Shown here piece after piece: positions 1-64,000 of a stretch of 64,000 bases of DNA. Origin of the DNA: Candidatus Aminicenantes bacterium (lineage in GTDB: Bacteria > Acidobacteriota > Aminicenantia > Aminicenantales > Saccharicenantaceae); contig JACIYI010000009.1 in the NCBI GenBank assembly GCA_014360005.1, positions 13,347 through 77,346 of the forward strand. The letters run 5' to 3'. Both the position numbers and the translations under genes were made by a program. Under the pieces are notes generated by a model. It was not told the DNA's origin. It did no database searches and saw only the letters and a list, made by a program, of their open reading frames with translations. The stretch's first letter is position 1; each line of letters begins with the position of its first letter.

Positions 1-346
1 AGCCCAGAAAAAAAAGTATTATGGCTCTTTTAGTAGCGTGAGTTAAGCCCTGGAGCCAGGTTGTGCCATGCTCAAAACGCTTAGCCCAGGAAAAGGCCAT
101 GGCTGCCCCGCTGATGAACATAAAAAAAGCTTGACCCATGTCCCAGAGTCGGAGGCCCTTCCAGGCGGAATGATGAAATTGAAGACCTATAGCATAGAGG
201 ATCGTACCTTTAAGTGAGTCGCTTATCATGAGATCATAGAGTCCTGTGACCTCGGTGATAAGCAGAAGCATGGCGAAACCTCGATAGACGTCCAGAGACA
301 GGACGCGGCCCTCGGGTATGCCGTCAAGCCAGGAAGAATTTTTCAT
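1..346 (-). CDS. HGSNAT/DUF5009-like integral-membrane acyltransferase, N-terminal fragment (gene continues past the left edge)
   Basis: Missing from the ORF track because it has no stop codon in the window. Reverse-strand ATG at 346-344, open to position 1. My translation: MKNSSWLDGIPEGRVLSLDVYRGFAMLLLITEV...QFHHSAWKGLRLWDMGQAFFMFISGAAMAFSW. The R-x-LSLDVYRG motif and the H-x-x-W-x-G...D...FF-x-F-x-x-G motif are N-terminal hallmarks of heparan-alpha-glucosaminide N-acetyltransferase-like (DUF1624/DUF5009) membrane proteins. Same strand as the exosortase gene, 107 nt downstream of it. Confidence 0.65.
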   Translation of the reverse strand, partial: MKNSSWLDGIPEGRVLSLDVYRGFAMLLLITEVTGLYDLMISDSLKGTILYAIGLQFHHSAWKGLRLWDMGQAFFMFISGAAMAFSWAKRFEHGTTWLQGLTHATKRAIILFFLG

Positions 347-453
347 AATCTTACTTTAATGAAAAGTGCGCCTTAGGGCAATCTTCATCCGTGAATATTG
401 AATATTTTAATGAGTTTGTTTGGTATTTTTTATAATTGGTAGCGTCATCAAGA

Positions 454-1326
454 CTAGACTTCATGCGTTTTTCTGGCTTCCTGCTTCTCCAGGAACCATA
501 AAAGAAGGCCCATTAATGCCAGAACCACACAGAACATGCCATATCCCACTGACCTGTGCAGAAATCCGCCCTCAATAAATCTTTCATCTATGTAATAAGC
601 GATGAGATAGAGGAGCACAATGCGGACCCCATTTTTTATTATAATTAGCGGAATTGCCACTGAAACTAAAATCAGTTTGTTTGAAAATCTTTTTAGAAAT
701 AAATGTCCGGCCAGAAGGCTTATGATTATGATAGCAATGCTGGAACGCCAGCCAGCACATTCTGGACCCACAACCAGGGTAAATACAGGAAGATAGAATT
801 CAACTCCTTCTTTGAAGAAGGGCACGCCGATTAAGGTGAAAAGTAAGCCCGTTACCGGAACAGAAGCGCTGGCTATTAAGAGAACAATTCTATCCATTAT
901 GGCTTCGGGGATTGGAACTGCAAATAACAGAAAGGCTATAGGAAAGAGAGCCTGTCTGAAGGATTTTAAGCCAAAAAGAGCGATATAAGTGCCTGCCCAA
1001 AAAAGAATTGCTGATAATATTTGTAAGGAGATTGAGAATTCAGAATCTGGAAATTTAATCCTGATAAATAGGTGAAGAGATAGGGCGGCTACGGCTACAA
1101 AAAAGCCGAGCAGAGAAGCAGGGACCGGACTGAAAAATAAAGCTTTGCGCTTTCTAAAGAGCAGAAAGGCGCTTATGATGGGGATGATTGGAATATGAGT
1201 ATAATATAAATTAATTCTTGGGTCGGAAAGTACCGTTTTTATAGGTGTGAACCCCAGTAAGATAACAAATAGGGAAAAAAAGCAAAAAAGAATATATATA
1301 AGGTAATTTTTCTTAGACTCATCCAT
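454..1326 (-). CDS. Exosortase/archaeosortase-family transpeptidase
   Basis: 290 aa and polytopic, with about 8 hydrophobic helices. Three family motifs occur in the expected order: VVGPECAGWRSS (the Cys-x-G-x-R-S active-site motif), IKNGVRIVLLY (conserved Asn/Arg) and FLHRSVGYG (conserved His). Starts 53 nt downstream of a PEP-CTERM-type gene on the same strand. Confidence 0.85.
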   Translation of the reverse strand: MDESKKNYLIYILFCFFSLFVILLGFTPIKTVLSDPRINLYYTHIPIIPIISAFLLFRKRKALFFSPVPASLLGFFVAVAALSLHLFIRIKFPDSEFSISLQILSAILFWAGTYIALFGLKSFRQALFPIAFLLFAVPIPEAIMDRIVLLIASASVPVTGLLFTLIGVPFFKEGVEFYLPVFTLVVGPECAGWRSSIAIIIISLLAGHLFLKRFSNKLILVSVAIPLIIIKNGVRIVLLYLIAYYIDERFIEGGFLHRSVGYGMFCVVLALMGLLLWFLEKQEARKTHEV

Positions 1327-1379
1327 CTGCTATAAGAGACAACTCTGTGACCTGGCCCCGCTCAGGTTTGCTGGAAAGA

Positions 1380-1601
1380 TTAATTCTTTTTCCGTCTTTT
1401 TAGGGCATAGGCTCCGAGTCCGGCTAAGCCGATGCCTATAAGGGCAATAGCCACCGGTTCAGTCACTCCATATTTGCCGCCCCGGTGATGTCCTCTTCTG
1501 CCCCATGGCCCGAAATCATCGCTCCAGGCATATGCTGTCATACTGGCCAGCAGAACTATAAGCAAGAGCCCGACCAGAATAGTTTTTCTCGTCTTTAGCA
1601 T
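1380..1601 (-). CDS. Miniature PEP-CTERM-type (TEP variant) sorting-signal protein, putative exosortase substrate
   Basis: 73 aa. Signal peptide MLKTRKTILVGLLLIVLLASMTAYA followed by W. Then a 21-aa W/G/R/H-rich segment, WSDDFGPWGRRGHHRGGKYGV. Then TEP, the hydrophobic helix VAIALIGIGLAGLGAYAL and the basic tail KRRKKN. This matches the PEP-CTERM tripartite architecture with Thr in place of the first Pro. Confidence 0.75.
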   Translation of the reverse strand: MLKTRKTILVGLLLIVLLASMTAYAWSDDFGPWGRRGHHRGGKYGVTEPVAIALIGIGLAGLGAYALKRRKKN

Positions 1602-1689
1602 AATTAGCCCCTTTCCATAATTGCAGGCTCGCCATAATTATTGAAAATATTAATTAGCTCTGTCAAGCTTTTTTTTGGCTTGAAAAAAG

Positions 1690-1707
1690 TTCTCTAATAT
1701 TAGAGAA
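1690..1707. promoter_or_regulatory. Perfect 18-bp palindrome (putative operator) in the divergent promoter region
   Basis: TTCTCTAAT.ATTAGAGAA: all 9 base pairs are complementary (1690 pairs with 1707 through to 1698 with 1699). Lies 88 nt from the start of the PEP-CTERM gene and 50 nt from the start of the LbH acyltransferase gene. Confidence 0.4.
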
Positions 1708-1757
1708 TAGTTATCCGTAAGAATGAGCTCCTGCTGAGGTAAAAAGCGGGGTATAAG

Positions 1758-2264
1758 ATGTGGAAGCCGCTTCAGAGGATTTTTCGGCGTTTAGCCTATT
1801 TTATTCCTGGTGGATTCCGTCTCCGCCCTGGGCTTCACCGGCTGCGCGGGGTTAAAATCGGCAAAAATGTCTGGATCAGTCAGTATGTGTACATAGACGA
1901 GCTTCACCCGGAAGCAATAGAAATTGGCGATAATGTGACCATTGGCATCGGGACCGCTGTCATTTCGCACCTCTACTGGACAAAGTCCAGAGAACCGGTG
2001 GTCAAGCCGGTGGTCATTGAGTCAGATGTGTTTATCGGCCCCCATTGTGTTATACTTCCAGGAGTCCGGATTGGTAAAGGCTCGGTAATTCAGGCCGGGA
2101 CTGTAGTTTCCAGAAATGTCCCGCCTGGCGTATTTTTTGGCCACGTGCCGGCTTCAATACTCGGTAAGGTTAGCGTCCCTCTGACCACCGAACATTCCTA
2201 TCAGGAGTTTGTGCAGGGCTTGAGGCCCGTCAGACGAAGAGACGAACAAGATGATAAAAGATGA
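1758..2264 (+). CDS. Hexapeptide-repeat (left-handed beta-helix) acyl/acetyltransferase
   Basis: 168 aa with imperfect hexapeptide repeats (IGKNVWISQYVYI, IGDNVTIGIGTAVI, IESDVFIGPHCVILPGVRIGKGSVIQAGTVV) typical of MAT/WcaF-like O-acyltransferases. The 3' end overlaps the carrier-protein gene by 14 nt. Confidence 0.85.
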   Translation: MWKPLQRIFRRLAYFIPGGFRLRPGLHRLRGVKIGKNVWISQYVYIDELHPEAIEIGDNVTIGIGTAVISHLYWTKSREPVVKPVVIESDVFIGPHCVILPGVRIGKGSVIQAGTVVSRNVPPGVFFGHVPASILGKVSVPLTTEHSYQEFVQGLRPVRRRDEQDDKR

Positions 2265-2496
2265 AATCAGACGGTTTATAATAGAAAAATTCCTGCTCAA
2301 CTCAGGAGACCATCTGGATGACGATATGTCCCTTCTGGAGACCAACACCGTTGATTCGGTCGGGATTCTGGAAATCGTCGGCTTCATAGAAAACCATTTT
2401 AACCTCAAAGTAGAGGACGAAGAATTAACCGCCGAGAATCTGGACAGCATCAACAAAATAGCCAGGTTTATAGAGAAAAAACAGGGCAAATTCTGA
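2251..2496 (+). CDS. Acyl carrier protein
   Basis: 81 aa and acidic. LETNTVDSVGILEIVGFIENHF contains the D-S-(V/L) phosphopantetheine-attachment serine motif of carrier proteins. Its stop overlaps the ligase start (TGATG at 2494-2498). Confidence 0.85.
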   Translation: MIKDEIRRFIIEKFLLNSGDHLDDDMSLLETNTVDSVGILEIVGFIENHFNLKVEDEELTAENLDSINKIARFIEKKQGKF

Positions 2497-4169
2497 TGCA
2501 GTTTGACCCGGTTCTTATCCATGACTGGCTGACCCAGACTGCCCGCCGCCACCCGGATAAAACAGCTCTTGTTTCCCGGGGCCAGCGCCTGACCTACCGC
2601 GAAATTGAGGAAAAATCTTCCAACCTGGCTTCAGCCCTCGTCCTGATGGGCTTCAGAAAAGGCGACCGGGCTCTCATCTGCCTGGAGAACTCTCCTGAAG
2701 CGGTGATTGCCATCTACGGAGTGCTCAAAGCCGGAGGGGTTTTTGCGGTTATTGAACCAAAAAGTCCCTGGCCGGTTTTAAGTTCCATAATAAAAGATGC
2801 CGGAGCCAGAATTCTGATTACTTACAGGCACAAGCTGTTTCGCCGAGAAGGGCTCAAAGAGGATATAAAGCTGCCGGCCAGGCGCTTTCAAGTCATCATC
2901 GTGGATGGCTCGCATTCAGTCCCTCACACTTACCGCAGAGCCTTAAAATTTTCCGGACTGACGGAAAAACTTCCCGTTTCTGTTTCTCTGCCCCGGGTTC
3001 TGGAGAATGACTTAGCCTGCCTGATATACACTTCAGGTTCAACCGGCAAGCCAAAGGGAATTATGTGCACCCACCAGAATGTGGTGGCCGCGGCCAGGAG
3101 CATCATCCAGTACCTGCAGAACAGCCGCCACGATATCATCCTTGATGTTCTGCCGCTTTCTTTTGACTACGGCCTTTACCAGGTGATAATGAGCTTTATG
3201 TTCGGCGGCACGGTGGTGCTGGAATCATCTTTCGGCTACATCCAGGATATTCTTTCTCTCATTGAGAAGGAAAAGGTGACCGGGCTTCCGCTGATTCCCT
3301 CCATCTCAGCCCTGTTGCTGAAGCTTAAAAACTTCCCCGCCAGACAGCTCAAATCTCTGCGCTATATCACCAACACCGGCGCTGCCTGGCCGGTCTCTCA
3401 TATCCAGAAGCTGCGGGAAAACCTTTCCGGCGTTAAGATTTTCTCCATGTATGGATTGAGCGAATGCAAGCGGGTGAGCTACCTGCCGCCGGATTTAATT
3501 GACCAGCACCCGGATTCAGTCGGCATCCCCATGCCCGATCTTGAAGTGGCCATAGTGGACCAGAAGGGAAAGCGAGTCCCCACCGGTCAGACCGGCGAGC
3601 TTATTGTTCGAGGGCCGACCGTGATGCAGGGCTACTGGCGTGATAAAAAGCTCACCCGAAGGGTCTTCAAACAGGGGAAATACCCTGCCGACCGCTGGCT
3701 TTATACCGGTGATTTATTCCGCCAGGATGAAAAAGGACTGCTGTATTTTGTCGGGCGGCGAGACCGCCAGATAAAATCTTTCGGACATCGGATTAATCTC
3801 ACCGAGATAGAAAAAACTGTTTCCCGGCTGGAAGCAGTGCTGGAAGCGGCGGCCGTCCCGGTGCCCGATGACATTGGCGGCGAGGTCGTTGGCTTGTTTG
3901 TGGTCGGAAAGAAAGGCACCAGGATAGATGAAGCTCAGGTCAAGCAGTTCTGCCAGCAAAACCTGGAGCCTTATAAAATCCCACGGCATATCTGGCTCAA
4001 GGATTCGCTGCCTAAAACCCCTAACGGCAAGATAGATTACAAAGCATTGACCGCCTGGCTGAAAAAACCAGACCCCGATGCCGCCCCGGAAAAATCAGAT
4101 AAGACGGAGAAAAAATCATCTGGAGCTCAGCTGGTTAGGGAAGGGCAGGATAAAGAAAGGCCAGAATGA
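2496..4169 (+). CDS. AMP-forming acyl-CoA/acyl-ACP ligase (ANL adenylating enzyme)
   Basis: 557 aa with the adenylation core motifs LIYTSGSTGKPKGI, LYTGDLF, GRRDRQIKSFGHRI and PKTPNGKIDY. Translationally coupled to the upstream ACP gene. Confidence 0.9.
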   Translation: MQFDPVLIHDWLTQTARRHPDKTALVSRGQRLTYREIEEKSSNLASALVLMGFRKGDRALICLENSPEAVIAIYGVLKAGGVFAVIEPKSPWPVLSSIIKDAGARILITYRHKLFRREGLKEDIKLPARRFQVIIVDGSHSVPHTYRRALKFSGLTEKLPVSVSLPRVLENDLACLIYTSGSTGKPKGIMCTHQNVVAAARSIIQYLQNSRHDIILDVLPLSFDYGLYQVIMSFMFGGTVVLESSFGYIQDILSLIEKEKVTGLPLIPSISALLLKLKNFPARQLKSLRYITNTGAAWPVSHIQKLRENLSGVKIFSMYGLSECKRVSYLPPDLIDQHPDSVGIPMPDLEVAIVDQKGKRVPTGQTGELIVRGPTVMQGYWRDKKLTRRVFKQGKYPADRWLYTGDLFRQDEKGLLYFVGRRDRQIKSFGHRINLTEIEKTVSRLEAVLEAAAVPVPDDIGGEVVGLFVVGKKGTRIDEAQVKQFCQQNLEPYKIPRHIWLKDSLPKTPNGKIDYKALTAWLKKPDPDAAPEKSDKTEKKSSGAQLVREGQDKERPE

Positions 4170-4223
4170 GCCGAGATAAATGAAAGGCCCGTCGGGAATT
4201 AGGTTGGAAGAAGGGAAATAAGC

Positions 4224-5234
4224 ATGGCCAGAGAAAAACATATGAACGAATTTTCATATGACAGGCTCAAGCTGGACTGCGAGAAGGAAACCAACCGCCT
4301 TGCGGCTTTCATTTCCGAGGCGGTGGGCCGCTGGCTTCGCAAACAGGGCGCGGTGGTGGCCATTTCAGGCGGGATTGACAGCAGCGTCACGGCCGCTCTC
4401 TGCGTCAGAGCCCTTGGCCCTGATAAGGTTATCGGGCTCCTTATGCCCGAGAGAGATTCGCACCCCGACACTCTGCGACTCAGCCAGCTTGTGGGAGAGA
4501 GCCTTAAGATTCGGACAATTCACCGGGACATCACGCCGATTCTTGCCGGACTCGGTTTTTACCAGGAAATGACTTCCTGCCTCCAGGAAATTATCCCCGA
4601 ATATGCCGAAGGCTGGAAGTGGAAAATTTCCGCTTCAGACATTTCCGAGGAAAGGGTCTTTACTTTTTTCTGGCTGGTGGTGCAATCACCTCAGGGTGAA
4701 ATAATCAAGAAAAGGTTGCCGGCGGATAAGCTACTGCGGATGATAGCCCTGAGCAATTTCAAGCAGCGCACCCGCAAAATGCTGGAATACCACTATGCCG
4801 ACCGCTTTAACTATGCCGTGGCCGTCACTTCCAACCTGCTGGAAACAGACCAGGGATTTTTCGTCAAGCTTGGAGATGGAGCCGGCGATTTTAAGCCCAT
4901 TGCCCATCTTTATAAAAGCCAGATTTATCAGCTTGGGGAGTATCTGGGCCTGCCTGTAGCCATCACCAGACGACAGCCAACAGCCGACATTCACCCGTTG
5001 TCCCAGGGCCAGGATGAGTTTTTTTTCGGATTGCCTTACCAGCAGATGGACGCCTGCCTTTATGGGGAAAAGAATGGTATTCCGCCTGAGTCGGTGGCCA
5101 GAGCCATAGGGGTGGATGAGGAGAAGGTAAGATTAATCTACAAGCAGCTGGCCCATCGCCGCACGGCCAACAAATACCTGCGCCTCCCACCGCTTGGTTT
5201 AGAAGCTGAAGATTTAGAGCCTGAAGATCAATAA
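4224..5234 (+). CDS. nadE: NAD+ synthetase-family PP-loop ATP pyrophosphatase (NadE-like)
   Basis: 336 aa. Contains the PP-loop AISGGIDSSV and the downstream NadE-type segments GDGAGDFKPIAHLYKSQIYQLGEYLGLP and QGQDEFFFGLPYQQMD. No glutaminase domain. Has an insertion of roughly 60 aa relative to short NadE proteins (judged by eye). Confidence 0.8.
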   Translation: MAREKHMNEFSYDRLKLDCEKETNRLAAFISEAVGRWLRKQGAVVAISGGIDSSVTAALCVRALGPDKVIGLLMPERDSHPDTLRLSQLVGESLKIRTIHRDITPILAGLGFYQEMTSCLQEIIPEYAEGWKWKISASDISEERVFTFFWLVVQSPQGEIIKKRLPADKLLRMIALSNFKQRTRKMLEYHYADRFNYAVAVTSNLLETDQGFFVKLGDGAGDFKPIAHLYKSQIYQLGEYLGLPVAITRRQPTADIHPLSQGQDEFFFGLPYQQMDACLYGEKNGIPPESVARAIGVDEEKVRLIYKQLAHRRTANKYLRLPPLGLEAEDLEPEDQ

Positions 5235-5651
5235 ATCAAATATAGCCAGAATTTCGATATTTATTTTCCTGAATTTTGCGCCGAATCTTCCAATAACATC
5301 TGGCTAAATTTTAATAACCGGACCCCAAGGCGGGAAAAAAAGCCTCTTCTTAATCCCTTTTTCTTTTCTAATTTTTTTTTATCAGGCTTCATAAATGATT
5401 ATTTAACTGGGCTTTTAACCTTTGGCCCAACTGAAAACTCGATTAAGTATTGTTAGAGGATGTTCTAATCCTATCGGGAATTTCTCTTATCAGATTATTT
5501 AAGGCCTTCCAGAACAGGCAACAAAATAAACATAAAAATTAGCATTCGGCTTTTTATCGCCTACATTCATAATCCCTCCCGGTTGCCTGCTGCTGCCGGG
5601 TTATGTTAAACTCAAACTTCAAAATTTCATAAAATAAATCCGAGGTCGTAA

Positions 5652-6158
5652 ATGGAAGAAAGCAAGAAATTATCTGAGCCAATTATTCATCCTGAGGCCT
5701 TTGTGGCGGATAAAGCCGTTGTCATCGGCCGGGTTGTGCTCAAAAAAGGAGCCAGCGTCTGGTATAACGGCGTGCTCCGGGCCGATTTTGCCGACATCGT
5801 CATCGGCGAATATTCCAACATCCAGGACAACTGCGTCATCCATGTCGACTACGATACACCCACTATCCTGGGCGACTATGTCACCGTAGGCCATGGGGCC
5901 ATCCTTCACGCCTGTAAGATAGGGGATAACACCCTCATCGGCATGGGGGCAGTGGTCCTGGACCGGGCTATCATCCCGGACAACTGCCTGGTGGCGGCCG
6001 GGGCCCTTGTCCCTCCCGGTAAGACTTTTCCCTCGGGCACGCTCATCCTCGGCAACCCGGCCAAAGTGGCCCGCACCCTGACCCCAGAGGAAATCCAGCA
6101 CCTGCGGGAACATGCGCTCAACTATTATGACCTCTGGCAGAAAAATTACAGAAGCTGA
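5652..6158 (+). CDS. Gamma-class carbonic anhydrase-like hexapeptide protein (YrdA/PaaY family)
   Basis: 168 aa. IHPEAFVADKAVVIGRVVLKKGASVWYNGVLRAD...IVIGEYSNIQDNCVIHVD...VGHGAILHAC shows the typical LbH gamma-CA fold signature, including the His ligands. Confidence 0.85.
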   Translation: MEESKKLSEPIIHPEAFVADKAVVIGRVVLKKGASVWYNGVLRADFADIVIGEYSNIQDNCVIHVDYDTPTILGDYVTVGHGAILHACKIGDNTLIGMGAVVLDRAIIPDNCLVAAGALVPPGKTFPSGTLILGNPAKVARTLTPEEIQHLREHALNYYDLWQKNYRS

Positions 6159-6479
6159 CAACAGGCGCGGCAATCATTACTCAGGCCTTAATTTCTGAGC
6201 GAGATCACCCTGGTTTTTCTAAGATATTTCCCCAGCTTTTTATTTATTGATTGTCTTGGGCTGATAAACCAACCGAAGCCCAGGGATGTCTGACCAAACG
6301 CAGCCCGATGATGTCCCCTGGGCCCTGGCCGGCCCGCGCCCCCAGATAAGAAAAAGAGGCAAAATAAAAAAAATATAACAGGGGCAAAAAGGCTGTCCTC
6401 CGCAAAAAATCCGTTTTGTCAGCTCACTTCCCGCCCTTAACCTCCTCAGCTTAACCTCAGGCAAAGCTTAAATTTAAAC

Positions 6480-6505
6480 TTGACAATATTTTAACGAATT
6501 GTTAA
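6480..6505 (+). promoter_or_regulatory. Putative promoter -35 box and overlapping near-palindromic operator upstream of the XRE/ImmA gene
   Basis: TTGACA at 6480-6485. Immediately downstream is TTAACGAATTGTTAA (6491-6505), a 15-nt inverted repeat with 6 of 7 arm pairs complementary (TTAAC-N5-GTTAA), about 34 nt upstream of the ATG at 6539. I could not find a clean -10 hexamer. Confidence 0.35.
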
Positions 6506-6538
6506 TTATAGGGCGGAAGGTTCGCTGGGGAGATCATA

Positions 6539-7663
6539 ATGAACGAACTTTTCGCCGCCCGCCTTAAGAAACTCCGCGAGGAGTCCGGCCTGACCCAGGA
6601 AGAGCTGGGAGAAGCGGTCGGTCTCTCTTCAGAATACATCTCACTGCTCGAAGCTGGCAAACGCACGCCCTCCATCATTGCCCTAAACCGCATCTCCAAG
6701 TATTTCCAGAAAAATGTCTCCTATTTCCTCGAGACCAGAGAAAACCCGTTTGCCATCCTCCAGGCTGACGAGCGCCTGAATTCGGCCACCAAACGAATCC
6801 TGGCCCGTTTCCAGAAAATCTGTGAGGAATACCTGGAGCTGGAGAGGATTACCGGCCGCCACTGCCAGTTAGCCCCCCTCTATTCGGGCAGCCTGTCGCC
6901 CCACAACATGGCCGAGGAAGAACGGCGTCGCCTGGGCCTGGGCAACGAGCCGGTTCGCGATATCTTCCGCCTGGGTGAAACCAACGGCTGCCGCTACATT
7001 CGGGTCAGCCTGCCCGACGAGGCCCGGATTTCCGGAATTTTCATCTATCTGGAAGAAAAAGATGCCGCCTTTGCTCTGATAAATTCTAACCTATCGCCCG
7101 GAAAGCAGGTGGTGGCTGCGGCCCACCTCTACTGCCATTATCTCCGCGACCGGCACGAATCGCCTATCATTGATAACCTGGATGTCATCGTGGACGAATA
7201 TGTCACGCTCTATTCGCCGCGTGAGCAGTTCGCCCAGGCTTTCGCCTCGCGCTTCCTGATTCCACCCTCCAAGGTAAGAGAGCTGGTCGAGCGCGAAATC
7301 AAGACCCGGCGTCTGACCTACCCGGAAGTAATTTTCCTCAAGCGGTATTTCGGCGTCAGCACCCCGGCTATGCTCCGCACTCTTCGCCTGATGAATTATC
7401 TCAGCCGGTCGCAGTTTGAGAACTATTTCAAGCTGGACCACGAAGCCGAGGAACAGGCGATTTTCGGCGGCGTCTCGGTCGAAGAGAAAGAAATATCCGA
7501 GCCCGGCCCGGAGCTGGTGCTTCCAGAAAGGTTTTTCCTGCTGAAAAAGGAAGCCGAGCTGGTGGCAGAAGCCGAGAAAGAAGAGACTAAGGAAAAAGGC
7601 AAAACCCAGGAGCCTGCCCCTGAAAGCAAAGAAAATACTGAGCGAGAGGAAGAGGAGAGCTGA
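6539..7663 (+). CDS. XRE-family HTH regulator fused to an ImmA/IrrE (M78)-like domain with a degenerate zinc motif
   Basis: 374 aa. The N-terminal segment LKKLREESGLTQEELGEAVGLSSEYISLLEAGKRTPS is a Cro/C1-type HTH. The central segment AAAHLYCHYL...REQFAQAFASRFLIPP aligns with the ImmA/IrrE pattern HExxH...E-x-x-A-N-x-F-A-x-x-F-L-x-P, but the catalytic Glu is Leu (HLYCH, nt 7124-7138). The C-terminal tail is low-complexity and rich in E and K. Confidence 0.8.
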   Translation: MNELFAARLKKLREESGLTQEELGEAVGLSSEYISLLEAGKRTPSIIALNRISKYFQKNVSYFLETRENPFAILQADERLNSATKRILARFQKICEEYLELERITGRHCQLAPLYSGSLSPHNMAEEERRRLGLGNEPVRDIFRLGETNGCRYIRVSLPDEARISGIFIYLEEKDAAFALINSNLSPGKQVVAAAHLYCHYLRDRHESPIIDNLDVIVDEYVTLYSPREQFAQAFASRFLIPPSKVRELVEREIKTRRLTYPEVIFLKRYFGVSTPAMLRTLRLMNYLSRSQFENYFKLDHEAEEQAIFGGVSVEEKEISEPGPELVLPERFFLLKKEAELVAEAEKEETKEKGKTQEPAPESKENTEREEEES

Positions 7664-7893
7664 GCCGAGAGGGTCGGTCTGTCTTTCGCGCCTCCAATGT
7701 TTATAATATTCAACCACCAGCCGGGGCCAGTCCGCAGCGGGCAGGCTTTCCAGCCTTTAGAAGGGCGGAGGTATATTAATTTGGAGCGGGCTGACATTTT
7801 GAATACCAAGCCGGCGAGTGCCAATCATCTTCAGGCGGGCAGTGCCTCTGAAACCTTTGATTACTGGCCAATCGGATTTGGGGAGAAGAGTCC

Positions 7894-8406
7894 ATGAGTG
7901 ACGCCCCGGTTATATACGAAGAAAGGCAGAAACTAAAATTGGGCCTGCTGTGGCTGCCGGTGCTGGTGCCGACGGTGATTATGTGGTATGGCTTATACCA
8001 GCAGATAATCAACCGCCGGCCGGTGGGCACCCACCCGGCGCCGGATGCCCTTCTTATCGTCTTCTTTGCCATCTTCGGCCTGGTTTTTCCCTACTTAATG
8101 CTCAAAACTGCGCTCATTCTCCAGGTCAGACCGGACGGCTTTTATTTCCGTTATTATCCCTTTCACCTGCGCTATCACAAAATTTCCTGGCTGGAAATTA
8201 AGGACGTAGAACTCATCAATTTCTCCGCCATCCGTGACTTTGGCGGTTACGGCATTAAATATGCCAAGGGCGCCAAGATTTATGTGGCCAAGGGGAATAA
8301 AGGCCTAAAGATAACCCTGGGGAGCGGCCGGCAGCTTATTTTCAGCAGCGACAACCCGGAAATGCTACTGAGCTATATGGGCGGCCACTGGCACCGCCAG
8401 CCGTGA
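7894..8406 (+). CDS. Membrane protein: two TM helices plus a bacterial PH-like soluble domain (function unknown)
   Basis: 170 aa. Two hydrophobic helices (LGLLWLPVLVPTVIMWYGLY and ALLIVFFAIFGLVFPYLML) are followed by a beta-rich domain (ISWLEIKDVELINFSAIRDFGGYGIKY...). A GGGGAGAAG Shine-Dalgarno-like sequence precedes the ATG. Confidence 0.5.
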   Translation: MSDAPVIYEERQKLKLGLLWLPVLVPTVIMWYGLYQQIINRRPVGTHPAPDALLIVFFAIFGLVFPYLMLKTALILQVRPDGFYFRYYPFHLRYHKISWLEIKDVELINFSAIRDFGGYGIKYAKGAKIYVAKGNKGLKITLGSGRQLIFSSDNPEMLLSYMGGHWHRQP

Positions 8407-8566
8407 GATATTAAATCTAAAATACAAGAACGGAGAAAAGTGTCATCATTTTTCTGGGTCAAGGGCAAATCATCAAAGGAAGACTTTGATTGTTGCCCGG
8501 ATGCCTATCTGTTAGAATAAAAATTCAAGTCCCGGAATCGAAAAAATACTATCTAAGGAGTTAATT

Positions 8567-11500
8567 ATGAATAGAATTTGCGGAAGATTGTTGCTGAAAA
8601 AATCTTTATGCTCAGGCCTGCTGGTTTTCATTATCTTATTGCTCTTGCCCGCTGCTTCCAGTTTGGCAACTGAAGCCGTGCCGGCTGGTCCGGCACATAC
8701 TGACCAGAGAGGTATTACCCAGAAAGAATACGGGCCGGAGCGGTCAGAACAGGAAGGGATATCTCAAGATAAATCGGGGTCAGCCCAGCCTGATAAACCA
8801 GGAAAGCAGGGCCTCCGCCCGATAGAAATTCGGGACATCCTGTCCTGGAAGAGCATCACCCTTGCCCGGGTTTCGGCTGACGGCCGCTGGTTTATTTACG
8901 ACCTGACAACCAACGAGGGCGACAGCGAGCTGGTGGTTAAGGAGATTGACGGGACAAAAGAGTACCGCTTTCCGCGTGGCGAAGTTCCCCGCGGCTTAAT
9001 GAACTCGGCGATGATCTCCGACGACTCGCGCTGGGTGGGTTTTATATCCTATCCAACTTCTGAAGAGATGAAAAAGCTGCGTAAGGAAAGAAAAAGGGTG
9101 GAACCGAAAGCCCATCTGCTTGACCTGGGAAGCGGAGAAAAGACGGAGTGGACCAGTGTTCGAGAAATAGCTTTCTCCGGAAAGAGCTCGGCCTACCTGG
9201 CGGTGCACAGGCTGGCTCCTGAAGCCCGGGATAAAGAAAAGGAAAAATGGACCGGCTCGGACTTGGTTTTGAAAAACCTTGCTTCCGGTGATGAAATCGG
9301 CTTGGGTAACGTCTCGGAATTTGCTTTCAATAAATCGGGCCGGTGGCTGGCCTACCTGGTGGATGCCCGGGACAGGAGCGGCAACGGTCTGTTAGTTCAT
9401 GACTTAAAAACCGGCCAGGTCAAAGTCCTTGATAGCGGCCGCTTCTGGTATAAAAACCTGCGCTGGGATGACAATGGTCAGGCCCTGACCGCTCTCAGGG
9501 GGCAGGAAAACAAAAAATTCGAGGATAAAGTCTACAGCCTGGTAGCCGTGAAATTTGACCCGGCCTCTGGCAGGCAGGAAAAAGTTGAATACGAGCCGGC
9601 TGCTGACGACACTTTCCCGGAAGGGTTTGGCCTGAGTCCCGATTTTACTCCTTACTGGCTCGAAGATTATGAGGCTGTGGCCCTGGGCATCAAGCAGCTC
9701 AAGGTTAAACCAGTAGCAGAAAAGGATAAGGACGAAAAGGCTGCCGGTCAGGAGAAGAAAGATTCCGCTGAGAAGCCGGAGGCCAGACCGCCCAAAGTTG
9801 AGCAGGTTGACGAGGAGGATATTCCCGATCTTATCCTCTGGCACTGGCTGGATCCCAGGCTACAATCCCAGCAGCAGGTGGAAGAGAGACGGGATGCTTC
9901 CTTCAGCTACCTCTCACTTTACCGGGTGAAGGATAAAAAATTCCTCCGGCTGGCTGACGATGAACTGCGCGAGGTTGTACTTGGCCGGAAATCCGATCTG
10001 GCTGTAGGCTACGACCATTCGCTCTACGAACTCGAAGGAAGTCTCAGCGGCCAGAGATTCAAGGATGTCTACATAGTTGACCTCAAGACCGGCCGGAGAA
10101 AACAGGCTCTCAAGCAGAATCGCTGGTCCTACGGCCTTTCGCCCGACGGGCGCTATTTTCTTTACTACGATGACGGCCATTTCTACAGCCTGGAGCTGTC
10201 CACCGGTCGGAGCTTCAACCTGACTGCGGGGCTGCCGGCCTCCTTTGTGGATGAAGACGATGACCACAACGTGAAAAATCCCCCGGACCGACCCTTTGGC
10301 TGGTCGAGTGACAGCCGTCAGGTGCTGCTTTCCGACGGCTGGGATATCTGGATGGTGGATGCCCACGGGCAGCAGGGGGTCAACCTGACCGGGAACGGCC
10401 TTAAAGACCAGGTTAGATATACCAGGCGGTTTGTTCTGGACCCTGAGGAAAAGGGAATTGACCTGGCGAAACCGCAATATTTTCAGGCCTTCGGCGAGTG
10501 GACTAAGAAACAGGGGATTGCCCTTGTTGACGCCCGGAAGAAGACGTTTCGGATGCTCCTCTGGGGCGATGCCCAGTTCAACCGCCTGCTGAAGGCCGAA
10601 AAGGCAGGACGCTACCTGTACACCAGAGAAACGCACCGTGATTTTCCAGATTTTTACGCTTCCGACGCCCTGCTGGCAAAGGGCCTTCGCATCACCGAGG
10701 CCAATCCCCAGCAGAAGGAGTTCCTGTGGTCGGCCGGCGTACGTCTGGTTGATTACGTCAGCGATAAAGGCCAAAAACTCCAGGCCGCCCTGTTCCTGCC
10801 CGCCGGTTATCAGGAAGGTAAGAAATATCCCACCATCGTTTATATTTACGAAAAGCTTTCCAACAACCTGAACCGTTATTTCCTGCCAACGGCCAACGGC
10901 TTCAACAAATCTTATTACACCAGCCAGGGCTATGCCGTTCTAATGCCCGACATCACCTATACCGTCAACGACCCTGGAATGTCGGCGGTCTGGTGTGTAC
11001 TTCCGGCTCTTAAGGCGGCCATAGCCACTGGTATTGTCGACCCGGAGAGGGTCGGCCTGCAGGGACATTCTTGGGGAGGTTACCAGACGGCTTTCCTTAT
11101 TACCCAGACCGAGGCCTTCGCTGCGGCTGTGGCCGGGGCTCCTCTGACCAATATGATTTCCATGTACAGCTCTATTTACTGGAATACCGGCTCGGCCAAC
11201 CAGCCGATTTTTGAGAGCAGCCAGGGTCGGTTTACGGGCGGTTACTGGGAGAACCTTGAGGCCTATACCCGGAATTCGCCGGTTTACTATGCTCCCAGGG
11301 TGAAGACTCCGCTTCTGCTTCTTCACAACGACCGGGACGGAGCGGTAGTCTTTAACCAGGGTGTTGAGTATTACAATACTCTCCGCCGGTTGAAAAAGCC
11401 GGTGGTCATGCTGGAATACGTAGGGGAGAACCACGGTCTACGAAAGCCGGCCAACCGCACGGACTACACTGTCAGGATGAAAGAGTTTTTCGATCATCAC

Positions 11501-11647
11501 CTGAAGGGTGCGCCGGCACCTGATTGGTGGGAAAAGGGGATTCCTTACCTGAAACTCAAAGACCACCTGAAAGAAAGGGTGAAGGCGCTCCGGGCGGCTG
11601 GTGCCAAACAGAAATCTGAGCCCGAAAAGAAAGAGAGCTTGCGCTGA
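8567..11647 (+). CDS. Secreted S9-family serine peptidase (prolyl oligopeptidase/dipeptidyl peptidase type) with an N-terminal beta-propeller region
   Basis: 1026 aa with a signal peptide. The C-terminal alpha/beta hydrolase domain has the nucleophile elbow GLQGHSWGGYQTA, then LLLLHNDRDGAVV (Asp) and GENHGL (His). The long N-terminal region has repeats resembling TolB/WD40 propeller blades. Confidence 0.9.
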   Translation: MNRICGRLLLKKSLCSGLLVFIILLLLPAASSLATEAVPAGPAHTDQRGITQKEYGPERSEQEGISQDKSGSAQPDKPGKQGLRPIEIRDILSWKSITLARVSADGRWFIYDLTTNEGDSELVVKEIDGTKEYRFPRGEVPRGLMNSAMISDDSRWVGFISYPTSEEMKKLRKERKRVEPKAHLLDLGSGEKTEWTSVREIAFSGKSSAYLAVHRLAPEARDKEKEKWTGSDLVLKNLASGDEIGLGNVSEFAFNKSGRWLAYLVDARDRSGNGLLVHDLKTGQVKVLDSGRFWYKNLRWDDNGQALTALRGQENKKFEDKVYSLVAVKFDPASGRQEKVEYEPAADDTFPEGFGLSPDFTPYWLEDYEAVALGIKQLKVKPVAEKDKDEKAAGQEKKDSAEKPEARPPKVEQVDEEDIPDLILWHWLDPRLQSQQQVEERRDASFSYLSLYRVKDKKFLRLADDELREVVLGRKSDLAVGYDHSLYELEGSLSGQRFKDVYIVDLKTGRRKQALKQNRWSYGLSPDGRYFLYYDDGHFYSLELSTGRSFNLTAGLPASFVDEDDDHNVKNPPDRPFGWSSDSRQVLLSDGWDIWMVDAHGQQGVNLTGNGLKDQVRYTRRFVLDPEEKGIDLAKPQYFQAFGEWTKKQGIALVDARKKTFRMLLWGDAQFNRLLKAEKAGRYLYTRETHRDFPDFYASDALLAKGLRITEANPQQKEFLWSAGVRLVDYVSDKGQKLQAALFLPAGYQEGKKYPTIVYIYEKLSNNLNRYFLPTANGFNKSYYTSQGYAVLMPDITYTVNDPGMSAVWCVLPALKAAIATGIVDPERVGLQGHSWGGYQTAFLITQTEAFAAAVAGAPLTNMISMYSSIYWNTGSANQPIFESSQGRFTGGYWENLEAYTRNSPVYYAPRVKTPLLLLHNDRDGAVVFNQGVEYYNTLRRLKKPVVMLEYVGENHGLRKPANRTDYTVRMKEFFDHHLKGAPAPDWWEKGIPYLKLKDHLKERVKALRAAGAKQKSEPEKKESLR

Positions 11648-11704
11648 CGATTGTGTTAGGTGAAAATAACTTAATAAAAACCTGAATGAAAGGGGGAACG
11701 CAGG

Positions 11705-12895
11705 ATGAATTATTCCAATTCTAAGCTGTCAACTTATGAGACCTGTCCCTGGAAATTCAAATTAGCCTACATCGACCGGCTGGAGGTTGAAGAGGAAGGC
11801 ATCGAAGCTTTCCTGGGGAGCAGGTTCCATGAAGCCATGGAGAAACTCTATTCGGAACTCAAATTCCGGACGATGACCCTGGATGAGGTCAAGGCCTACT
11901 ACGAAAAAAAGTGGCAGGAAAATTTTCACGAGAAGGTGGTCATCGTGGCCCCTGGCAGAACCCCTGACGATTACTTCCGCCTGGGGCTGAAGTACATTGA
12001 AGATTATTACCGTCATTATTATCCTTTTAACCAGAACCGGGTGCTGGGGCTGGAGCAATTCATTGAAATTGAGCTTGAAGGCCGGCGCCGTTACATTCTA
12101 CAGGGCTATGTTGATAGGATCGACCTGACCCCGGAAGGAGTCTTTGAAATCCACGATTACAAGACGAGCTCCTCCTTACCGGAACAGGCCCAGGCCGATG
12201 CCGACCGCCAGTTAGCCCTTTACCAGCTGGGCGTCAAGAAGAAATGGCCCTGGGCTGAAAAGTTCCGGCTGGTCTGGCACTACGTAGCCTTTGACCTGGA
12301 AATCTCCTCCACCCGGACGCCGGAGAAACTGGAAGAGCTGAAACGGGAGATTGTAGAGCTGATTGAAAAGATAGAAGCCGACCGGGAATTCCAGCCGAAA
12401 GAAAGTGTGCTCTGCAACTGGTGTGCCTTCTGGGATTACTGCCCGCTTAAAAAGCACGAGGCGGGGCTCGAAAAGCTGCCGGCCAATGAATACCTGAGCG
12501 AAGAAGGCGTTGTCCTGGTCAATAAGTACATTGAGTATTTGAACCAGAAAAAAGAAGCCGAAGCTGAGCTGGAAAAATTGAAAGAAGCCATAATCAAGTA
12601 TGCCGAGAAAAATAACATTTCCAGGGTGATGGGAAGCGAATTCCATATCACCCTGAGCAAGCAGCAAAGAATTAAAATACCAAATGCCGGCGACGAGAAG
12701 AGAGTCTTGCTGGATAACCTGATAAGGCAGGCCGGTTGGTGGGATAGATTATCATCCCTGGACCGTTATGCCCTGGAAAAGGCCATCAAATCCAGGCAGC
12801 TGGAGGAACAGCTTCTTCAGAAATTGTCCGGACTGATCTCCAGAGAGACCCAGGTAGCCCTCTACCCCGGGAAAAATGAAGGCCCCTCGGATTAA
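11705..12895 (+). CDS. PD-(D/E)XK nuclease, Cas4/AddB-nuclease-like with a 4-Cys cluster, plus a C-terminal extension
   Basis: 396 aa. One Cys near the N-terminus (YETCPWKF) plus CNWCAFWDYC (C-x2-C-x5-C) gives the Cas4/AddB-type Fe-S signature. The nuclease core shows GYVDRIDL...EIHDYKTS (D...D-x-K) and QLALYQL (Q-h-x-x-Y). The last roughly 150 aa are coiled-coil-rich and unassigned. Confidence 0.85.
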   Translation: MNYSNSKLSTYETCPWKFKLAYIDRLEVEEEGIEAFLGSRFHEAMEKLYSELKFRTMTLDEVKAYYEKKWQENFHEKVVIVAPGRTPDDYFRLGLKYIEDYYRHYYPFNQNRVLGLEQFIEIELEGRRRYILQGYVDRIDLTPEGVFEIHDYKTSSSLPEQAQADADRQLALYQLGVKKKWPWAEKFRLVWHYVAFDLEISSTRTPEKLEELKREIVELIEKIEADREFQPKESVLCNWCAFWDYCPLKKHEAGLEKLPANEYLSEEGVVLVNKYIEYLNQKKEAEAELEKLKEAIIKYAEKNNISRVMGSEFHITLSKQQRIKIPNAGDEKRVLLDNLIRQAGWWDRLSSLDRYALEKAIKSRQLEEQLLQKLSGLISRETQVALYPGKNEGPSD

Positions 12896-12949
12896 GCCGG
12901 ACGCAGGCTGACACTGAGCGCTCCGCTCTCTTATGACAGGAGGAGAGAG

Positions 12950-12994
12950 ATTTAGTTTTAAGCAATTAGTTTTGTATCAGGCAGAATTAGTTTT
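12950..12994 (+). repeat. Three direct copies of a decamer (A)ATTAGTTTT in a convergent intergenic spacer
   Basis: ATTTAGTTTT at 12950-12959, AATTAGTTTT at 12964-12973 and AATTAGTTTT at 12985-12994. Start-to-start spacing is 14 nt and 21 nt. Confidence 0.5.
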
Positions 12995-13165
12995 TCCGGG
13001 ACTAAGCTACGGGCGATTATTAGCAGTTCCTAAGAATTGCCGGCTGCAGTCATCTTAAACAAGAAAAGAACCGGCAAAAAATACTGAAAAAAGAACTCAC
13101 CAAAATAATTTTTAGGATGGGTCAAACCTCTGGCCTTCAGGTGCGGTCAGGCTGATCTTTTAAGC

Positions 13166-13193
13166 AGAGGGGACACCTGCAAGTGTCCCCTCT
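13166..13193. terminator. GC-rich hairpin between convergent genes (possible terminator)
   Basis: AGAGGGGACAC-CTGCAA-GTGTCCCCTCT forms an 11-bp perfect stem with a 6-nt loop, 22 nt beyond the stop of the minus-strand HAD gene. Neither side has a clean U-tract, so it is not a textbook intrinsic terminator. Confidence 0.45.
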
Positions 13194-13215
13194 CGTCCTG
13201 AGGCGCAGCTATTAA

Positions 13216-13887
13216 TCAAATATTGTCTGTTTTTTCACTAAGAATAAGGGAGAGTAAATCTTGGGGGGATTGGAGCAACACCCGGGCCCCGCTCCGGACA
13301 AGTTCTTCCTCGTCCCGGAAGCCCCACAGGGCTCCGGCGGCCAGGATTCCGGCGGCCCGGGCTGTTTCCATGTCAACGCAGGTATCCCCGACGTAGACCA
13401 CTTCAGACGGCTTTAGCCCGAGCTCCTGTAAAACCTGGTGAACGGGAGCCGGGTCGGGCTTGACCGGCGTTCCAGGCCTGGCCCCCAGGATGACGTCAAA
13501 TTCAAATGGCAGCAATTCTCTGGTCATCCGGACAGTGAATTCGTGCGATTTATTGGAGAGAACGGCTAACTTCAGTCCGGCTTCTTTCAGTCTGGCCAGC
13601 ACCTCAATAATTCCAGGATAGGGGCGGGAGTGCTGCTTATAGGTGATAGCGTATTCCTGTCGGTATTCCTGGATCAGGTCTTTTATGGCCTCGTCGTCAT
13701 CGGCGATTTCGGGCACGGCTCGTTTGACCAGGACTTCCATTCCGTCGCCGACCATCATCTTGCATTCAGCCTCAGAGTACTGGCGATAGCCGCGGTGAGC
13801 CAGCACCAGGTTCAGGGTGTAGGTAATGTCCTCAATCGTATCCAGCAGAGTTCCGTCTAAATCGAAGATTACGCCCTTGAATTTCAT
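13216..13887 (-). CDS. HAD-superfamily phosphatase (phosphoglycolate phosphatase-like)
   Basis: 223 aa. Motif I VIFDLDGTLLDT, motif II LAVLSNK, and motifs III/IV PKPDP...VYVGDTCVDMETA. Confidence 0.85.
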   Translation of the reverse strand: MKFKGVIFDLDGTLLDTIEDITYTLNLVLAHRGYRQYSEAECKMMVGDGMEVLVKRAVPEIADDDEAIKDLIQEYRQEYAITYKQHSRPYPGIIEVLARLKEAGLKLAVLSNKSHEFTVRMTRELLPFEFDVILGARPGTPVKPDPAPVHQVLQELGLKPSEVVYVGDTCVDMETARAAGILAAGALWGFRDEEELVRSGARVLLQSPQDLLSLILSEKTDNI

Positions 13888-14252
13888 GAGCAGTAATTTT
13901 ATAGACGCCCTTAAGATTCGTCAACTGGCGGTCAGGTAAAGGTCCGGTTGGATAGAAGTCTCAATAAGGGCTTTAAGGAGCTCCAGTCCCGGGGCGTTCT
14001 CAAATTATTTCCTGGATAAAGCCTTAATGTGATTAGCCTTCCGATTTGACCAGATTAATCAGTTTGCTGCTGCTGTTCGTCACATTAATCTTATCCATCG
14101 TCAGACCGTGGTGATTTTTGACAGAAGTAAACGATGGGCGGTTTTTTCAAATTATAAAAAGAGTTTTTAAAGCCTTGATTAAGCTAACAGCCAGGATGAG
14201 GCACAGGCAAAAACTAACTTTCCAGTATTTGATATTTCTATTTTTCTTTCTG

Positions 14253-15842
14253 TCAGTCTGGCTCGGTGAGCTTAATTTCCAGAATGCGGTCGAGGCGAAA
14301 GCAGCGCTCTTCCTGCCGCAGGAAGCAATAGGCCACCAGGGCTTCGAAATCCCGGCCGCGGTATTCCATCGTTCCCAGCGAGAGAGGCTGCACCCGCCGC
14401 TGGCTCTTGGTATCGTCGGGCTTGAGGTAAGTGAGGTCCAGCAATTTTTTCTGCTTGATGGCCTCTTTTATCCGCTGCCGTTTGAGCTCTGCCGGGAGAC
14501 GTTGCTCGGCCTTTCGGTACTGGAATTGCGTCAGGAAGCGGACCACCCGGTAATCCATAAGAATATGGCCCTTCTTGATGGGTTTTTTGAGCACCAGGCC
14601 CCTGAAATTGGTGCAGCGGCTGAGGGCCACGTAGACCTGCCCCGAGGCGAAGGTCCCGCGCCCGATATCCACCACCACCCGGTCAAAAGTCTTGCCCTGG
14701 CTCTTGTGAATGGTGACGGCCCAGGCCAGCCGCAGGGGATACTGGGTGAAGCTCCCGACCACCCGGCTTATGATTTTGTTCTTTTTCCGGTCGTATTCAA
14801 ACTCGAATATCTCCCACTGGTGGGGAAGGACATCAACCAGGGAATCGTCGTGAAGCCGCACCATGATCACATCGGGCTTATCCTCGGCCTCGATGATTTC
14901 TTCCACCCGGCCGATGGAACCGTTGACCCAGCGGCCGTAAGAGTCGTTGTTGAGCAACATTACCTGGGCCCCTTGTTTGACGGCCAGGATTTCGGCCGTG
15001 GGCAGACTGTCCGGGTCAAAGTGGCCCGAGATAACGCCCATATAACGTCGGCTGGCACCCGGCAGCCTGGCCAGCTTTTCTTCATTGAGGCGGTCGGCGG
15101 CTTCGTTGGTGCTGGTCAGGGTGATATAAAACTCGTCTTCAGGCGGGACGAAATCCGGACGGCAGCGGGCGTTGAGTCGGGCCAGTTGCTCCTCGGTTAT
15201 CGACCGGTTGCGGATGGCATTCAACAATTCCAGGAAAGAAGCCTCTTTCTGCCGGAAGACTTTCTCCAGTTCGATGAATTCCAGCTCGAAATTGGGGTCG
15301 TTGAAGGCCCGGGCCGAGAAAAAGTAGGGCGAGTCATAATGAAGGCTGAAGACGGCTTTTTCGCTGTTGGTCACCACCGGCGGCAACTGGTAAAGGTCGC
15401 CGATCAGAATCATCTGCAGCCCGCCGAAGGGCAGGTCGGGAAATTCCCGGTTTATCCGCAGGGCTTTATCCAGGCAGTCCAGAAGGTCGGCCCGGACCAT
15501 GGAAATCTCGTCAATGATCATAGCCTCCAGATTCTTGATGAGGGCCTGCTTCATGGCCGAAAGTTTTTTGACCCGGTCGAGGGTGATGTCCGGCCGGAAA
15601 GCAAAGAAAGAGTGGATGGTCTGACCGCCGACGTTCAGGGCGGCTACCCCGGTTGGAGCCAGGACCACGACGTTCTTTTTAGTGTTGTTACGGAAATAAT
15701 CCAGCAGGGTTGATTTGCCGGTGCCGGCCCGCCCGGTGATGAAAACCGATTTGTTGGTGTTTTCCAGGAGGTCTAAGGTCCGCCTGAAATCCGGCGTGAA
15801 TTCCAGGGCCGGTCTAACTGAGGCTTGGCTGCGGCGGCTCAT
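14253..15842 (-). CDS. pif1: Pif1/RecD-family SF1B DNA helicase with a C-terminal WYL domain
   Basis: 529 aa. Walker A ITGRAGTGKST, Walker B MIIDEISMV, LILIGDLYQLPPV, and AWAVTIHKSQGKTFD with YVALSRC (SF1B/Pif1 motifs). The C-terminal roughly 70 aa, LDLTYLKPDDTKSQRRVQPLSLGTMEYRGRDFEALVAYCFLRQEERCFRLDRILEIKL, match the WYL-domain pattern (...A-Y-C-x-L-R-x-x-x-R-x-F-R-L-D-R-I). Confidence 0.9.
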   Translation of the reverse strand: MSRRSQASVRPALEFTPDFRRTLDLLENTNKSVFITGRAGTGKSTLLDYFRNNTKKNVVVLAPTGVAALNVGGQTIHSFFAFRPDITLDRVKKLSAMKQALIKNLEAMIIDEISMVRADLLDCLDKALRINREFPDLPFGGLQMILIGDLYQLPPVVTNSEKAVFSLHYDSPYFFSARAFNDPNFELEFIELEKVFRQKEASFLELLNAIRNRSITEEQLARLNARCRPDFVPPEDEFYITLTSTNEAADRLNEEKLARLPGASRRYMGVISGHFDPDSLPTAEILAVKQGAQVMLLNNDSYGRWVNGSIGRVEEIIEAEDKPDVIMVRLHDDSLVDVLPHQWEIFEFEYDRKKNKIISRVVGSFTQYPLRLAWAVTIHKSQGKTFDRVVVDIGRGTFASGQVYVALSRCTNFRGLVLKKPIKKGHILMDYRVVRFLTQFQYRKAEQRLPAELKRQRIKEAIKQKKLLDLTYLKPDDTKSQRRVQPLSLGTMEYRGRDFEALVAYCFLRQEERCFRLDRILEIKLTEPD

Positions 15843-16432
15843 TTCCAGTATTTTTTACCACAAAATAGAACTGAGCTGAATCTTCACCCTTTAAGACTTT
15901 ACTAATAAGATGACCCGGCCGGGCGCCTGTTTTTCTCAGAGGGAAGAAAGAAATAGTTCAGGAATTCGGGGTTTCAACATAAAAAGCCCATCCGGAGCTG
16001 AGCATAATTAGCTTAATGGCTCAAGTCCACAGCCAGCCAAGGAGAATCTTTCTTGGCCTCTTAGTCGAGATCGTGCTGCTCAGTTATGAATTAATCTAAA
16101 ATGATGCCCATCTGATGCTTAAGCCCTCAACTGGGCAGCGCAGCACGGCGAAGCTCCTGGAACCAGTCTCGCCGGTTAATCCAATACACGGCCGTTCAAA
16201 ATCTTTCTGAGCTTAACCGGGGCCTGCCCTCAAACCGCTAATATTTTAAAACACCTCTTGGCTATGGTGTTTCCTTCAGCTATCGAGCTGTCGCGGTCAT
16301 CCCGCATGCCGGCCCTGAAGTGGCTGCCGGATCCTCCGTTATCCGTTTGTTTGGGAAGGGCGGTTTGTATTCGCGGTGATTTTCCACTATACTGGAAGCA
16401 ACCTTTATCATTTTTTTATTAAGGAGAAATCA

Positions 16433-16873
16433 ATGGAACTTAAACTAAACAAGGAGCAGTACGAGAAGTTGCTGGAGCTGGTCTACCTGGGTAACTGGAT
16501 GGTCAATGCCTACCGGACCGATGATTATCTGGAAGAATATTCTGAAGTGGTTTCCAATATATTCTCCCAGGCGGAAGCAGCCGGCCTGGAAGGCAAGGCA
16601 GTCAAGGACGAGACCGAGGGCAAGTACCTGCCTTCCTATGATTTTGAAGAGAGCATGCAGGATTTCATCGGCGATTACGACGGCTTCTGCTTCTGGGAAG
16701 AGCTGATCAACCGGCTGGCCGAACGGGATGCCCTCAAGGAATTTGGCAGCACCCCGCTCGATAAGATTGACCTGGAAGAATTCCTGAAAAAGAAATCAGC
16801 CTATCTTCGCAAGTACGAGCAGGAAGTGGAAGAAAACGGCATCCTGCATTTTGAATTCGTCAAGAATTCCTGA
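16433..16873 (+). CDS. Small, strongly acidic hypothetical protein
   Basis: The ORF track begins at a GTG at 16376. I prefer the ATG at 16433, which follows AAGGAG (16421-16426). That gives 146 aa, with 34 D/E versus 17 K/R by my count. No recognisable motif. Confidence 0.5.
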   Translation: MELKLNKEQYEKLLELVYLGNWMVNAYRTDDYLEEYSEVVSNIFSQAEAAGLEGKAVKDETEGKYLPSYDFEESMQDFIGDYDGFCFWEELINRLAERDALKEFGSTPLDKIDLEEFLKKKSAYLRKYEQEVEENGILHFEFVKNS

Positions 16874-16877
16874 GATT

Positions 16878-16896
16878 TCAGCTTAAAGCTGATTTT
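16878..16896 (+). terminator. Weak intrinsic-terminator-like hairpin after the acidic-protein gene
   Basis: TCAGC-TTAAA-GCTGA followed by TTTT, starting 5 nt after the TGA stop. The stem is only 5 bp. Confidence 0.4.
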
Positions 16897-17117
16897 GTAG
16901 GATAACGGGGACTCATACCACTAATATTTAAGCGGGTTATTTCTTGCAGACTTTTTAGACAGGCTCAATATGCTTCGCCCTCAATGCTCCAGGTTGAATA
17001 GATAAACGGCCTGCGGGACACAATTGGCTGTCTGACCTTTATTCTTAAGTGCTTTTTCGGAGGGAAACCGCTTCTATTATTCTTGCCGCTCTCATTCCAA
17101 GATTTTCAAGTTACTTT

Positions 17118-20084
17118 TTATTTCTGGATAGCGTCTTTGACGCAGCGGAAGCCCACCGTGGCGTTGCGGTCGAGGCCAGGAGAGATAAGCAACAGTGTCT
17201 GCTGGCGGCTTACCGGCAGCGGTCCGCTCTTTGGATACCAGATACTGGCTTCCGGCGAGTAATAACTTCCGCCTTTAATCATCACGTAGGAATAAACTCC
17301 GTTATCATAGACGTCAGCGGTTAATTGCCAGACGTTGCCCACCAGGTCTTCCACCCCGAAGGGACTGGCTCCGGCCGGGTGAGCCTCAACAGCTGTGGTC
17401 TGCCCGGTTTTGTGGTTGCAGCGGCTTGGGTCAAGCTTATTTCCCCAGGGATACTGGCGACCATCCGTTCCCTGGGCGGCATACTGCCATTCCGCTTCGG
17501 TCGGCAGGCGCTTTCCGGTCCAGCGGGCATAGGCTTCGGCATCTTCCAGGTTGACCCAGACTACCGGATGATTTTCCTGCCCGGCGGGCGGCTTGCCGTT
17601 TACCCAGTGTTTCAGGAAATTGGTTGGGTCTTTTGGCTTGTAGCCAGATTTTTTCAGGAACAGGGCAAACTGAGCGTTGGTCACCGGGTATTTATCCATG
17701 AAGAAGCGCGGCATCAATATTTTCTCGCCTTCAGCCTTTTCCGGGTAGGGGATGACCGGGTTGGCGTCGTCGGGATTGCCGACCGTGGTGTAGGTATATT
17801 CGCCACCCGGGATTTCTACCATACCTTCGGGTGCCAGCTCGGCTCTGGAGGTTGGCTTGACCGGGTTGACCAGGCGCGGCAGAGCCACAGGCAGCGGAAT
17901 TACGGCTTCATCAAGAAGTTCACCCCCGGCCGAGAAAAGCTGTACGACCACCTTCTCGCCCTTCCCCTGGAACTGCTCCCAGAGAGAAAATTCCAGGTCA
18001 GAGGCCGGAAAAACGGCCGTTTTAGCCTGGTAAGACGGATTGCCGGGGGTAACCACCAATCGCCCCTCTACGGGCTTTGTAGCCAGTTTTACGGCAATTT
18101 TGTCCCGGTATCTGTGGGCTTTAATGATTTCCGGCAGGGCGGCCAGGCAGTCCAGGTTGCCTTCCAGGCGGGTATCCAGGTGGTGCCGGCTGAAGGCTTC
18201 AAGCTCGGCCGGAAGATAAAGGCAGTCTCCCACCTTTTCCGGCTTGAGCTCCTCATGCCGCCACAGGCTGACGAAGTGGTAGCCCGGTTTTTCTTTGATG
18301 GGGATGAGCGGACCCCGGTAGCCTTCGGGCTTCAGGCTGAAAACGGTGAAAATTATCTTGTTATCAGCCGGCCAACAGTTGGCCCAGAGGCCATCCTCAA
18401 GCACCGGGTAGAAAGGAATCCAGTCCGGGCTGATGAAGGCCGAATGATTCTCCCGCAGGATTTTCAGGGTTCTCCCGAGGTGTGACAGGTCTTCTTCAAT
18501 GGTCTCGGGCCGTCCGGGCCGCATGGTGTTTATCTCGCTGCCGTAACCGTTGAAGAAGGCCACCGAAGCTTCTCGCCGGAAACGGCCTTCGCCGAGCTGG
18601 ATAACCCGGAAGATGGCGTTATCGGGCTTGATGAATTTGTTCAGGTTGAGGGGCGGTGGGAGGTAAAGGGCGTCGTGAACTCTTCCGGCGACTATTCCCG
18701 GCATATCTTTTGGCACGGCCATGCCCTCGCTGTACATGATGATACCGGGTTTGACCCGGTCGGCCATGGCCTGGAATTCACGGCTGGATTCCCCCCAGGT
18801 GTCAAGTATGACCCCGTCGGCATCGAGCTCACGCAGGATGCTTTCCATGGCCTGGAGGTGTTCTTCCCGCCGGGTGCTTTCATCCCAGGGGTTGTAGGAA
18901 ATGAAATATTTCTTGCCTTTCTGGTGGACGTAAGCCACCTGCTTTTTGAGCTCGGCCAGGCCGCCCGGCAGATGGCGATACATATCCCACTGGTTGCGCT
19001 GGTCAAGACCGAGGCGCGGCCAGGTCGGCCAGATGGCATAGATGTCTATTCCGCCAACGAGTTTATCCCAGGCCAGCAGGTTTTCGTAAAAAGTGTACCG
19101 GCCGGACTGGCGGTCGTAATAGGCGTGGTCCCAGGCGAACTGCAGCAGCATCAGGTAAGATTTCCTGACCCACTTCAGGTCTTCTCTTTCGTAGAGCGAG
19201 TTATCGAATTTTTCCAGGTCGTAGAGGTAGCGCTCCTGGAACATCAGCCTCAGGCCGCCGAACCAGGGTTCAGGCGAAAAGAGAAGGTCATAAGCCAGGC
19301 CGCTTTGGGGAGAAACCTCTGCCGGGTGCACCTCAAGGTAAAGGTTGTATTCCAGGAAACCGCCGGATTCCAGGGTGGCTGCCCAGCGCCGGATTTCGGT
19401 TTTCTCGCTTCGGTCGCGCCGGGCCAGAGCCACCAGGTTGAGGCCCGGAGCCACTTCCAGGTCGCAGAAACCGAGGTGCCAGGCGTTATCCGGCAGCAGA
19501 ACTCCGATTGGCTTTTTACCGGGGCGGTAGAGAAGCGTCCGGCTCAGGTAATGGGGCCATCTATTGGGAAGACCGGCGGTGATATAGACGCGGTCCGGTC
19601 CTTCGGCCAGCGGAACCAGGTTTTCTATCTTCACTTTTTCCTGGCTGATATTTTCCAGTCGCAAAACCAGGTTGAGGCCAGGGTAGGCAGAAGCTTTGGC
19701 GGTGAGTCGGGCTTTTGCCTTACCCTCAAGACTAAACTCCAGGAAGTTCTGAGCGGAAGAAATAGCGGGGTTGCCTGGCTGTCCCGAGGTTAAGGTGGCT
19801 GAAATCTCCCGGTTGGCTTCCGGCTTTATCCAGGCTGCCGAAAATAATTTTTCAGAAAGTAGCAGGCTAAAAAGGGGCAGGGAAGTGGGCGGGATAATTT
19901 CTCGGCCGTCAGTTAATTTCAGGCTCTTGATAATCAGTCCGTCTCTGGGGCTGATGGTCAGGGTTATCTGTTTGAGTTCAGGACGGGAGGCATCTCTGGC
20001 TGACAGCGTAACCTGGAAGAAAGAAAATATCAGCAAATAAGTGAGAACTAATTTGTAGATGGTTCTGTTCATGGCCAACCTCAC
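17118..20084 (-). CDS. Large secreted protein with a C-terminal FGE/SUMF1 (sulfatase-modifying-factor)-like domain
   Basis: 988 aa with a signal peptide (MNRTIYKLVLTYLLIFSFFQVTLSA). The C-terminal roughly 280 aa read FFMDKYPVTNAQFALFLKKSGYKP...HPVVWVNLEDAEAYARWTGKRLPTEAEWQYAAQG...YPWGN...GASPFGVEDLVGNVWQLT...IKGGSY...GFRCV, the canonical FGE-sulfatase fold signature. The central segment (YNPWDE...ELDADGVILDTWGE) resembles a TIM-barrel glycosidase-like module, but that assignment is low confidence. Confidence 0.85.
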   Translation of the reverse strand: MRLAMNRTIYKLVLTYLLIFSFFQVTLSARDASRPELKQITLTISPRDGLIIKSLKLTDGREIIPPTSLPLFSLLLSEKLFSAAWIKPEANREISATLTSGQPGNPAISSAQNFLEFSLEGKAKARLTAKASAYPGLNLVLRLENISQEKVKIENLVPLAEGPDRVYITAGLPNRWPHYLSRTLLYRPGKKPIGVLLPDNAWHLGFCDLEVAPGLNLVALARRDRSEKTEIRRWAATLESGGFLEYNLYLEVHPAEVSPQSGLAYDLLFSPEPWFGGLRLMFQERYLYDLEKFDNSLYEREDLKWVRKSYLMLLQFAWDHAYYDRQSGRYTFYENLLAWDKLVGGIDIYAIWPTWPRLGLDQRNQWDMYRHLPGGLAELKKQVAYVHQKGKKYFISYNPWDESTRREEHLQAMESILRELDADGVILDTWGESSREFQAMADRVKPGIIMYSEGMAVPKDMPGIVAGRVHDALYLPPPLNLNKFIKPDNAIFRVIQLGEGRFRREASVAFFNGYGSEINTMRPGRPETIEEDLSHLGRTLKILRENHSAFISPDWIPFYPVLEDGLWANCWPADNKIIFTVFSLKPEGYRGPLIPIKEKPGYHFVSLWRHEELKPEKVGDCLYLPAELEAFSRHHLDTRLEGNLDCLAALPEIIKAHRYRDKIAVKLATKPVEGRLVVTPGNPSYQAKTAVFPASDLEFSLWEQFQGKGEKVVVQLFSAGGELLDEAVIPLPVALPRLVNPVKPTSRAELAPEGMVEIPGGEYTYTTVGNPDDANPVIPYPEKAEGEKILMPRFFMDKYPVTNAQFALFLKKSGYKPKDPTNFLKHWVNGKPPAGQENHPVVWVNLEDAEAYARWTGKRLPTEAEWQYAAQGTDGRQYPWGNKLDPSRCNHKTGQTTAVEAHPAGASPFGVEDLVGNVWQLTADVYDNGVYSYVMIKGGSYYSPEASIWYPKSGPLPVSRQQTLLLISPGLDRNATVGFRCVKDAIQK

Positions 20085-20258
20085 TCGTCCTAATTTTCCC
20101 TGATTTCTGACTTTAAGACAACAAAAGATGACAATTTTAAGCGTCGATAGCGGTGGCAGTAATCCTCAGCCAGATGCGGGGTAGATAAGGAAGTTGACGG
20201 AGCCAGGCTGGCGGCGGATAATAAGTAAAATCAAGTTCAAGGCAAGCTGGAGGCTGCT

Positions 20259-21167
20259 ATGATTAAGAACCTGAAGACTGACGTTTTGATCATCGGGGCC
20301 GGGCCGGCCGGGCTGACCGCCGCCCTCTACGTAGCCCGGGCTGGCAAGAAAGCCCTGGTCCTTGACGGGCGAAATCCGTCGCGGATGGCCCTCGGATACG
20401 AGATAGAAAATTACCCCGGTTTTCTCAGCATCAACAGCCAGGAGCTGCTGAATAAATTCCTGGAACAGGCCAGTCACCACGGGGCGGAAATTCTCAAAGA
20501 AGATGCCCTGGCTCTGGCCCTTGAAAGCCAGCCCAAGTATGTGACCACCAAGAGCGCTTTCATTGAAGCCCAGGCGGTAATCGTTGCCACCGGGAAACCC
20601 TTCAGCAAGGAACGGATGATTCCGGGCGAAGAAGAACTGACCGGCCGCGGAGTTAGCTACTGTGCCACCTGCGACGGCCCGCTTTACCGGGGGCGTGACA
20701 TCCTGGCCTACGGCCTGTCGGAAGAGACAACAGAAGAGGTCCTGGAGCTTGACCAGATGGGTTGTAAGGTCAGGCTGGTCACCGGAAGAAAAATCAAGCC
20801 AGAATACGAGCCTGAACTGGAAAGGCTCAAGCAAAAGGGCATTCCCCTCTTGCTGAACTATGAACTCAAAGAGATAAAAGGCGAAAAGCGGGTGGAAAAG
20901 GTGGTGGTGGAAAAGGACGGCCAGGTGGAGGAGATAGCGGTTTCGGCAGTTTTTATCTTCCGGGAAATACCATCAACTGCCCTTTTTACCAAGGCCGGTC
21001 TCCAGCTCGACCAGAGGCAGTGCCTGGTGGTTGACCGTTACCAGAGAACCAGCCTGGAAGGCGTTTTCGCTGCCGGCGATGTGACCTGCGGCAGCATGCA
21101 GGTAGCTTCAGCCGTAGGCGAAGGCTGCGTGGCGGCCATGCAGGCCCTGGCCTATCTCCGGAAATGA
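20259..21167 (+). CDS. trxB: Thioredoxin-disulfide reductase
   Basis: 302 aa. FAD-binding DVLIIGAGPAGLTAALY, redox-active CATCDG, and C-terminal GVFAAGDV. Confidence 0.95.
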   Translation: MIKNLKTDVLIIGAGPAGLTAALYVARAGKKALVLDGRNPSRMALGYEIENYPGFLSINSQELLNKFLEQASHHGAEILKEDALALALESQPKYVTTKSAFIEAQAVIVATGKPFSKERMIPGEEELTGRGVSYCATCDGPLYRGRDILAYGLSEETTEEVLELDQMGCKVRLVTGRKIKPEYEPELERLKQKGIPLLLNYELKEIKGEKRVEKVVVEKDGQVEEIAVSAVFIFREIPSTALFTKAGLQLDQRQCLVVDRYQRTSLEGVFAAGDVTCGSMQVASAVGEGCVAAMQALAYLRK

Positions 21168-21439
21168 GCCAGCTGCTGGATAGGTTCATAGAAAAAGTCC
21201 TGAAGATTTATCGGCTTATTTGATTTATCGTTGGCCGCTTAATTCACCATCAGTTTTTCATTTTATTCGTTCTTAAAATTACTTTCATAATCTAATTTTG
21301 CTTTACCATTATTCTACTCAGGCCCAACGGCGACCCTGTCCACTTTTGGGTATTTTGATGTCAACGAGCCAAGCCAGGCAACTCGAGCCCAACTGTCCTG
21401 TGGCCTTAACATGTTAAACTTTCTGGACAGGCAGTGCAA

Positions 21440-22414
21440 CTAATTTTTTCGTCCGTTTTTTCGCGGGCGGTGCAGGCGGAAGGTAAGGTTCTTGTGGCGG
21501 TCGATGATGACATGGCCGCCAATGGGCACGGCCATCAGGTCATCGGAAAGGTTGTGGCCGAAGTTGGAAACAGCCAGGATAGGCAGGGGATTGCCGCGAG
21601 CTTCCCTTTTCTTGATGATGTCGCGGAGGTAATTGCGGACAAACCGCAGATGCTCCCTCTGAATCATCCGGTAATTTCCGTTCTTGCTGTAATAAGCCAG
21701 TGAACCGAGGACTAGACCCCGAATTTCATTAAACGCTTTGTGGCGCCTGAGGGCGGCCAGCAGCCGGTGCAGGTCCTCCACATCAATCTGGACATCTTCA
21801 AAAAACAGGACATACCTTTTCCAATTGTAGGTGGGTGGCTTCTTGCGGTTGAGGTAATTGACAAAAGTAGACAGATTGCCGCCCAGCGGCACGCCCGATA
21901 GCCTTCTTTTCGGAGGGCGGGTCAGCCAGAGCATGCCGTGGTAGGTGACTGGCTCGTCGAACAGCAGGGAAGCCATCTTTTTGAAATTCCCCGGTCCCAG
22001 TCTCAGGGTGGGAAAGTAAACGGCCGGAATCCGGGTACGGTGATGAATATCGTTCAGCAAGAAGGTGAAATCAGAAAAGCCCATGAAAATAGGTTTCCGC
22101 CTTTTTATGACCTGATAGTCTTTCTGGTCGATCTTGAACAGGATATCCTCGGCTCCGGTGCCTCCAGCCACGGAAATAATCAGGTCGGCTTCGCGAATGG
22201 CCCGCTTGAAGACTTCGGCCCGGTCTTCGAGAGAGGCAGTCACGTGGTCGATGAGCCGATCGCTGGAGAAGAGGTGGGGGCTGAGTTCAATGTCCACCTG
22301 GCCCAGAATTTTCCTCAGCCGGCGGATGGTCTTGTTGACCAGGCTTTTCTCGCACAGGGGTAAACAGGTAGATGGGGCGATAAAACTGACCTTTTTTATC
22401 TGTACCCCATTCAT
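21440..22414 (-). CDS. ldcA: LD-carboxypeptidase (peptidase S66, LdcA/MccF family)
   Basis: 324 aa. Nucleophile motif MGFSDFTFLL, then FFEDV (Glu) and SNFGHN (His) in the family order. Confidence 0.85.
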   Translation of the reverse strand: MNGVQIKKVSFIAPSTCLPLCEKSLVNKTIRRLRKILGQVDIELSPHLFSSDRLIDHVTASLEDRAEVFKRAIREADLIISVAGGTGAEDILFKIDQKDYQVIKRRKPIFMGFSDFTFLLNDIHHRTRIPAVYFPTLRLGPGNFKKMASLLFDEPVTYHGMLWLTRPPKRRLSGVPLGGNLSTFVNYLNRKKPPTYNWKRYVLFFEDVQIDVEDLHRLLAALRRHKAFNEIRGLVLGSLAYYSKNGNYRMIQREHLRFVRNYLRDIIKKREARGNPLPILAVSNFGHNLSDDLMAVPIGGHVIIDRHKNLTFRLHRPRKNGRKN

Positions 22415-22541
22415 CTCGGGAAGTGTCCTTACCTGGCGTTTGGTTAATAAAGACTAACAGAAAAAATTAGCTTTGGCAAGATTAAGATGAATTTTTGGCA
22501 AAATTTACAGGCTGGCAGCTAAGTGATTAAATAATAATATT

Positions 22542-23969
22542 TTAGGATGACTGGAAGGTTTCCAGAAGCGGGCCCAGCTCCGATTGCCTGATTTTTTTCA
22601 GGGCCCGCAATTCTATCTGCCGGATGCGTTCCCGGGTCAGTTTGAAATGCCGGCCGATTTCTTCCAGGGTGTATTCCCGGTGACCATCCAGCCCGTACCT
22701 CATGCTCAGGATAGCCCTTTCGCGGTCCGACAGTTGCTCGATGGCCTTTACCAGCTGGTCCTTGAGGCTCTGCAGGATGCAGCTTTCAGCCGGGTCCTTA
22801 ATCTTGCTATCTTCCAGGAAGTCGCCAAGCAAGGTATCGCCCGATTCATTCACCGGAGTTTCCAGGGAAACCTGTTCCTGAGAGAAGGTGACCATTTCCA
22901 GAATCTTGGCCGGAGGCAGGTTCATCTTTCTGGCCAGGTCTTTTTCATCGGGTTCCCGGCCCTCGGACTGGAAGAACTGCTGGGCCTTTTTTTTCATTCT
23001 CTGGATGGTTTCCACCAGGTGCACCGGCATCCGGACCGTGCGGGCCTGGTCGGCGATGGCCCGGGTGATGGATTGTTTTATCCACCAGGTGGCATAGGTG
23101 GAAAACTTGTGGCCGCGCCGGTACTGGAATTTTTCGGCGGCCCTGATCAGGCCCAGGTTGCCCTCCTGAATCAGGTCGAGCAGGCTCAGTCCCTGGTGCT
23201 GGAATTTCTTGGCGATGGAGACTACCAGGCGGAGGTTGGCTGCGACCAGCTGGTTCTTGGCCTGCTGCCTTAATTCCTGGGCGGTTTCTATGCGTTCGTA
23301 GATGTCGATTAATTTCTGCTGGCGGGCTTCAGGACTGCGAGCGGCTTCATCCAGCAGGCGCTCCTTGATGCGGTTAATGAGTTCATATTTCATGTCCCAG
23401 CGCAGGTCCAGTTCCAGGCAGCTCAGCAGCAGACGCCGGTCTAGGCGGCCCCGCTTCCAGCGGTATTTCCTGGTGGCTGGAAGGTTTTTCAGGCGGATTG
23501 CCAGCCGGCGGATAGTTTCCAGCTCAGCCAGAGCCCGACGGTGAACCTGCTTTAGATTCTTAGGGCTGAAATCGTTGTCCGGCAGGTTAAACCAGCGGCT
23601 AATGAGTTCGGGCTGAGCTCTGAGCAGCCGCTCCAGGCGCCTGAGCTCTTCCAGGGCCAGGGGAGTCTGCAGCAAGGCCCTGATGGTTTCTCGGTCGCCC
23701 CGTTCCATTTTACGGGCCAGCTCCAGCTCGCCCTCGCGGGACAAGAGGACATAACTCCCCATGTCGTGCAGGTAAATTTTAATCAGGTCAACCGGCACCC
23801 TTCCATCCTGAGGACCAGAGTCGTCGCTGACTGCGGGAGGGTAGAGCTCAGCCGAAGCCTCCAGCAGGGCCGACAGTTCATCAGACTCCTGAGACTGTCC
23901 TGTTTTCAGGCGCAACAGGGACCGAAGTTCCTTGTCCCTGGCTTCGAGATTATCTATATTATCTATCAT
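22542..23969 (-). CDS. rpoD: Primary RNA polymerase sigma factor (sigma-70)
   Basis: 475 aa. LVVSIAKKFQHQGLSLLDLIQEGNLGLIRAAEKFQYRRGHKFSTYATWWIKQSITRAIADQARTVRMPVHL covers regions 2.1-2.4. The region 4.2 HTH is YTLEEIGRHFKLTRERIRQIELRALKKI. Confidence 0.95.
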   Translation of the reverse strand: MIDNIDNLEARDKELRSLLRLKTGQSQESDELSALLEASAELYPPAVSDDSGPQDGRVPVDLIKIYLHDMGSYVLLSREGELELARKMERGDRETIRALLQTPLALEELRRLERLLRAQPELISRWFNLPDNDFSPKNLKQVHRRALAELETIRRLAIRLKNLPATRKYRWKRGRLDRRLLLSCLELDLRWDMKYELINRIKERLLDEAARSPEARQQKLIDIYERIETAQELRQQAKNQLVAANLRLVVSIAKKFQHQGLSLLDLIQEGNLGLIRAAEKFQYRRGHKFSTYATWWIKQSITRAIADQARTVRMPVHLVETIQRMKKKAQQFFQSEGREPDEKDLARKMNLPPAKILEMVTFSQEQVSLETPVNESGDTLLGDFLEDSKIKDPAESCILQSLKDQLVKAIEQLSDRERAILSMRYGLDGHREYTLEEIGRHFKLTRERIRQIELRALKKIRQSELGPLLETFQSS

Positions 23970-24134
23970 AGTTAACCTCCTGAAATCCTACAATTCCTAT
24001 AGGAATACTATAAATATAGGCAAAAAGTTACAAAAAGCAAGTAAAAAATATTAATTTTTGATTAAATTTGGGGTTTTAAGAGCCTTTTTACTGCTCCAGC
24101 TAATTTGAACTCTTTTAGAGCGCAGCTTGCTCAG

Positions 24135-24845
24135 TCAAGATTTGAGGCTGCTTCTGGAGGGCGGGCTGTCTACTTCCGTTTTTTGCGCCTGCTTTAGCTT
24201 CTGGGTCAGCTGGTGGGCCTGGCGGAGCGGTTCCGGCACCCGGAAGCCCTTCAGACATTGCCGGACCAGGTTCAGGGCGTCCTGGTGATTAACCAGGTGG
24301 CCGGGGGAAACAAAAAGCGGCCGGACCCCGGCCCGGCTGCGAAGGACATAACCAACCAGCTCTCCTTTGTGGTTTAACTGGCAGCAGCTGCCCTGACGGC
24401 TGGCCGGCATCCTGAACTCGCCCACCAGATGGGATTTGGCGCAGCCAATGCTGGGGGTATTAAGGATTATTCCCAGGAAAGTGGCGAGGCCCAGCCTCCG
24501 GGGATGAGCGATTCCCTGCCCGTCTATGAGCAGCAGGTCTGGTTTCTGACGGAGCTTGAGCAGGGCCCGGTAAATAGCCGGACCTTCGCGGAAGGATAGA
24601 AAGCCCGGGACATAGGGAAACTGCAGTCGCTCCACGGCGGTCTCCTCTTCCAGGAGTTCCAGACCGGGGAAAGAGAACAGGCAGACGGCGGCCAGGACCA
24701 GCTCGTCGGTAAAGGCGGCGTCAACCGCGGCCAGCAGTCGGGGCCGGGCCTGGAGTGGCACCAGTTTCAGTTTTTTTAGAAGCTGAACCTGGACCCGACG
24801 GGCTCTTTCTATTGTCCCTGGATAAAGCCAGCGCTCCAGTTTCAT
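24135..24845 (-). CDS. nfi: Endonuclease V (deoxyinosine 3' endonuclease)
   Basis: 236 aa. AAVDAAF..., YVPGFLSFREGP and LLIDGQGIAHPRRLGLA are the signature motifs of the Nfi family. Confidence 0.9.
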   Translation of the reverse strand: MKLERWLYPGTIERARRVQVQLLKKLKLVPLQARPRLLAAVDAAFTDELVLAAVCLFSFPGLELLEEETAVERLQFPYVPGFLSFREGPAIYRALLKLRQKPDLLLIDGQGIAHPRRLGLATFLGIILNTPSIGCAKSHLVGEFRMPASRQGSCCQLNHKGELVGYVLRSRAGVRPLFVSPGHLVNHQDALNLVRQCLKGFRVPEPLRQAHQLTQKLKQAQKTEVDSPPSRSSLKS

Positions 24846-24946
24846 CTTGCCTAAAACCGTTTCTTATTATAACCTTTTTCCCGTATTCCGGGTGGGTTTT
24901 TGAGAATCAAGCAAAAATCTCTGGCCGAACCTGGAGGACAACACTC

Positions 24947-25723
24947 ATGATAATCTGTTTTGACGTTGATGGCGTCCTGGTGGAAGTCGGGCCGAGCTAT
25001 TATCGGGCTCTGGCCGAAACGGTTTCTTATTTCCTGGGAAAGCCGGTTGATTCCGGGTTGCTGCTCCGCTTGAAATTCAGGTTGAACCTGAACAACGACT
25101 GGGATGCTACGCTGGCCGGGATTCTTTTTTATCGCTGCGGGCTGCAGCCCGAGGATTTTGTCAGACAGCTGGCCCCCGGGCCGCCGGACTTCAGGAAGTT
25201 TTATGCCCGGGCGGCTGAAGAAAGAATTGAGCTCCCCGATTACGACCGGCTGATAGAAAAATTTGAAGCTCTCTACCGGCAGTACCGTCCGCTGGAGACA
25301 TTGAAAATTTCTCCGGCCATCCTGGCTGAGATAAAATCGCTGGCCGGGCGCCTGGCGGTTATCACCGGAAGAACGCGGGAAGACCTCGATTATACCTTCA
25401 ACAAGTTTTCGCTTTATCATTTTTTTGAGGTGATCATCGCCGAAGATGACCTGCCTACGGTTGAAACTCGTAAGCCTTCCTCCTATCCCCTCAAGCTGCT
25501 ATTTGAAAAGAGCGGCTACTCCAGCCCGGCCTGCTACCTCGGGGATACGCTGGCCGATAGCCAGATGGTGGAAAATTTCAACCGGGAAGACGGGCCTAAG
25601 GTATTTTTCGTTCTTTTCAAGAATGCCCTGAACAGCGGAGTGAAGGCCGATTATTACGTAGAAAATGAAAAAGAGCTGCTTCAGGTTGTCAAAAATTTTA
25701 CTCAAGGCAAAGATTTCAGTTGA
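24947..25723 (+). CDS. HAD-superfamily hydrolase
   Basis: The track ORF starts at 24755 and would overlap nfi. The HAD motif I, MIICFDVDGVLVEV, begins at the ATG at 24947, which I take as the start (258 aa). Also VITGRT (motif II), RKPS (Lys) and YLGDTLADSQ (motif IV). Confidence 0.75.
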   Translation: MIICFDVDGVLVEVGPSYYRALAETVSYFLGKPVDSGLLLRLKFRLNLNNDWDATLAGILFYRCGLQPEDFVRQLAPGPPDFRKFYARAAEERIELPDYDRLIEKFEALYRQYRPLETLKISPAILAEIKSLAGRLAVITGRTREDLDYTFNKFSLYHFFEVIIAEDDLPTVETRKPSSYPLKLLFEKSGYSSPACYLGDTLADSQMVENFNREDGPKVFFVLFKNALNSGVKADYYVENEKELLQVVKNFTQGKDFS

Positions 25724-25749
25724 CATTGACAAAATCTGTAATTTATAAT
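25720..25749 (+). promoter_or_regulatory. Near-consensus sigma-70-type promoter overlapping the stop of the HAD gene
   Basis: TTGACA (25720-25725), an 18-nt spacer, then TATAAT (25744-25749). The predicted transcription start is near 25756. No protein gene follows on this strand for more than 3 kb. Confidence 0.5.
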
Positions 25750-25755
25750 CAAATT

Positions 25756-25826
25756 GCTGGCTGGAGAGGGATCCTCCTTAGCCCCGCTTCCTTTTCCTTA
25801 AAAACCTTGGCTCCTCACCAGCCAGC
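25756..25826 (+). ncRNA. Candidate small structured RNA (unknown family)
   Basis: Begins at the predicted transcription start. GCTGGCTGGAGAGG (25756-25769) pairs with CCTCACCAGCCAGC (25813-25826), giving 13 of 14 Watson-Crick pairs with one A/A mismatch. An inner AGCC/GGCT helix forms at 25780-25783 with 25809-25812. The interior is pyrimidine-rich and includes CCTCCT (25773-25778). Downstream, the GC palindrome CGCCCGGGCG plus TTT (25840-25852) could act as a terminator. Confidence 0.35.
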
Positions 25827-26047
25827 CTGTGAAACTAACCGCCCGGGCGTTTAGTAATAGATTATTCCCGCCGCTGTCAGCAAGAGAAGTTATTTGTTAG
25901 AATCATAAAAAGTTTTATCGGCAGGCGAATCTGAGAATTTATTAAAAAGTTTAATCCGACTACTGAGAATTTTCCCCCCAGCAATTTTGTCGGTTAAAAA
26001 TTCTTCCGCTCAAACCAGTCTGGACATTACCCAGATTCTGTTCTGAC

Positions 26048-26842
26048 TTACCACTTCAGCTCGGAGCCGAACAGAGAATGGGGAATCAGGTAGACCAGCA
26101 AAGTGATGATGGAAGCGGCCAGCACCCAGCCTCTTTTCGGTTGAGTCCGGCGGCCGGAAGCCAGGGCGGCAATCCAGGCCAGCATGGCCACCAGGGTCTT
26201 GGTATCGGTCAGGTCGGAGCCCAGGGGAAAGCCGCTCCAGAAGACTCCGAAAGCCATCTTCTGGACGACCGCTCCCAGAATGAAGCCGCCGATGAAGAAC
26301 AGAATCGCCGTCCATTTGGTCAACCGGGTCGGGTCTTCCTGCCGGTTGAGGGCGGCTAGTCCGGAACGGACGGCAAACAGCATGGCCAGAAACATAACGA
26401 TGACGTGGCCTATCAGCACGGCCGGGGCCACCCGTCCCTTAAATCTGATGACTACCGGTTTTTCTCCCGTGAGCGAGATTTCCTCGGACCCGCTCACCAG
26501 ATGGATATAATATTCCAGCTTGCCGGCTGGCGGCTGTTTGGGCAGGTAGCCAATCAACCTGTTCTCTTCCTGTTTCATGGCCAGGATATTCCAGGGATTA
26601 TCGGTCTTGTGCCGCTTGAACTGTAAGAAGCCCTGAACCAGGCCGCTGAGTTCCGGCGGCAGGTTGACTATCACCTGGCAGCTTCCGCTGGACTCGGCGC
26701 TCCGTGGCAGGCGGTATTTGATTTCCTGGCCGAGGAATGAGGCCTGTCCCCGCAGGGGATAAGTCGGCCCGGTCAGGCGCTGATAGACAGCCGAACCCAG
26801 AGTGATGATGATGGCCAGCACCCAGAGCAAAACTTTTCTCAT
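26048..26842 (-). CDS. Membrane protein of unknown function (N-terminal extracytoplasmic domain plus about 4 C-terminal TM helices)
   Basis: 264 aa. Signal/anchor MRKVLLWVLAIIITLGSAVY, a soluble domain of roughly 130 aa, then hydrophobic helices (VLIGHVIVMFLAMLFAV, ILFFIGGFILGAVV, LVAMLAWIAALA, VLAASIITLLVYLI). No catalytic motif recognised. Confidence 0.5.
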   Translation of the reverse strand: MRKVLLWVLAIIITLGSAVYQRLTGPTYPLRGQASFLGQEIKYRLPRSAESSGSCQVIVNLPPELSGLVQGFLQFKRHKTDNPWNILAMKQEENRLIGYLPKQPPAGKLEYYIHLVSGSEEISLTGEKPVVIRFKGRVAPAVLIGHVIVMFLAMLFAVRSGLAALNRQEDPTRLTKWTAILFFIGGFILGAVVQKMAFGVFWSGFPLGSDLTDTKTLVAMLAWIAALASGRRTQPKRGWVLAASIITLLVYLIPHSLFGSELKW

Positions 26843-26872
26843 TTTATATCATTGCCTCCCGTTCGAGGGGAT

Positions 26873-27226
26873 TCAGGTTTTTTTGAACCGGGGTTTGATG
26901 ATTATCCAGAGCCCGATGATGATCAGCAGCACCGGCCAGAGATAGCGCCAGGTATATCTTTCTATAAGGTGCAGTTTGATGGCCTGGAAAAAAGCTCCGA
27001 GCAATATCAAAAACAAAGCCTGGTTGGAACGTTTGAAACCGTTGCCGATGTAGATGGAAAGACCGATCAGAATCAGAATAACCGGCCAGTAGGTGGCCAT
27101 GATTTCCCGGAAATGGAGGTAACCTAACTGCTCCAGCAGAAACAGGGCTCCGATGATTACCAGGAATAAACCCCAGAAAATTCTTCCGTCGCTCCTTTTG
27201 GTGCTCAAGGACACTCCTTTCTCCAA
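26873..27226 (-). CDS. Small 4-TM membrane protein, LiaF/LiaI-like TM region (DUF5668-like)
   Basis: 117 aa. Repeated helices of the pattern WGLFLVIIGALFLLEQLGYL / WPVILILIGLSIYI / LFLILLGAFF / WPVLLIIIGLWIII. Confidence 0.5.
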   Translation of the reverse strand: MEKGVSLSTKRSDGRIFWGLFLVIIGALFLLEQLGYLHFREIMATYWPVILILIGLSIYIGNGFKRSNQALFLILLGAFFQAIKLHLIERYTWRYLWPVLLIIIGLWIIIKPRFKKT

Positions 27227-27307
27227 CCGATTATACAGGGGTTTTATATCACAAACGATAACCGCGGGGCTATCGGAATTTTAGTCGGCGGGGCTCTCAC
27301 CCCGGGC

Positions 27308-28522
27308 TCAGTCAGCGGTCAGAATCAGGAAGGGTTTCTTGTAGAAGTTCTTGTAGAGCGGCCGCAGCCTGTCCCGGTCATAATACTTATCAACGTCAAT
27401 ACGCTTCTTGTAGCTGGTCAGCACCTCCAGCGGAATGTGGTCGTATTCACCGTTGCGGAGGCAGACCATACGGCCGGTCCGGTTTTCCAGGACCAGGTCC
27501 AGGGCCAGGTTACCGTAAGCCATGGGCACCAGAGAGTCGATGGCATCGGGGTCGCCGCAGCGCACCAGATAACCCAGCTTCTGGTTGATGACGTTAACCC
27601 GGCGCCCGTGGTTGTACTTGGGCGATAGCTCCTTGAGCAGGCTGGAAACCCGGTCGCCGATGCCCCCGAGTTTCTTGTGGCCGTACATATCTGTCTCGTC
27701 GCTTTCAAAAATCATGTCCTCGCCTTCGAAAGCGGCTCCTTCTGACACCAGGGCAACCGAGTAGTGGCTGGGGTTGCTGGCCCGGTCCTCGCTCATCAGC
27801 TCGCACAGTCGTTCGATGTTAAATTGGTACTCAGGAATGACACAGCGGTCGGCCGCCCCGGCCATGGCTGGCAGCAAAGCAGTGAAGCCAGCATAACGGC
27901 CGAAGACTTCAATCACCAGGAAGCGCTCGTGTGAGCCGGCGGTGGTGCGCAGGGAATGGGTCAAGCTGATAGTCCGGGTGACACAGGTGGAAAAACCGAT
28001 GCAGTAGTCGGTTCCAGGAACGTCGTTGTCCATGGTCTTGGGGATGGCGATGATCTTAACCCCAGTTTTGTGCAGCTGGACGGCATAACTCAGGGTATCG
28101 TCGCCGCCAATCGGGATAAGGTAATTAATTCCCAGGAATTCCAGGTTTTTCAGAACCTCTTCGGTCAGGTCATTGACTTTCTGGTTGTACTTACCGCGCA
28201 GGTGAGCCGGGACGTTGACGTCCGGTATGCTGCTGGGTCGGGTGCGGGAGGTATGCAGGAAAGTTCCGCCGGTCCGGCCGGCCCGGTTGACCACCTCTTC
28301 CGTCAGCTCGGTAAAGAATTCGTGGTTGGGGGCATCCTTGTCGCGAATCATTTCCACCAGGCCCGCCCAGCCGCGGCGGATACCAATCACCCGGTAGCCT
28401 TCTTTGATGGCCCTGATGGTTACAGCCCTGATAGCCGGGTTAAGACCGGGGACGTCACCCCCGCCGGTCAGAATTCCGATTACGCCTTTAACCGGTCTGG
28501 TCATTTCTCTGGCCATGGGCAT
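27308..28522 (-). CDS. pfp: 6-phosphofructokinase, predicted pyrophosphate-dependent type
   Basis: 404 aa. GILTGGGDVPGLNPAIR, PIGGDDTLSYA and IPKTMDNDVPGTD. The Asp in GGDD and the Lys in PKT-x-DND occupy the positions that are Gly/Gly in ATP-dependent PfkA. Confidence 0.9.
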   Translation of the reverse strand: MPMAREMTRPVKGVIGILTGGGDVPGLNPAIRAVTIRAIKEGYRVIGIRRGWAGLVEMIRDKDAPNHEFFTELTEEVVNRAGRTGGTFLHTSRTRPSSIPDVNVPAHLRGKYNQKVNDLTEEVLKNLEFLGINYLIPIGGDDTLSYAVQLHKTGVKIIAIPKTMDNDVPGTDYCIGFSTCVTRTISLTHSLRTTAGSHERFLVIEVFGRYAGFTALLPAMAGAADRCVIPEYQFNIERLCELMSEDRASNPSHYSVALVSEGAAFEGEDMIFESDETDMYGHKKLGGIGDRVSSLLKELSPKYNHGRRVNVINQKLGYLVRCGDPDAIDSLVPMAYGNLALDLVLENRTGRMVCLRNGEYDHIPLEVLTSYKKRIDVDKYYDRDRLRPLYKNFYKKPFLILTAD

Positions 28523-28985
28523 TCTCCTTTAGGTTCGGTTACCTGTCTGTTTTTTACAGGATATATTAATGCAGAACAGGCTGGCGTCAAGCCCCTGGCC
28601 GGAGAAATTTCTTCACACTCTGAATTATAGGCAAAATCAGAAAGCCAGGCAATCTGGCGAATAACCCTTATAAAAAACTACCTGAAAATGATTTTTTGTC
28701 TTACAGGAAAATCGTCCGTAAATGTATTCGTTCTCCGACCTGGAAAGCCATCAGGAAAGACTTGAAATTAAACTTCGGGCGGAAGGACAGGGTGGAGATG
28801 GCAGGCAGCTTAAACAAGCTGGCCCGCGGTCAATTACAGGAGGCCAGTGAGCCAGCGGTCAGCTTTGGCCGGGGTGCTGGAGCCGACTGCGGGCAGATAC
28901 CAGAACCTAAAGAATATTATTTCATTTCAGATTTTAATTCAGGTATAATTTTATTGCCAAGAGACAGTTTCAAGGAGAATAAGAG

Positions 28986-29873
28986 ATGAGGAAAAACGCC
29001 TTGATTTTGGTCGTGACCTCAGCCCTGCTTTTTGGGCTGTTGACTTTGGCTTCAGCCCAGCCACAAGCCTATAAAAGTCAGCTGACGGCTGAGCCCAGGG
29101 TGATAGACGGCCAGGAAAATGACTGGGAAGGAGCCAGTTTCCAGAATTTCAAAAAAGCAGGTGTTGACTACGCAGTGGCTCATGACGATAAGTATATTTA
29201 CCTGCTGCTGATTTTCAATAATGAAGCCGGTCTGAGCACGGCAGATGAAACCGGCGTTTATGTCTATCTCAGCCAGGCCAATAAGAAAAATAAGGACGTT
29301 GGTTTTCATTTTATTAAAAAAGTGATCTCGGCCGAAGAAGCTATTGCCAAGATGGAAGCCATGGGCGAAACCTTAACCGAAGAGAGAAAAGCCCAGATCA
29401 GAGAGAGAAAAATGCTTGTCCTGTATGAAGGTGAACCGGTCGGGAAAAAATTCAAAGCTGACCTTCAAAAGATACAGGGCCAGAAATTCGAGCCGGCAGT
29501 TTTCCGGGGCCGGGTGGATAAGCCCGGCCGGGGCCCTGCCGCCACGGCTCAGGGCCAGAGCGGATTCAAGAAGGCAGTGTTTGAATTCAGGATTCCTCTG
29601 CGTCCTTCGCCGGCTCTGCCACAACTGATCGAACCCGGAAAGCCCATCAATCTGGGAATTGAATGGGGCGGGCTGACTGAACAGAGACGGCAAGAGCTGA
29701 TGGCCAGAAGAGCAGCGGCTGCCACCAGAGCCACGGCTACCGATTCCCGGATGGTGGTTTCCGGCGATGAGCCCGGTGAAGGTGGCTTCGACCGGGGCGG
29801 CGGGGCAATAAATTTAAAGAACCTGCCGAAAAAATTTAATTTCTGGTTCGGCCTGGTGGTATCGGTCCAGTAA
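28986..29873 (+). CDS. Secreted hypothetical protein
   Basis: 295 aa. Signal peptide MRKNALILVVTSALLFGLLTLASA followed by Q. The N-terminal segment RVIDGQENDWEGASFQNF...DDKYIYLLL is reminiscent of CBM9/DOMON-like sugar-binding modules, but the similarity is weak. Confidence 0.45.
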   Translation: MRKNALILVVTSALLFGLLTLASAQPQAYKSQLTAEPRVIDGQENDWEGASFQNFKKAGVDYAVAHDDKYIYLLLIFNNEAGLSTADETGVYVYLSQANKKNKDVGFHFIKKVISAEEAIAKMEAMGETLTEERKAQIRERKMLVLYEGEPVGKKFKADLQKIQGQKFEPAVFRGRVDKPGRGPAATAQGQSGFKKAVFEFRIPLRPSPALPQLIEPGKPINLGIEWGGLTEQRRQELMARRAAAATRATATDSRMVVSGDEPGEGGFDRGGGAINLKNLPKKFNFWFGLVVSVQ

Positions 29874-30186
29874 TTAAAGTTTTTCAACCGAACCGATTTC
29901 GGGCCGGACGACGAATTATCTAATTAACCAGTTGTCAGCCTGGTCAATTTTATTCATTCAGCTAATTTCATGGGGCCAGTTTAAGTTTTATTTGAGTTTG
30001 GGGAAGATAAGCTGCTGTTCTAAAGGCCTTAGGGTTCTGAGGAGGAGAGTTAGGCGTGGCCCTGGTTGAATAAATTATATTCTTAATTCGCCCGGAATTT
30101 GCCAGGAGTCATGGCCACATTCTGTCTCCTGAACCGGAGCAGTCGAGGCGTCGAGGGGCGGCAAATCGCTTGGCGGTTATAGAGAT

Positions 30187-31173
30187 TTAATAAGTAGCCA
30201 GGAAGGCGCCGACAAAGGCCAGGGCCACGGCCAGAGTTCTCCAGAGAGTGGCTTTTTCTTTGAGGAAGACGGTGGCTAGGATGAAGATAAAGATGGTGTT
30301 TAGCTGATTGAGGGCCGATGCCACCGAGGCCAGGGTATATTTCATCCCGCCTATCCAGAACATCAGCGATAGATAAGTTCCAAGGAAGGAAGCCGGGGCC
30401 AGGACTTTCCAGGTGGAAAGCTGGAGAAGTGGCCGGAAGTCGGGGCGCCGCTTCGGGGATAACGGCAGAAAGAGCAGGGGAATAGTGCCGCCGAGAAGCC
30501 TGACTCCGGTGGCCCAGACCACCGGGATGTCTTTAAGCACCGGCTTGATGATAATTATGCCCACGGCTACAAAGGCCATGGCCATAACGCCCAGAATTAT
30601 TCCCAGCGCCAGGTTTTTTCTGGTCAGGGGCCCCCGACCGTTATCGGAGTCGCCTCTAGAAATAGTGATGACGGCCGACACAATCAGGACCACCCCCAGC
30701 AGCTGAACCCAGCTCAGCCTTTCGCCCAGGAAAAAATAGGACAACCCGATTACGAAGGGGGCGTAGACGCAATCCACAATAGCTGTCAGGCTGGCTCCGA
30801 TCAATTTCAGGGTCCAGAGGAAAAGGGTGTCAGAAATGGCTATTCCCAGGAAGCCGCTCAGCAGGAGAAGCAGGGTGGTTTTAAGCTCCCCGGCTGCCGG
30901 CCAGAAGCTGGCTCCGGTGAGAATCGTGGTCAGAACGATGAGCGTCAGGGCAAAGAGGTTTTTACCCAGGTTGAGGCCGAAAGGATGCAGGCGGAAGCCG
31001 CTTATCCGGAAAAGGATGACGCCTACGGCCCAGACTACGGCCGAAGCCAGGGCCAGCCATTCTCCGGAATGAATAAAATTATCCATGGTCAGTCTGTTGT
31101 TGCCGGTGGGAAGTTTTTTATCCCTGGTCTGAAACTTAAAAGGCTTTATACCAGAATCAGACAGGTTCGTCAA
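30187..31173 (-). CDS. DMT-superfamily transporter (two EamA domains)
   Basis: 328 aa in the track. The true start may be the Met at 31086 (MDNFIHSGEW...). Ten hydrophobic helices in a duplicated 5+5 EamA pattern. Confidence 0.8.
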   Translation of the reverse strand: MTNLSDSGIKPFKFQTRDKKLPTGNNRLTMDNFIHSGEWLALASAVVWAVGVILFRISGFRLHPFGLNLGKNLFALTLIVLTTILTGASFWPAAGELKTTLLLLLSGFLGIAISDTLFLWTLKLIGASLTAIVDCVYAPFVIGLSYFFLGERLSWVQLLGVVLIVSAVITISRGDSDNGRGPLTRKNLALGIILGVMAMAFVAVGIIIIKPVLKDIPVVWATGVRLLGGTIPLLFLPLSPKRRPDFRPLLQLSTWKVLAPASFLGTYLSLMFWIGGMKYTLASVASALNQLNTIFIFILATVFLKEKATLWRTLAVALAFVGAFLATY

Positions 31174-31287
31174 ACACCAAACGCTTTTTGGCCTTGAAAT
31201 CTCCAGCGCCGGATTTAGAAAATGGAGTTGAATCTTCTACCTCAGATGGAGTATGTTAGTATAACCAAAGTTTCAACGGAGGTTATC

Positions 31288-32541
31288 ATGGATAAAAAGA
31301 TTTTAGGATGGCTGGTTATTCTGGTCATTGCTCTTTCTCTTGGCTGGTCGACAGCCTGCAAGCAACCGGAGCCGACCAAAGAGCAGGCCGCGCCGGCTGT
31401 TATTAAAATTGGCGACCAAGAAATCCAGGCCAGAGACGAAGCCTTATATAAAACCAGGGAATATAACGGCCGCAAACGTGAATATCTTTCGCTGGATTTT
31501 TCCAGGATTTCCCGCCCGGCCTCGCTGACTGAATTCCAGCAGGTCTTTCACCAACCGCCTATCCGGCAGTATAAAACCGGCACCTGCTGGTCCTTTTCCA
31601 CCACCTCTTTCCTGGAGTCGGAATTGAAGCGTCTCGGCCGGGGAGAATTTAAGCTGTCCGAACTTTATACCGTCTACTGGGAATATGTGGAAAAAGCCAG
31701 GAGGTTCATCAGGGAGAAGGGCAACTCTTTCCTGGGCGAGGGTTCTGAGCATAATGCGGTTTTTCTGCGGATGAAAGAATACGGAGCGGTCCCGGCCAGC
31801 GCCTATACTGGTCTTTTGCCCGGCCAGACCGAGCATGACCACTCGGCCCTGTTCAAGGAACTGCGGGATTACCTTGATTTTTGTAAAAAGAATGAATACT
31901 GGGACGAGGAAAAGGCTGTGGCCTACGTCAAGCTTATCCTGAATAAGCACCTGGGGGAACCGCCGGCCACCATTGAGTATAACGGCCAGAAGATGACACC
32001 GAAGGACTTCCTGAATAATGTGCTGCAACTTCCCCTCGATGATTACGTTAGCTTTATGTCGTTTAAGTATGTTCCCTTCTACACTAAAGGAGAATACAAG
32101 GCGCCGGACAACTGGTGGCATTCTCAGGATTATTACAATGTGCCGCTGGATGAGTTTTACCAGGGAATCGTCAACTCGCTTAAAAAGGGTTACTCGGTGG
32201 CCTTCGGTGGCGATGTCTCAGAACCTGGCATAAGCGGCGACGAGGGGCTGGCCATCGTCCCGTCCTTTGACATTCTGCCAGCTCTTATCGACCAGGACAG
32301 CCGCGAATTCAGATTCTATAACCGAACCTCCCAGGATGACCATGCCATCCACTGCGTGGGCCTGCTGGAAAAGGATGACCACACCTGGTTCCTGGTGAAA
32401 GACTCCGGAGCCGGAGCCCACCGCGGACCTTATAAGGGTTATATTCTTTACCGGGACGATTACGTGAAGTTAAAAATGCTGGTTTTTACAGTCCATAAAG
32501 AAGCTGTGGCTGACCTGCTGGCCAAGTTTGAGCCGAAATAG
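31288..32541 (+). CDS. pepC: C1-family cysteine peptidase (aminopeptidase C/bleomycin hydrolase-like), lipoprotein
   Basis: I prefer the ATG at 31288, which follows GGAGG at 31278-31282. The lipobox-like signal is LVILVIALSLGWSTAC. The catalytic Cys lies in QYKTGTCWSFSTTSFLE and the His in DDHAIHCVGL. Confidence 0.8.
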   Translation: MDKKILGWLVILVIALSLGWSTACKQPEPTKEQAAPAVIKIGDQEIQARDEALYKTREYNGRKREYLSLDFSRISRPASLTEFQQVFHQPPIRQYKTGTCWSFSTTSFLESELKRLGRGEFKLSELYTVYWEYVEKARRFIREKGNSFLGEGSEHNAVFLRMKEYGAVPASAYTGLLPGQTEHDHSALFKELRDYLDFCKKNEYWDEEKAVAYVKLILNKHLGEPPATIEYNGQKMTPKDFLNNVLQLPLDDYVSFMSFKYVPFYTKGEYKAPDNWWHSQDYYNVPLDEFYQGIVNSLKKGYSVAFGGDVSEPGISGDEGLAIVPSFDILPALIDQDSREFRFYNRTSQDDHAIHCVGLLEKDDHTWFLVKDSGAGAHRGPYKGYILYRDDYVKLKMLVFTVHKEAVADLLAKFEPK

Positions 32542-32928
32542 AAATAAGAAAACACAGCCGATGGCGATCAGAGCTGAAAGGAGAAAGCTGGCTTATTCAG
32601 CCTGATTAATCCTGGCAGTACCCGGTCTGGCGGAAGTTTAGCCGGCTGAAGATTAATTTTTCAGGCGCTGAGATTAGCGTCCTGCCAGATTTTACTTTTT
32701 GGCTGAATCAGTTATACAGGCGCCGATATTTTCATCTGCCGAACCAGCGCTGGCTCGGCCTCTCCCAATCCGAGCCTCGTTCACCATCACCATCAAATCA
32801 CGGTCAACAACCCACCCCGGGCCGCCAGCGACTCCTGCCCTGGTCAGAAATTCTTTATATTTGAATTTTCAGGTCCGCATTATCTCCGGCTGTCATCTGG
32901 GTTATAATCTAGGCGAAAGGTCTGAGTC

Positions 32929-33957
32929 ATGACCGACCGGCTGTGTCTGACTTCTTTAACGCTTTCCGAACTTGAGGGTTACCTCCAGAAAATCGGGGAA
33001 AAGCCCTTCCGGGCCAAACAGATTTTTAAGGGAGTTTACCAGCATGGCTTATCCGACTTTCTTAAATTCACCGACCTGCCGCTGGCTCTAAGGCAAAAGC
33101 TATCTGAAAAATTTATCATTAACCCGCTGGCCATAGAGCAGACCACCAGCTCGGCCGACGGCACGGTGAAATATCTTTTCCGCCTGCCTGACGGATTCTA
33201 TGTGGAAACAGTGCTGATTCCCTCCGGCCAGCGGCGGACAGTTTGTCTTTCCACCCAGGTAGGCTGCAAATTCCGCTGTGCTTTTTGCGCCAGCGGACTT
33301 AATGGCTTCAGGAGAAATCTGAGCCCCGGGGAGATTGTCAGTCAGGTTCTAAGCTTGAAATATCTCTTCGGACACCAGATTACCAACCTGGTCTTCATGG
33401 GCATGGGAGAACCCCTGGATAATTTGGAGAATGTGCTTAAAGCCATCCGGATCCTGAACGATGAGCAGGGCCTGAATTTTGGAGCCAGGAGGATGACCGT
33501 ATCCACAGCCGGGGTAATTCCGGGTATCAGGCAGCTAAAAAATTTTGAGCTGCAAATTAACCTGTCCATTTCCCTCCACAGCTCCATAGACCGGCAAAGA
33601 GGCCAGCTGATGCCCATCAACAAAAAATACCCCCTGCCCGAGCTGGTGGCGGCGGCCGAAGATTATATCCGCTCAGGTGGGCGGCAGCTGACGCTGGAGT
33701 ATATCCTGATTAAGGACCTTAACGATAGTCTGTACGAAGCCGAAGGACTGGCTGCCATCGCCCGCAGGCTCCGGGCCAAAGTTAACCTGATAGCCTACAG
33801 CCCGGTATCTGGCCTGCCCTACCTCCGGCCGGCGGCTGAAGACCTGGACAGGTTCCAGCGCTGGCTGGAAGAAAGAAAAATCAAGGTTACAGTCAGACAA
33901 TCCAAGGGAGTGGACATAGCCGCAGCCTGCGGCCAGCTAGCCGGAAGATTTCAATGA
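32929..33957 (+). CDS. rlmN: 23S rRNA/tRNA (adenine-C2)-methyltransferase, radical SAM
   Basis: 342 aa. FRAKQIFKGVY at the N-terminus, the radical-SAM cluster VGCKFRCAFCASG, plus MGMGEPLDN and the C-terminal AACGQL. Confidence 0.95.
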   Translation: MTDRLCLTSLTLSELEGYLQKIGEKPFRAKQIFKGVYQHGLSDFLKFTDLPLALRQKLSEKFIINPLAIEQTTSSADGTVKYLFRLPDGFYVETVLIPSGQRRTVCLSTQVGCKFRCAFCASGLNGFRRNLSPGEIVSQVLSLKYLFGHQITNLVFMGMGEPLDNLENVLKAIRILNDEQGLNFGARRMTVSTAGVIPGIRQLKNFELQINLSISLHSSIDRQRGQLMPINKKYPLPELVAAAEDYIRSGGRQLTLEYILIKDLNDSLYEAEGLAAIARRLRAKVNLIAYSPVSGLPYLRPAAEDLDRFQRWLEERKIKVTVRQSKGVDIAAACGQLAGRFQ

Positions 33958-35243
33958 ACCGGTGTCCTGGCTCTTAAGACGGCCAGGGTTTCGATATGGG
34001 GAGTCCGGGGGAAAAAATCCAAGCCGATTATTTCCAGCAGTTCGTAAGCCTGGAGGAACTTTTTTAAGTCCCGGGCCAGGGTGGTTGGATTGCAGGAAAG
34101 GTAAAAAACCAGGCCCGGCGGGTGCGAGACCAGAGCTTCAACCAGTTCTTCGGCCAGGCCTTTGCGCGGCGGGTCTATGACCAGAGCCCCGGCCCTAAAT
34201 TCCAGGATGTCGTCTATCCAGTCTTCACTCCGTCCCTCGGCCACCACCAGGTGCTGGATACGGTTTAGGCGCAGGTTCTTTTTCAGGAAAAAGATGTTGC
34301 TAGGGTCTGACTCTATGGCCATAACCTCTGAAGCTGAAGCGGACAGCAGGAGGCCGAAAGTTCCCAGCCCGGCATAGAGATCAATGAGTTTGACCGGGGC
34401 CTGCGGTTGCAGGTGCTGCTTGATTTTTTCCGCTACTTTTTCCAGCTGGGGCGGGTTAACCTGGAAAAAACTCCCGGCGCCGTAGCGGAAAACAACCTGA
34501 CCAACCTTTTCTTCCAGGTAATCTCGGCCGATAAGCCGGCTGAAAATCTTTCTCCGCCCTTCCTGCACCAGGCCCACTACCCCGGCCACCGGAGAATCCA
34601 TGGTTAGGGCCGGAAGCCACAGATGGGCCGCTCTTTCCAGACTGTCTTCCTCAGCTGCTTCCAGTAGCAGTAAGAGCTCGCCGCTCCAGAAGCTCTCCCT
34701 GATTTCCAGGTGTCTGATGGCTGGGAGCGGTTCTCCCCGGAGCAGCGTCTTAAACCTGGAAATTATGGCGTTGACCTTCTCGCTGACCAGGGCGCAACTT
34801 TCCACGGGCAAGAAGCTGGCTCTCGAACCGGGCTTGTGGTAGGCCAGAAATGGAGGCTGAGCCTGCCAGCTGAAGCTGAGGCGAATCTTGTTGCGATAAC
34901 CGTAAATCTGAGGCGAGGGAACTAATTCCAGCGGCTGTTGGTGGCCGACATAAAGGCCGGAAAAAATTTCCAGCAGTTGAGCCTTTTTCGTCCTGAGCTC
35001 CAGGTCGTAAGTCATTACCTGGTAAGGGGAACAGGCCTGGTAATGGCCGCAGCGGGGAAGTTGTCTGTCGGCTGAAGGCTCGAGGATTTTAAGAGTTCGG
35101 GCCTCGGCATAATTTTTCTTATCCTTGAGGATTTCCACTTCCACCAGCTCGCCGGGCAGCCCTTCATCGGTGAAGACGATTTTGCCTTCGGCCCGGGCCA
35201 GGGCCCGACCCGGGTAGACAATTTTTTCAACGCGCAACTCCAT
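33951..35243 (-). CDS. Class I SAM-dependent RNA (uracil-5)-methyltransferase, TrmA/RlmD family
   Basis: 430 aa with a TRAM-like N-terminus. SAM motifs LIDLYAGLGTFGL and VIDPPRKG, the catalytic Cys in FYLSCNPTTLARDL, and LDFFPRTPHIETLAVL. Only two of the four Fe-S cysteines usual in RlmD are visible (PRCGHYQAC). The 3' end overlaps rlmN by 7 nt. Confidence 0.85.
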   Translation of the reverse strand: MELRVEKIVYPGRALARAEGKIVFTDEGLPGELVEVEILKDKKNYAEARTLKILEPSADRQLPRCGHYQACSPYQVMTYDLELRTKKAQLLEIFSGLYVGHQQPLELVPSPQIYGYRNKIRLSFSWQAQPPFLAYHKPGSRASFLPVESCALVSEKVNAIISRFKTLLRGEPLPAIRHLEIRESFWSGELLLLLEAAEEDSLERAAHLWLPALTMDSPVAGVVGLVQEGRRKIFSRLIGRDYLEEKVGQVVFRYGAGSFFQVNPPQLEKVAEKIKQHLQPQAPVKLIDLYAGLGTFGLLLSASASEVMAIESDPSNIFFLKKNLRLNRIQHLVVAEGRSEDWIDDILEFRAGALVIDPPRKGLAEELVEALVSHPPGLVFYLSCNPTTLARDLKKFLQAYELLEIIGLDFFPRTPHIETLAVLRARTPVH

Positions 35244-35298
35244 GTGTCTTTAATAGACGCCGGGCGGGGATTTGTCAAGCTGGACGGAAAGCCTGGAC

Positions 35299-35523
35299 TT
35301 ATCTGGCCAGGCTATTCAGCATCCTGGCCGGCAGGGTCAGTATGGCCTTGAGCAGGTCGAATACGGCGCTTACGGTCAGGCCGACCAGCCGGAAAGGCAG
35401 AGAAATCAGCCAGACCAGGGGATAAAGAATAAGGGCCAGAAGAGCCAGTGGCCAGCAGAGAATGAAAAGTATCAACCACAGCAAAAATTTAACCATCTTT
35501 TTCACCATTAAGTTCTGATTCAA
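35299..35523 (-). CDS. Small two-TM membrane protein (hypothetical)
   Basis: 74 aa and very hydrophobic (FLLWLILFILCWPLALLALILYPLVWLISL). Lies between addB and the methyltransferase gene on the same strand. Confidence 0.4.
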   Translation of the reverse strand: MNQNLMVKKMVKFLLWLILFILCWPLALLALILYPLVWLISLPFRLVGLTVSAVFDLLKAILTLPARMLNSLAR

Positions 35524-35583
35524 GCTTCACATTTATAATTACGAAAAATCGGTCCAGATGGATTACCCACCTGAAAATTATTC

Positions 35584-38526
35584 TTACCGGCCGCAGAAAT
35601 CAACAAAGATGCACCGGTCGCAGCGATCGGTTTCGAGTCCGTCTGGAGTAAAGGGTTTATCAGGGTCTATGATTTCGAGGAGCAGCCGGTCGATTATTTC
35701 TTTGGCCAGGAAGAAATTTTCTTTGCGGGTTTCCCTGGAAAATTGGGTTTCGCCCAGGGGATAGACCAACTGGTCGGAGTCGGTCTGATTTCGCCTCTTT
35801 TTACCGGCCAGGGGCGAGAATTCAATATCGATACTTATAGAATTCCGACCAAGTATTAGCAGAGCTGGATAGATGTCTTCAGCCGGAGTCTGGAATTCAC
35901 CCTCGGCCAGAAGCTGGTAGAAAGGCAGCTGCAGGCTGCCGATGGCTTCGGGCCAGGAGGCTCTGTTTTCCAGCTCCAGCCGGTGGAATTTGATCTCCTG
36001 GTATTTTTCGCTGGCCGAAGTTTTGTAATCAAGAAGGCACAGGTTAGAGCCGCGCTTTTCCACCCGGTCTAATTTCCCCTTGAGCCTGAAGGTATGCCCC
36101 TTCACCTTGTAATTCAGCTGAATTTTTTTCTCCAGCTGGCTGATGACCACGGGCAGGCCCTCAGCAGCCAGCCGGAGGACAACCGGCTGCTGGTAATTTT
36201 CCAGGAATTCCAGAAGATGAAGGTTTATCTGTTCCTTCATCAGCAAAAAGTTTCCAGAAATCGCGCCGGCCAGCCTTGTCCGGAAGACCTGGTCAACGGT
36301 CCGGACCAGTCTGTCGCCGTCAAGTTCCCGGGGCAGAGGTTGGTTAAGGAAAGGCCGGAAATATTCATTTAAGATGAGGTGAACCAGAGTGCCGATGTCA
36401 GCCCTTTCCAGGATGTCAGCCAGTTCTTCTCTTTCCGAAAGCTGCAGAACATGGGCATAATAAAACTGGAGCGGGCATTTCAGGTAGGAATCAAGCTGGC
36501 TGGCTGAGATTTCCATTCTGGCCAGGGTTTCCAGCGTCCGGGAGGTCTTGGCTATCGGTTTGACCGTCGGGGTGCTGAGGTCAATTTTGTAACTGGCTGA
36601 CCTGATATAGCCTGAAGCCTCAGGTTGCTTTTCTTTTTTCTGTTTTTCCCAGAGCATCTCTTCCACGAATCTGCTTTTTTCCTTCTCGCTGTTTTCCACG
36701 AAAAAGACATGGACCGAGCCGGCGCCGGAAACCAGCTGATGTAGATAGTATCGGTATCTTTTTTCCCGCTCCCGATAGGTCGGGAGCTTCAGGGCACTCC
36801 TGACCATCTGGGGCAGCAGGGAATCCACCTTGCTGCTGCCGGGTATGACCTCTTCGTTCATGTCCAGGAGATAGACCTCAGCAAACTGCAGACAGCGGGT
36901 TTCCCAGAAGCCGAGCACCTGGAGGCCGTGGACCGGGGTCCCGGGAAAACTGACCCGGGCCTCGGAGAAGAGCTTGCGGAACAGGTTGAAATAGCTGTTG
37001 CGGTGCTGGAATTTTTCCCGGTTTATCAGCGAATTTTTCAGGTTCTCCAATCGGGCAAAAAACTCTTCAGCATAAGGCTGGAAAAACAGGTGAAGCGGGG
37101 CAGTGCTGTGGTGGACCAGAAAATTTAGCAGGTTGATGAGCTTAAGGGCGAAGTCGCCAATGCTTTCAATCTGGAAAAATGGTTCTATGGTCTGCTGGTG
37201 GATGAACTGCAAATGCTGGATAAATTCTGGGGCTTTCGGGGTGCGGGCCGTCTCCGAATGTTCGTCCAGTTTTTTCTGCCAGTCCCGATCGGCGACGATT
37301 TCTTCCAGCGACCAGAAGAGGTTGCCCTTTTTCTGGTTGAGGCTTTCCTGGATAGCATGGAACAGAATCCTGGTCAGCTCGGCGCTTGGCTGCGGCTCTG
37401 GAAAATAGATGTTTTTGGTGTAGGGATGGAGGACAAAATCCAGATAATAAGGAGCATAAACCCGATTTGATTCATCAGCCGTTTGAATCAGGTTAAACAG
37501 ACAATCAAAAAAATTATAAAGAGGAGTTCTGGTCAGCGGATAGCCCAGGGAAATGTTATAGGCTTCCTCCGGCAGGGCCGATAGAGTCTGCTGGTGCAGT
37601 GGTATCAGGCTCTCCAGGGCGGGCAGGACAATGACCTGTTTTTCGTTCAGCAGGGACTGGTTCTTTACTTTCTCGGCCATCAGGTTATTCAGAATAAAAA
37701 GCTGCCCGTGAGAATCCGGGCTGAGGTAGAAATGAATCTCCGGCTGATGGCTTTTTCCAGGGGCTTCCGGGATGAATTCGGCTTCTTTCAGGTCGAGCCC
37801 CAGACTCTGAACTAGGTCTTCTATTCCCGGCCCGTCCAGAAGATACAGACTGGCCCGCTCCGATTCCAGGACTTTTTTCACCAGCCGGGTTTCACCGGCG
37901 GTCAGCAGGTAGAATCCGGCCAGGATTATATGCTCGAAGCGGTCAAGGTATTCGGGTTGGAGTTTGTTGAGGACGGTTACCAGGCGGGTAGCCCGGGTTG
38001 ATAATTTCTCCTCAGCCAGACAATGGTAAAAATTTTCAAAGAAGAAGGAAACTTTCTGCAGCCTGGTTCTGGTTTTTTCGGGCAGATTCTGCCCGGCCAA
38101 CGAATCTATCATCAGGAAATTTTCCCGGGTTACCAGCCCGGCCTTCAGCTCTTCCAGGTCCTGGTAAAGCTTCAGTCCCAGCGGGAAGAATTCGTCCAGG
38201 GATAAAAAGGCTTTTCCACCCAGGGGCTCTGGCTGACTGCGGTGAAGCTGGTAGAGAATAGAAACGGAATCTATGGGGTCGGCCGGTCGGTCCTGGTTCT
38301 GGTTTATTTCCAGGTAGAGGCTATCAACAAACTCATCAAAGGACTGAATGATCGGCGGCAGGAAACTCTTTTTTAACTTCTGGGCCAGAGCTTTTCTGAG
38401 GTAATGTCCGGGTCTCTTTTCCGGAAAGACCACCTGAAAGGCGGTCAGGTTCTGGCTGGATTGGAGCAACCTGGCAGCCAGAATCTCCGGAAGATCCTGT
38501 CCAGGCTGAATCACAACCAGGGACAT
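35584..38526 (-). CDS. addB: AddB-type helicase-nuclease subunit (PD-(D/E)XK nuclease with a C-terminal Fe-S cysteine cluster)
   Basis: 980 aa. The C-terminal nuclease shows LKGKLDRVE...LLDYKTS and a terminal CDRCIFVDFC, with an upstream Cys in YLKCPLQFY. I could not find a Walker A motif. The start overlaps the addA stop by 1 nt. Confidence 0.8.
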   Translation of the reverse strand: MSLVVIQPGQDLPEILAARLLQSSQNLTAFQVVFPEKRPGHYLRKALAQKLKKSFLPPIIQSFDEFVDSLYLEINQNQDRPADPIDSVSILYQLHRSQPEPLGGKAFLSLDEFFPLGLKLYQDLEELKAGLVTRENFLMIDSLAGQNLPEKTRTRLQKVSFFFENFYHCLAEEKLSTRATRLVTVLNKLQPEYLDRFEHIILAGFYLLTAGETRLVKKVLESERASLYLLDGPGIEDLVQSLGLDLKEAEFIPEAPGKSHQPEIHFYLSPDSHGQLFILNNLMAEKVKNQSLLNEKQVIVLPALESLIPLHQQTLSALPEEAYNISLGYPLTRTPLYNFFDCLFNLIQTADESNRVYAPYYLDFVLHPYTKNIYFPEPQPSAELTRILFHAIQESLNQKKGNLFWSLEEIVADRDWQKKLDEHSETARTPKAPEFIQHLQFIHQQTIEPFFQIESIGDFALKLINLLNFLVHHSTAPLHLFFQPYAEEFFARLENLKNSLINREKFQHRNSYFNLFRKLFSEARVSFPGTPVHGLQVLGFWETRCLQFAEVYLLDMNEEVIPGSSKVDSLLPQMVRSALKLPTYREREKRYRYYLHQLVSGAGSVHVFFVENSEKEKSRFVEEMLWEKQKKEKQPEASGYIRSASYKIDLSTPTVKPIAKTSRTLETLARMEISASQLDSYLKCPLQFYYAHVLQLSEREELADILERADIGTLVHLILNEYFRPFLNQPLPRELDGDRLVRTVDQVFRTRLAGAISGNFLLMKEQINLHLLEFLENYQQPVVLRLAAEGLPVVISQLEKKIQLNYKVKGHTFRLKGKLDRVEKRGSNLCLLDYKTSASEKYQEIKFHRLELENRASWPEAIGSLQLPFYQLLAEGEFQTPAEDIYPALLILGRNSISIDIEFSPLAGKKRRNQTDSDQLVYPLGETQFSRETRKENFFLAKEIIDRLLLEIIDPDKPFTPDGLETDRCDRCIFVDFCGR

Positions 38527-41500
38527 CAGGCTCTCTCCAGTTTTTTCTGGTCGGGATACATCAGAATCCCTTCTATTTTTCTTCCAGGATATATATCAGA
38601 CAGCATTGACATGTAACTTCTTATCTGCTGGAAATAGTTTGTTCGCAGTTCCGGGTCATCGGTGGAGCCGGTCTTAAAATCAATCACTGTGACCCGGTCC
38701 GGGTCAACCACCACCCGATCTGCCCGGAAAAGCCGCCCCCGGGCGTCAACCAGCTCTATTTCGCGGTGAACGACCCGACCGGTCCGGCGCTCAAAATAGG
38801 CAGCTACTTCGGGCAGCGACAGGAATTCCTTAACCGTCCCGGCCGCGGCCAGAATTTCTCTGGCTGAAAAGGCTGTGGTCTGGACTCTGGCAGCCGCGGC
38901 CGTCAGCACCTGTTCCAGGTCTTTTCCGGCAAATTCGATGGCAGCCAGCAGGGCATGGATAAATTCGCCGCGCCTTCTTTCGTAATAATTAAGAGCAGGC
39001 TTGTCTGCAGCCGGGGAAAACTTTCCAGCCTGGAGTACAGTCAACGGGGCTAAAAGCTCCTGCCTGGTGGTTTCTCTTTTCTCTTCCTGCCTGGTATCGG
39101 GCTGGCACCGGGCGGAGGCGTTTTTCCCTTCGGTTTCAAGGTCGAGGATGGCTTCCAGCAGGGGAAAGGGGTATTCATTTCGTTTCTTGACACCGATTAC
39201 GTAGAGCTCTTCCCGGGCTCTGGTCAGGGCCACGTACAGGGTATTTAATTTATTCACCCGTTCCCTTTGCCGGTGGTCATCGTAAGTTCTCTGAAATTCG
39301 GGCCGGGCGCTGGCGGTGCTGGCATTCAACCTCAGGACTTCAACCGGCTGCGGACCTCCGGCCCGGGTCGTCCTTTTGGTCCTGCTTTCCCTGAGATAGA
39401 AGGTCTCGGACTTAATCTGTTCCCGGTAAAGGAGCAGGATGACCACGGGGAAACCAAGACCCTTGGCTTTGTGAATGGTCATTATTTTAACGGCGTCCAG
39501 GGTTTCCGGGACGTCTATGGTCCAGAGGTTTTTATCCTCACTGGGTTCGGCCGAAAACTTGATAAAGTCCCGCAGGTTGCTCTTGCCCTGGCCTTCAAAA
39601 TTCTTGATGACCTCCAGCAGCTTGATCAGGGCTCCTTCTTCCAGCGGGAAAAGTTCCAAAGGCCTGAAAACCCGGAAAACCTGGCTGACCAGGTCGTAAA
39701 GGGGAAGGTAGCCGGTGGTTTTGAAAAAGTCCTCAAAATAGGCTTCCCAGAGAGCGGGGTAAGTCAGCCTGAAAGCGGTGTAAAGGGGAGTCTGGCCCAG
39801 GGTCCGATGGTTCAGGATGAATTCCCTGACCGCTTCTGGCTCCAGAGTAATCCCGTCTTGCTGCAGCCGCTTCTGAAAAAGCTGGCCGCAGAGGAAAACG
39901 GAAAAATTCAGTTCATCCAGAGGATAATCCAGGAATTGCAGTAAGGACAGGATTTCCCTGATTATGGGGCGGCTTCTTATATCCAGGGCCGAGTAGGGCA
40001 CAAAGGGAATTTGCAACTCATTGAGCCAGGCTGCAGCTTGCTTGACCCGCTCGTTTTCGTAGGTCAGGATGGCCAGGTCGGCATAGCGGTAGCCACGATC
40101 CAGTAGCTGCTTGATCAGGGCCTGAACTTCTTTTTTTTCCGGTTCTTCCAGGTCATCGCTATCCGGCTGTTCGGAGCCATTATTTTGATCGCCGGCTTCT
40201 TTTTTTGTTTTTCTGGACAGGTCCACCAGTTTCAATTCGGCATAACCTGGAAAAGACCCTGAATCGCAAGCCGGGCGGCAACTAAAATCATCCAGACCGC
40301 TGCGGCTGGCGGCTTCCCGCCACAGCGGAGCATCTTTCCAGTCCATGGTTTCTACCGGCAGTTCTCTGATGCCATCCGGGAAAATTCTGTTCAGCCAGCT
40401 AAGGAGCTCCGGGCGGCTGCGCCAGTTTTCCTGCAGTTCGGCTATCCTGGGGCGGACTGAAGCAAATCCGTCCTGCCCTTTTATCAGGTTGACCATGATC
40501 TGGTAATCGGCCTCGCGGAAGCCGTAAATGGCCTGCTTGGTGTCGCCGACGATGAACAGGCTACCTCCTTGAGACAGGGCATTTTCTATCAGCGGGTAGA
40601 GATTTTGCCACTGCAGGGGAGAGGTGTCCTGGAATTCGTCTATCAGGTAATGGTAGATTTCGCTGCCAAGGCTGAAGTAGACATCGGGCACCACTCCCCG
40701 GTCCAGATAATTGGCCAGCTGGCAGTGGATGTCTTCCAGGAAAACCAGACCTCTTTCCTTTCTCGCCTGGTCCAGGACCTCCAGGAAGCGGTCGTAAATC
40801 TTGAGGTGCGGCTGGAAAAATATTCTGGCCTGGATTTCTTTGTACCTGTCGGTTATTTCCTTAAGCTTCTGGAGTTCCCGGACGACGGGGGCTGGAGGCG
40901 TTTGCTTCTTGCTTTCCAGTATTCCAAAGTCATAGTCATTCCAGTCGCTCAATCTGGACCTGGATAGGTATTTCAGGAGTTTTGAATTTTTCGGGCAGCC
41001 TCCCCAGTCTTGTATCAGCCGGATAAGCTTTTCCCGGCTGACCTGGAATTTTTCTTCCAGTTCTTGCAAGGCCTTCCGGAGGGGCTGCAGGTCAAGTTGA
41101 CGGGCCCGACGGTTAGCGGCGGCCAGTTTGCGGTTTAGACCCATCATGATTTTTTCCAGGTCAGCTGCCGGGTCCCAGGCATAGGCGTCTTGAGAGCCCC
41201 GCATTTCCTTCAGGTTGTGGCAGACTTCCTGGAAAAGGCCGAATTCAGTCGAATCGGCTTTAACGTTTTTCAAAAGCCGGGAAAAAGCGTAGGACAGGAC
41301 TGGCCCGGAATCGATGGTAATCTCAGAATCAGGGCTTATTCCCAGCTCGATGGCCGAAGCTTTGAAGATATTGGCCATAAAACTATCAATGGTAGTTACC
41401 TGGAAATCACTGTAGTTGCTCAGAATCTTGTTCAGGGTCTCTTCGGCCCGGGCTTGAAGCTGGTCCCGGTCTATAGTGACCAAATTCAGGATGGCTTCCA

Positions 41501-41771
41501 GGTCGCGGTCTTCCTGGGCGCGGTCTGAGAAAAAGCAACATTTCTTCAGCCACCAGATGATTCTTTCCTTCATCTCCTTGGTGGCATTCCGGGTGAAAGT
41601 AATAGCCAGAATCTGCTGAGGGTCATTATGTTTGATCACCGGGGAAAGTAAAAACTGGGTGAAGCGGAGAGTAAGGGCCCTGGTTTTCCCGGTTCCAGCG
41701 GAGGCCTTGAGGATAACAAACTCGGGAAATTTGATATCCCGGTCTCTGGTTAATATGGTTTCCTTCGGCAT
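38526..41771 (-). CDS. addA: AddA/RecB-type UvrD-family helicase-nuclease subunit
   Basis: 1081 aa. Walker A LKASAGTGKTRALT, LIDEFQDTSPLQW, FIVGDTKQAIYGFREAD, TIHKAKGLGFPVV and YVALTRAREEL. The C-terminal nuclease shows RADRVVV...VIDFKTGS. Confidence 0.9.
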   Translation of the reverse strand: MPKETILTRDRDIKFPEFVILKASAGTGKTRALTLRFTQFLLSPVIKHNDPQQILAITFTRNATKEMKERIIWWLKKCCFFSDRAQEDRDLEAILNLVTIDRDQLQARAEETLNKILSNYSDFQVTTIDSFMANIFKASAIELGISPDSEITIDSGPVLSYAFSRLLKNVKADSTEFGLFQEVCHNLKEMRGSQDAYAWDPAADLEKIMMGLNRKLAAANRRARQLDLQPLRKALQELEEKFQVSREKLIRLIQDWGGCPKNSKLLKYLSRSRLSDWNDYDFGILESKKQTPPAPVVRELQKLKEITDRYKEIQARIFFQPHLKIYDRFLEVLDQARKERGLVFLEDIHCQLANYLDRGVVPDVYFSLGSEIYHYLIDEFQDTSPLQWQNLYPLIENALSQGGSLFIVGDTKQAIYGFREADYQIMVNLIKGQDGFASVRPRIAELQENWRSRPELLSWLNRIFPDGIRELPVETMDWKDAPLWREAASRSGLDDFSCRPACDSGSFPGYAELKLVDLSRKTKKEAGDQNNGSEQPDSDDLEEPEKKEVQALIKQLLDRGYRYADLAILTYENERVKQAAAWLNELQIPFVPYSALDIRSRPIIREILSLLQFLDYPLDELNFSVFLCGQLFQKRLQQDGITLEPEAVREFILNHRTLGQTPLYTAFRLTYPALWEAYFEDFFKTTGYLPLYDLVSQVFRVFRPLELFPLEEGALIKLLEVIKNFEGQGKSNLRDFIKFSAEPSEDKNLWTIDVPETLDAVKIMTIHKAKGLGFPVVILLLYREQIKSETFYLRESRTKRTTRAGGPQPVEVLRLNASTASARPEFQRTYDDHRQRERVNKLNTLYVALTRAREELYVIGVKKRNEYPFPLLEAILDLETEGKNASARCQPDTRQEEKRETTRQELLAPLTVLQAGKFSPAADKPALNYYERRRGEFIHALLAAIEFAGKDLEQVLTAAAARVQTTAFSAREILAAAGTVKEFLSLPEVAAYFERRTGRVVHREIELVDARGRLFRADRVVVDPDRVTVIDFKTGSTDDPELRTNYFQQIRSYMSMLSDIYPGRKIEGILMYPDQKKLERA

Positions 41772-41840
41772 CCGGTTATATTGTACTCGAAATTAGAATC
41801 GGTGGAAGCTAGAATTTAGCTGGGCAGTCAGCTGGCAGGG

Positions 41841-42470
41841 TTATTTACCGGTAAAGATTTTGAAAAAGGTGAAAAGTGAAAAACCCACCAGCAGCAGTCC
41901 CAGGGCCAAGAGAAGTCTCTTGAAAGTCTTTTCCTGGATGCGGGCCTGGTAATGCGAAACAATCCGGACCAGGAAGAAGTACCAGACAACCGCGCCCAGG
42001 CCACAGGATAGGGCAAAGAAGACTGCCGGCCAGAGACCTTCTATCAACAGTCCGTGGGCGGTAACGAAACCGGCCACGGCTATCCAGAAGGCGTAGAGCG
42101 AGGGATTGGATATGTATAGAAGAAACACCCCCAGCAGTGGCCGGGGGCTCCTGATGATAACCGTATCTTTTTCCCGCACCTGGAACTGGAAAACCCTGGC
42201 ATCATGAAATAATTTTAAGCCCAGCAGCATCAGGACAGCGCCGGCTGCGATTTTCAGCCAGTAGTCGTAATTGGTGATATTAACGGAGATGTGGAAAAAG
42301 CCGACCAGGGCCACCAGGCAGTAGCTAAAGTCCAGAAAGGCTGTGGCCAGTCCGGCGATCATCCCGTGGAAGAAATCCCTTTTAAGCGTCTGGGAGATGA
42401 TGTAGATGTTGACCGGACCGACAGGAACGGCTGCCAGGAACCCGATCATGAAACCGATAAAAATAAACAT
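41841..42470 (-). CDS. LysE/RhtB-family amino-acid exporter
   Basis: 209 aa with six helices. The N-terminal FIGFMIGFLAAVPVGPVNIYII (PxGP motif) is typical of LysE translocators. Confidence 0.8.
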   Translation of the reverse strand: MFIFIGFMIGFLAAVPVGPVNIYIISQTLKRDFFHGMIAGLATAFLDFSYCLVALVGFFHISVNITNYDYWLKIAAGAVLMLLGLKLFHDARVFQFQVREKDTVIIRSPRPLLGVFLLYISNPSLYAFWIAVAGFVTAHGLLIEGLWPAVFFALSCGLGAVVWYFFLVRIVSHYQARIQEKTFKRLLLALGLLLVGFSLFTFFKIFTGK

Positions 42471-42634
42471 CCGTATACCCGGAGCAAAAAGATAGGCTAT
42501 TAAGATACCTTAAAAGAATAAGGGATTCAATATAATCCAAGAAAATGGATGGCCGAATTTTCCTGTTGTTGGTTCCCTTGGTTCCGGTCCGACGGTTGAG
42601 GCCCTGGCCAGGTTGTTATTCTAAGCTGGTGAGC

Positions 42635-42880
42635 TTACATCTTGGGGATGGAGGTGTCGGTGGTATCCTCCTCCAGGTCGCTTTCAATACCCAGCAGCTT
42701 GGCGATGCCCTCGTAGACCATCTTCAAGGACTTCTTCTGCTCCTGCAGTTGAGCCAGAGTCTGCCTGACTCTCTGCAGCTCTTTTTCCACCTCTCCGTCG
42801 ATGGCGGCCAGTTGAGCCCGAACATCTTCCAGAGTCTTCTTGTAAAGTTCCTCTTGTTCTTTGGAGATGCTCATCTTCAT
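42635..42880 (-). CDS. Small coiled-coil protein (hypothetical)
   Basis: 81 aa. Heptad-like, E/K/Q/L-rich sequence (EELYKKTLEDVRAQLAAIDGEVEKELQRVRQTLAQLQEQKKSLK) with an acidic tail. Starts 19 nt downstream of the REC-TonB gene on the same strand. Confidence 0.4.
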   Translation of the reverse strand: MKMSISKEQEELYKKTLEDVRAQLAAIDGEVEKELQRVRQTLAQLQEQKKSLKMVYEGIAKLLGIESDLEEDTTDTSIPKM

Positions 42881-42899
42881 GACTCCTTTTTAGCCCTCG

Positions 42900-44735
42900 T
42901 TATTTATCCAGGCCGAAGCCTATGGTAACGGGCTTCCAAACCCTTACTTTAACACCATTTTTTTCTGCTGGCAAGAATTTCCATTTTTTTACAGCATTGA
43001 TGGCTTCTTTTTCCAGAGCCACCGAACCCTTAATGCCCCTGATGACTGCGGCTTCGAGGACGTCGCCGTTTTCCGAAATCAGGACGTTCAGCAGCACCTG
43101 ACCCTTATTGCCCATCCTGCGGTCAGCTTCTGGGTAAATTGGTTCCACAGTCTTGACCACCTTCGGTTCAACATCGACTACGTTGAGCGGCACCAGGTCT
43201 CCAGGTTTGATGTCCTGGGCCGGGATAACCACCTGTGGTTCAGGGGCTGTCTGGACCGGCTCGCTGGCTTTTTCGGAGGCGGTTTCTGTCTGGCTGTTTG
43301 TTTCGGTGCCGGCCGCTTCAGCCGGAGGAGTGGTCTGAGCCTGGGACGGCTCGGCCCGGGGGGTGGTGGTCAGGGAGGCAAGAGAAGTGGTTTGCTTGGG
43401 AATAAAAGGAGCGGCCTCCTCTCGGGCCGGCTGCCGGTCAGCGGTCCGGGTCGGAGCTGATTTTTTAGCCGGCTGCTTAGCGCTGGCCTGTTCCTTCTGG
43501 GATTTATAGGCCTCGATCTGCCTGGCAATTTCCTGGGTAATTTCTTCTTCCGATTGTTTGGGGACGCCGGGCTGGTTGTTACCGGTCTGGAGGGCCGCTA
43601 CCTGCTGGCTGGCTGGTCCACTGAAAGCCGGGGCTTCTTTTTTCTTCAAGGTCAGGAAGGCTACTACTCCGGCCACAGCCAGGATGACGGCGGCCAGGCC
43701 GATGTATTTGCCAGCGCCGCTGCGGTGTTTCTTTTCTTCTTCTTTTTCTTCTATGAATCCTTTGAAAGGATTAACCACCGGAGCGGCTGTTCTGGGTCTG
43801 TTATCAACCGGGGCCTGAGGGGCAGCCGGCTGAGTTTCCTTTTTTAACTCTTTCTTGGGTTCTGGCCGGGGTTCCGGCCGGGACGGAATTACTGGTTCCG
43901 GTCTGGGCTTGGTTCTTACCGGTTCAGCTTTAGGGGTGCGGGGAGCAGCTGGGGGAGCTGCCGGCTTCTTTATCAGCTCGTCCAGCAGGCTGTCGGTAGT
44001 GGCCGTTCCAGCTTTTTTAGTCTCATCCGGACGGACGGCCGGTTTTTCAGGCTCGGGCTTGACCGCTGGCCTGGGCGCCGGTTTGACCTCAGGCTTTGGC
44101 TTCGGTTTTGGCTCGGGTTTCGAATTTTCTACCATCAGGTCTTTTAATTTGGACCTGAGAATTAAATCAACTTCATCGTCTTTGCTCAGCTGGGGTTCTT
44201 TAGCCGGGCGGGGCTGGGGTGATTGCTTTTCTACCGGCCTGGGTTTTTCTACCGGCTTGACTTTTTCCGCCGGCTTCTTTTCTTCCGTGTCCAGCGACAG
44301 GGCTTCTTTTAACAGCTGGTCCAGCTCCTTCTCGGCCGAAGCTGGGATTTTCTTGGTCTCCGGCTTGCCGATCAATTCATATATCTTATTGAGTAATTCT
44401 TCCAGGTTAAGGGGTTTCTCAAAGAAAGCCGAGGCTCTCAGGCTTCTCAGGGCTTCGGTCTTGTAAACCGAATCCTTGTAAATGCCGGTGACGATGATGA
44501 CCGGCGCCTTCTTGGTCGGATGGGAAGTGATGCGGGAGCAAAGTTCAAAACCATGAAACTTGGGTAACATGGCTTCCATGATGACCAGGTCAGGATGAAT
44601 TTCCGAGAAGCGCTCAAACCCGGACAGCCCGTCGGTGGCGGTGACTGTTTCGAAGCCCTCATCGGTCAGGGCCCGGGACAGGAACTTCAAGAATTCCTGG
44701 TCAAAGTCAATCAGCAAAAGTTTCTTTTTAGCCAT
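42900..44735 (-). CDS. Fusion protein: receiver-like domain (Asp to Glu) - Pro/Lys-rich linker - single TM helix - TonB C-terminal domain
   Basis: 611 aa. The N-terminal roughly 120 aa align to CheY-like receivers (KKLLLIDFDQEF, DLVIMEAMLPKFHG, VIIVTG, FFEKPL), with the phospho-acceptor position occupied by Glu. A KP/EP-rich region follows, then the TM helix YIGLAAVILAVAGVVAFLTL. The C-terminal segment VEPIYPEADRRMGNKGQVLLNVLISENGDVLEAAVIRG...EKEAINAVKKWKFLPAEKNGVKV is a TonB_C fold signature. Confidence 0.8.
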   Translation of the reverse strand: MAKKKLLLIDFDQEFLKFLSRALTDEGFETVTATDGLSGFERFSEIHPDLVIMEAMLPKFHGFELCSRITSHPTKKAPVIIVTGIYKDSVYKTEALRSLRASAFFEKPLNLEELLNKIYELIGKPETKKIPASAEKELDQLLKEALSLDTEEKKPAEKVKPVEKPRPVEKQSPQPRPAKEPQLSKDDEVDLILRSKLKDLMVENSKPEPKPKPKPEVKPAPRPAVKPEPEKPAVRPDETKKAGTATTDSLLDELIKKPAAPPAAPRTPKAEPVRTKPRPEPVIPSRPEPRPEPKKELKKETQPAAPQAPVDNRPRTAAPVVNPFKGFIEEKEEEKKHRSGAGKYIGLAAVILAVAGVVAFLTLKKKEAPAFSGPASQQVAALQTGNNQPGVPKQSEEEITQEIARQIEAYKSQKEQASAKQPAKKSAPTRTADRQPAREEAAPFIPKQTTSLASLTTTPRAEPSQAQTTPPAEAAGTETNSQTETASEKASEPVQTAPEPQVVIPAQDIKPGDLVPLNVVDVEPKVVKTVEPIYPEADRRMGNKGQVLLNVLISENGDVLEAAVIRGIKGSVALEKEAINAVKKWKFLPAEKNGVKVRVWKPVTIGFGLDK

Positions 44736-45017
44736 TTTTTTACCCTCTCTTAAATTTAACCCAACCCGGGGGTTATGGCCAACGCACCCTATCTATCTCA
44801 TGAAGGAAAATCATCTTCAATCACCCTTAGGGGTGAAAGTCTGGATGAAATTTCCTCCCGGCTGATAGTTATATTTTTATCAACCGGGGATGAGCCTCAG
44901 TTCAGCCGTGAGGGCGCAGTTTTCACCTGGATTCTGACTCACCCGGGTCAGGCCATTTTTCCCTGTTATCAATGGGTAAATAATAGGGAAGATTCAGGCC
45001 GCCGCTTCTGACTGGAA

Positions 45018-46775
45018 TCAGGCCCGGTTGAGACCGGCGCCGGCGGCGGTTTTTTCTTCTATCAAAATCTGTAGTAATTCCAGCTCCTGGTCCTCAAACC
45101 AGATGACCTGGCAATGATAGCATTTATAAACGGGAAGCAGGTAATGGTAGCTAAAAGGCCTTAAGGTGAGCTGCAGTCCGCACCCGGGGCAGAGGGCCGG
45201 GGGTTTTTCCTTGAGGATCGGCAGTTTGATATTAGGGTCAAGCAGAGCTTCACGGTAAGCCCGGGCTTTCTGCTTGAGTGATTCGGGGAAGGTCATTTCA
45301 CGCCGGGCAAAGATTTTTTCCAGGTGAGCCATGGCCACCAGCTGGCCCTGGCAGGTCTGACATTTTTTGATTTTTACTCCTTCGTAGAAGGCCTCAACCA
45401 GTGCGGTGCTGCAAACCGGGCACTTATCATGCCGGGCCGGGTCCAGTGGCTGCTTTTTGAGCTGGCGATACAGAGCAAAGCGGATTTGAGGAAAATTCCT
45501 GGCCGGGCCCTCCAGATTTTCTTTGATATTCTTGATTCTGGTGGCCGGAGTGAAATAGGGAAGAGTAATCAGCGAACCGAGGACATAGGGCCCTTCCCAC
45601 CGGCCGTGGGCGTTGCGGGCCAGCCAGATACTATCCTTTTCTAAATTTTCCCGGGCTTGCTGCTGCAATTTATTGATTTTTTCCTGATATTCCGGTCTGC
45701 TTTCTTCCAGCGGGCTGTACCTGGTCCGGGCCCTCTCTCTCTGTTCTTCCCGGGCTCTGACTTCTTCGATGACCTCTTTCAGGTTCTTGTGGGCCATTTC
45801 AGCCAGGAGCCGCAGCCTGAGCCTGACGGGTGGATGAGTATTGAAAAGCTTGTCCCTGGTGGTCTCCCTGATGTCCCGGGAATCGGGCGGGACCAGGAAA
45901 AGAGGAGTGAAAACACTGCTGTCACCCAGATAAGAATTGGCCACCTGAGCTTTGTAAATGACCCGGGCCAGGGCCAGGGGGTCCCGGCATAATTCCACCG
46001 CCGTGGCGTCAGCCAGGAGCTCCCGTTTCTGGCTGATAATGGTAATAAAAAAATTCAGGAGAAGGTAGGAGAACAAACTGGCCAGATAAATTAAGGGCTG
46101 GCCGAGTCCCTTATCCCCCCGTGTCTGCTTGAGCTCAGGCTGGCTGTATTCCTTCTGGCGGTCGAGTGAATCGATAAGTTCCTGATAAAAAGCGGCGATG
46201 GAACAGACCAGAGTCAGAAGAAAAGTGTCGCCTTTCAGGATGTGGGCTGTTTCGTGGGCCACCACGGCCTGGAGTTCATCCCGGCTGGTTTCGGCCAGAA
46301 GTCCTTCGGTAACGACTATGGCCGGCTGCTGGCCCGGTCCGAGGAGCGAGAGAGAGTTAAGGTTTACCGTCGGTATGACGTACCCCCGGAGCAAAGGCAG
46401 GCCCGAGGATATTTTCATTTCTTCCAGCACGTTGAGGAAACTCAGGTGGTAGCGGTCCTCCGGGTCAGGGGAACAGGCTCTCAGGTTTTTCAGGATATAC
46501 TGGACGCCTCGTTGTTTTGCTTGAACAAAATTAATCAACGTCAGTATTAACGACAGGGAGATGACAATCGCCAGGTACTTGATAAAGAAGGGTCCGGATA
46601 AAAGGCTGAAGCCGGGCAGAAAAAGGCCCAGCGATAAGAGAATGGAGCCGGAAATCAGGGCCACCGTCAGGAAGTAGAATATGAATAGCAGGAAGAAAAG
46701 AAGAGCGGAAATCCGCTGTTGCTTCTTCTGTATTTCCCAGTAGGAAGCCGGCAATTTTTTTTTGCTCTCCGTCAT
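45018..46775 (-). CDS. M48 (HtpX-like) zinc metalloprotease fused to a GYF_2-like module and two zinc-ribbon modules
   Basis: The track ORF starts at 46850. I prefer the Met at 46775 (MTESKKK...), which follows AGGA. The protein has N-terminal TM helices, the zinc site VVAHETAHILKGD with a downstream ELLADATAVEL, then WLARNAHGRWEGPYVLGSLITLPYF (GYF_2-like). The two zinc ribbons are CPVCSTAL...CQTCQGQLV and CPGCGLQL...CYHCQVIWFEDQEL (zf-TFIIB-like CxxC...CxxC). Confidence 0.8.
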   Translation of the reverse strand: MTESKKKLPASYWEIQKKQQRISALLFFLLFIFYFLTVALISGSILLSLGLFLPGFSLLSGPFFIKYLAIVISLSLILTLINFVQAKQRGVQYILKNLRACSPDPEDRYHLSFLNVLEEMKISSGLPLLRGYVIPTVNLNSLSLLGPGQQPAIVVTEGLLAETSRDELQAVVAHETAHILKGDTFLLTLVCSIAAFYQELIDSLDRQKEYSQPELKQTRGDKGLGQPLIYLASLFSYLLLNFFITIISQKRELLADATAVELCRDPLALARVIYKAQVANSYLGDSSVFTPLFLVPPDSRDIRETTRDKLFNTHPPVRLRLRLLAEMAHKNLKEVIEEVRAREEQRERARTRYSPLEESRPEYQEKINKLQQQARENLEKDSIWLARNAHGRWEGPYVLGSLITLPYFTPATRIKNIKENLEGPARNFPQIRFALYRQLKKQPLDPARHDKCPVCSTALVEAFYEGVKIKKCQTCQGQLVAMAHLEKIFARREMTFPESLKQKARAYREALLDPNIKLPILKEKPPALCPGCGLQLTLRPFSYHYLLPVYKCYHCQVIWFEDQELELLQILIEEKTAAGAGLNRA

Positions 46776-47150
46776 TTCTGTTCCTGGCATTTTACAACTT
46801 ATGAAGGAAAAATAAAAGCAGGCAGAGATGATGGGCCGGGTATTTTCCAAAGCTTCGGGCTCGGATTACTTCTATTCAGGTCTATCTTTTTGCCAGGCAA
46901 AAACTCGGCCGCTTTAACTGCGAGTTAATTTTCCGGGAATGATATCGAAAACGGAGGAAATAATCAGCTTTCGGCCAGTAGCTAAACTATAGTGGCGAGC
47001 TCAGGAATCGACCAGGTCCTGGCCGACTGTTCTGGCTCGTTTTTTGGGTAGATGGGGGTGATTGTTATTCAGAGACAGCCTGCAAGAAATAATATGACTG
47101 CTAATAATGGTAGTTGACTCATCCTCAGGTGCCCTGAGGCGGCCTGGTGG

Positions 47151-47189
47151 ATTTAAAAAAAGAAAGGGGAGGCGGCATTGCGCCTCCCC
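47151..47189 (-). terminator. Rho-independent terminator of the TonB-dependent receptor gene
   Basis: GGGGAGGCG (47166-47174) pairs with CGCCTCCCC (47181-47189): a 9-bp GC-rich stem with a 6-nt loop, 18 nt after the stop. On the minus-strand RNA it is followed by UUUCUUUUUUAAAU. A second 7-bp hairpin, CCTCAGG-TGC-CCTGAGG, lies at 47123-47139. Confidence 0.75.
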
Positions 47190-47207
47190 TGAAATTCTCT
47201 AACCTGC

Positions 47208-50189
47208 TCAGAATGAATAACGGGCACCCAGTCTGAAGACTCTGGGGTCGGTCAGGCTGGTGAGTTCTCCGAAGGATACCAGCTTGCCAGAAACAGTGGT
47301 GGTGCTGCTGGAGATGGAATGAACACCCGTCGGAATGGCGACATTGGTGACGTTGAAGATGTCGCAGAAGACCCCGAACTGTCCGAACTTTCCGGGCAGC
47401 CTGAAGCTCTTCTCCACCCTGAGGTCCAGAATGGTCAGTGGCGGCAGGCTCCTGGAACCCCGTGGTTCGGCATAGATGGTCACAGTTCCCTGAGGCAGGG
47501 TCACTCCGAGGTCGGAACTTCTGACCCGTCTGGTCCAGCGTTGACCGTCGAGCAGCCGGTAGTAGCCGCTGATCATGATGCCCCATGGCCCCTGCCACAT
47601 GGCCTGGACTTTGAACTGGTTGCGCCGTTCATAGCCGAAATTACCCATGGCGAAAGTGTGAACATTGGGGTCTTCAAAATAGGATTGTCCGGACCAGCTG
47701 TCGTCAAAATCAGTTCCAATCAGGCCACGGGACTTCTGCCAGACATAGGAAATCATGGCTGACCAGCGGTTAGAAAACCTCTTGTTCAGACTGACTTCAA
47801 CGCCGTCATAATCTCTCTTGGCTCCGGGTGGGTTGGTGACAAAAGTGCTGGTAGGCGTGGTCATACCCGGGTCAGTTCTTCCCCAGAAGGTGACAGTCTG
47901 GTTGTTCCAGGGATCGGTGGCTGTAACCGGGGCGTAGATGTACCAGCAATTGGGGTCAAAGATAGCGTCATGACCCTTGACCGAATAGAGAGCCTTGTAG
48001 AAGTTGAGATTAAGACGGTTGAGATCAACGTCTTCAATCAAGTTGCGGTCCCACTTGTGGATGTAACGGACACCGAACCGGGTGTCGGTTATAATTTCTC
48101 TTTCTATGCCGATAATAAACTCATCCAGGTAGGGAGATTTGAGGTTGGGGTCCATCGTGGCCGAGGCGGTAGCACTGAAATTATACATCAGCCGGTCGGG
48201 GTTGGGCCGCAGCCTGGTCAGCGGGTCGTTGGGGTCAATGGGGTAATTGGGGTCGGTGCCGTCATTGATAATGTAATGGGTCCGCCAGGAAATGAAGCTG
48301 TTGGGGTTAACGGTCACGAACCACTGCATGATATTGGCTATGTAATAGCGGCAGAAACTAACTTTAAGAGCGGTCTTGGCATCTCCGGTCAGGTCAAAAG
48401 AGGCCCCGAGCCTGGGAGCCAGCGTGTTCCAAACATATGGTTTTCTCTGCTCGTTTAATCTGGGGTCGTAGATGTTTCCGCTTCCCGGCGGATATTCCAC
48501 CGGTGTCCTGTCCTGCCCCTGAACTGGCAGGATGCCTTCCTGGCGGTCAAAGCGGAAGCCAATATTCAGGGTCAATCTCTTGAAGGGCGACCAGGTATCC
48601 TGGATGAAACCGCCGATAACCATCTTGCGGTCCTTGCGGGTAAAGTCCTGGTAATGGACCATATAAGGATAGGTTCCGGTGGGGGAAATACCTTCGGAAA
48701 TGACCCTGTCAATTAGAGAAGCCAGGTCCATCGGGATCTGATCTGGAGGAAGTCCCGATGACAACCGCACGTAGAAGAAAGGTCCGTTGCCCCAGGCGTC
48801 GCGGTTGTGGCGGCGGTAGCGGCTGTCCCAGGAATACTCAAATTCTATTCCACCCTTTATTTCATGACGGCCAAGGAACTCGTCCAGGAAGTAGGTGCCA
48901 TCAGTCAGGGCCTGGAACCGGTTTCGGCTGTAGATGTCATCGTAGCCGTAGCTTCCGTAATACCTATAATAGCGGGAATCATAGACCCGAACGACATCAT
49001 TCTTAGCCATCAAATTCAGAGCATAATCCATATAGCCAGCTTTGAGGTTCATGTAAAGGTTGGGGTTGAAGAAATGGGTCAGCTGGAAATTATAGGTGTA
49101 GATGGGAGTAGTCTGCTTCCAGGTGGTATCAACTGTCCTATAGGAGGAAGCACCGCGGTGGTTCCTGACATAGTCGGAGAAGTTGAAGGCCAGGACCACC
49201 CGGTCTTTCTTTGTAGCCTGAATGGTAAACTTGATAAAAGGCAGTGGCCGTTTGTAGTCCAGCGGAACCTGGTTGGGCTGGTCATAGGGATAGCCCAGCG
49301 AAAATTCCTGGGTTTTTTGCAGTGAGAAATTGGCAAAGAACCAGATGCGGTCCTTAATGATCGGGCCGCCCAGGTTGGCCGCCGGTTCGTAATCATAGTC
49401 AAAACCTCCGGTCTGGCCTTCAAAAATGGTTCCCCTGGTGTTGGTGCTCTGCATGTCCTTGTTGCGGTAGAAGAAGCTGACCGAGCCGCTGAACTTATTT
49501 CCGCCAGATCTGGTCACTACGTTGACCACACCGCCCCGGACGCTGCCGTATTCAGCCGGTAGACCGCCGGTCTGGACTGACAGCTCTTCCATTATGTCCA
49601 TGCCGAAAGTCCCGGCCTGGGTGCCAGTAACCGGGTCGGTGATGTTGACCCCGTCGATGTTATAAGTATTATCCCTTTCCGAACTTCCGTGGACTGTGGC
49701 GGATGTAACTCCGGGAGCCATGTTAAAGAAAGCCCCGAGGTTCCTGGCTGCCGGCAAATTCTGCAGAACATCCCTGGTAATGCTGGCCGTCATCGAAGTC
49801 CTCTGGATATCAACTGTCGGAGCAGCTCCGGTAACGGTGATACTTTCTTCGATGGCCGATTGTTCCAGAGAAACGTCCAGGGTGGTGGTAACACCGACGT
49901 TGACCTTGATGCCCTCCCGGATCAGGGTCCTGAATCCCTGGAGCTTGAAAATTACGGTGTACTCACCTGGTGGAAGAGCAGGAAAACGCCAGTGGCCACG
50001 GTCGTTGGTCACGACTTCCAGTGAGGGTGAAATCAGAGCCGCAGACTTGATGGAAACATTCACACCGGGCAGAGGCTGGTTGTCCTGGTCATAGACGGTG
50101 CCGTCCAGGGTTCCGGTCTGGCTGATCTGGGCTGCGGCGGGAAGAGTAAAAAGAGAAAGAATCAGCAGAGGCATAAAGATTTTTTTCAT
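47208..50189 (-). CDS. TonB-dependent outer-membrane receptor with an N-terminal CarboxypepD_reg domain (Oar-like)
   Basis: 993 aa. Signal peptide MKKIFMPLLILSLFTLPAAA followed by Q. GTLDGTVYDQDNQPLPGVNVSI...PGEYTV is the carboxypeptidase-regulatory-like fold. EESITVTG marks the plug boundary. A long beta-barrel ends in RLGARYSF with a terminal aromatic residue. Confidence 0.9.
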   Translation of the reverse strand: MKKIFMPLLILSLFTLPAAAQISQTGTLDGTVYDQDNQPLPGVNVSIKSAALISPSLEVVTNDRGHWRFPALPPGEYTVIFKLQGFRTLIREGIKVNVGVTTTLDVSLEQSAIEESITVTGAAPTVDIQRTSMTASITRDVLQNLPAARNLGAFFNMAPGVTSATVHGSSERDNTYNIDGVNITDPVTGTQAGTFGMDIMEELSVQTGGLPAEYGSVRGGVVNVVTRSGGNKFSGSVSFFYRNKDMQSTNTRGTIFEGQTGGFDYDYEPAANLGGPIIKDRIWFFANFSLQKTQEFSLGYPYDQPNQVPLDYKRPLPFIKFTIQATKKDRVVLAFNFSDYVRNHRGASSYRTVDTTWKQTTPIYTYNFQLTHFFNPNLYMNLKAGYMDYALNLMAKNDVVRVYDSRYYRYYGSYGYDDIYSRNRFQALTDGTYFLDEFLGRHEIKGGIEFEYSWDSRYRRHNRDAWGNGPFFYVRLSSGLPPDQIPMDLASLIDRVISEGISPTGTYPYMVHYQDFTRKDRKMVIGGFIQDTWSPFKRLTLNIGFRFDRQEGILPVQGQDRTPVEYPPGSGNIYDPRLNEQRKPYVWNTLAPRLGASFDLTGDAKTALKVSFCRYYIANIMQWFVTVNPNSFISWRTHYIINDGTDPNYPIDPNDPLTRLRPNPDRLMYNFSATASATMDPNLKSPYLDEFIIGIEREIITDTRFGVRYIHKWDRNLIEDVDLNRLNLNFYKALYSVKGHDAIFDPNCWYIYAPVTATDPWNNQTVTFWGRTDPGMTTPTSTFVTNPPGAKRDYDGVEVSLNKRFSNRWSAMISYVWQKSRGLIGTDFDDSWSGQSYFEDPNVHTFAMGNFGYERRNQFKVQAMWQGPWGIMISGYYRLLDGQRWTRRVRSSDLGVTLPQGTVTIYAEPRGSRSLPPLTILDLRVEKSFRLPGKFGQFGVFCDIFNVTNVAIPTGVHSISSSTTTVSGKLVSFGELTSLTDPRVFRLGARYSF

Positions 50190-50575
50190 TTTCCCTCCTT
50201 TGAAGAAAATCCCTTGCTTAAGAACCCTTTACCCTTTTCCTTCGTCTTAGTTTATGAGTTAATCACCTCCTTCCAGAAAAGTCTTAAAGAGCCTTCAAAA
50301 ATTTTCGTCAGCAAATTTTATGCCAGACAAAATCAATCATAAGTATTTGAAATATAATAAATTATATCGGTGTTGGCCCGGCTTTATTCATTTGATTGAA
50401 TTTAAATCCAATTATTTGAACAATCCCGCCAAATTTACCCGTATCTTAAAGCTAACGTAATGATGCTTTCATGATGTTAGCAGGATAATAAAGCATAGAG
50501 ACTTGTTAGGTTAAGATTATGGATGATGGGTAATCAACTTGAAGGGCAGGGCCATCTGGGTTAAGATAAGCCGGC

Positions 50576-50649
50576 GCGCCCGTAGCTCAGCCGGATAGAG
50601 CGAAGGACTTCGAATCCTGAGGTCGGGAGTTCGAATCTCCCCGGGCGCG
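50576..50649 (+). tRNA. tRNA-Arg (anticodon UCG)
   Basis: Cloverleaf folded by hand: acceptor GCGCCCG/CGGGCGC, D arm GCTC-AGCCGGATA-GAGC, anticodon arm AAGGA-CTTCGAA-TCCTG (TCG at 50610-50612), variable loop AGGTC, T arm GGGAG-TTCGAAT-CTCCC, discriminator G. CCA is not encoded. The 5' half is nearly identical to E. coli tRNA-Arg. Confidence 0.9.
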
Positions 50650-50682
50650 CTCCGACCCCGCCGGTAGCCGGCCCGATTTAGT

Positions 50683-51192
50683 TTGACAAAACCAGAACCG
50701 TGGAATAGATTTATAATTGAGGAGGGGAAATTGGAAAATATCAGGCCCGAGAAATATTTCCTTTCTCCGGTTTCCAGGAAGTTGGTGGAGCTGATAGAGA
50801 AAAGCGCCTCAGAGCTGACCAGGGCCTACCTTCTGGACCTGAAAAAACACTCCAGCATGCCAACCTACCAATCTTTTCCGGAAAAAGAAGTCTATGACCG
50901 GGCCTATCTGGTTTTCAGTCAACTTGGCCGCTGGATTTCCTATGAACTGGAATCGGAAGAGATGAAAAAATACTGGATAGAACTGGGGAAGACCAGGCGC
51001 CAGGAAGGCTTTGCCCTGCCCGAAATTTTCCTCTCTCTCTGCTTGATAAGAAAACAACTCTGGAACAAGATTCAGGCTGAAGGGCTGCTGGATAATGCTC
51101 TGGACCTGTACCAGGCCCTCGACCTTTATAACAGGCTGGTGACCTTCTTTGACCGGGCCCTTTATTATGCTATTATTGGCTATCACAGCTAA
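50683..51192 (+). CDS. Hypothetical protein, possibly an RsbR-N/non-haem-globin-like sensor domain
   Basis: 169 aa from a TTG at 50683. A better start may be the TTG at 50731, which lies 5 nt after GGAGG (50721-50725). All-helical sequence. The segment YWIELGKTRRQEGFALPEIFLSLCLIRKQLWNKI resembles the core of RsbRD_N-type domains, but the match is weak. Confidence 0.45.
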   Translation: MTKPEPWNRFIIEEGKLENIRPEKYFLSPVSRKLVELIEKSASELTRAYLLDLKKHSSMPTYQSFPEKEVYDRAYLVFSQLGRWISYELESEEMKKYWIELGKTRRQEGFALPEIFLSLCLIRKQLWNKIQAEGLLDNALDLYQALDLYNRLVTFFDRALYYAIIGYHS

Positions 51193-51226
51193 GAGCCGGC
51201 CCGGGAAGTAAGCTTTTTAAGTCCGT

Positions 51227-52402
51227 ATGGAAAAATACTATAAACTATTAAAAAATAGCCTGAAAACAAAGCGGGAAAAGGTCAGGACCGGCCTCTACCT
51301 TCATTACCCTTTTTGCCGGTCAAAGTGCTCCTACTGTCACTTTTCCAGTTTTATCTTTGAGCCGGAGCTTCACTGCCAGTGGCTATCGACCATCAAGAAA
51401 GAAATAGAGCGGTTAGCCTTTTATCTGGCTGATTACCTGGTTATTGACACCGTTTATTTTGGCGGTGGTTCGCCCTCGCTCCTGACTCCGGAAGAAATTC
51501 TATCGCTTCTCCTGGCCCTAAGGCACAACCTCTCAGCCTGCCCGGAAGAGGTCACCCTGGAAGTCAACCCCGCGGCCGAAACCGACCGGGTTCAGGGTTG
51601 GCTCCAGGCCGGAGTGACCAGGCTGAGTTTTGGGGCCCAATCTTTTGACTCCGTGGTTCTTGGCGTTCTCGGCCGCCATTACCGACCGGAGCAAACCATC
51701 AGCCTGGTAAAAGAAGCTGTTCGGGGTGGGGGTCGAAATATTAACCTTGACTTGATGATCGGGGTCCCGGGGGAATCATGGCGGACACTTGAAACCAATC
51801 TACAGGCGTTGCGGGAGCTTGAGCCCCATCACCTCTCGGTTTATATACTGGAAGAACTGGAAAAAGTACCCTTCCGGAGAGTCTGGGAAGAAAGCCCGCG
51901 GTCAGAGGAAGAGGTGGCCGAAACTTATGCCCATTACCAGGTAAGATTCGAAGAGGCTGGCTGGTCTCAGTACGAAATTTCCAATTTTTCGAAGCCCGGT
52001 TTCGAATGCCGGCACAATTTAAAATACTGGCGGTATGAACCCTTCCTGGGTCTGGGACCTTCAGCCTCTTCCCATCTGGGAAGTTTCCGCTGGACCAGTC
52101 CCGGATTATTAGGGGAATGGGCAGCGGCTGTAAATTCTGGGGAAGCGGACTTACCGGAGTTTATTGAGCTAAGGCCCGAAGCCGAACTCAGGGAAAGCCT
52201 GGCCTTCGGTCTGAGGCTCAGGGAAGGGATTTCCCTGGAGAATTTGCGGCGGCGATTCCCCGCTGTCGATTTTTCCAGACTGGAAAATAAATTGTCCCGG
52301 CTGGCAGCAACCGAGCTCTTGCAAATTAAGGACGGTCGGGTCAGTCTGCCCCCGGACAAGTTTCTCGTCAGTAATTCCATCCTTTCTGAATTGCTGTGGT
52401 GA
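51227..52402 (+). CDS. hemW: Radical SAM haem chaperone HemW (HemN-like, oxygen-independent coproporphyrinogen oxidase family)
   Basis: 391 aa. LYLHYPFCRSKCSYCHF (CxxxCxxC), plus GGGSPSLL, a SFGAQSF-type motif, and a HemN_C-like tail. Confidence 0.9.
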   Translation: MEKYYKLLKNSLKTKREKVRTGLYLHYPFCRSKCSYCHFSSFIFEPELHCQWLSTIKKEIERLAFYLADYLVIDTVYFGGGSPSLLTPEEILSLLLALRHNLSACPEEVTLEVNPAAETDRVQGWLQAGVTRLSFGAQSFDSVVLGVLGRHYRPEQTISLVKEAVRGGGRNINLDLMIGVPGESWRTLETNLQALRELEPHHLSVYILEELEKVPFRRVWEESPRSEEEVAETYAHYQVRFEEAGWSQYEISNFSKPGFECRHNLKYWRYEPFLGLGPSASSHLGSFRWTSPGLLGEWAAAVNSGEADLPEFIELRPEAELRESLAFGLRLREGISLENLRRRFPAVDFSRLENKLSRLAATELLQIKDGRVSLPPDKFLVSNSILSELLW

Positions 52403-52623
52403 GAAGCCGGGAAAAACCCTGACCTGATTCCAGTCTTGAGCGACGACTTTGATTTAACCGGCTGGAAGAATAAATAAAAAGTTTCCAGACGGCAGAGCGG
52501 CATTTTTTACTGCTTCCTGCTGCCTGCTCCAACCGCCTGGCGGGCCATCTTCCCGGTCGGCGGGATTAAATTTTTTCTGGGCTAGGGTCTCCGAACGCAG
52601 GCTATCTTTTTTCATTTTCCCCT

Positions 52624-52652
52624 TTGAATTTCGGCCCGTTTATGCTTAAAAT
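52624..52652 (+). promoter_or_regulatory. Putative sigma-70-type promoter of the thioredoxin gene
   Basis: TTGAAT (52624-52629), a 17-nt spacer, then TAAAAT (52647-52652), 22 nt upstream of the ATG at 52675. Confidence 0.45.
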
Positions 52653-52674
52653 TTACTAAAAAATCAGGACCAAG

Positions 52675-53115
52675 ATGAGCACCCGTAAGATTAAAGTCAG
52701 CTGTTTTCAGTGCGGTCAGACCAATTATTATCCGGAGAATCCGGGCTCCGGGACCGTGGTCTGTGGCCGGTGCCACAACCCGCTTCCCCGACCTGGAGAG
52801 GTGATTGCGGTCAATGAGATTCAGGCCGGCAACCTGATCGCCAGGTCCAGCCTGCCCGTTCTGATCGATTTTTATTCCAATTCCTGCGGACCCTGTTTGA
52901 TGATGGCTCCCGTGCTGGAAAGATTAGCCCGGCGACGGGCGGGAGAAGTGATGGTCATCAAGGTGGATGTGGACAGGAACCCTGGCCTGGCTGCCCGCCT
53001 AGGCATAACTTCAGTGCCCACTTTTATAGTCTTTCACAAGAATACTGAAAGAGGGCGCATATCCGGGGCCATGCCAGAAATGGATCTATCGCTGTGGGTG
53101 GCCAAGCTGGCCTGA
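52675..53115 (+). CDS. trxC: Thioredoxin with an N-terminal zinc-finger extension (Trx2 type)
   Basis: 146 aa. The N-terminal CFQCGQ...CGRCHNPL gives two CxxC pairs. The thioredoxin fold carries the active site SCGPC (FYSNSCGPCLMMAP) and the cis-Pro region SVPTFIVF. Confidence 0.9.
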   Translation: MSTRKIKVSCFQCGQTNYYPENPGSGTVVCGRCHNPLPRPGEVIAVNEIQAGNLIARSSLPVLIDFYSNSCGPCLMMAPVLERLARRRAGEVMVIKVDVDRNPGLAARLGITSVPTFIVFHKNTERGRISGAMPEMDLSLWVAKLA

Positions 53116-53125
53116 TGACCGGTAA

Positions 53126-54382
53126 TTACTGCCCGGGATTTTCCAGGAAATAGCCGCGCCTGTACCGGAGCTGATAATCCGTTTCTCCCTTAACCTGGAC
53201 CTGGATCTGCCTGAAGCCAGCCTGTCCCGCCGGCCGGTCAGTTTTGTAGAAGATCAGATAGTAGGCCGAAACATTGTCGGCTGATTTCCGGAGGCCCTCG
53301 ACCGGGTTGTAGGTATTGTCGGAAATGCCGCCGGTGGCTCTGGCGGCTTCGTTCAGCGCTTCGAACACGTCTTCCGACTGCTCATTCATGACCACCCCGC
53401 TGATTCTCACCGGGCGCTTATCAAGATAAATGAAGTTAAAAACCGCTCCGGAATCGGCCAGGGCCTGGCTGATCTGTTCTTTGTCCAGGCGGGTTTCCCG
53501 GCGGTAGAACTGGAAAAGCTCCATCAGGGTATTGATAATGTGCGGGTAATCCTGGTAACTGGAAATCATTTGATTCAGAACCCTGGCGCTGAGTTCGGGC
53601 CGGAATTCTCTCTGGTAAAAGAAAATAACTGCTTTCTGTCCTGGAGTTTGTTTCAGAGACTTGGCAAACGACATAAACTTGTTCTGGTCGACTAGCCGCA
53701 GGTCATCCAGCTTGACCAGGGTGTCCCGGTAACGAGACAGAATATGTTCAATGCCAAAATTAAAGGTGGTGGAATCGGCCTCATTTTCCACATCCGGGTC
53801 AGCTCCGATCGACTCTCCACCAAAGGTGGCCAGGGAACGGGTAATCTTTTTTAAATCCCGGAGAGCGGTGTTGTATTCCCGGCTGCCCTGAATGATATCA
53901 CTCCTCATGATGTTCTGCAGCTCCTTGCTGACCTCGGATTTGCTCTTGGCCCGCAGAGTTTCAGGGTTGAAGCGATAAATCTTGAGCGGGGTGACCAGGG
54001 TCAGAGTATCACCGGGCAGGAAGTAGTTGTTGACCAGAAGGTTGATCGCATCTCCCAGTTTTTTATCGTAGTCGCTGGCCTGAACGATGATAAAATAATT
54101 CAGGTTGAGGTTAAGCTCCCGGGGCTGGCCTTCCAGAATTTGGGTCAGCCTGTTGTTTTCGACCAGGTAGATGGCTTCAATCGGCCGGGCCTGACCGTCT
54201 TCGTTCACTTCAAAATCCTGCGGGCTGAGATTCCTGACAAAATTATTCTTCTGCAGGACCCTGACTGCTATAGAAGCAAACTGGTCAGGATAATCCTGAC
54301 GGGCTTCAAGACCGGCCCCGGTTATTAAAACCAGAACCGTAGCCAGAGCGCATATAAAAAAAAGCCTGGTTGACAGCTTCAT
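53126..54382 (-). CDS. Secreted VWFA-related protein (acidobacterial type)
   Basis: 418 aa with a signal peptide. The N-terminal segment ASIAVRVLQKNNFVRNLSPQDFEVNEDGQARPIEAIYLV matches the characteristic opening of the VWFA-related Acidobacterial domain family (pattern V-x-V-x-V...gL...DFxVxEDGxxqxI). The rest is not independently verifiable by eye. Confidence 0.5.
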   Translation of the reverse strand: MKLSTRLFFICALATVLVLITGAGLEARQDYPDQFASIAVRVLQKNNFVRNLSPQDFEVNEDGQARPIEAIYLVENNRLTQILEGQPRELNLNLNYFIIVQASDYDKKLGDAINLLVNNYFLPGDTLTLVTPLKIYRFNPETLRAKSKSEVSKELQNIMRSDIIQGSREYNTALRDLKKITRSLATFGGESIGADPDVENEADSTTFNFGIEHILSRYRDTLVKLDDLRLVDQNKFMSFAKSLKQTPGQKAVIFFYQREFRPELSARVLNQMISSYQDYPHIINTLMELFQFYRRETRLDKEQISQALADSGAVFNFIYLDKRPVRISGVVMNEQSEDVFEALNEAARATGGISDNTYNPVEGLRKSADNVSAYYLIFYKTDRPAGQAGFRQIQVQVKGETDYQLRYRRGYFLENPGQ

Positions 54383-54443
54383 TTATTTCCCTCCGTGAAT
54401 GTTAATTATGCGGATCAATTATATTTTACTCTAAAAAAGAGAA

Positions 54444-54531
54444 TGCCGAAGAGGGGACTCGAACCCCTACTCCCATTTTTGCGGGAACTAGCCCCTCAAG
54501 CTAGCGTGTCTGCCAATTCCACCACTTCGGC
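54444..54531 (-). tRNA. leuU: tRNA-Leu (anticodon GAG), class II with a long variable arm
   Basis: The reverse complement reads GCCGAAG-TG-GTGGAATTGGCAGACAC-G-CTAGC-TTGAGGG-GCTAG-TTCCCGCAAAAATGGGAGT-AGGGG-TTCGAGT-CCCCT-CTTCGGC-A, with GAG in the anticodon loop. Closely resembles E. coli leuU. CCA is not encoded. The 5' end lies 13 nt after the secG stop. Confidence 0.9.
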
Positions 54532-54544
54532 ATTCCTGGTTTTT

Positions 54545-54919
54545 CTATTTTTTGACGGGTTCTTCGGCTTTCTGTTCGGTTTTTTCAGCCGCGGCAGGCG
54601 GGGTCTGAGCTTTTTGCTCCTGGGTTGGCGGCTGGGTCTGAGTGGCGGCCGGGGCTTCTTTAGCCGGCGCGTTCTTGACTACTGAAGAAGTCTTGCCGGA
54701 CAACAGCCAGAGCCCGAGAGAGGTTACCATGAACAAAATGGCACAGATAGTGGTAACCTTGCCGAGAAGAGTCTGGGCGCCCCTTGGTCCGAAAGCCGTT
54801 TGGCTGCCGGCTCCGCCAAAGGCTCCGGCCAGGTCAGCTGCCTTGCCAGACTGCAGCAGAACGGCCAGAATCAGCACTATGCAGATAATAACGTGAATAA
54901 TAACGAGTAAAGTTGTCAC
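54545..54919 (-). CDS. secG: Preprotein translocase subunit SecG with a low-complexity C-terminal extension
   Basis: 124 aa. [44 protein letters not shown]...[18 protein letters not shown] is the SecG two-helix signature with its Gly-rich loop. The last roughly 45 aa are rich in A, P, Q, T, E and K. Confidence 0.85.
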
Positions 54920-55701
54920 TTTAATCCCTCATCCGCGCGCAGGGCTTCCCGGGCGATAGCCAGAAAAGAATCAGCTTCAAGGGAAGCTCCGCCCACTAAA
55001 AATCCATCAATGTCCTTTTCTCTGGCTAAGGAAAGGGCATTGCTCGGTTTCACTGAACCACCGTAAAGGATTATAGCATAATCAGCCACCGCATTTCCAT
55101 ACTTAGCCTTTATCAGGCTTCTGATGAAAGCCTGGACCTCTTCGGCCTGTTCTGGGGTGGCGTTCCGGCCGGTGCCGATGGCCCAGATGGGCTCATAAGC
55201 CAGCAGGATCCGGCTGAATTCGGCTTCTTTCAGGCGGAAGACGCTTTTTTCCAGCTGGTCTTTTATCCTGCTCAGGGTTAGGTCGTTTTCTCTTTCGGCC
55301 AGGCTTTCACCGATGCAGACCACCGGTTGAAGACCATGAGCCAGGGCGGCCAGTGTTTTTTTCCTGACGGTTTCATCGGTTTCCCCAAAAAATTGCCTTC
55401 TTTCGGAATGACCGATAACCACAAAATCGCAGCCCGCTTCCCGGAGTTGTAAAGGCGAAATTTCTCCGGTAAAAGCCCCCTTTTCCTCCCAGAAGACATC
55501 CTGAGCGCCGACCATAATTTCAGTGCCCGAGACTGATTTTTTTACTTCCTGAATGGCGGTAAACGGCGGGATTAAAATCAGAGTAGCTGCTTTTACTTGT
55601 GGCCAGCCCTTGACCACGTCTTCAGCCAGCTCCCTGGCCTCGGCAATGGTTTTGTACATTTTCCAGTTGCCGGCGATGACCGGTTTTTTTAAGGCTGTCA
55701 T
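54916..55701 (-). CDS. tpiA: Triose-phosphate isomerase
   Basis: 261 aa. [30 protein letters not shown] and YGGSVKP. Its stop overlaps the secG start by 4 nt. Confidence 0.97.
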
Positions 55702-55839
55702 TTTTTTCCCCTTTATTCGAATCAGGCTTTATTCCACTTCCAGTATGAAATTATTTCCGGCACTTCGGCGCCCTCATCTTTTTTCTGTCTCAGTCCGGTT
55801 TTGAGCAAGCGTCCTTTTTCTCTTTTAGTATCAACTGAT

Positions 55840-57018
55840 TTATTTAAGAGCCTCGATCCCGGGCAGGGTTCCATAAGCCACGAATTCCAGGGAAGCTCCG
55901 CCACCAGTGGAGATGTGGCTGATCTTATCGGCCACCCCGGCTTTATGAATAGCAGCTATAGAATCACCGCCCCCGACCACCGACAGGGCTCCGGATGCGG
56001 CCACCGCCCGGGCGATTTCCACCGTGCCCCTGGCGAAAGCCTCCACTTCAAACACCCCCAGCGGACCGTTCCAGAAAATTGTCCGGGCCGACTCAATAAA
56101 GTGCTTATACTCGGCAATCGTCTTTGGCCCGATATCCACAGCCATTAATTCCTGGGGCAGGGGGTAATGCTCAACTACGGAAGCCACCTCTCGGCTCTCG
56201 ATAGAGGCAGCCAGGACGTGGTCCAGTGGCAGCAGCAGTTTTATCCGGTTGTCTTCGGCTTTTTTCATAATCTGGCTGGCAATTTCCAGCTTATCTTCTT
56301 CCACCAGAGATTTACCGACCTCAAGGCCCCGGGCTTTAAGGAAGGTATAAGCCATGGCTCCCCCTATCAGCAGGACTTCAGCCTTGGTCACCAGGCTTTC
56401 CAGCACCGGGATCTTGTCCTCAATCTTGGCTCCGCCCAGGATGGCCACAAAGGGTTTTTCCGGCTGGTGGGTGATCTTGCTCAGGTAATCAACTTCCTTC
56501 TTCAGCAGGTAACCGGCTGCTTTCTCGTCAATGAAAGAGGCAATGCCGACCACCGAAGCATGGGCCCGGTGGCAGGAACCAAAAGCATCATTGACAAAAA
56601 CCTGGCAGCCCTGGGCCAGCTGGCGGGAGAAGTCCGGGTCGTTGTCGGTTTCCTGCTTGTAAAAACGGACGTTTTCCAGGAGCAGCAGCTCGCTCTCTTT
56701 TAATTCAGCCTTCAGCTTATCTACTTCGGGACCGATAACGTCCTGGGCCATGACGATTCTGGTCCCGGGCAGCAGCGCGGCCAGTCGCCCGGCCACCGGT
56801 TTCAGGCTCATTTTGGGATTGAACTGGCCCTTCGGCCGTCCCAGGTGGGAAGCCACCACCAGCCTGGCTCCCTGCTGCAGCAGGTACTTGATGGTGGGCA
56901 GGGAAGCCTGAATCCTGGTGTCATCGCGGATGTTAAGATTGTCATCCAGAGGAACGTTGAAGTCCACTCTCAAGAAAACAGTCTTACCCCTGACCTCGAT
57001 TTCTTCCAGGAATTTCAT
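55840..57018 (-). CDS. pgk: Phosphoglycerate kinase
   Basis: 392 aa. VFLRVDFNVPL, ASHLGRPKG, NDAFGSCHRAHAS, AILGGAKIEDKI and STGGGASLEF. Confidence 0.97.
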   Translation of the reverse strand: MKFLEEIEVRGKTVFLRVDFNVPLDDNLNIRDDTRIQASLPTIKYLLQQGARLVVASHLGRPKGQFNPKMSLKPVAGRLAALLPGTRIVMAQDVIGPEVDKLKAELKESELLLLENVRFYKQETDNDPDFSRQLAQGCQVFVNDAFGSCHRAHASVVGIASFIDEKAAGYLLKKEVDYLSKITHQPEKPFVAILGGAKIEDKIPVLESLVTKAEVLLIGGAMAYTFLKARGLEVGKSLVEEDKLEIASQIMKKAEDNRIKLLLPLDHVLAASIESREVASVVEHYPLPQELMAVDIGPKTIAEYKHFIESARTIFWNGPLGVFEVEAFARGTVEIARAVAASGALSVVGGGDSIAAIHKAGVADKISHISTGGGASLEFVAYGTLPGIEALK

Positions 57019-57034
57019 TTTGCCCTCCAGGCAG

Positions 57035-58108
<1,074 letters not shown>

Positions 58109-58267
58109 TTAGCAACCGCTTTATCCGGTGGCTGAAACCCGTAGCGGCTATTTTCTTGGTTTGATGAAAAATGAAAGCCTGCACCAGGACCGCCTGAAGA
58201 ACCGGTCAGATTGGGTTTCCTCGCCACCTATTTTTTGTGATAATATTCATTAAAGTTGAGGTGAAAA

Positions 58268-59854
58268 ATGAAGATTCTGACTGCAGCCCAGATGAGGGAA
58301 ATTGACCGGATAGCCATTGAAGACATTGGCCTTCCGGGACCGGTGCTGATGGAAAATGCCGGCCTCCAGGTGACGGCGGTGCTGCGAAACGAGCTGGGGG
58401 TCGAACCCGGGATGAGGGTAGTGGTGGTGGCCGGAAGAGGAAATAACGGTGGTGACGGCCTGGTGGTGGCCAGGCATCTCCACAACCAGGGGGTTGATTG
58501 CCTGGTGCTGCTGGTCGGCAGCCTGGAAGAGGTCAGGGGCGATGCTGCCCTCAATTTGAAAATAGCCCTGAAGATGGGCGTCCGGGTTGTAGAAATCAAG
58601 GACGAAGCAGCCTGGAAAAGGTCGCGGAAAATTCTATCCGAAACACCCATCATAGTTGATGCTCTGTTCGGCACCGGACTGAACAGCCCGCTGCAGGGGC
58701 TCTATGAAAGAGTGGTAAGAGACATCAATGATTCTGGAGCCCTGGTGGTCTCGGTCGACATTCCGTCTGGCCTATCCTCAGACACTTTTGAGCTCATCGG
58801 GCCCTGCGTCCGGGCTGACCTGACGGTGACCCTAGGGGCGCCCAAGGTGGCTCACTTTTTCCCACCGGCCGAAGAATACGTGGGAGAGCTGGTGGTAGCC
58901 GACATAAGTCTGCCGCCCTTTTTGTTAGAGCGGCCTGGGTTGAACCTGGAGCTGGTGGAGTTGGAGTCTCTGGTTCCTTATTTTCAACCGAGAAAAAGAG
59001 ATACTCACAAAGGCACCTACGGGCACCTGCTGGTCATAGCCGGCTCCCGCGGCAAGACCGGGGCTGCGGCCATGGCCGGCCGGGCGGCTCTGAAAATGGG
59101 AGCCGGTCTGGTGACGGTGGCCACAGCTTCGAGCTGCCTGCCGCTAGTGGCCAGGAGCAGCCCGGAATTGATGACCGAACCCCTGGCCGAGACCGAAAGC
59201 GGGACTATCGCCGCCGAAGCCCTGGATCGAGTGCTGAAGCTTATCCCAAGCAAAGATGCCCTGCTGATAGGCCCGGGTCTTTCTACCCATCCTTCTACTT
59301 CAGCTTTCGTCCTGAAGCTTCTGGAAAAAATTAAAAATTTCAAGAAACCGGTGGTCATAGACGCCGACGGCCTGAATATTATTTCATCCAGTCCGGAAAG
59401 ATTGTCGGCTCTGCCGGGAAAAACCATCCTGACCCCGCACCCGGGGGAATTCTCCAGGCTGACCGGGCTGAGCACAGCCGAGATACTGCAGCGTCGCCTG
59501 GAGAATGTCCCGGAATTCGCCCGCCGTCATAAGGTCCACCTGGTCTTAAAAGGCTACCGGACACTGATAGCCTCACCCGCAGGGCGGGTTATGGTTAACC
59601 CGACCGGAAATCCCGGGATGGCTTCGGGCGGGACCGGAGATGTGCTTTCGGGCCTGCTGGCTTCAGAAGCGATGCAGGTAGATGATATTTTGCAAGCTGC
59701 GGTCAACGCCGTTTTTGTCCACGGTTTGAGCGGCGACCTGGCGGCTGAGAAAGTCGGAGAAAGAAGCCTGACCGCTACCGACCTCATCAGGTTCCTGCCC
59801 AAGGCCATGAAGTTTATCGCCTGTGGTGGAGAAGATGAATCAGAAAATAACTGA
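58268..59854 (+). CDS. nnr: Bifunctional NAD(P)H-hydrate repair enzyme (epimerase/ADP-dependent dehydratase)
   Basis: 528 aa. The N-terminal YjeF_N domain shows VVVAGRGNNGGDGLVVARHL and VDALFGTGL. The C-terminal carbohydrate-kinase domain shows HKGTYGHLLVIAGSRGKTGAAAMAG and GNPGMASGGTGDVLSG. Confidence 0.93.
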   Translation: MKILTAAQMREIDRIAIEDIGLPGPVLMENAGLQVTAVLRNELGVEPGMRVVVVAGRGNNGGDGLVVARHLHNQGVDCLVLLVGSLEEVRGDAALNLKIALKMGVRVVEIKDEAAWKRSRKILSETPIIVDALFGTGLNSPLQGLYERVVRDINDSGALVVSVDIPSGLSSDTFELIGPCVRADLTVTLGAPKVAHFFPPAEEYVGELVVADISLPPFLLERPGLNLELVELESLVPYFQPRKRDTHKGTYGHLLVIAGSRGKTGAAAMAGRAALKMGAGLVTVATASSCLPLVARSSPELMTEPLAETESGTIAAEALDRVLKLIPSKDALLIGPGLSTHPSTSAFVLKLLEKIKNFKKPVVIDADGLNIISSSPERLSALPGKTILTPHPGEFSRLTGLSTAEILQRRLENVPEFARRHKVHLVLKGYRTLIASPAGRVMVNPTGNPGMASGGTGDVLSGLLASEAMQVDDILQAAVNAVFVHGLSGDLAAEKVGERSLTATDLIRFLPKAMKFIACGGEDESENN

Positions 59855-60302
59855 GTTCGAGTTCAGGACCTGCTCAGAAGAAGAAACCTTCAGCCTGGCC
59901 GAGAAACTGGCCCGTGAGCTGGAGGGAAATGAATTGATCCTTATCAGCGGCGAGCTGGGCGCCGGGAAAACGGTTCTGGTTAAAGGCCTGGCTTCCGGGC
60001 TGGGAGTGGCAGCGGCTGAGGCCGTCTGCAGTCCATCTTTTACCCTGGTTAACATCTACCGGGGGCGGGTGGAGCTCATTCACGTCGACCTTTACCGCCT
60101 GGAAAACCCGGAGGAAATTTCCGACCTCGGACTTGAAGATTACCTGGGAACCGGGGTAGTGGCGGTGGAATGGGCGGAAAGATTGCCCGCGGATTTCAGG
60201 ACAGAACGGCTGATTGATATTACCTTTGTGGTGGAAGCGGATGACACCAGGTTGATAAAAATCAGAACGGAAAATGTTTGCCTCAGGCTGGATAATGAAT
60301 AA
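59823..60302 (+). CDS. tsaE: tRNA t6A37 biosynthesis ATPase TsaE
   Basis: 159 aa from a GTG at 59823; an ATG at 59835 is an alternative start. ILISGELGAGKTVLVKGL (P-loop), SPSFTLVNIY, HVDLYRL and VVAVEWAE. The gene overlaps the end of nnr. Confidence 0.9.
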   Translation: MVEKMNQKITEFEFRTCSEEETFSLAEKLARELEGNELILISGELGAGKTVLVKGLASGLGVAAAEAVCSPSFTLVNIYRGRVELIHVDLYRLENPEEISDLGLEDYLGTGVVAVEWAERLPADFRTERLIDITFVVEADDTRLIKIRTENVCLRLDNE

Positions 60303-60346
60303 AATTAATAACTGGCCTGAAATTGATTGGCTGAAAGGAATGAAGT

Positions 60347-60874
60347 ATGAAGGACCTGAAATCGCTGATAGTTGATGTGCCTGACTTTCCCAAACCCGGC
60401 GTTGTTTTCAAGGATATAACCCCGGTCATTCAGGATGCTGAGGCCTTCAACCTGGTTATTGACCTGATGGCCGAGGTGGCCCGGAAATTTTCGCCTGAAA
60501 GGGTGGCGGCCATCGAGTCCAGGGGCTTTATTTTCGGAGCGGCTCTGGCCAGAGAACTGCGGGCTGGCTTCAGCCTCATCAGGAAAAAAGGCAAACTGCC
60601 GCGAAAAACCCTGACCGTGCTGGCCCCCAATGAGTATGCGGTGGAGTACTTTGAGGCTCACCTGGACAGCGTCCAGCCGGGCGAAAGGGTGATCATCATT
60701 GACGACCTCATCGCCACTGGCTCTTCGGCTGTCAGCGCCATAGAGCTGGTGCAGAAACTCGGAGGCCGGGTGGTGGCTTTTGTGGCCCTGGTGGAGCTGA
60801 CCTTCCTTGAAGGAGTAAAGAAAATAAACAAAGCTCACCCGGAGGTACCGATTTTTACCCTGGTCAAATTTTAG
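60347..60874 (+). CDS. apt: Adenine phosphoribosyltransferase
   Basis: 175 aa. PDFPKPGVVFKDITP, ESRGFIFG and the PRPP loop VIIIDDLIATGSSA. Confidence 0.95.
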   Translation: MKDLKSLIVDVPDFPKPGVVFKDITPVIQDAEAFNLVIDLMAEVARKFSPERVAAIESRGFIFGAALARELRAGFSLIRKKGKLPRKTLTVLAPNEYAVEYFEAHLDSVQPGERVIIIDDLIATGSSAVSAIELVQKLGGRVVAFVALVELTFLEGVKKINKAHPEVPIFTLVKF

Positions 60875-60997
60875 GCCAGGACGGAATGGCTTCCAGAATT
60901 AGGATGCTGCTTGAAGCCTGTCCTGGGCTTTAAGACCTGTCCGGCCGCAGTCCGGCCTGCGAGTCGGAGCGGTTGGCGAACCGGGAAAGGAGGGAAG

Positions 60998-62332
60998 ATG
61001 AGCCAGGCCCTGGAAAAAGTTTTTCATCTCCAGGCGAATCAGACCAGCGTCAGGAAAGAGCTGCTGGGTGGTCTGACTACCTTCATGACCATGTCCTATA
61101 TCATCTTCGTCCAGCCGGCCATTCTCGGGCAGACCGGGATGGATAAGGGGGCGGTGATGATGGCCACCTGTCTGGCCAGTGCCCTGGCCACTCTGCTGAC
61201 CGGAATTCTGGCCAACTATCCTATCGCCCAGGCCCCGGCCATGGGTCACAATGTCTTTTTTGCCGTCACTGTCTGTGGGCTGATGGGTTATTCCTGGCAG
61301 GTGGCTCTGGGGGCTAATTTCATTTCAGGAGTTATATTTTTAATCCTGGCCCTGCTGGGCCTGGCCGGCAAATTGGTCGAAATCATTCCGGATTCCCTGA
61401 AGAACGCCATCGCCGCTGGCATAGGTTTGCTGATCGCTCTGGTCGGCCTGGAATATGCGGGCATTGTGGTTTCCACTCCCGGAGTGCTGGTCGGACTCGG
61501 GGACCTGGGCAGCAAGCCGGTCATTCTGGCTTTCCTGGGGCTGCTGGTGATTTCGGTGCTGATGGCCTGGAAAGTTCCGGGGGCACTTCTATGGGGAATA
61601 CTGGTCACGGCTGCGGTCGGGTGGCCGCTGGGGGTGGTAAAATACCAGGGGATAATTTCCGCCCCTCCCTCGCTCGACCCGACCCTTTTCCGGCTGGATA
61701 TCGTCGGCGCCCTTAAAAGCGGACTGGTGCCGATAATCTTTGTTTTCTTCTTCCTGGATGTTTTTGATACAGTCGGCACTCTGGTCGGAGTCTGCGCCCC
61801 GGCCGGATTTTTTAAGAACGGAAAATTGCCCCGGGCCAACCAGGCCATGCTGGCCGATGCTGCCGGCACCGTGGTCGGGACCGTGCTGGGCACTTCCACC
61901 GTCACCAGCTATATTGAAAGCTCTACCGGGATTGCCCAGGGAGCCAGAACCGGACTGGCCAACCTGATGACCGCAGTCCTCTTCCTGGCCGCGCTGTTCC
62001 TGAGCCCGCTGGCGGCCATGGTTGGCGGAAGCTTTGTTTACAAAGACCAGGTGTTGCATCCGGTTATTGCCCCGCCGCTGATCATCGTTGGCTTTCTGAT
62101 GATTAAGGCTGTGGCCCGAATTAACTGGGAAGAAGTCAGCGAAGCCATCCCGGCTTTTCTGACCATGGTGGTAATGCCGCTGGCGGTCAGCATCACCGAC
62201 GGTATGGCTTTCGGCTTTATCAGCTATTCCCTTATCAAACTGGCCAGAGGCGAGGGCAAAAAAGTTCACTGGCTGATATACCTGATCTCGGGCCTGCTGC
62301 TGGTACGGTATTTTATCAGGTACCTGAGCTGA
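60998..62332 (+). CDS. NCS2-family purine permease (AzgA-type adenine/guanine/hypoxanthine transporter)
   Basis: The track ORF starts at 60911. The ATG at 60998 follows AAAGGAGGG. SVRKELLGGLTTFMTMSYIIFVQPAIL and ...TSYIESSTGIAQGARTGL are AzgA-type signatures. About 13 TM helices. Confidence 0.9.
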   Translation: MSQALEKVFHLQANQTSVRKELLGGLTTFMTMSYIIFVQPAILGQTGMDKGAVMMATCLASALATLLTGILANYPIAQAPAMGHNVFFAVTVCGLMGYSWQVALGANFISGVIFLILALLGLAGKLVEIIPDSLKNAIAAGIGLLIALVGLEYAGIVVSTPGVLVGLGDLGSKPVILAFLGLLVISVLMAWKVPGALLWGILVTAAVGWPLGVVKYQGIISAPPSLDPTLFRLDIVGALKSGLVPIIFVFFFLDVFDTVGTLVGVCAPAGFFKNGKLPRANQAMLADAAGTVVGTVLGTSTVTSYIESSTGIAQGARTGLANLMTAVLFLAALFLSPLAAMVGGSFVYKDQVLHPVIAPPLIIVGFLMIKAVARINWEEVSEAIPAFLTMVVMPLAVSITDGMAFGFISYSLIKLARGEGKKVHWLIYLISGLLLVRYFIRYLS

Positions 62333-62436
62333 GGCCAGGATGGCGGCGGTTTGGTAGCGAGATAATAGCTGGAGCTGGACTCCGGCCGGTCAGGTTGGAT
62401 AGAGCGCGAATCATAATTCCGGTCTGGAGATAAAAA

Positions 62437-64000
62437 ATGAGGAAGAGAAAAGAGTGGAAGAGGTGGCTAATTACTACTATATTAGTAGGAATTCTGTGGG
62501 GCTGCGCCGGGGTGCAGGTCAGGGAGCCGGCCGACCGGTTTCCGGGAGACCGGAAGTGGGTGGAAAAAACCATCAGGAAAATGAGCCTGGAGGAGAAAAT
62601 CGGGCAGCTGGTGGTAACCCGTTACACCGGCGAATTTTTTAATTACGACAGCCCCTACCTCAAAAACCTGGAAGAACTGGTAAAAAAATATCACCTGGGC
62701 GGGCTGATTCTGTTCGGCGGGGAAGCCCTGGAGACGGCCTATTTCACCAATCATTTCCAGAAGCTGGCCCGGGTACCATTGCTGATTGCTTCCGACCTGG
62801 AGCGGGGAACCGGAAACCAGGTGACCGGGGCCACGCTTTTTCCGCCGCTGATGGCTCTGGGGGCGGCCGATTCGGAAGAACTAGCTTATGAGATGGGCCG
62901 GGTTACGGCCATTGAGGGCCGGGCCCTTGGCATCCATATGACTTATGCCCCGGTGGTTGATGTCAACATCAATCCCGACAATCCTATCATCAACACCCGC
63001 TCGGTGGGAGAGGACCCGGAGCAGGTAGCCAGGATAACCAGAGCTTTCATCAAGGGCTGTCAGTCCCGCGGGATGATGGCTACGGCCAAGCATTTTCCGG
63101 GCCACGGTGATACCGACCAGGATTCTCACAGCCTGCTGCCGGTCATCAGGGCCGATGAAGAGCGGCTCGGGCGGGTGGAACTTTATCCCTTCCGGGCAGC
63201 AATTGAGGCCGGGGTCGAGTCCATCATGACAGCCCACCTTTATCTACCGGCACTGGAGCCGGAAGAAGGCCTGCCGGCCACTCTCTCCCCCCGAATCCTG
63301 ACCGGTTTACTCAGGCAACAGCTGGGGTTCAAGGGTCTCATTGTCACCGATGCTCTGGAGATGCGGGGGATTACCGGCTATTTTGGCGACGAAGAAGCCG
63401 CGCTCCGGGCTTTACAGGCCGGGGCTGACCTGTTACTCCTGCCGCCAGACCCGGTCCGGGTCATAGAACGTCTGACCCGGGCGGTTAGAAGCGGGGAGTT
63501 ACCGCTCAGCCGGGTAGAGGAATCACTGCGCCGGGTGCTGCTGGCCAAGACCAGGCTGGGATTGCACCGCCACCGTTACGTCAGCCTGGAGCGCCTGCCT
63601 CTTATCCTGGGACGGCAGGAATTCAGGGACCTGGCCAGGAAAGCTTTTGCTTCGGCCATCACCCTGGTCAAGAACGATAATAACCTGCTCCCTCTGAGGG
63701 AGAATAAAAGAGTGATCCTTCTTTCCCTGAGCAGCGACCCGGGCGATTATTTTGCCGGTCGGAGGCTGGCAGCTGAAATATCAGACCGCTTGCCCGGTAC
63801 TACTGTTTTTTACGCTGATGGCGATACGGGAAAGGAAAAACTGGAAGAAGCTTTTTCCGCCGCCTCCGGAGCCGACCTGGTGGTGGCCGCTCTCTTCTCC
63901 AGCCTGAGGTCAGGGAAAGGCACCGTGGATCTGGAACCGGTTCATATTGATTTCATAAAAAGGTTAAAGGGAGCTGGCCTTCCGGTGGTGGCCCTTTCTT
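62437..64000 (+). CDS. Glycoside hydrolase family 3 (NagZ-like beta-N-acetylhexosaminidase/beta-glucosidase) lipoprotein; gene runs off the right edge
   Basis: Missing from the ORF track because it has no stop in the window. The ATG at 62437 follows GGAGA. My translation: MRKRKEWKRWLITTILVGILWGCAG (lipobox)...EEKIGQLVV...ASDLERG...KHFPGHGDTDQDSH...ESIMTAHL...GLIVTDALEM..., which are GH3 catalytic-domain motifs. Open to position 64000. Confidence 0.85.
   Translation, partial: MRKRKEWKRWLITTILVGILWGCAGVQVREPADRFPGDRKWVEKTIRKMSLEEKIGQLVVTRYTGEFFNYDSPYLKNLEELVKKYHLGGLILFGGEALETAYFTNHFQKLARVPLLIASDLERGTGNQVTGATLFPPLMALGAADSEELAYEMGRVTAIEGRALGIHMTYAPVVDVNINPDNPIINTRSVGEDPEQVARITRAFIKGCQSRGMMATAKHFPGHGDTDQDSHSLLPVIRADEERLGRVELYPFRAAIEAGVESIMTAHLYLPALEPEEGLPATLSPRILTGLLRQQLGFKGLIVTDALEMRGITGYFGDEEAALRALQAGADLLLLPPDPVRVIERLTRAVRSGELPLSRVEESLRRVLLAKTRLGLHRHRYVSLERLPLILGRQEFRDLARKAFASAITLVKNDNNLLPLRENKRVILLSLSSDPGDYFAGRRLAAEISDRLPGTTVFYADGDTGKEKLEEAFSAASGADLVVAALFSSLRSGKGTVDLEPVHIDFIKRLKGAGLPVVALS

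Follow-up and report, generated by a model that had tools for sequence, protein, structure and literature searches.

The window (the whole 64-kb stretch of DNA analysed) opens with seven genes in two divergent arms, which raise the question of whether they constitute a self-contained system acting on one short sorted peptide, as a sequence-only reading had proposed, or belong to something larger and already known. The seven genes, their strands and every gap and overlap given in that reading were reproduced exactly from the ORF listing and translations, and chance ORFs are ruled out by the protein-level conservation of all seven across many diverged relatives. Families were assigned by HMM searches (NCBIfam, Pfam), and the features are as follows:

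1..346, minus strand: NagX/DUF5009-like membrane acyltransferase, N-terminal 115 codons (translation and HMM)
454..1326, minus strand: exosortase, 290 aa (HMM and invariant residues)
1380..1601, minus strand: mini PEP-CTERM-type precursor, 73 aa (HMM and orthologues)
1637..1666, minus strand: putative sigma-70-type promoter of the peptide gene (consensus match and conservation)
1758..2264, plus strand: LbH (hexapeptide-repeat) acyltransferase, 168 aa (HMM)
2251..2496, plus strand: stand-alone carrier protein, 81 aa (HMM and Ser36 motif)
2496..4169, plus strand: VinN-like adenylating ligase, 557 aa (HMM and PDB comparison)
4224..5234, plus strand: NadE-type PP-loop ATP-pyrophosphatase, 336 aa (HMM and PP-loop motif)

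On the minus strand, the exosortase gene lies 53 nt downstream of the precursor and the membrane acyltransferase gene 107 nt beyond it. On the plus strand, the LbH and carrier genes overlap by 14 nt, the carrier and ligase genes by 1 nt (TGATG), and a 54-nt gap separates the ligase from the NadE-like gene. The right flank in the 64-kb window consists of housekeeping genes, with no polysaccharide cluster there. A diderm host is indicated by TonB_C and an outer-membrane beta-barrel protein, both encoded in the window, and by LptD in one related locus (L005).

The peptide, its exosortase and the membrane acyltransferase

The precursor comprises a predicted signal peptide ending in AYA, a mature region of ~24 aa (WSDDFGPWGRRGHHRGGKYGVTEP), a TM helix and the terminus KRRKKN, and scores 17.6 with the PEP_CTERM model TIGR02595 (cut-off 16). 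Its orthologues adjoin the exosortase gene in 17 distinct loci, down to ~42% exosortase identity, and share the sorting motif [SG]V[AT]EP; their mature regions are 12–30 aa long and of low complexity, with only GP and the sorting motif well conserved. Judged by its sequence and conservation, the 73-aa ORF is a genuine, conserved precursor gene with a signal peptide, V[AT]EP, a TM helix and KRRKKN, and the earlier claim that this is an exosortase locus with a single mini-substrate beside the enzyme was borne out. No other PEP-CTERM-like ORF was found in the 64-kb window, and the substrate is small and tractable. The gene is annotated in public records as an LPXTG anchor protein. Upstream, TTGACA and AATAAT separated by 18 nt give 11 of 12 consensus matches and are followed by a ribosome-binding site, GAAAGGGG; the arrangement of GCTTGACA, spacer, (T)GATAAT and ribosome-binding site recurs 5' of the peptide gene in L001, L004, L005, L008-L010, L012-L014, L092 and L094.

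The exosortase passed the generic models (PF09721, 133.6 bits; TIGR02602, 118.1 vs a cut-off of 105.55), and among the NCBIfam HMMs it reached the cut-off of none of the named Xrt types. With the XrtA model it scored 119.6 bits, far below the cut-off of 208, so that it is no generic XrtA, which supports the sequence-only reading; by these scores it is a member of an unclassified, unnamed subfamily. Across 17 members of its clade the alignment showed E189-C190, R194, H208, N232, R235 and H257, residues of catalytic type, to be invariant; the nearest named relatives are Ca. Saccharicenans MAGs.

The membrane acyltransferase ORF starts at nt 346 and runs past the window start, leaving 115 codons visible. 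This truncated protein matched the NCBIfam NagX model (NF046061, E=4.8e-8) and, weakly and below the cut-off, Pfam DUF5009; no relative of solved structure was found by sequence search. The gene is intact beside the exosortase in L003, L004, L008-L010, L016 and L092-94 but reduced to a remnant in four relatives (L005, L012-L014), which speaks against a self-contained seven-gene system.

Predicted aminoacyl chemistry of the cassette

The plus-strand arm had been described as an acyl module, a chemistry that is probably wrong. The best NCBIfam match of the ligase is TIGR03098, the exosortase A system-associated ligase (435.9 vs a cut-off of 592), and the closest solved structure to its substrate core is VinN (118 bits vs 62 for the next match; 254 bits at full length, with moderate identity). 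Residues D224, Y225, T294, K325 and R326, together with an ungapped loop, correspond to VinN D230, F231, S299, K330 and R331. Since every VinN substrate determinant is matched, we read the cassette as an aminoacyl (Asp-type) rather than a fatty-acyl module, and predict the ligase to be an Asp-type amino acid:carrier-protein ligase. A second ligase type, which lacks these determinants, occurs in L016, L027 and L067, and the cassettes are therefore not strictly orthologous.

The carrier protein narrowly passed PF00550 (21.4 vs 20.8), with the phosphopantetheine-attachment Ser36 in a DSV motif. The LbH protein matched Hexapep PF00132; among NCBIfam and PDB entries it is most similar to O-/N-acetyltransferases acting on sugars or lipids, every one below the cut-off, and a weak match was obtained with the terminal LbH domain found in Pls/PosA NRPSs (TIGR02353, E=3e-10). 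Its orthologues occur at 54–60% identity in exosortase loci of Desulfobacterota.

The NadE-like protein carries an SGGIDS PP-loop motif at residue 48, is homologous to solved NadE enzymes and passed the NAD(+) synthase model NF002048 (422.7 vs 313), as would be expected if it were the organism's plain NAD+ synthetase and stood outside the system. We nevertheless regard this as very unlikely, because 29 of the 33 longer metagenomic loci, from many environments, place the family beside genes for an AsnB-like protein, an ACP and a ligase; because the gene appears translationally coupled to the exosortase in L005, where the two overlap by 4 nt at the start of the exosortase; and because an insertion of ~65 aa, seen in none of the solved NadE structures, splits the PDB alignment into residues 17-106 and 175-313.

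Neighbourhood in relatives and competing explanations

The divergent layout of exosortase and cassette was found in 10 further distinct loci. L005 has a single co-directional operon, and DUF354, the cassette and the exosortase adjoin there; the layout is convergent in L016 and L022; and in Desulfobacterota the ligase lies 23–28 nt upstream of the exosortase (L027, L089), with the cassette flanking exosortases in polysaccharide loci (L027/L067/L070). The synteny of the ligase/ACP operon with exosortases thus holds in relatives, also in rearranged form. It should be noted that synteny in the Saccharicenans clade extends to the flanking genes, so that adjacency there partly reflects vertical inheritance.

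The claim that the locus is self-contained was not supported by this comparison, and the cassette proved not to be exosortase-specific. In relatives the exosortase arm continues into two FemAB-like genes, ATP-grasp, methyltransferases, deacetylase/DUF354 and WecB; the exosortase and FemAB arms adjoin in L008-L014, the exosortase arm and the cassette in the window, and in the close relative L090 the cassette adjoins FemAB-arm genes, which stand where the exosortase arm would be. The modules are separated in L090, L013, L006 and L015. In the reverse direction, the 80 best metagenomic loci with a NadE-like gene were examined; only 6 had an exosortase in the available flanks, as did 3 of the 12 whose flanks reached the full 10 kb. 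The cassette is thus widespread as a module and in most cases comes with an AsnB-like gene, which the window clade lacks. The FemAB-like proteins match TIGR03019 best and the AsnB-like protein matches TIGR03108, both XrtA-associated models.

The locus represents a pared-down form of a known system, not a new one complete in itself. On balance, we lean towards two modules of one PEP-CTERM/exosortase system specific to an Aminicenantes (Ca. Saccharicenans-like) lineage, in which the aminoacyl cassette modifies an envelope molecule that is the likely partner of the peptide. Sequence and conservation indicate that the first module consists of a mini-precursor gene behind a strong promoter, an exosortase that is dedicated to it and belongs to an unnamed subfamily, and a membrane acyltransferase resembling HGSNAT/NagX. 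The precursor would be exported by the Sec pathway and cut by signal peptidase after AYA, held by its C-terminal helix, and then cleaved by the exosortase at V[AT]EP. In the second, cytoplasmic module, the VinN-like enzyme, as its residue matches suggest, would activate an aspartate-type amino acid via the side-chain carboxyl and load it onto the carrier protein; we infer that the NadE-like enzyme may amidate the remaining carboxylate and that the LbH enzyme may pass the unit to an envelope precursor, glycan or lipid. The modified molecule is possibly, and speculatively, the amine acceptor of the peptide. A third module present in relatives (two FemAB-like genes, deacetylase/DUF354, WecB and a sugar aminotransferase) would belong with these two, and the whole would represent a reduced, rearranged form of the accessory genes that accompany exosortases in classical polysaccharide loci. 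That the modules belong together is supported by their adjacency, two at a time, in different genomes, and a relation to the known XrtA gene set by the TIGR03098, TIGR03019 and TIGR03108 matches. Counting against this explanation are the rarity of exosortases near NadE-like loci, the separated modules and the missing AsnB-like gene, the second ligase type, the degraded acyltransferase and the NAD(+) synthase match.

Similar ligase/ACP/acyltransferase sets decorate sugars of polysaccharides or lipopolysaccharides, and the two arms could be functionally independent, the exosortase arm merely sorting its peptide and the adjacency being a legacy of shared polysaccharide-locus ancestry. The 6 of 80 count, the uncoupling in L090 and L013 and the syntenic Saccharicenans-clade flanks agree with this; we consider it unlikely, as the adjacency recurs in differing orientations and in three distant lineages, down to the overlap in L005 and the short gaps in L027 and L089, and the nearest ligase, FemAB and amidotransferase families are named by NCBIfam as XrtA-system-associated. 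Still less probable is a minimal, self-contained seven-gene system in which the activate-carry-transfer module adds an acyl group to the short peptide, for instance at the new C-terminus, so that the product is lipidated and anchored at the surface. The compact, tightly coupled divergent layout, the housekeeping right flank and a 90% relative (L001) without FemAB or deacetylase genes within 10 kb would fit it, and an HGSNAT-type enzyme could, given the NagX similarity, in principle move an acyl group across the membrane. However, the ligase resembles amino-acid rather than fatty-acid ligases, only a remnant of the membrane acyltransferase is left in L005 and L012-L014, relatives have a larger system, and the cassette is widespread without exosortases. 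Direct acylation of an exported peptide would also be topologically awkward, since the four cassette proteins, read by eye, have no evident signal peptide or TM segment and are presumably cytoplasmic, yet the mature part of the peptide is exported.

We likewise give little credence to an exosortase that acts as a maturation protease only, releasing a short cationic Gly/His/Arg-rich peptide (a signal, an antimicrobial, or a metal- or polymer-binding agent) without covalent anchoring. Transpeptidation by exosortases is itself unsettled (Haft preprint), and the strong, conserved promoter and the short, low-complexity, poorly conserved mature region would suit such a product; but that same poor conservation speaks against a specific receptor, no export or immunity genes lie nearby, and ArtA and rhombosortase, by analogy, attach an anchor (Haft preprint).

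Comparison with known systems

The likeness to HGSNAT/NagX (NF046061, PF16401) lies in the end-to-end alignment of full-length orthologues (348-391 aa) of the locus gene with NagX, from which they differ in scoring 98–108 bits, far under the cut-off of 480. In Dlt D-alanylation, the ligase DltA, the carrier DltC and the membrane acyltransferase DltB serve an extracytoplasmic polymer. The locus resembles it by analogy only, in the passage of an adenylated amino acid to a small carrier and a polytopic membrane acyltransferase; DltA is among the PDB matches of the ligase (153 bits) and DltC models match the carrier weakly, whereas the membrane protein is HGSNAT/NagX-like and not MBOAT, is dispensable in some relatives, and has no DltD beside it.

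In the VinN-VinL pair of vicenistatin biosynthesis, a stand-alone adenylation enzyme charges a separate, stand-alone ACP with a beta-amino acid, 3-methyl-Asp or L-Asp being loaded as such (PDB 3WV4/3WV5/3WVN; PMC11253843). The locus ligase shares the VinN determinants, the shortened loop and the closest solved substrate core, and its gene has a stand-alone carrier gene immediately upstream; it differs in its moderate identity and sequence-predicted function, and in having a NadE-like protein and an LbH transferase as partners in place of a polyketide synthase context and a decarboxylase.

With the XrtA/PEP-CTERM exopolysaccharide system (Haft et al. 2006, PMC1569441; TIGR03109, TIGR03098, TIGR03019, TIGR03108) the locus shares Cys/Arg/His-type invariant exosortase residues, a C-terminal signal built from three parts (motif, TM helix and basic tail), a diderm host, and accessory ligase, carrier, FemAB-like and amidating enzymes whose best family matches are XrtA-associated models. 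In contrast, none of the exosortase, ligase and FemAB-like proteins reaches the cut-off of its XrtA-set model, V[AT]EP stands in place of PEP as the motif, no Wzz, Wza, priming transferase or PrsK/R/T was found in the window or the 10-kb flanks of close relatives, and a single tiny substrate adjoins the enzyme in place of many large ones (a median of eight per genome; PMC1569441). The one-to-one sorting systems that Haft terms dedicated, JDVT-CTERM/MrtJ for example (bioRxiv 10.1101/2023.06.07.544157), likewise have the enzyme and its single target in consecutive genes, a pairing kept across genomes; here, however, the enzyme is an exosortase and not a CPBP-type protease, the mature part of the substrate is only 12–30 residues long, and there is linkage of the pair to an aminoacyl-carrier cassette.

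Gene layout, the peptide precursor and its exosortase

The seven genes of the locus, with their strands, gaps and overlaps, had been described in the sequence-only reading, and this layout was reproduced exactly in the ORF list and translations. The minus-strand genes are referred to below as the exosortase arm and those of the plus strand as the cassette; L-numbers denote relatives' or metagenomic loci compared with the window.

Features of the locus (window positions)
346 and onwards past the window start (115 codons), minus strand: membrane acyltransferase fragment, 107 nt past the exosortase gene; NagX/DUF5009-like, weak match on the fragment
454-1326, minus strand: exosortase, 290 aa (HMM), 53 nt after the peptide gene
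1380-1601, minus strand: peptide precursor, 73 aa (PEP-CTERM domain HMM, marginal)
1758-2264, plus strand: LbH acyltransferase (hexapeptide acyltransferase HMM)
2251-2496, plus strand: carrier protein, ACP (PP-binding HMM), with Ser36 in DSV; 14-nt overlap with the LbH gene
2496-4169, plus strand: AMP-binding ligase (HMM); TGATG overlap with the carrier-protein gene
4224-5234, plus strand: NAD-synthase-type (NadE-like) PP-loop protein (HMM), with SGGIDS; 54-nt gap after the ligase gene

No RNA families were found by Rfam in window positions 1-9000, and a repeat scan returned nothing meaningful. A gamma-carbonic-anhydrase-like LbH protein (5652-6158) and an XRE-M78 regulator (6539-7663) were considered as further parts of the system and rejected, as both are syntenic in the close clade only; L005, L016 and the loci of Desulfobacterota lack them. 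In a 90% relative (L001/L002, 8829-9617), a gene with an integrase core (rve_3), which is likely an insertion sequence, lies between the LbH and peptide genes and divides the divergent promoter region.

The 73-aa ORF is a real gene. Its product passes the PEP-CTERM model TIGR02595 marginally (17.6, cut-off 16), and its C-terminus, VTEP-VAIALIGIGLAGLGAYAL-KRRKKN, reads directly as sorting motif, transmembrane (TM) helix and basic cluster. Orthologues, in which the motif is TEP or AEP and not PEP, adjoin the exosortase gene in 17 distinct loci, down to approximately 42% exosortase identity, and all possess a signal peptide ending in A-x-A, [SG]V[AT]EP, a TM helix and a basic tail. Their mature parts comprise 12-30 residues rich in Gly, Pro, Arg, Lys and His (approximately 24 in the window peptide). 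Conserved 5' of the peptide genes are a promoter close to the consensus (GCTTGACA, N17-18, (T)GATAAT) and a ribosome-binding site (GAAAGGGG). No other PEP-CTERM-like ORF occurs in the 64-kb window, and none was found within +/-10 kb at the clade loci. In Haft's preprint (bioRxiv 10.1101/2023.06.07.544157), the enzyme and target of a dedicated one-to-one sorting system are regularly encoded by consecutive genes, with a single target per genome; the peptide-exosortase pair, consecutive in all 17 loci, appears to fit this definition.

The peptide family bears the public name 'LPXTG cell wall anchor domain-containing protein' (JGI, NCBI; protein handles P0107/P0111), and the precursor does exceed the cut-off of TIGR01167 (24.9 versus 15.9). 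The TM helix and the basic tail produce this score and account for the label. An LPXTG anchor was rejected: the motif is absent, the adjacent gene encodes an exosortase, and the host is diderm, judging by an outer-membrane barrel protein and TonB_C (both encoded in the window) and by LptD (in L005).

Several variants of the peptide gene were encountered. In L003 (9785-9814; Ca. Saccharicenans MAG JBRAGB010000008.1) it contains an in-frame TGA (GP*GKRG) where all other orthologues have the conserved Trp codon TGG (GPWGKRG); a pseudogene, read-through and a sequencing error are all conceivable causes. Still smaller PEP-CTERM ORFs occur in Desulfobacterota (L007/L018:19143-19274, L023:9302-9442, L033:19180-19347); some, of 42-46 aa, are a nearly bare VVPEP-TM-RRKRR domain without signal peptide, and one precursor of 54 aa has a predicted mature part of approximately 7 residues (TPSVPEP). 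L005 and L006, which are more distant members of the clade, encode a large Pel9A-like beta-helix protein (with PKD or FG-GAP) directly 3' of the mini-peptide gene (L005:11641-13587, L006:11452-14061); neither protein showed a PEP-CTERM tail in a pattern scan.

The exosortase, whose relatives belong to Ca. Saccharicenans and other Aminicenantes MAGs, exceeds the cut-offs of the generic models PF09721 (133.6 versus 25.7), TIGR02602 (118.1 versus 105.55) and TIGR04178 (57.7 versus 23) and, among the type-specific HMMs, reaches that of no named Xrt or Crt type. Classification with these models had been proposed as a check against a generic XrtA, and the score for that type, exosortase A (TIGR03109), was 119.6 against a cut-off of 208. 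Scores (and cut-offs) were 113 (300) for XrtC, 114 (400) for XrtD, 104 (425) for XrtW, 93 (313) for XrtV and 64 (275) for XrtB. The exosortases of L005, L006, L016, L027, L067 and L070 likewise reached no named type. Residues E189-C190, R194, H208, N232, R235 and H257 are invariant across 17 clade exosortases; the Cys-Arg-His triad proposed in the Haft preprint (bioRxiv 10.1101/2023.06.07.544157) thus finds its counterparts in C190, with R194 or R235 as candidate Arg and H208 or H257 as candidate His. Long exosortase-domain fusions of approximately 650 aa are encoded within 10 kb of an AsnB-ACP-ligase-NadE cassette in three metagenomic loci (L110:11884-13890, L151:11025-12989, L154:17960-19969).

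The membrane acyltransferase is only a fragment in the window (NagX 32.5; DUF5009 16.8, cut-off 25). Its full-length orthologues align to NagX end to end with scores of 98-108 (cut-off 480), and no solved relative of the DUF5009-like protein was found by sequence. The gene is a remnant in L005:10855-11127, L012:10938-11192, L013:2455-2646 and L014:7315-7476, and is therefore non-essential; in L005 a 90-aa ORF joins the N-terminal 25 and C-terminal 65 residues. Peptide and exosortase are intact in all four loci, as is the cassette except in L013.

Linkage of the exosortase arm and the cassette

The divergent arrangement is shared by L001, L003, L004/L093, L009, L010, L012, L014, L092 and L094, which alone is weak evidence, as the wider flanks are also syntenic. 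Stronger evidence comes from rearranged loci, in which the ligase/ACP operon and the exosortase have stayed together, as the functional connection first suggested for the window locus requires. In L005 (53% exosortase identity) a single operon runs LbH-ACP-ligase-NadE-exosortase, with a 4-nt overlap between the last two genes; in L016 and L022 (42-44%) NadE, with or without the ligase, is convergent on the peptide gene; and in Desulfobacterota (L027, L067/L089, L070) homologues of ligase, ACP, NadE-like and LbH proteins lie directly upstream of an exosortase, within a large polysaccharide locus of the classical kind that also encodes Wzz, a priming transferase, PrsK/R-like regulators and PEP-CTERM proteins.

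The reverse test was a metagenome scan from the NadE-like protein, which returned at least 573 related stretches, of which the best 80 loci were inspected. In these, the NadE-like gene was nearly always accompanied by an AsnB-like amidotransferase, ACP and ligase: among the 33 loci of at least 8 kb, 29 had the NadE-like gene, 29 the AsnB-like gene, 23 the ligase and 20 the ACP. Of the 80 loci, only 6 had a detectable exosortase, as did 3 of the 12 whose 10-kb flanks were complete. The cassette is thus a widespread module that frequently, though not invariably, has an exosortase in its vicinity. The window cassette has no AsnB-like gene. Metagenomes from soil, sediment and marine samples very commonly contain the core of AsnB-like, ACP, ligase and NadE-like genes (at least 573 stretches; L095-L169), with two distinct types of ligase.

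The locus had also been regarded as self-contained, which was not supported, as the exosortase arm of relatives runs on into further genes. In L009 and L010, the peptide, exosortase and acyltransferase are followed by FemAB-like, ATP-grasp, methyltransferase, deacetylase/DUF354 fusion and WecB genes; WecB is bona fide (326, cut-off 210), and the FemAB-like proteins match best TIGR03019, the XrtA/PEP-CTERM-associated FemAB family (115-117 versus 260). L090 shares 84% DNA identity with the window over the cassette and has the same right flank, with a sugar aminotransferase, two FemAB-like proteins and the deacetylase/DUF354 fusion replacing the exosortase arm, and in L005 the DUF354 fusion is directly upstream of LbH. 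The three modules are thus adjacent in pairs in different genomes, a pattern expected for parts of one system.

The left flank of L001 (90% relative) encodes UbiX/UbiD, an amine oxidase, one GT4 and haem genes, and the right side of the window is housekeeping to 60 kb. Genes of classical loci (chain-length determinant, priming sugar transferase, export protein, PrsK/PrsR/PrsT) were found neither in the 62-kb right side of the window nor in the 10-kb flanks of L001, L003, L004 and L009; they are present in Desulfobacterota L089 and L027. Elsewhere in the window, all on the minus strand, are a 611-aa protein of unusual architecture, with an N-terminal response-regulator receiver and C-terminal TonB_C (42900-44735), and, unrelated to the locus, a 988-aa protein whose sole recognised domain is a C-terminal formylglycine-generating enzyme-like FGE-sulfatase (17118-20084) and an AddAB-like helicase-nuclease pair (35584-41771).

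Predicted chemistry of the cassette

Among ligase families, the window ligase matched best TIGR03098, the model for AMP-forming ligases associated with exosortase A systems, below its cut-off (435.9 versus 592.35); other ligases scored 493 (L070), 418 (L005) and 346-388 (type 2). Its closest solved relatives are NRPS-type adenylation enzymes, and over the substrate-binding core VinN, the vicenistatin ligase, gave 118 bits versus 62 for the next match. VinN charges a stand-alone ACP with 3-methyl-Asp or L-Asp as a beta-amino acid; an Asp binds the amino group, aromatic and hydroxyl residues lie opposite, and Lys-Arg is placed in the beta13-beta14 loop (D230, F231, S299 and K330/R331, the loop being one residue short of its usual length; PMC11253843). 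The window ligase has D224, Y225, T294, K325 and R326, gap-free against VinN and with a one-residue gap against other A domains; it thus carries the full set of VinN-type residues, and from these its substrate is predicted to be of the Asp type.

The FDYGLYQ, TNTGAA and ECKRV motifs are conserved in type-1 cassette ligases across phyla and absent from type-2 ligases (L016, L027, L067). The amino-group-binding Asp and carboxylate-binding Lys are lost jointly in six type-1 ligases (L110, L120, L156, L157, L158, L160); in L091 and L155 the Asp is absent and the Lys kept. The TIGRFAM XrtA models include a ligase/decarboxylase set; the 'ligase' matches in Acidobacteriota L029 and L063 were rejected as a check of this set, as they are in fact 900-aa NRPS-like proteins.

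The NadE-like protein scores 422.7 against NF002048 (PRK00876; cut-off 313) and has the PP-loop SGGIDS; its genomic context argues for a role other than NAD synthesis. PDB matches of the LbH protein are generic acetyltransferases, which give no clue to donor or acceptor. In the proposed pathway, the ligase would attach an aspartyl-type unit to the carrier protein as a side-chain-linked thioester, the NadE-like enzyme would amidate the free carboxylate of the loaded unit, as the chemistry of its family is ATP-dependent carboxylate amidation, and the LbH enzyme would transfer the unit onto a cytoplasmic precursor. No signal peptide or transmembrane segment was evident by eye in the four cassette proteins, and these probably cannot touch the exported peptide directly.

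Much less likely is that the cassette makes a beta-linked aspartyl residue with amidated alpha-carboxyl, an iso-asparagine-like handle, on an envelope glycan or lipid; the free amine of this handle would be the long-sought nucleophile for transpeptidation by exosortases, with the approximately 24-residue peptide becoming covalently joined to it. A possible parallel to such an amidated aspartyl acceptor is the D-iso-Asx cross-bridge of some Gram-positive cell walls, which acts as acceptor for sortase and PBPs.

Comparison with known systems

Exosortases are widespread among environmental diderm bacteria, and their transpeptidase activity and attachment target are unsettled (Haft preprint, bioRxiv 10.1101/2023.06.07.544157). 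The locus has an apparently single substrate with a mature part of approximately 24 residues, so any C-terminal adduct should be directly readable by mass spectrometry; together with the Asp-type prediction, the mini-substrate makes the acceptor question experimentally approachable. If the acceptor reading is true, simple peptide mass spectrometry could determine the product of an exosortase here for the first time in any system. The Asp-type assignment would also be the first residue-level substrate prediction for the NCBI 'exosortase A system-associated acyl-CoA ligase' family, and TIGR03098-like ligases travel with NadE-like and AsnB-like amidating enzymes in hundreds of environmental loci. 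Public records mislabel the peptide as an LPXTG anchor and probably also the NadE-like gene, which they name NAD synthase.

Literature searches found no paper connecting exosortases with Aminicenantes or NadE, and in the founding paper of 2006 (PMC1569441) no accessories of the ligase, ACP or NadE kind are mentioned. Dedicated sorting systems and XrtA accessory genes are concepts already known, and by family membership the locus belongs to the PEP-CTERM/exosortase systems. Unlike classical PEP-CTERM loci, it has no polysaccharide assembly or export genes nearby (on the right side of the window and in the 10-kb flanks of close relatives). From the XrtA set it differs in that the exosortase, the ligase and the relatives' FemAB-like proteins all fall below the curated cut-offs, in its signal motif and in its substrate, which is apparently single and is tiny.
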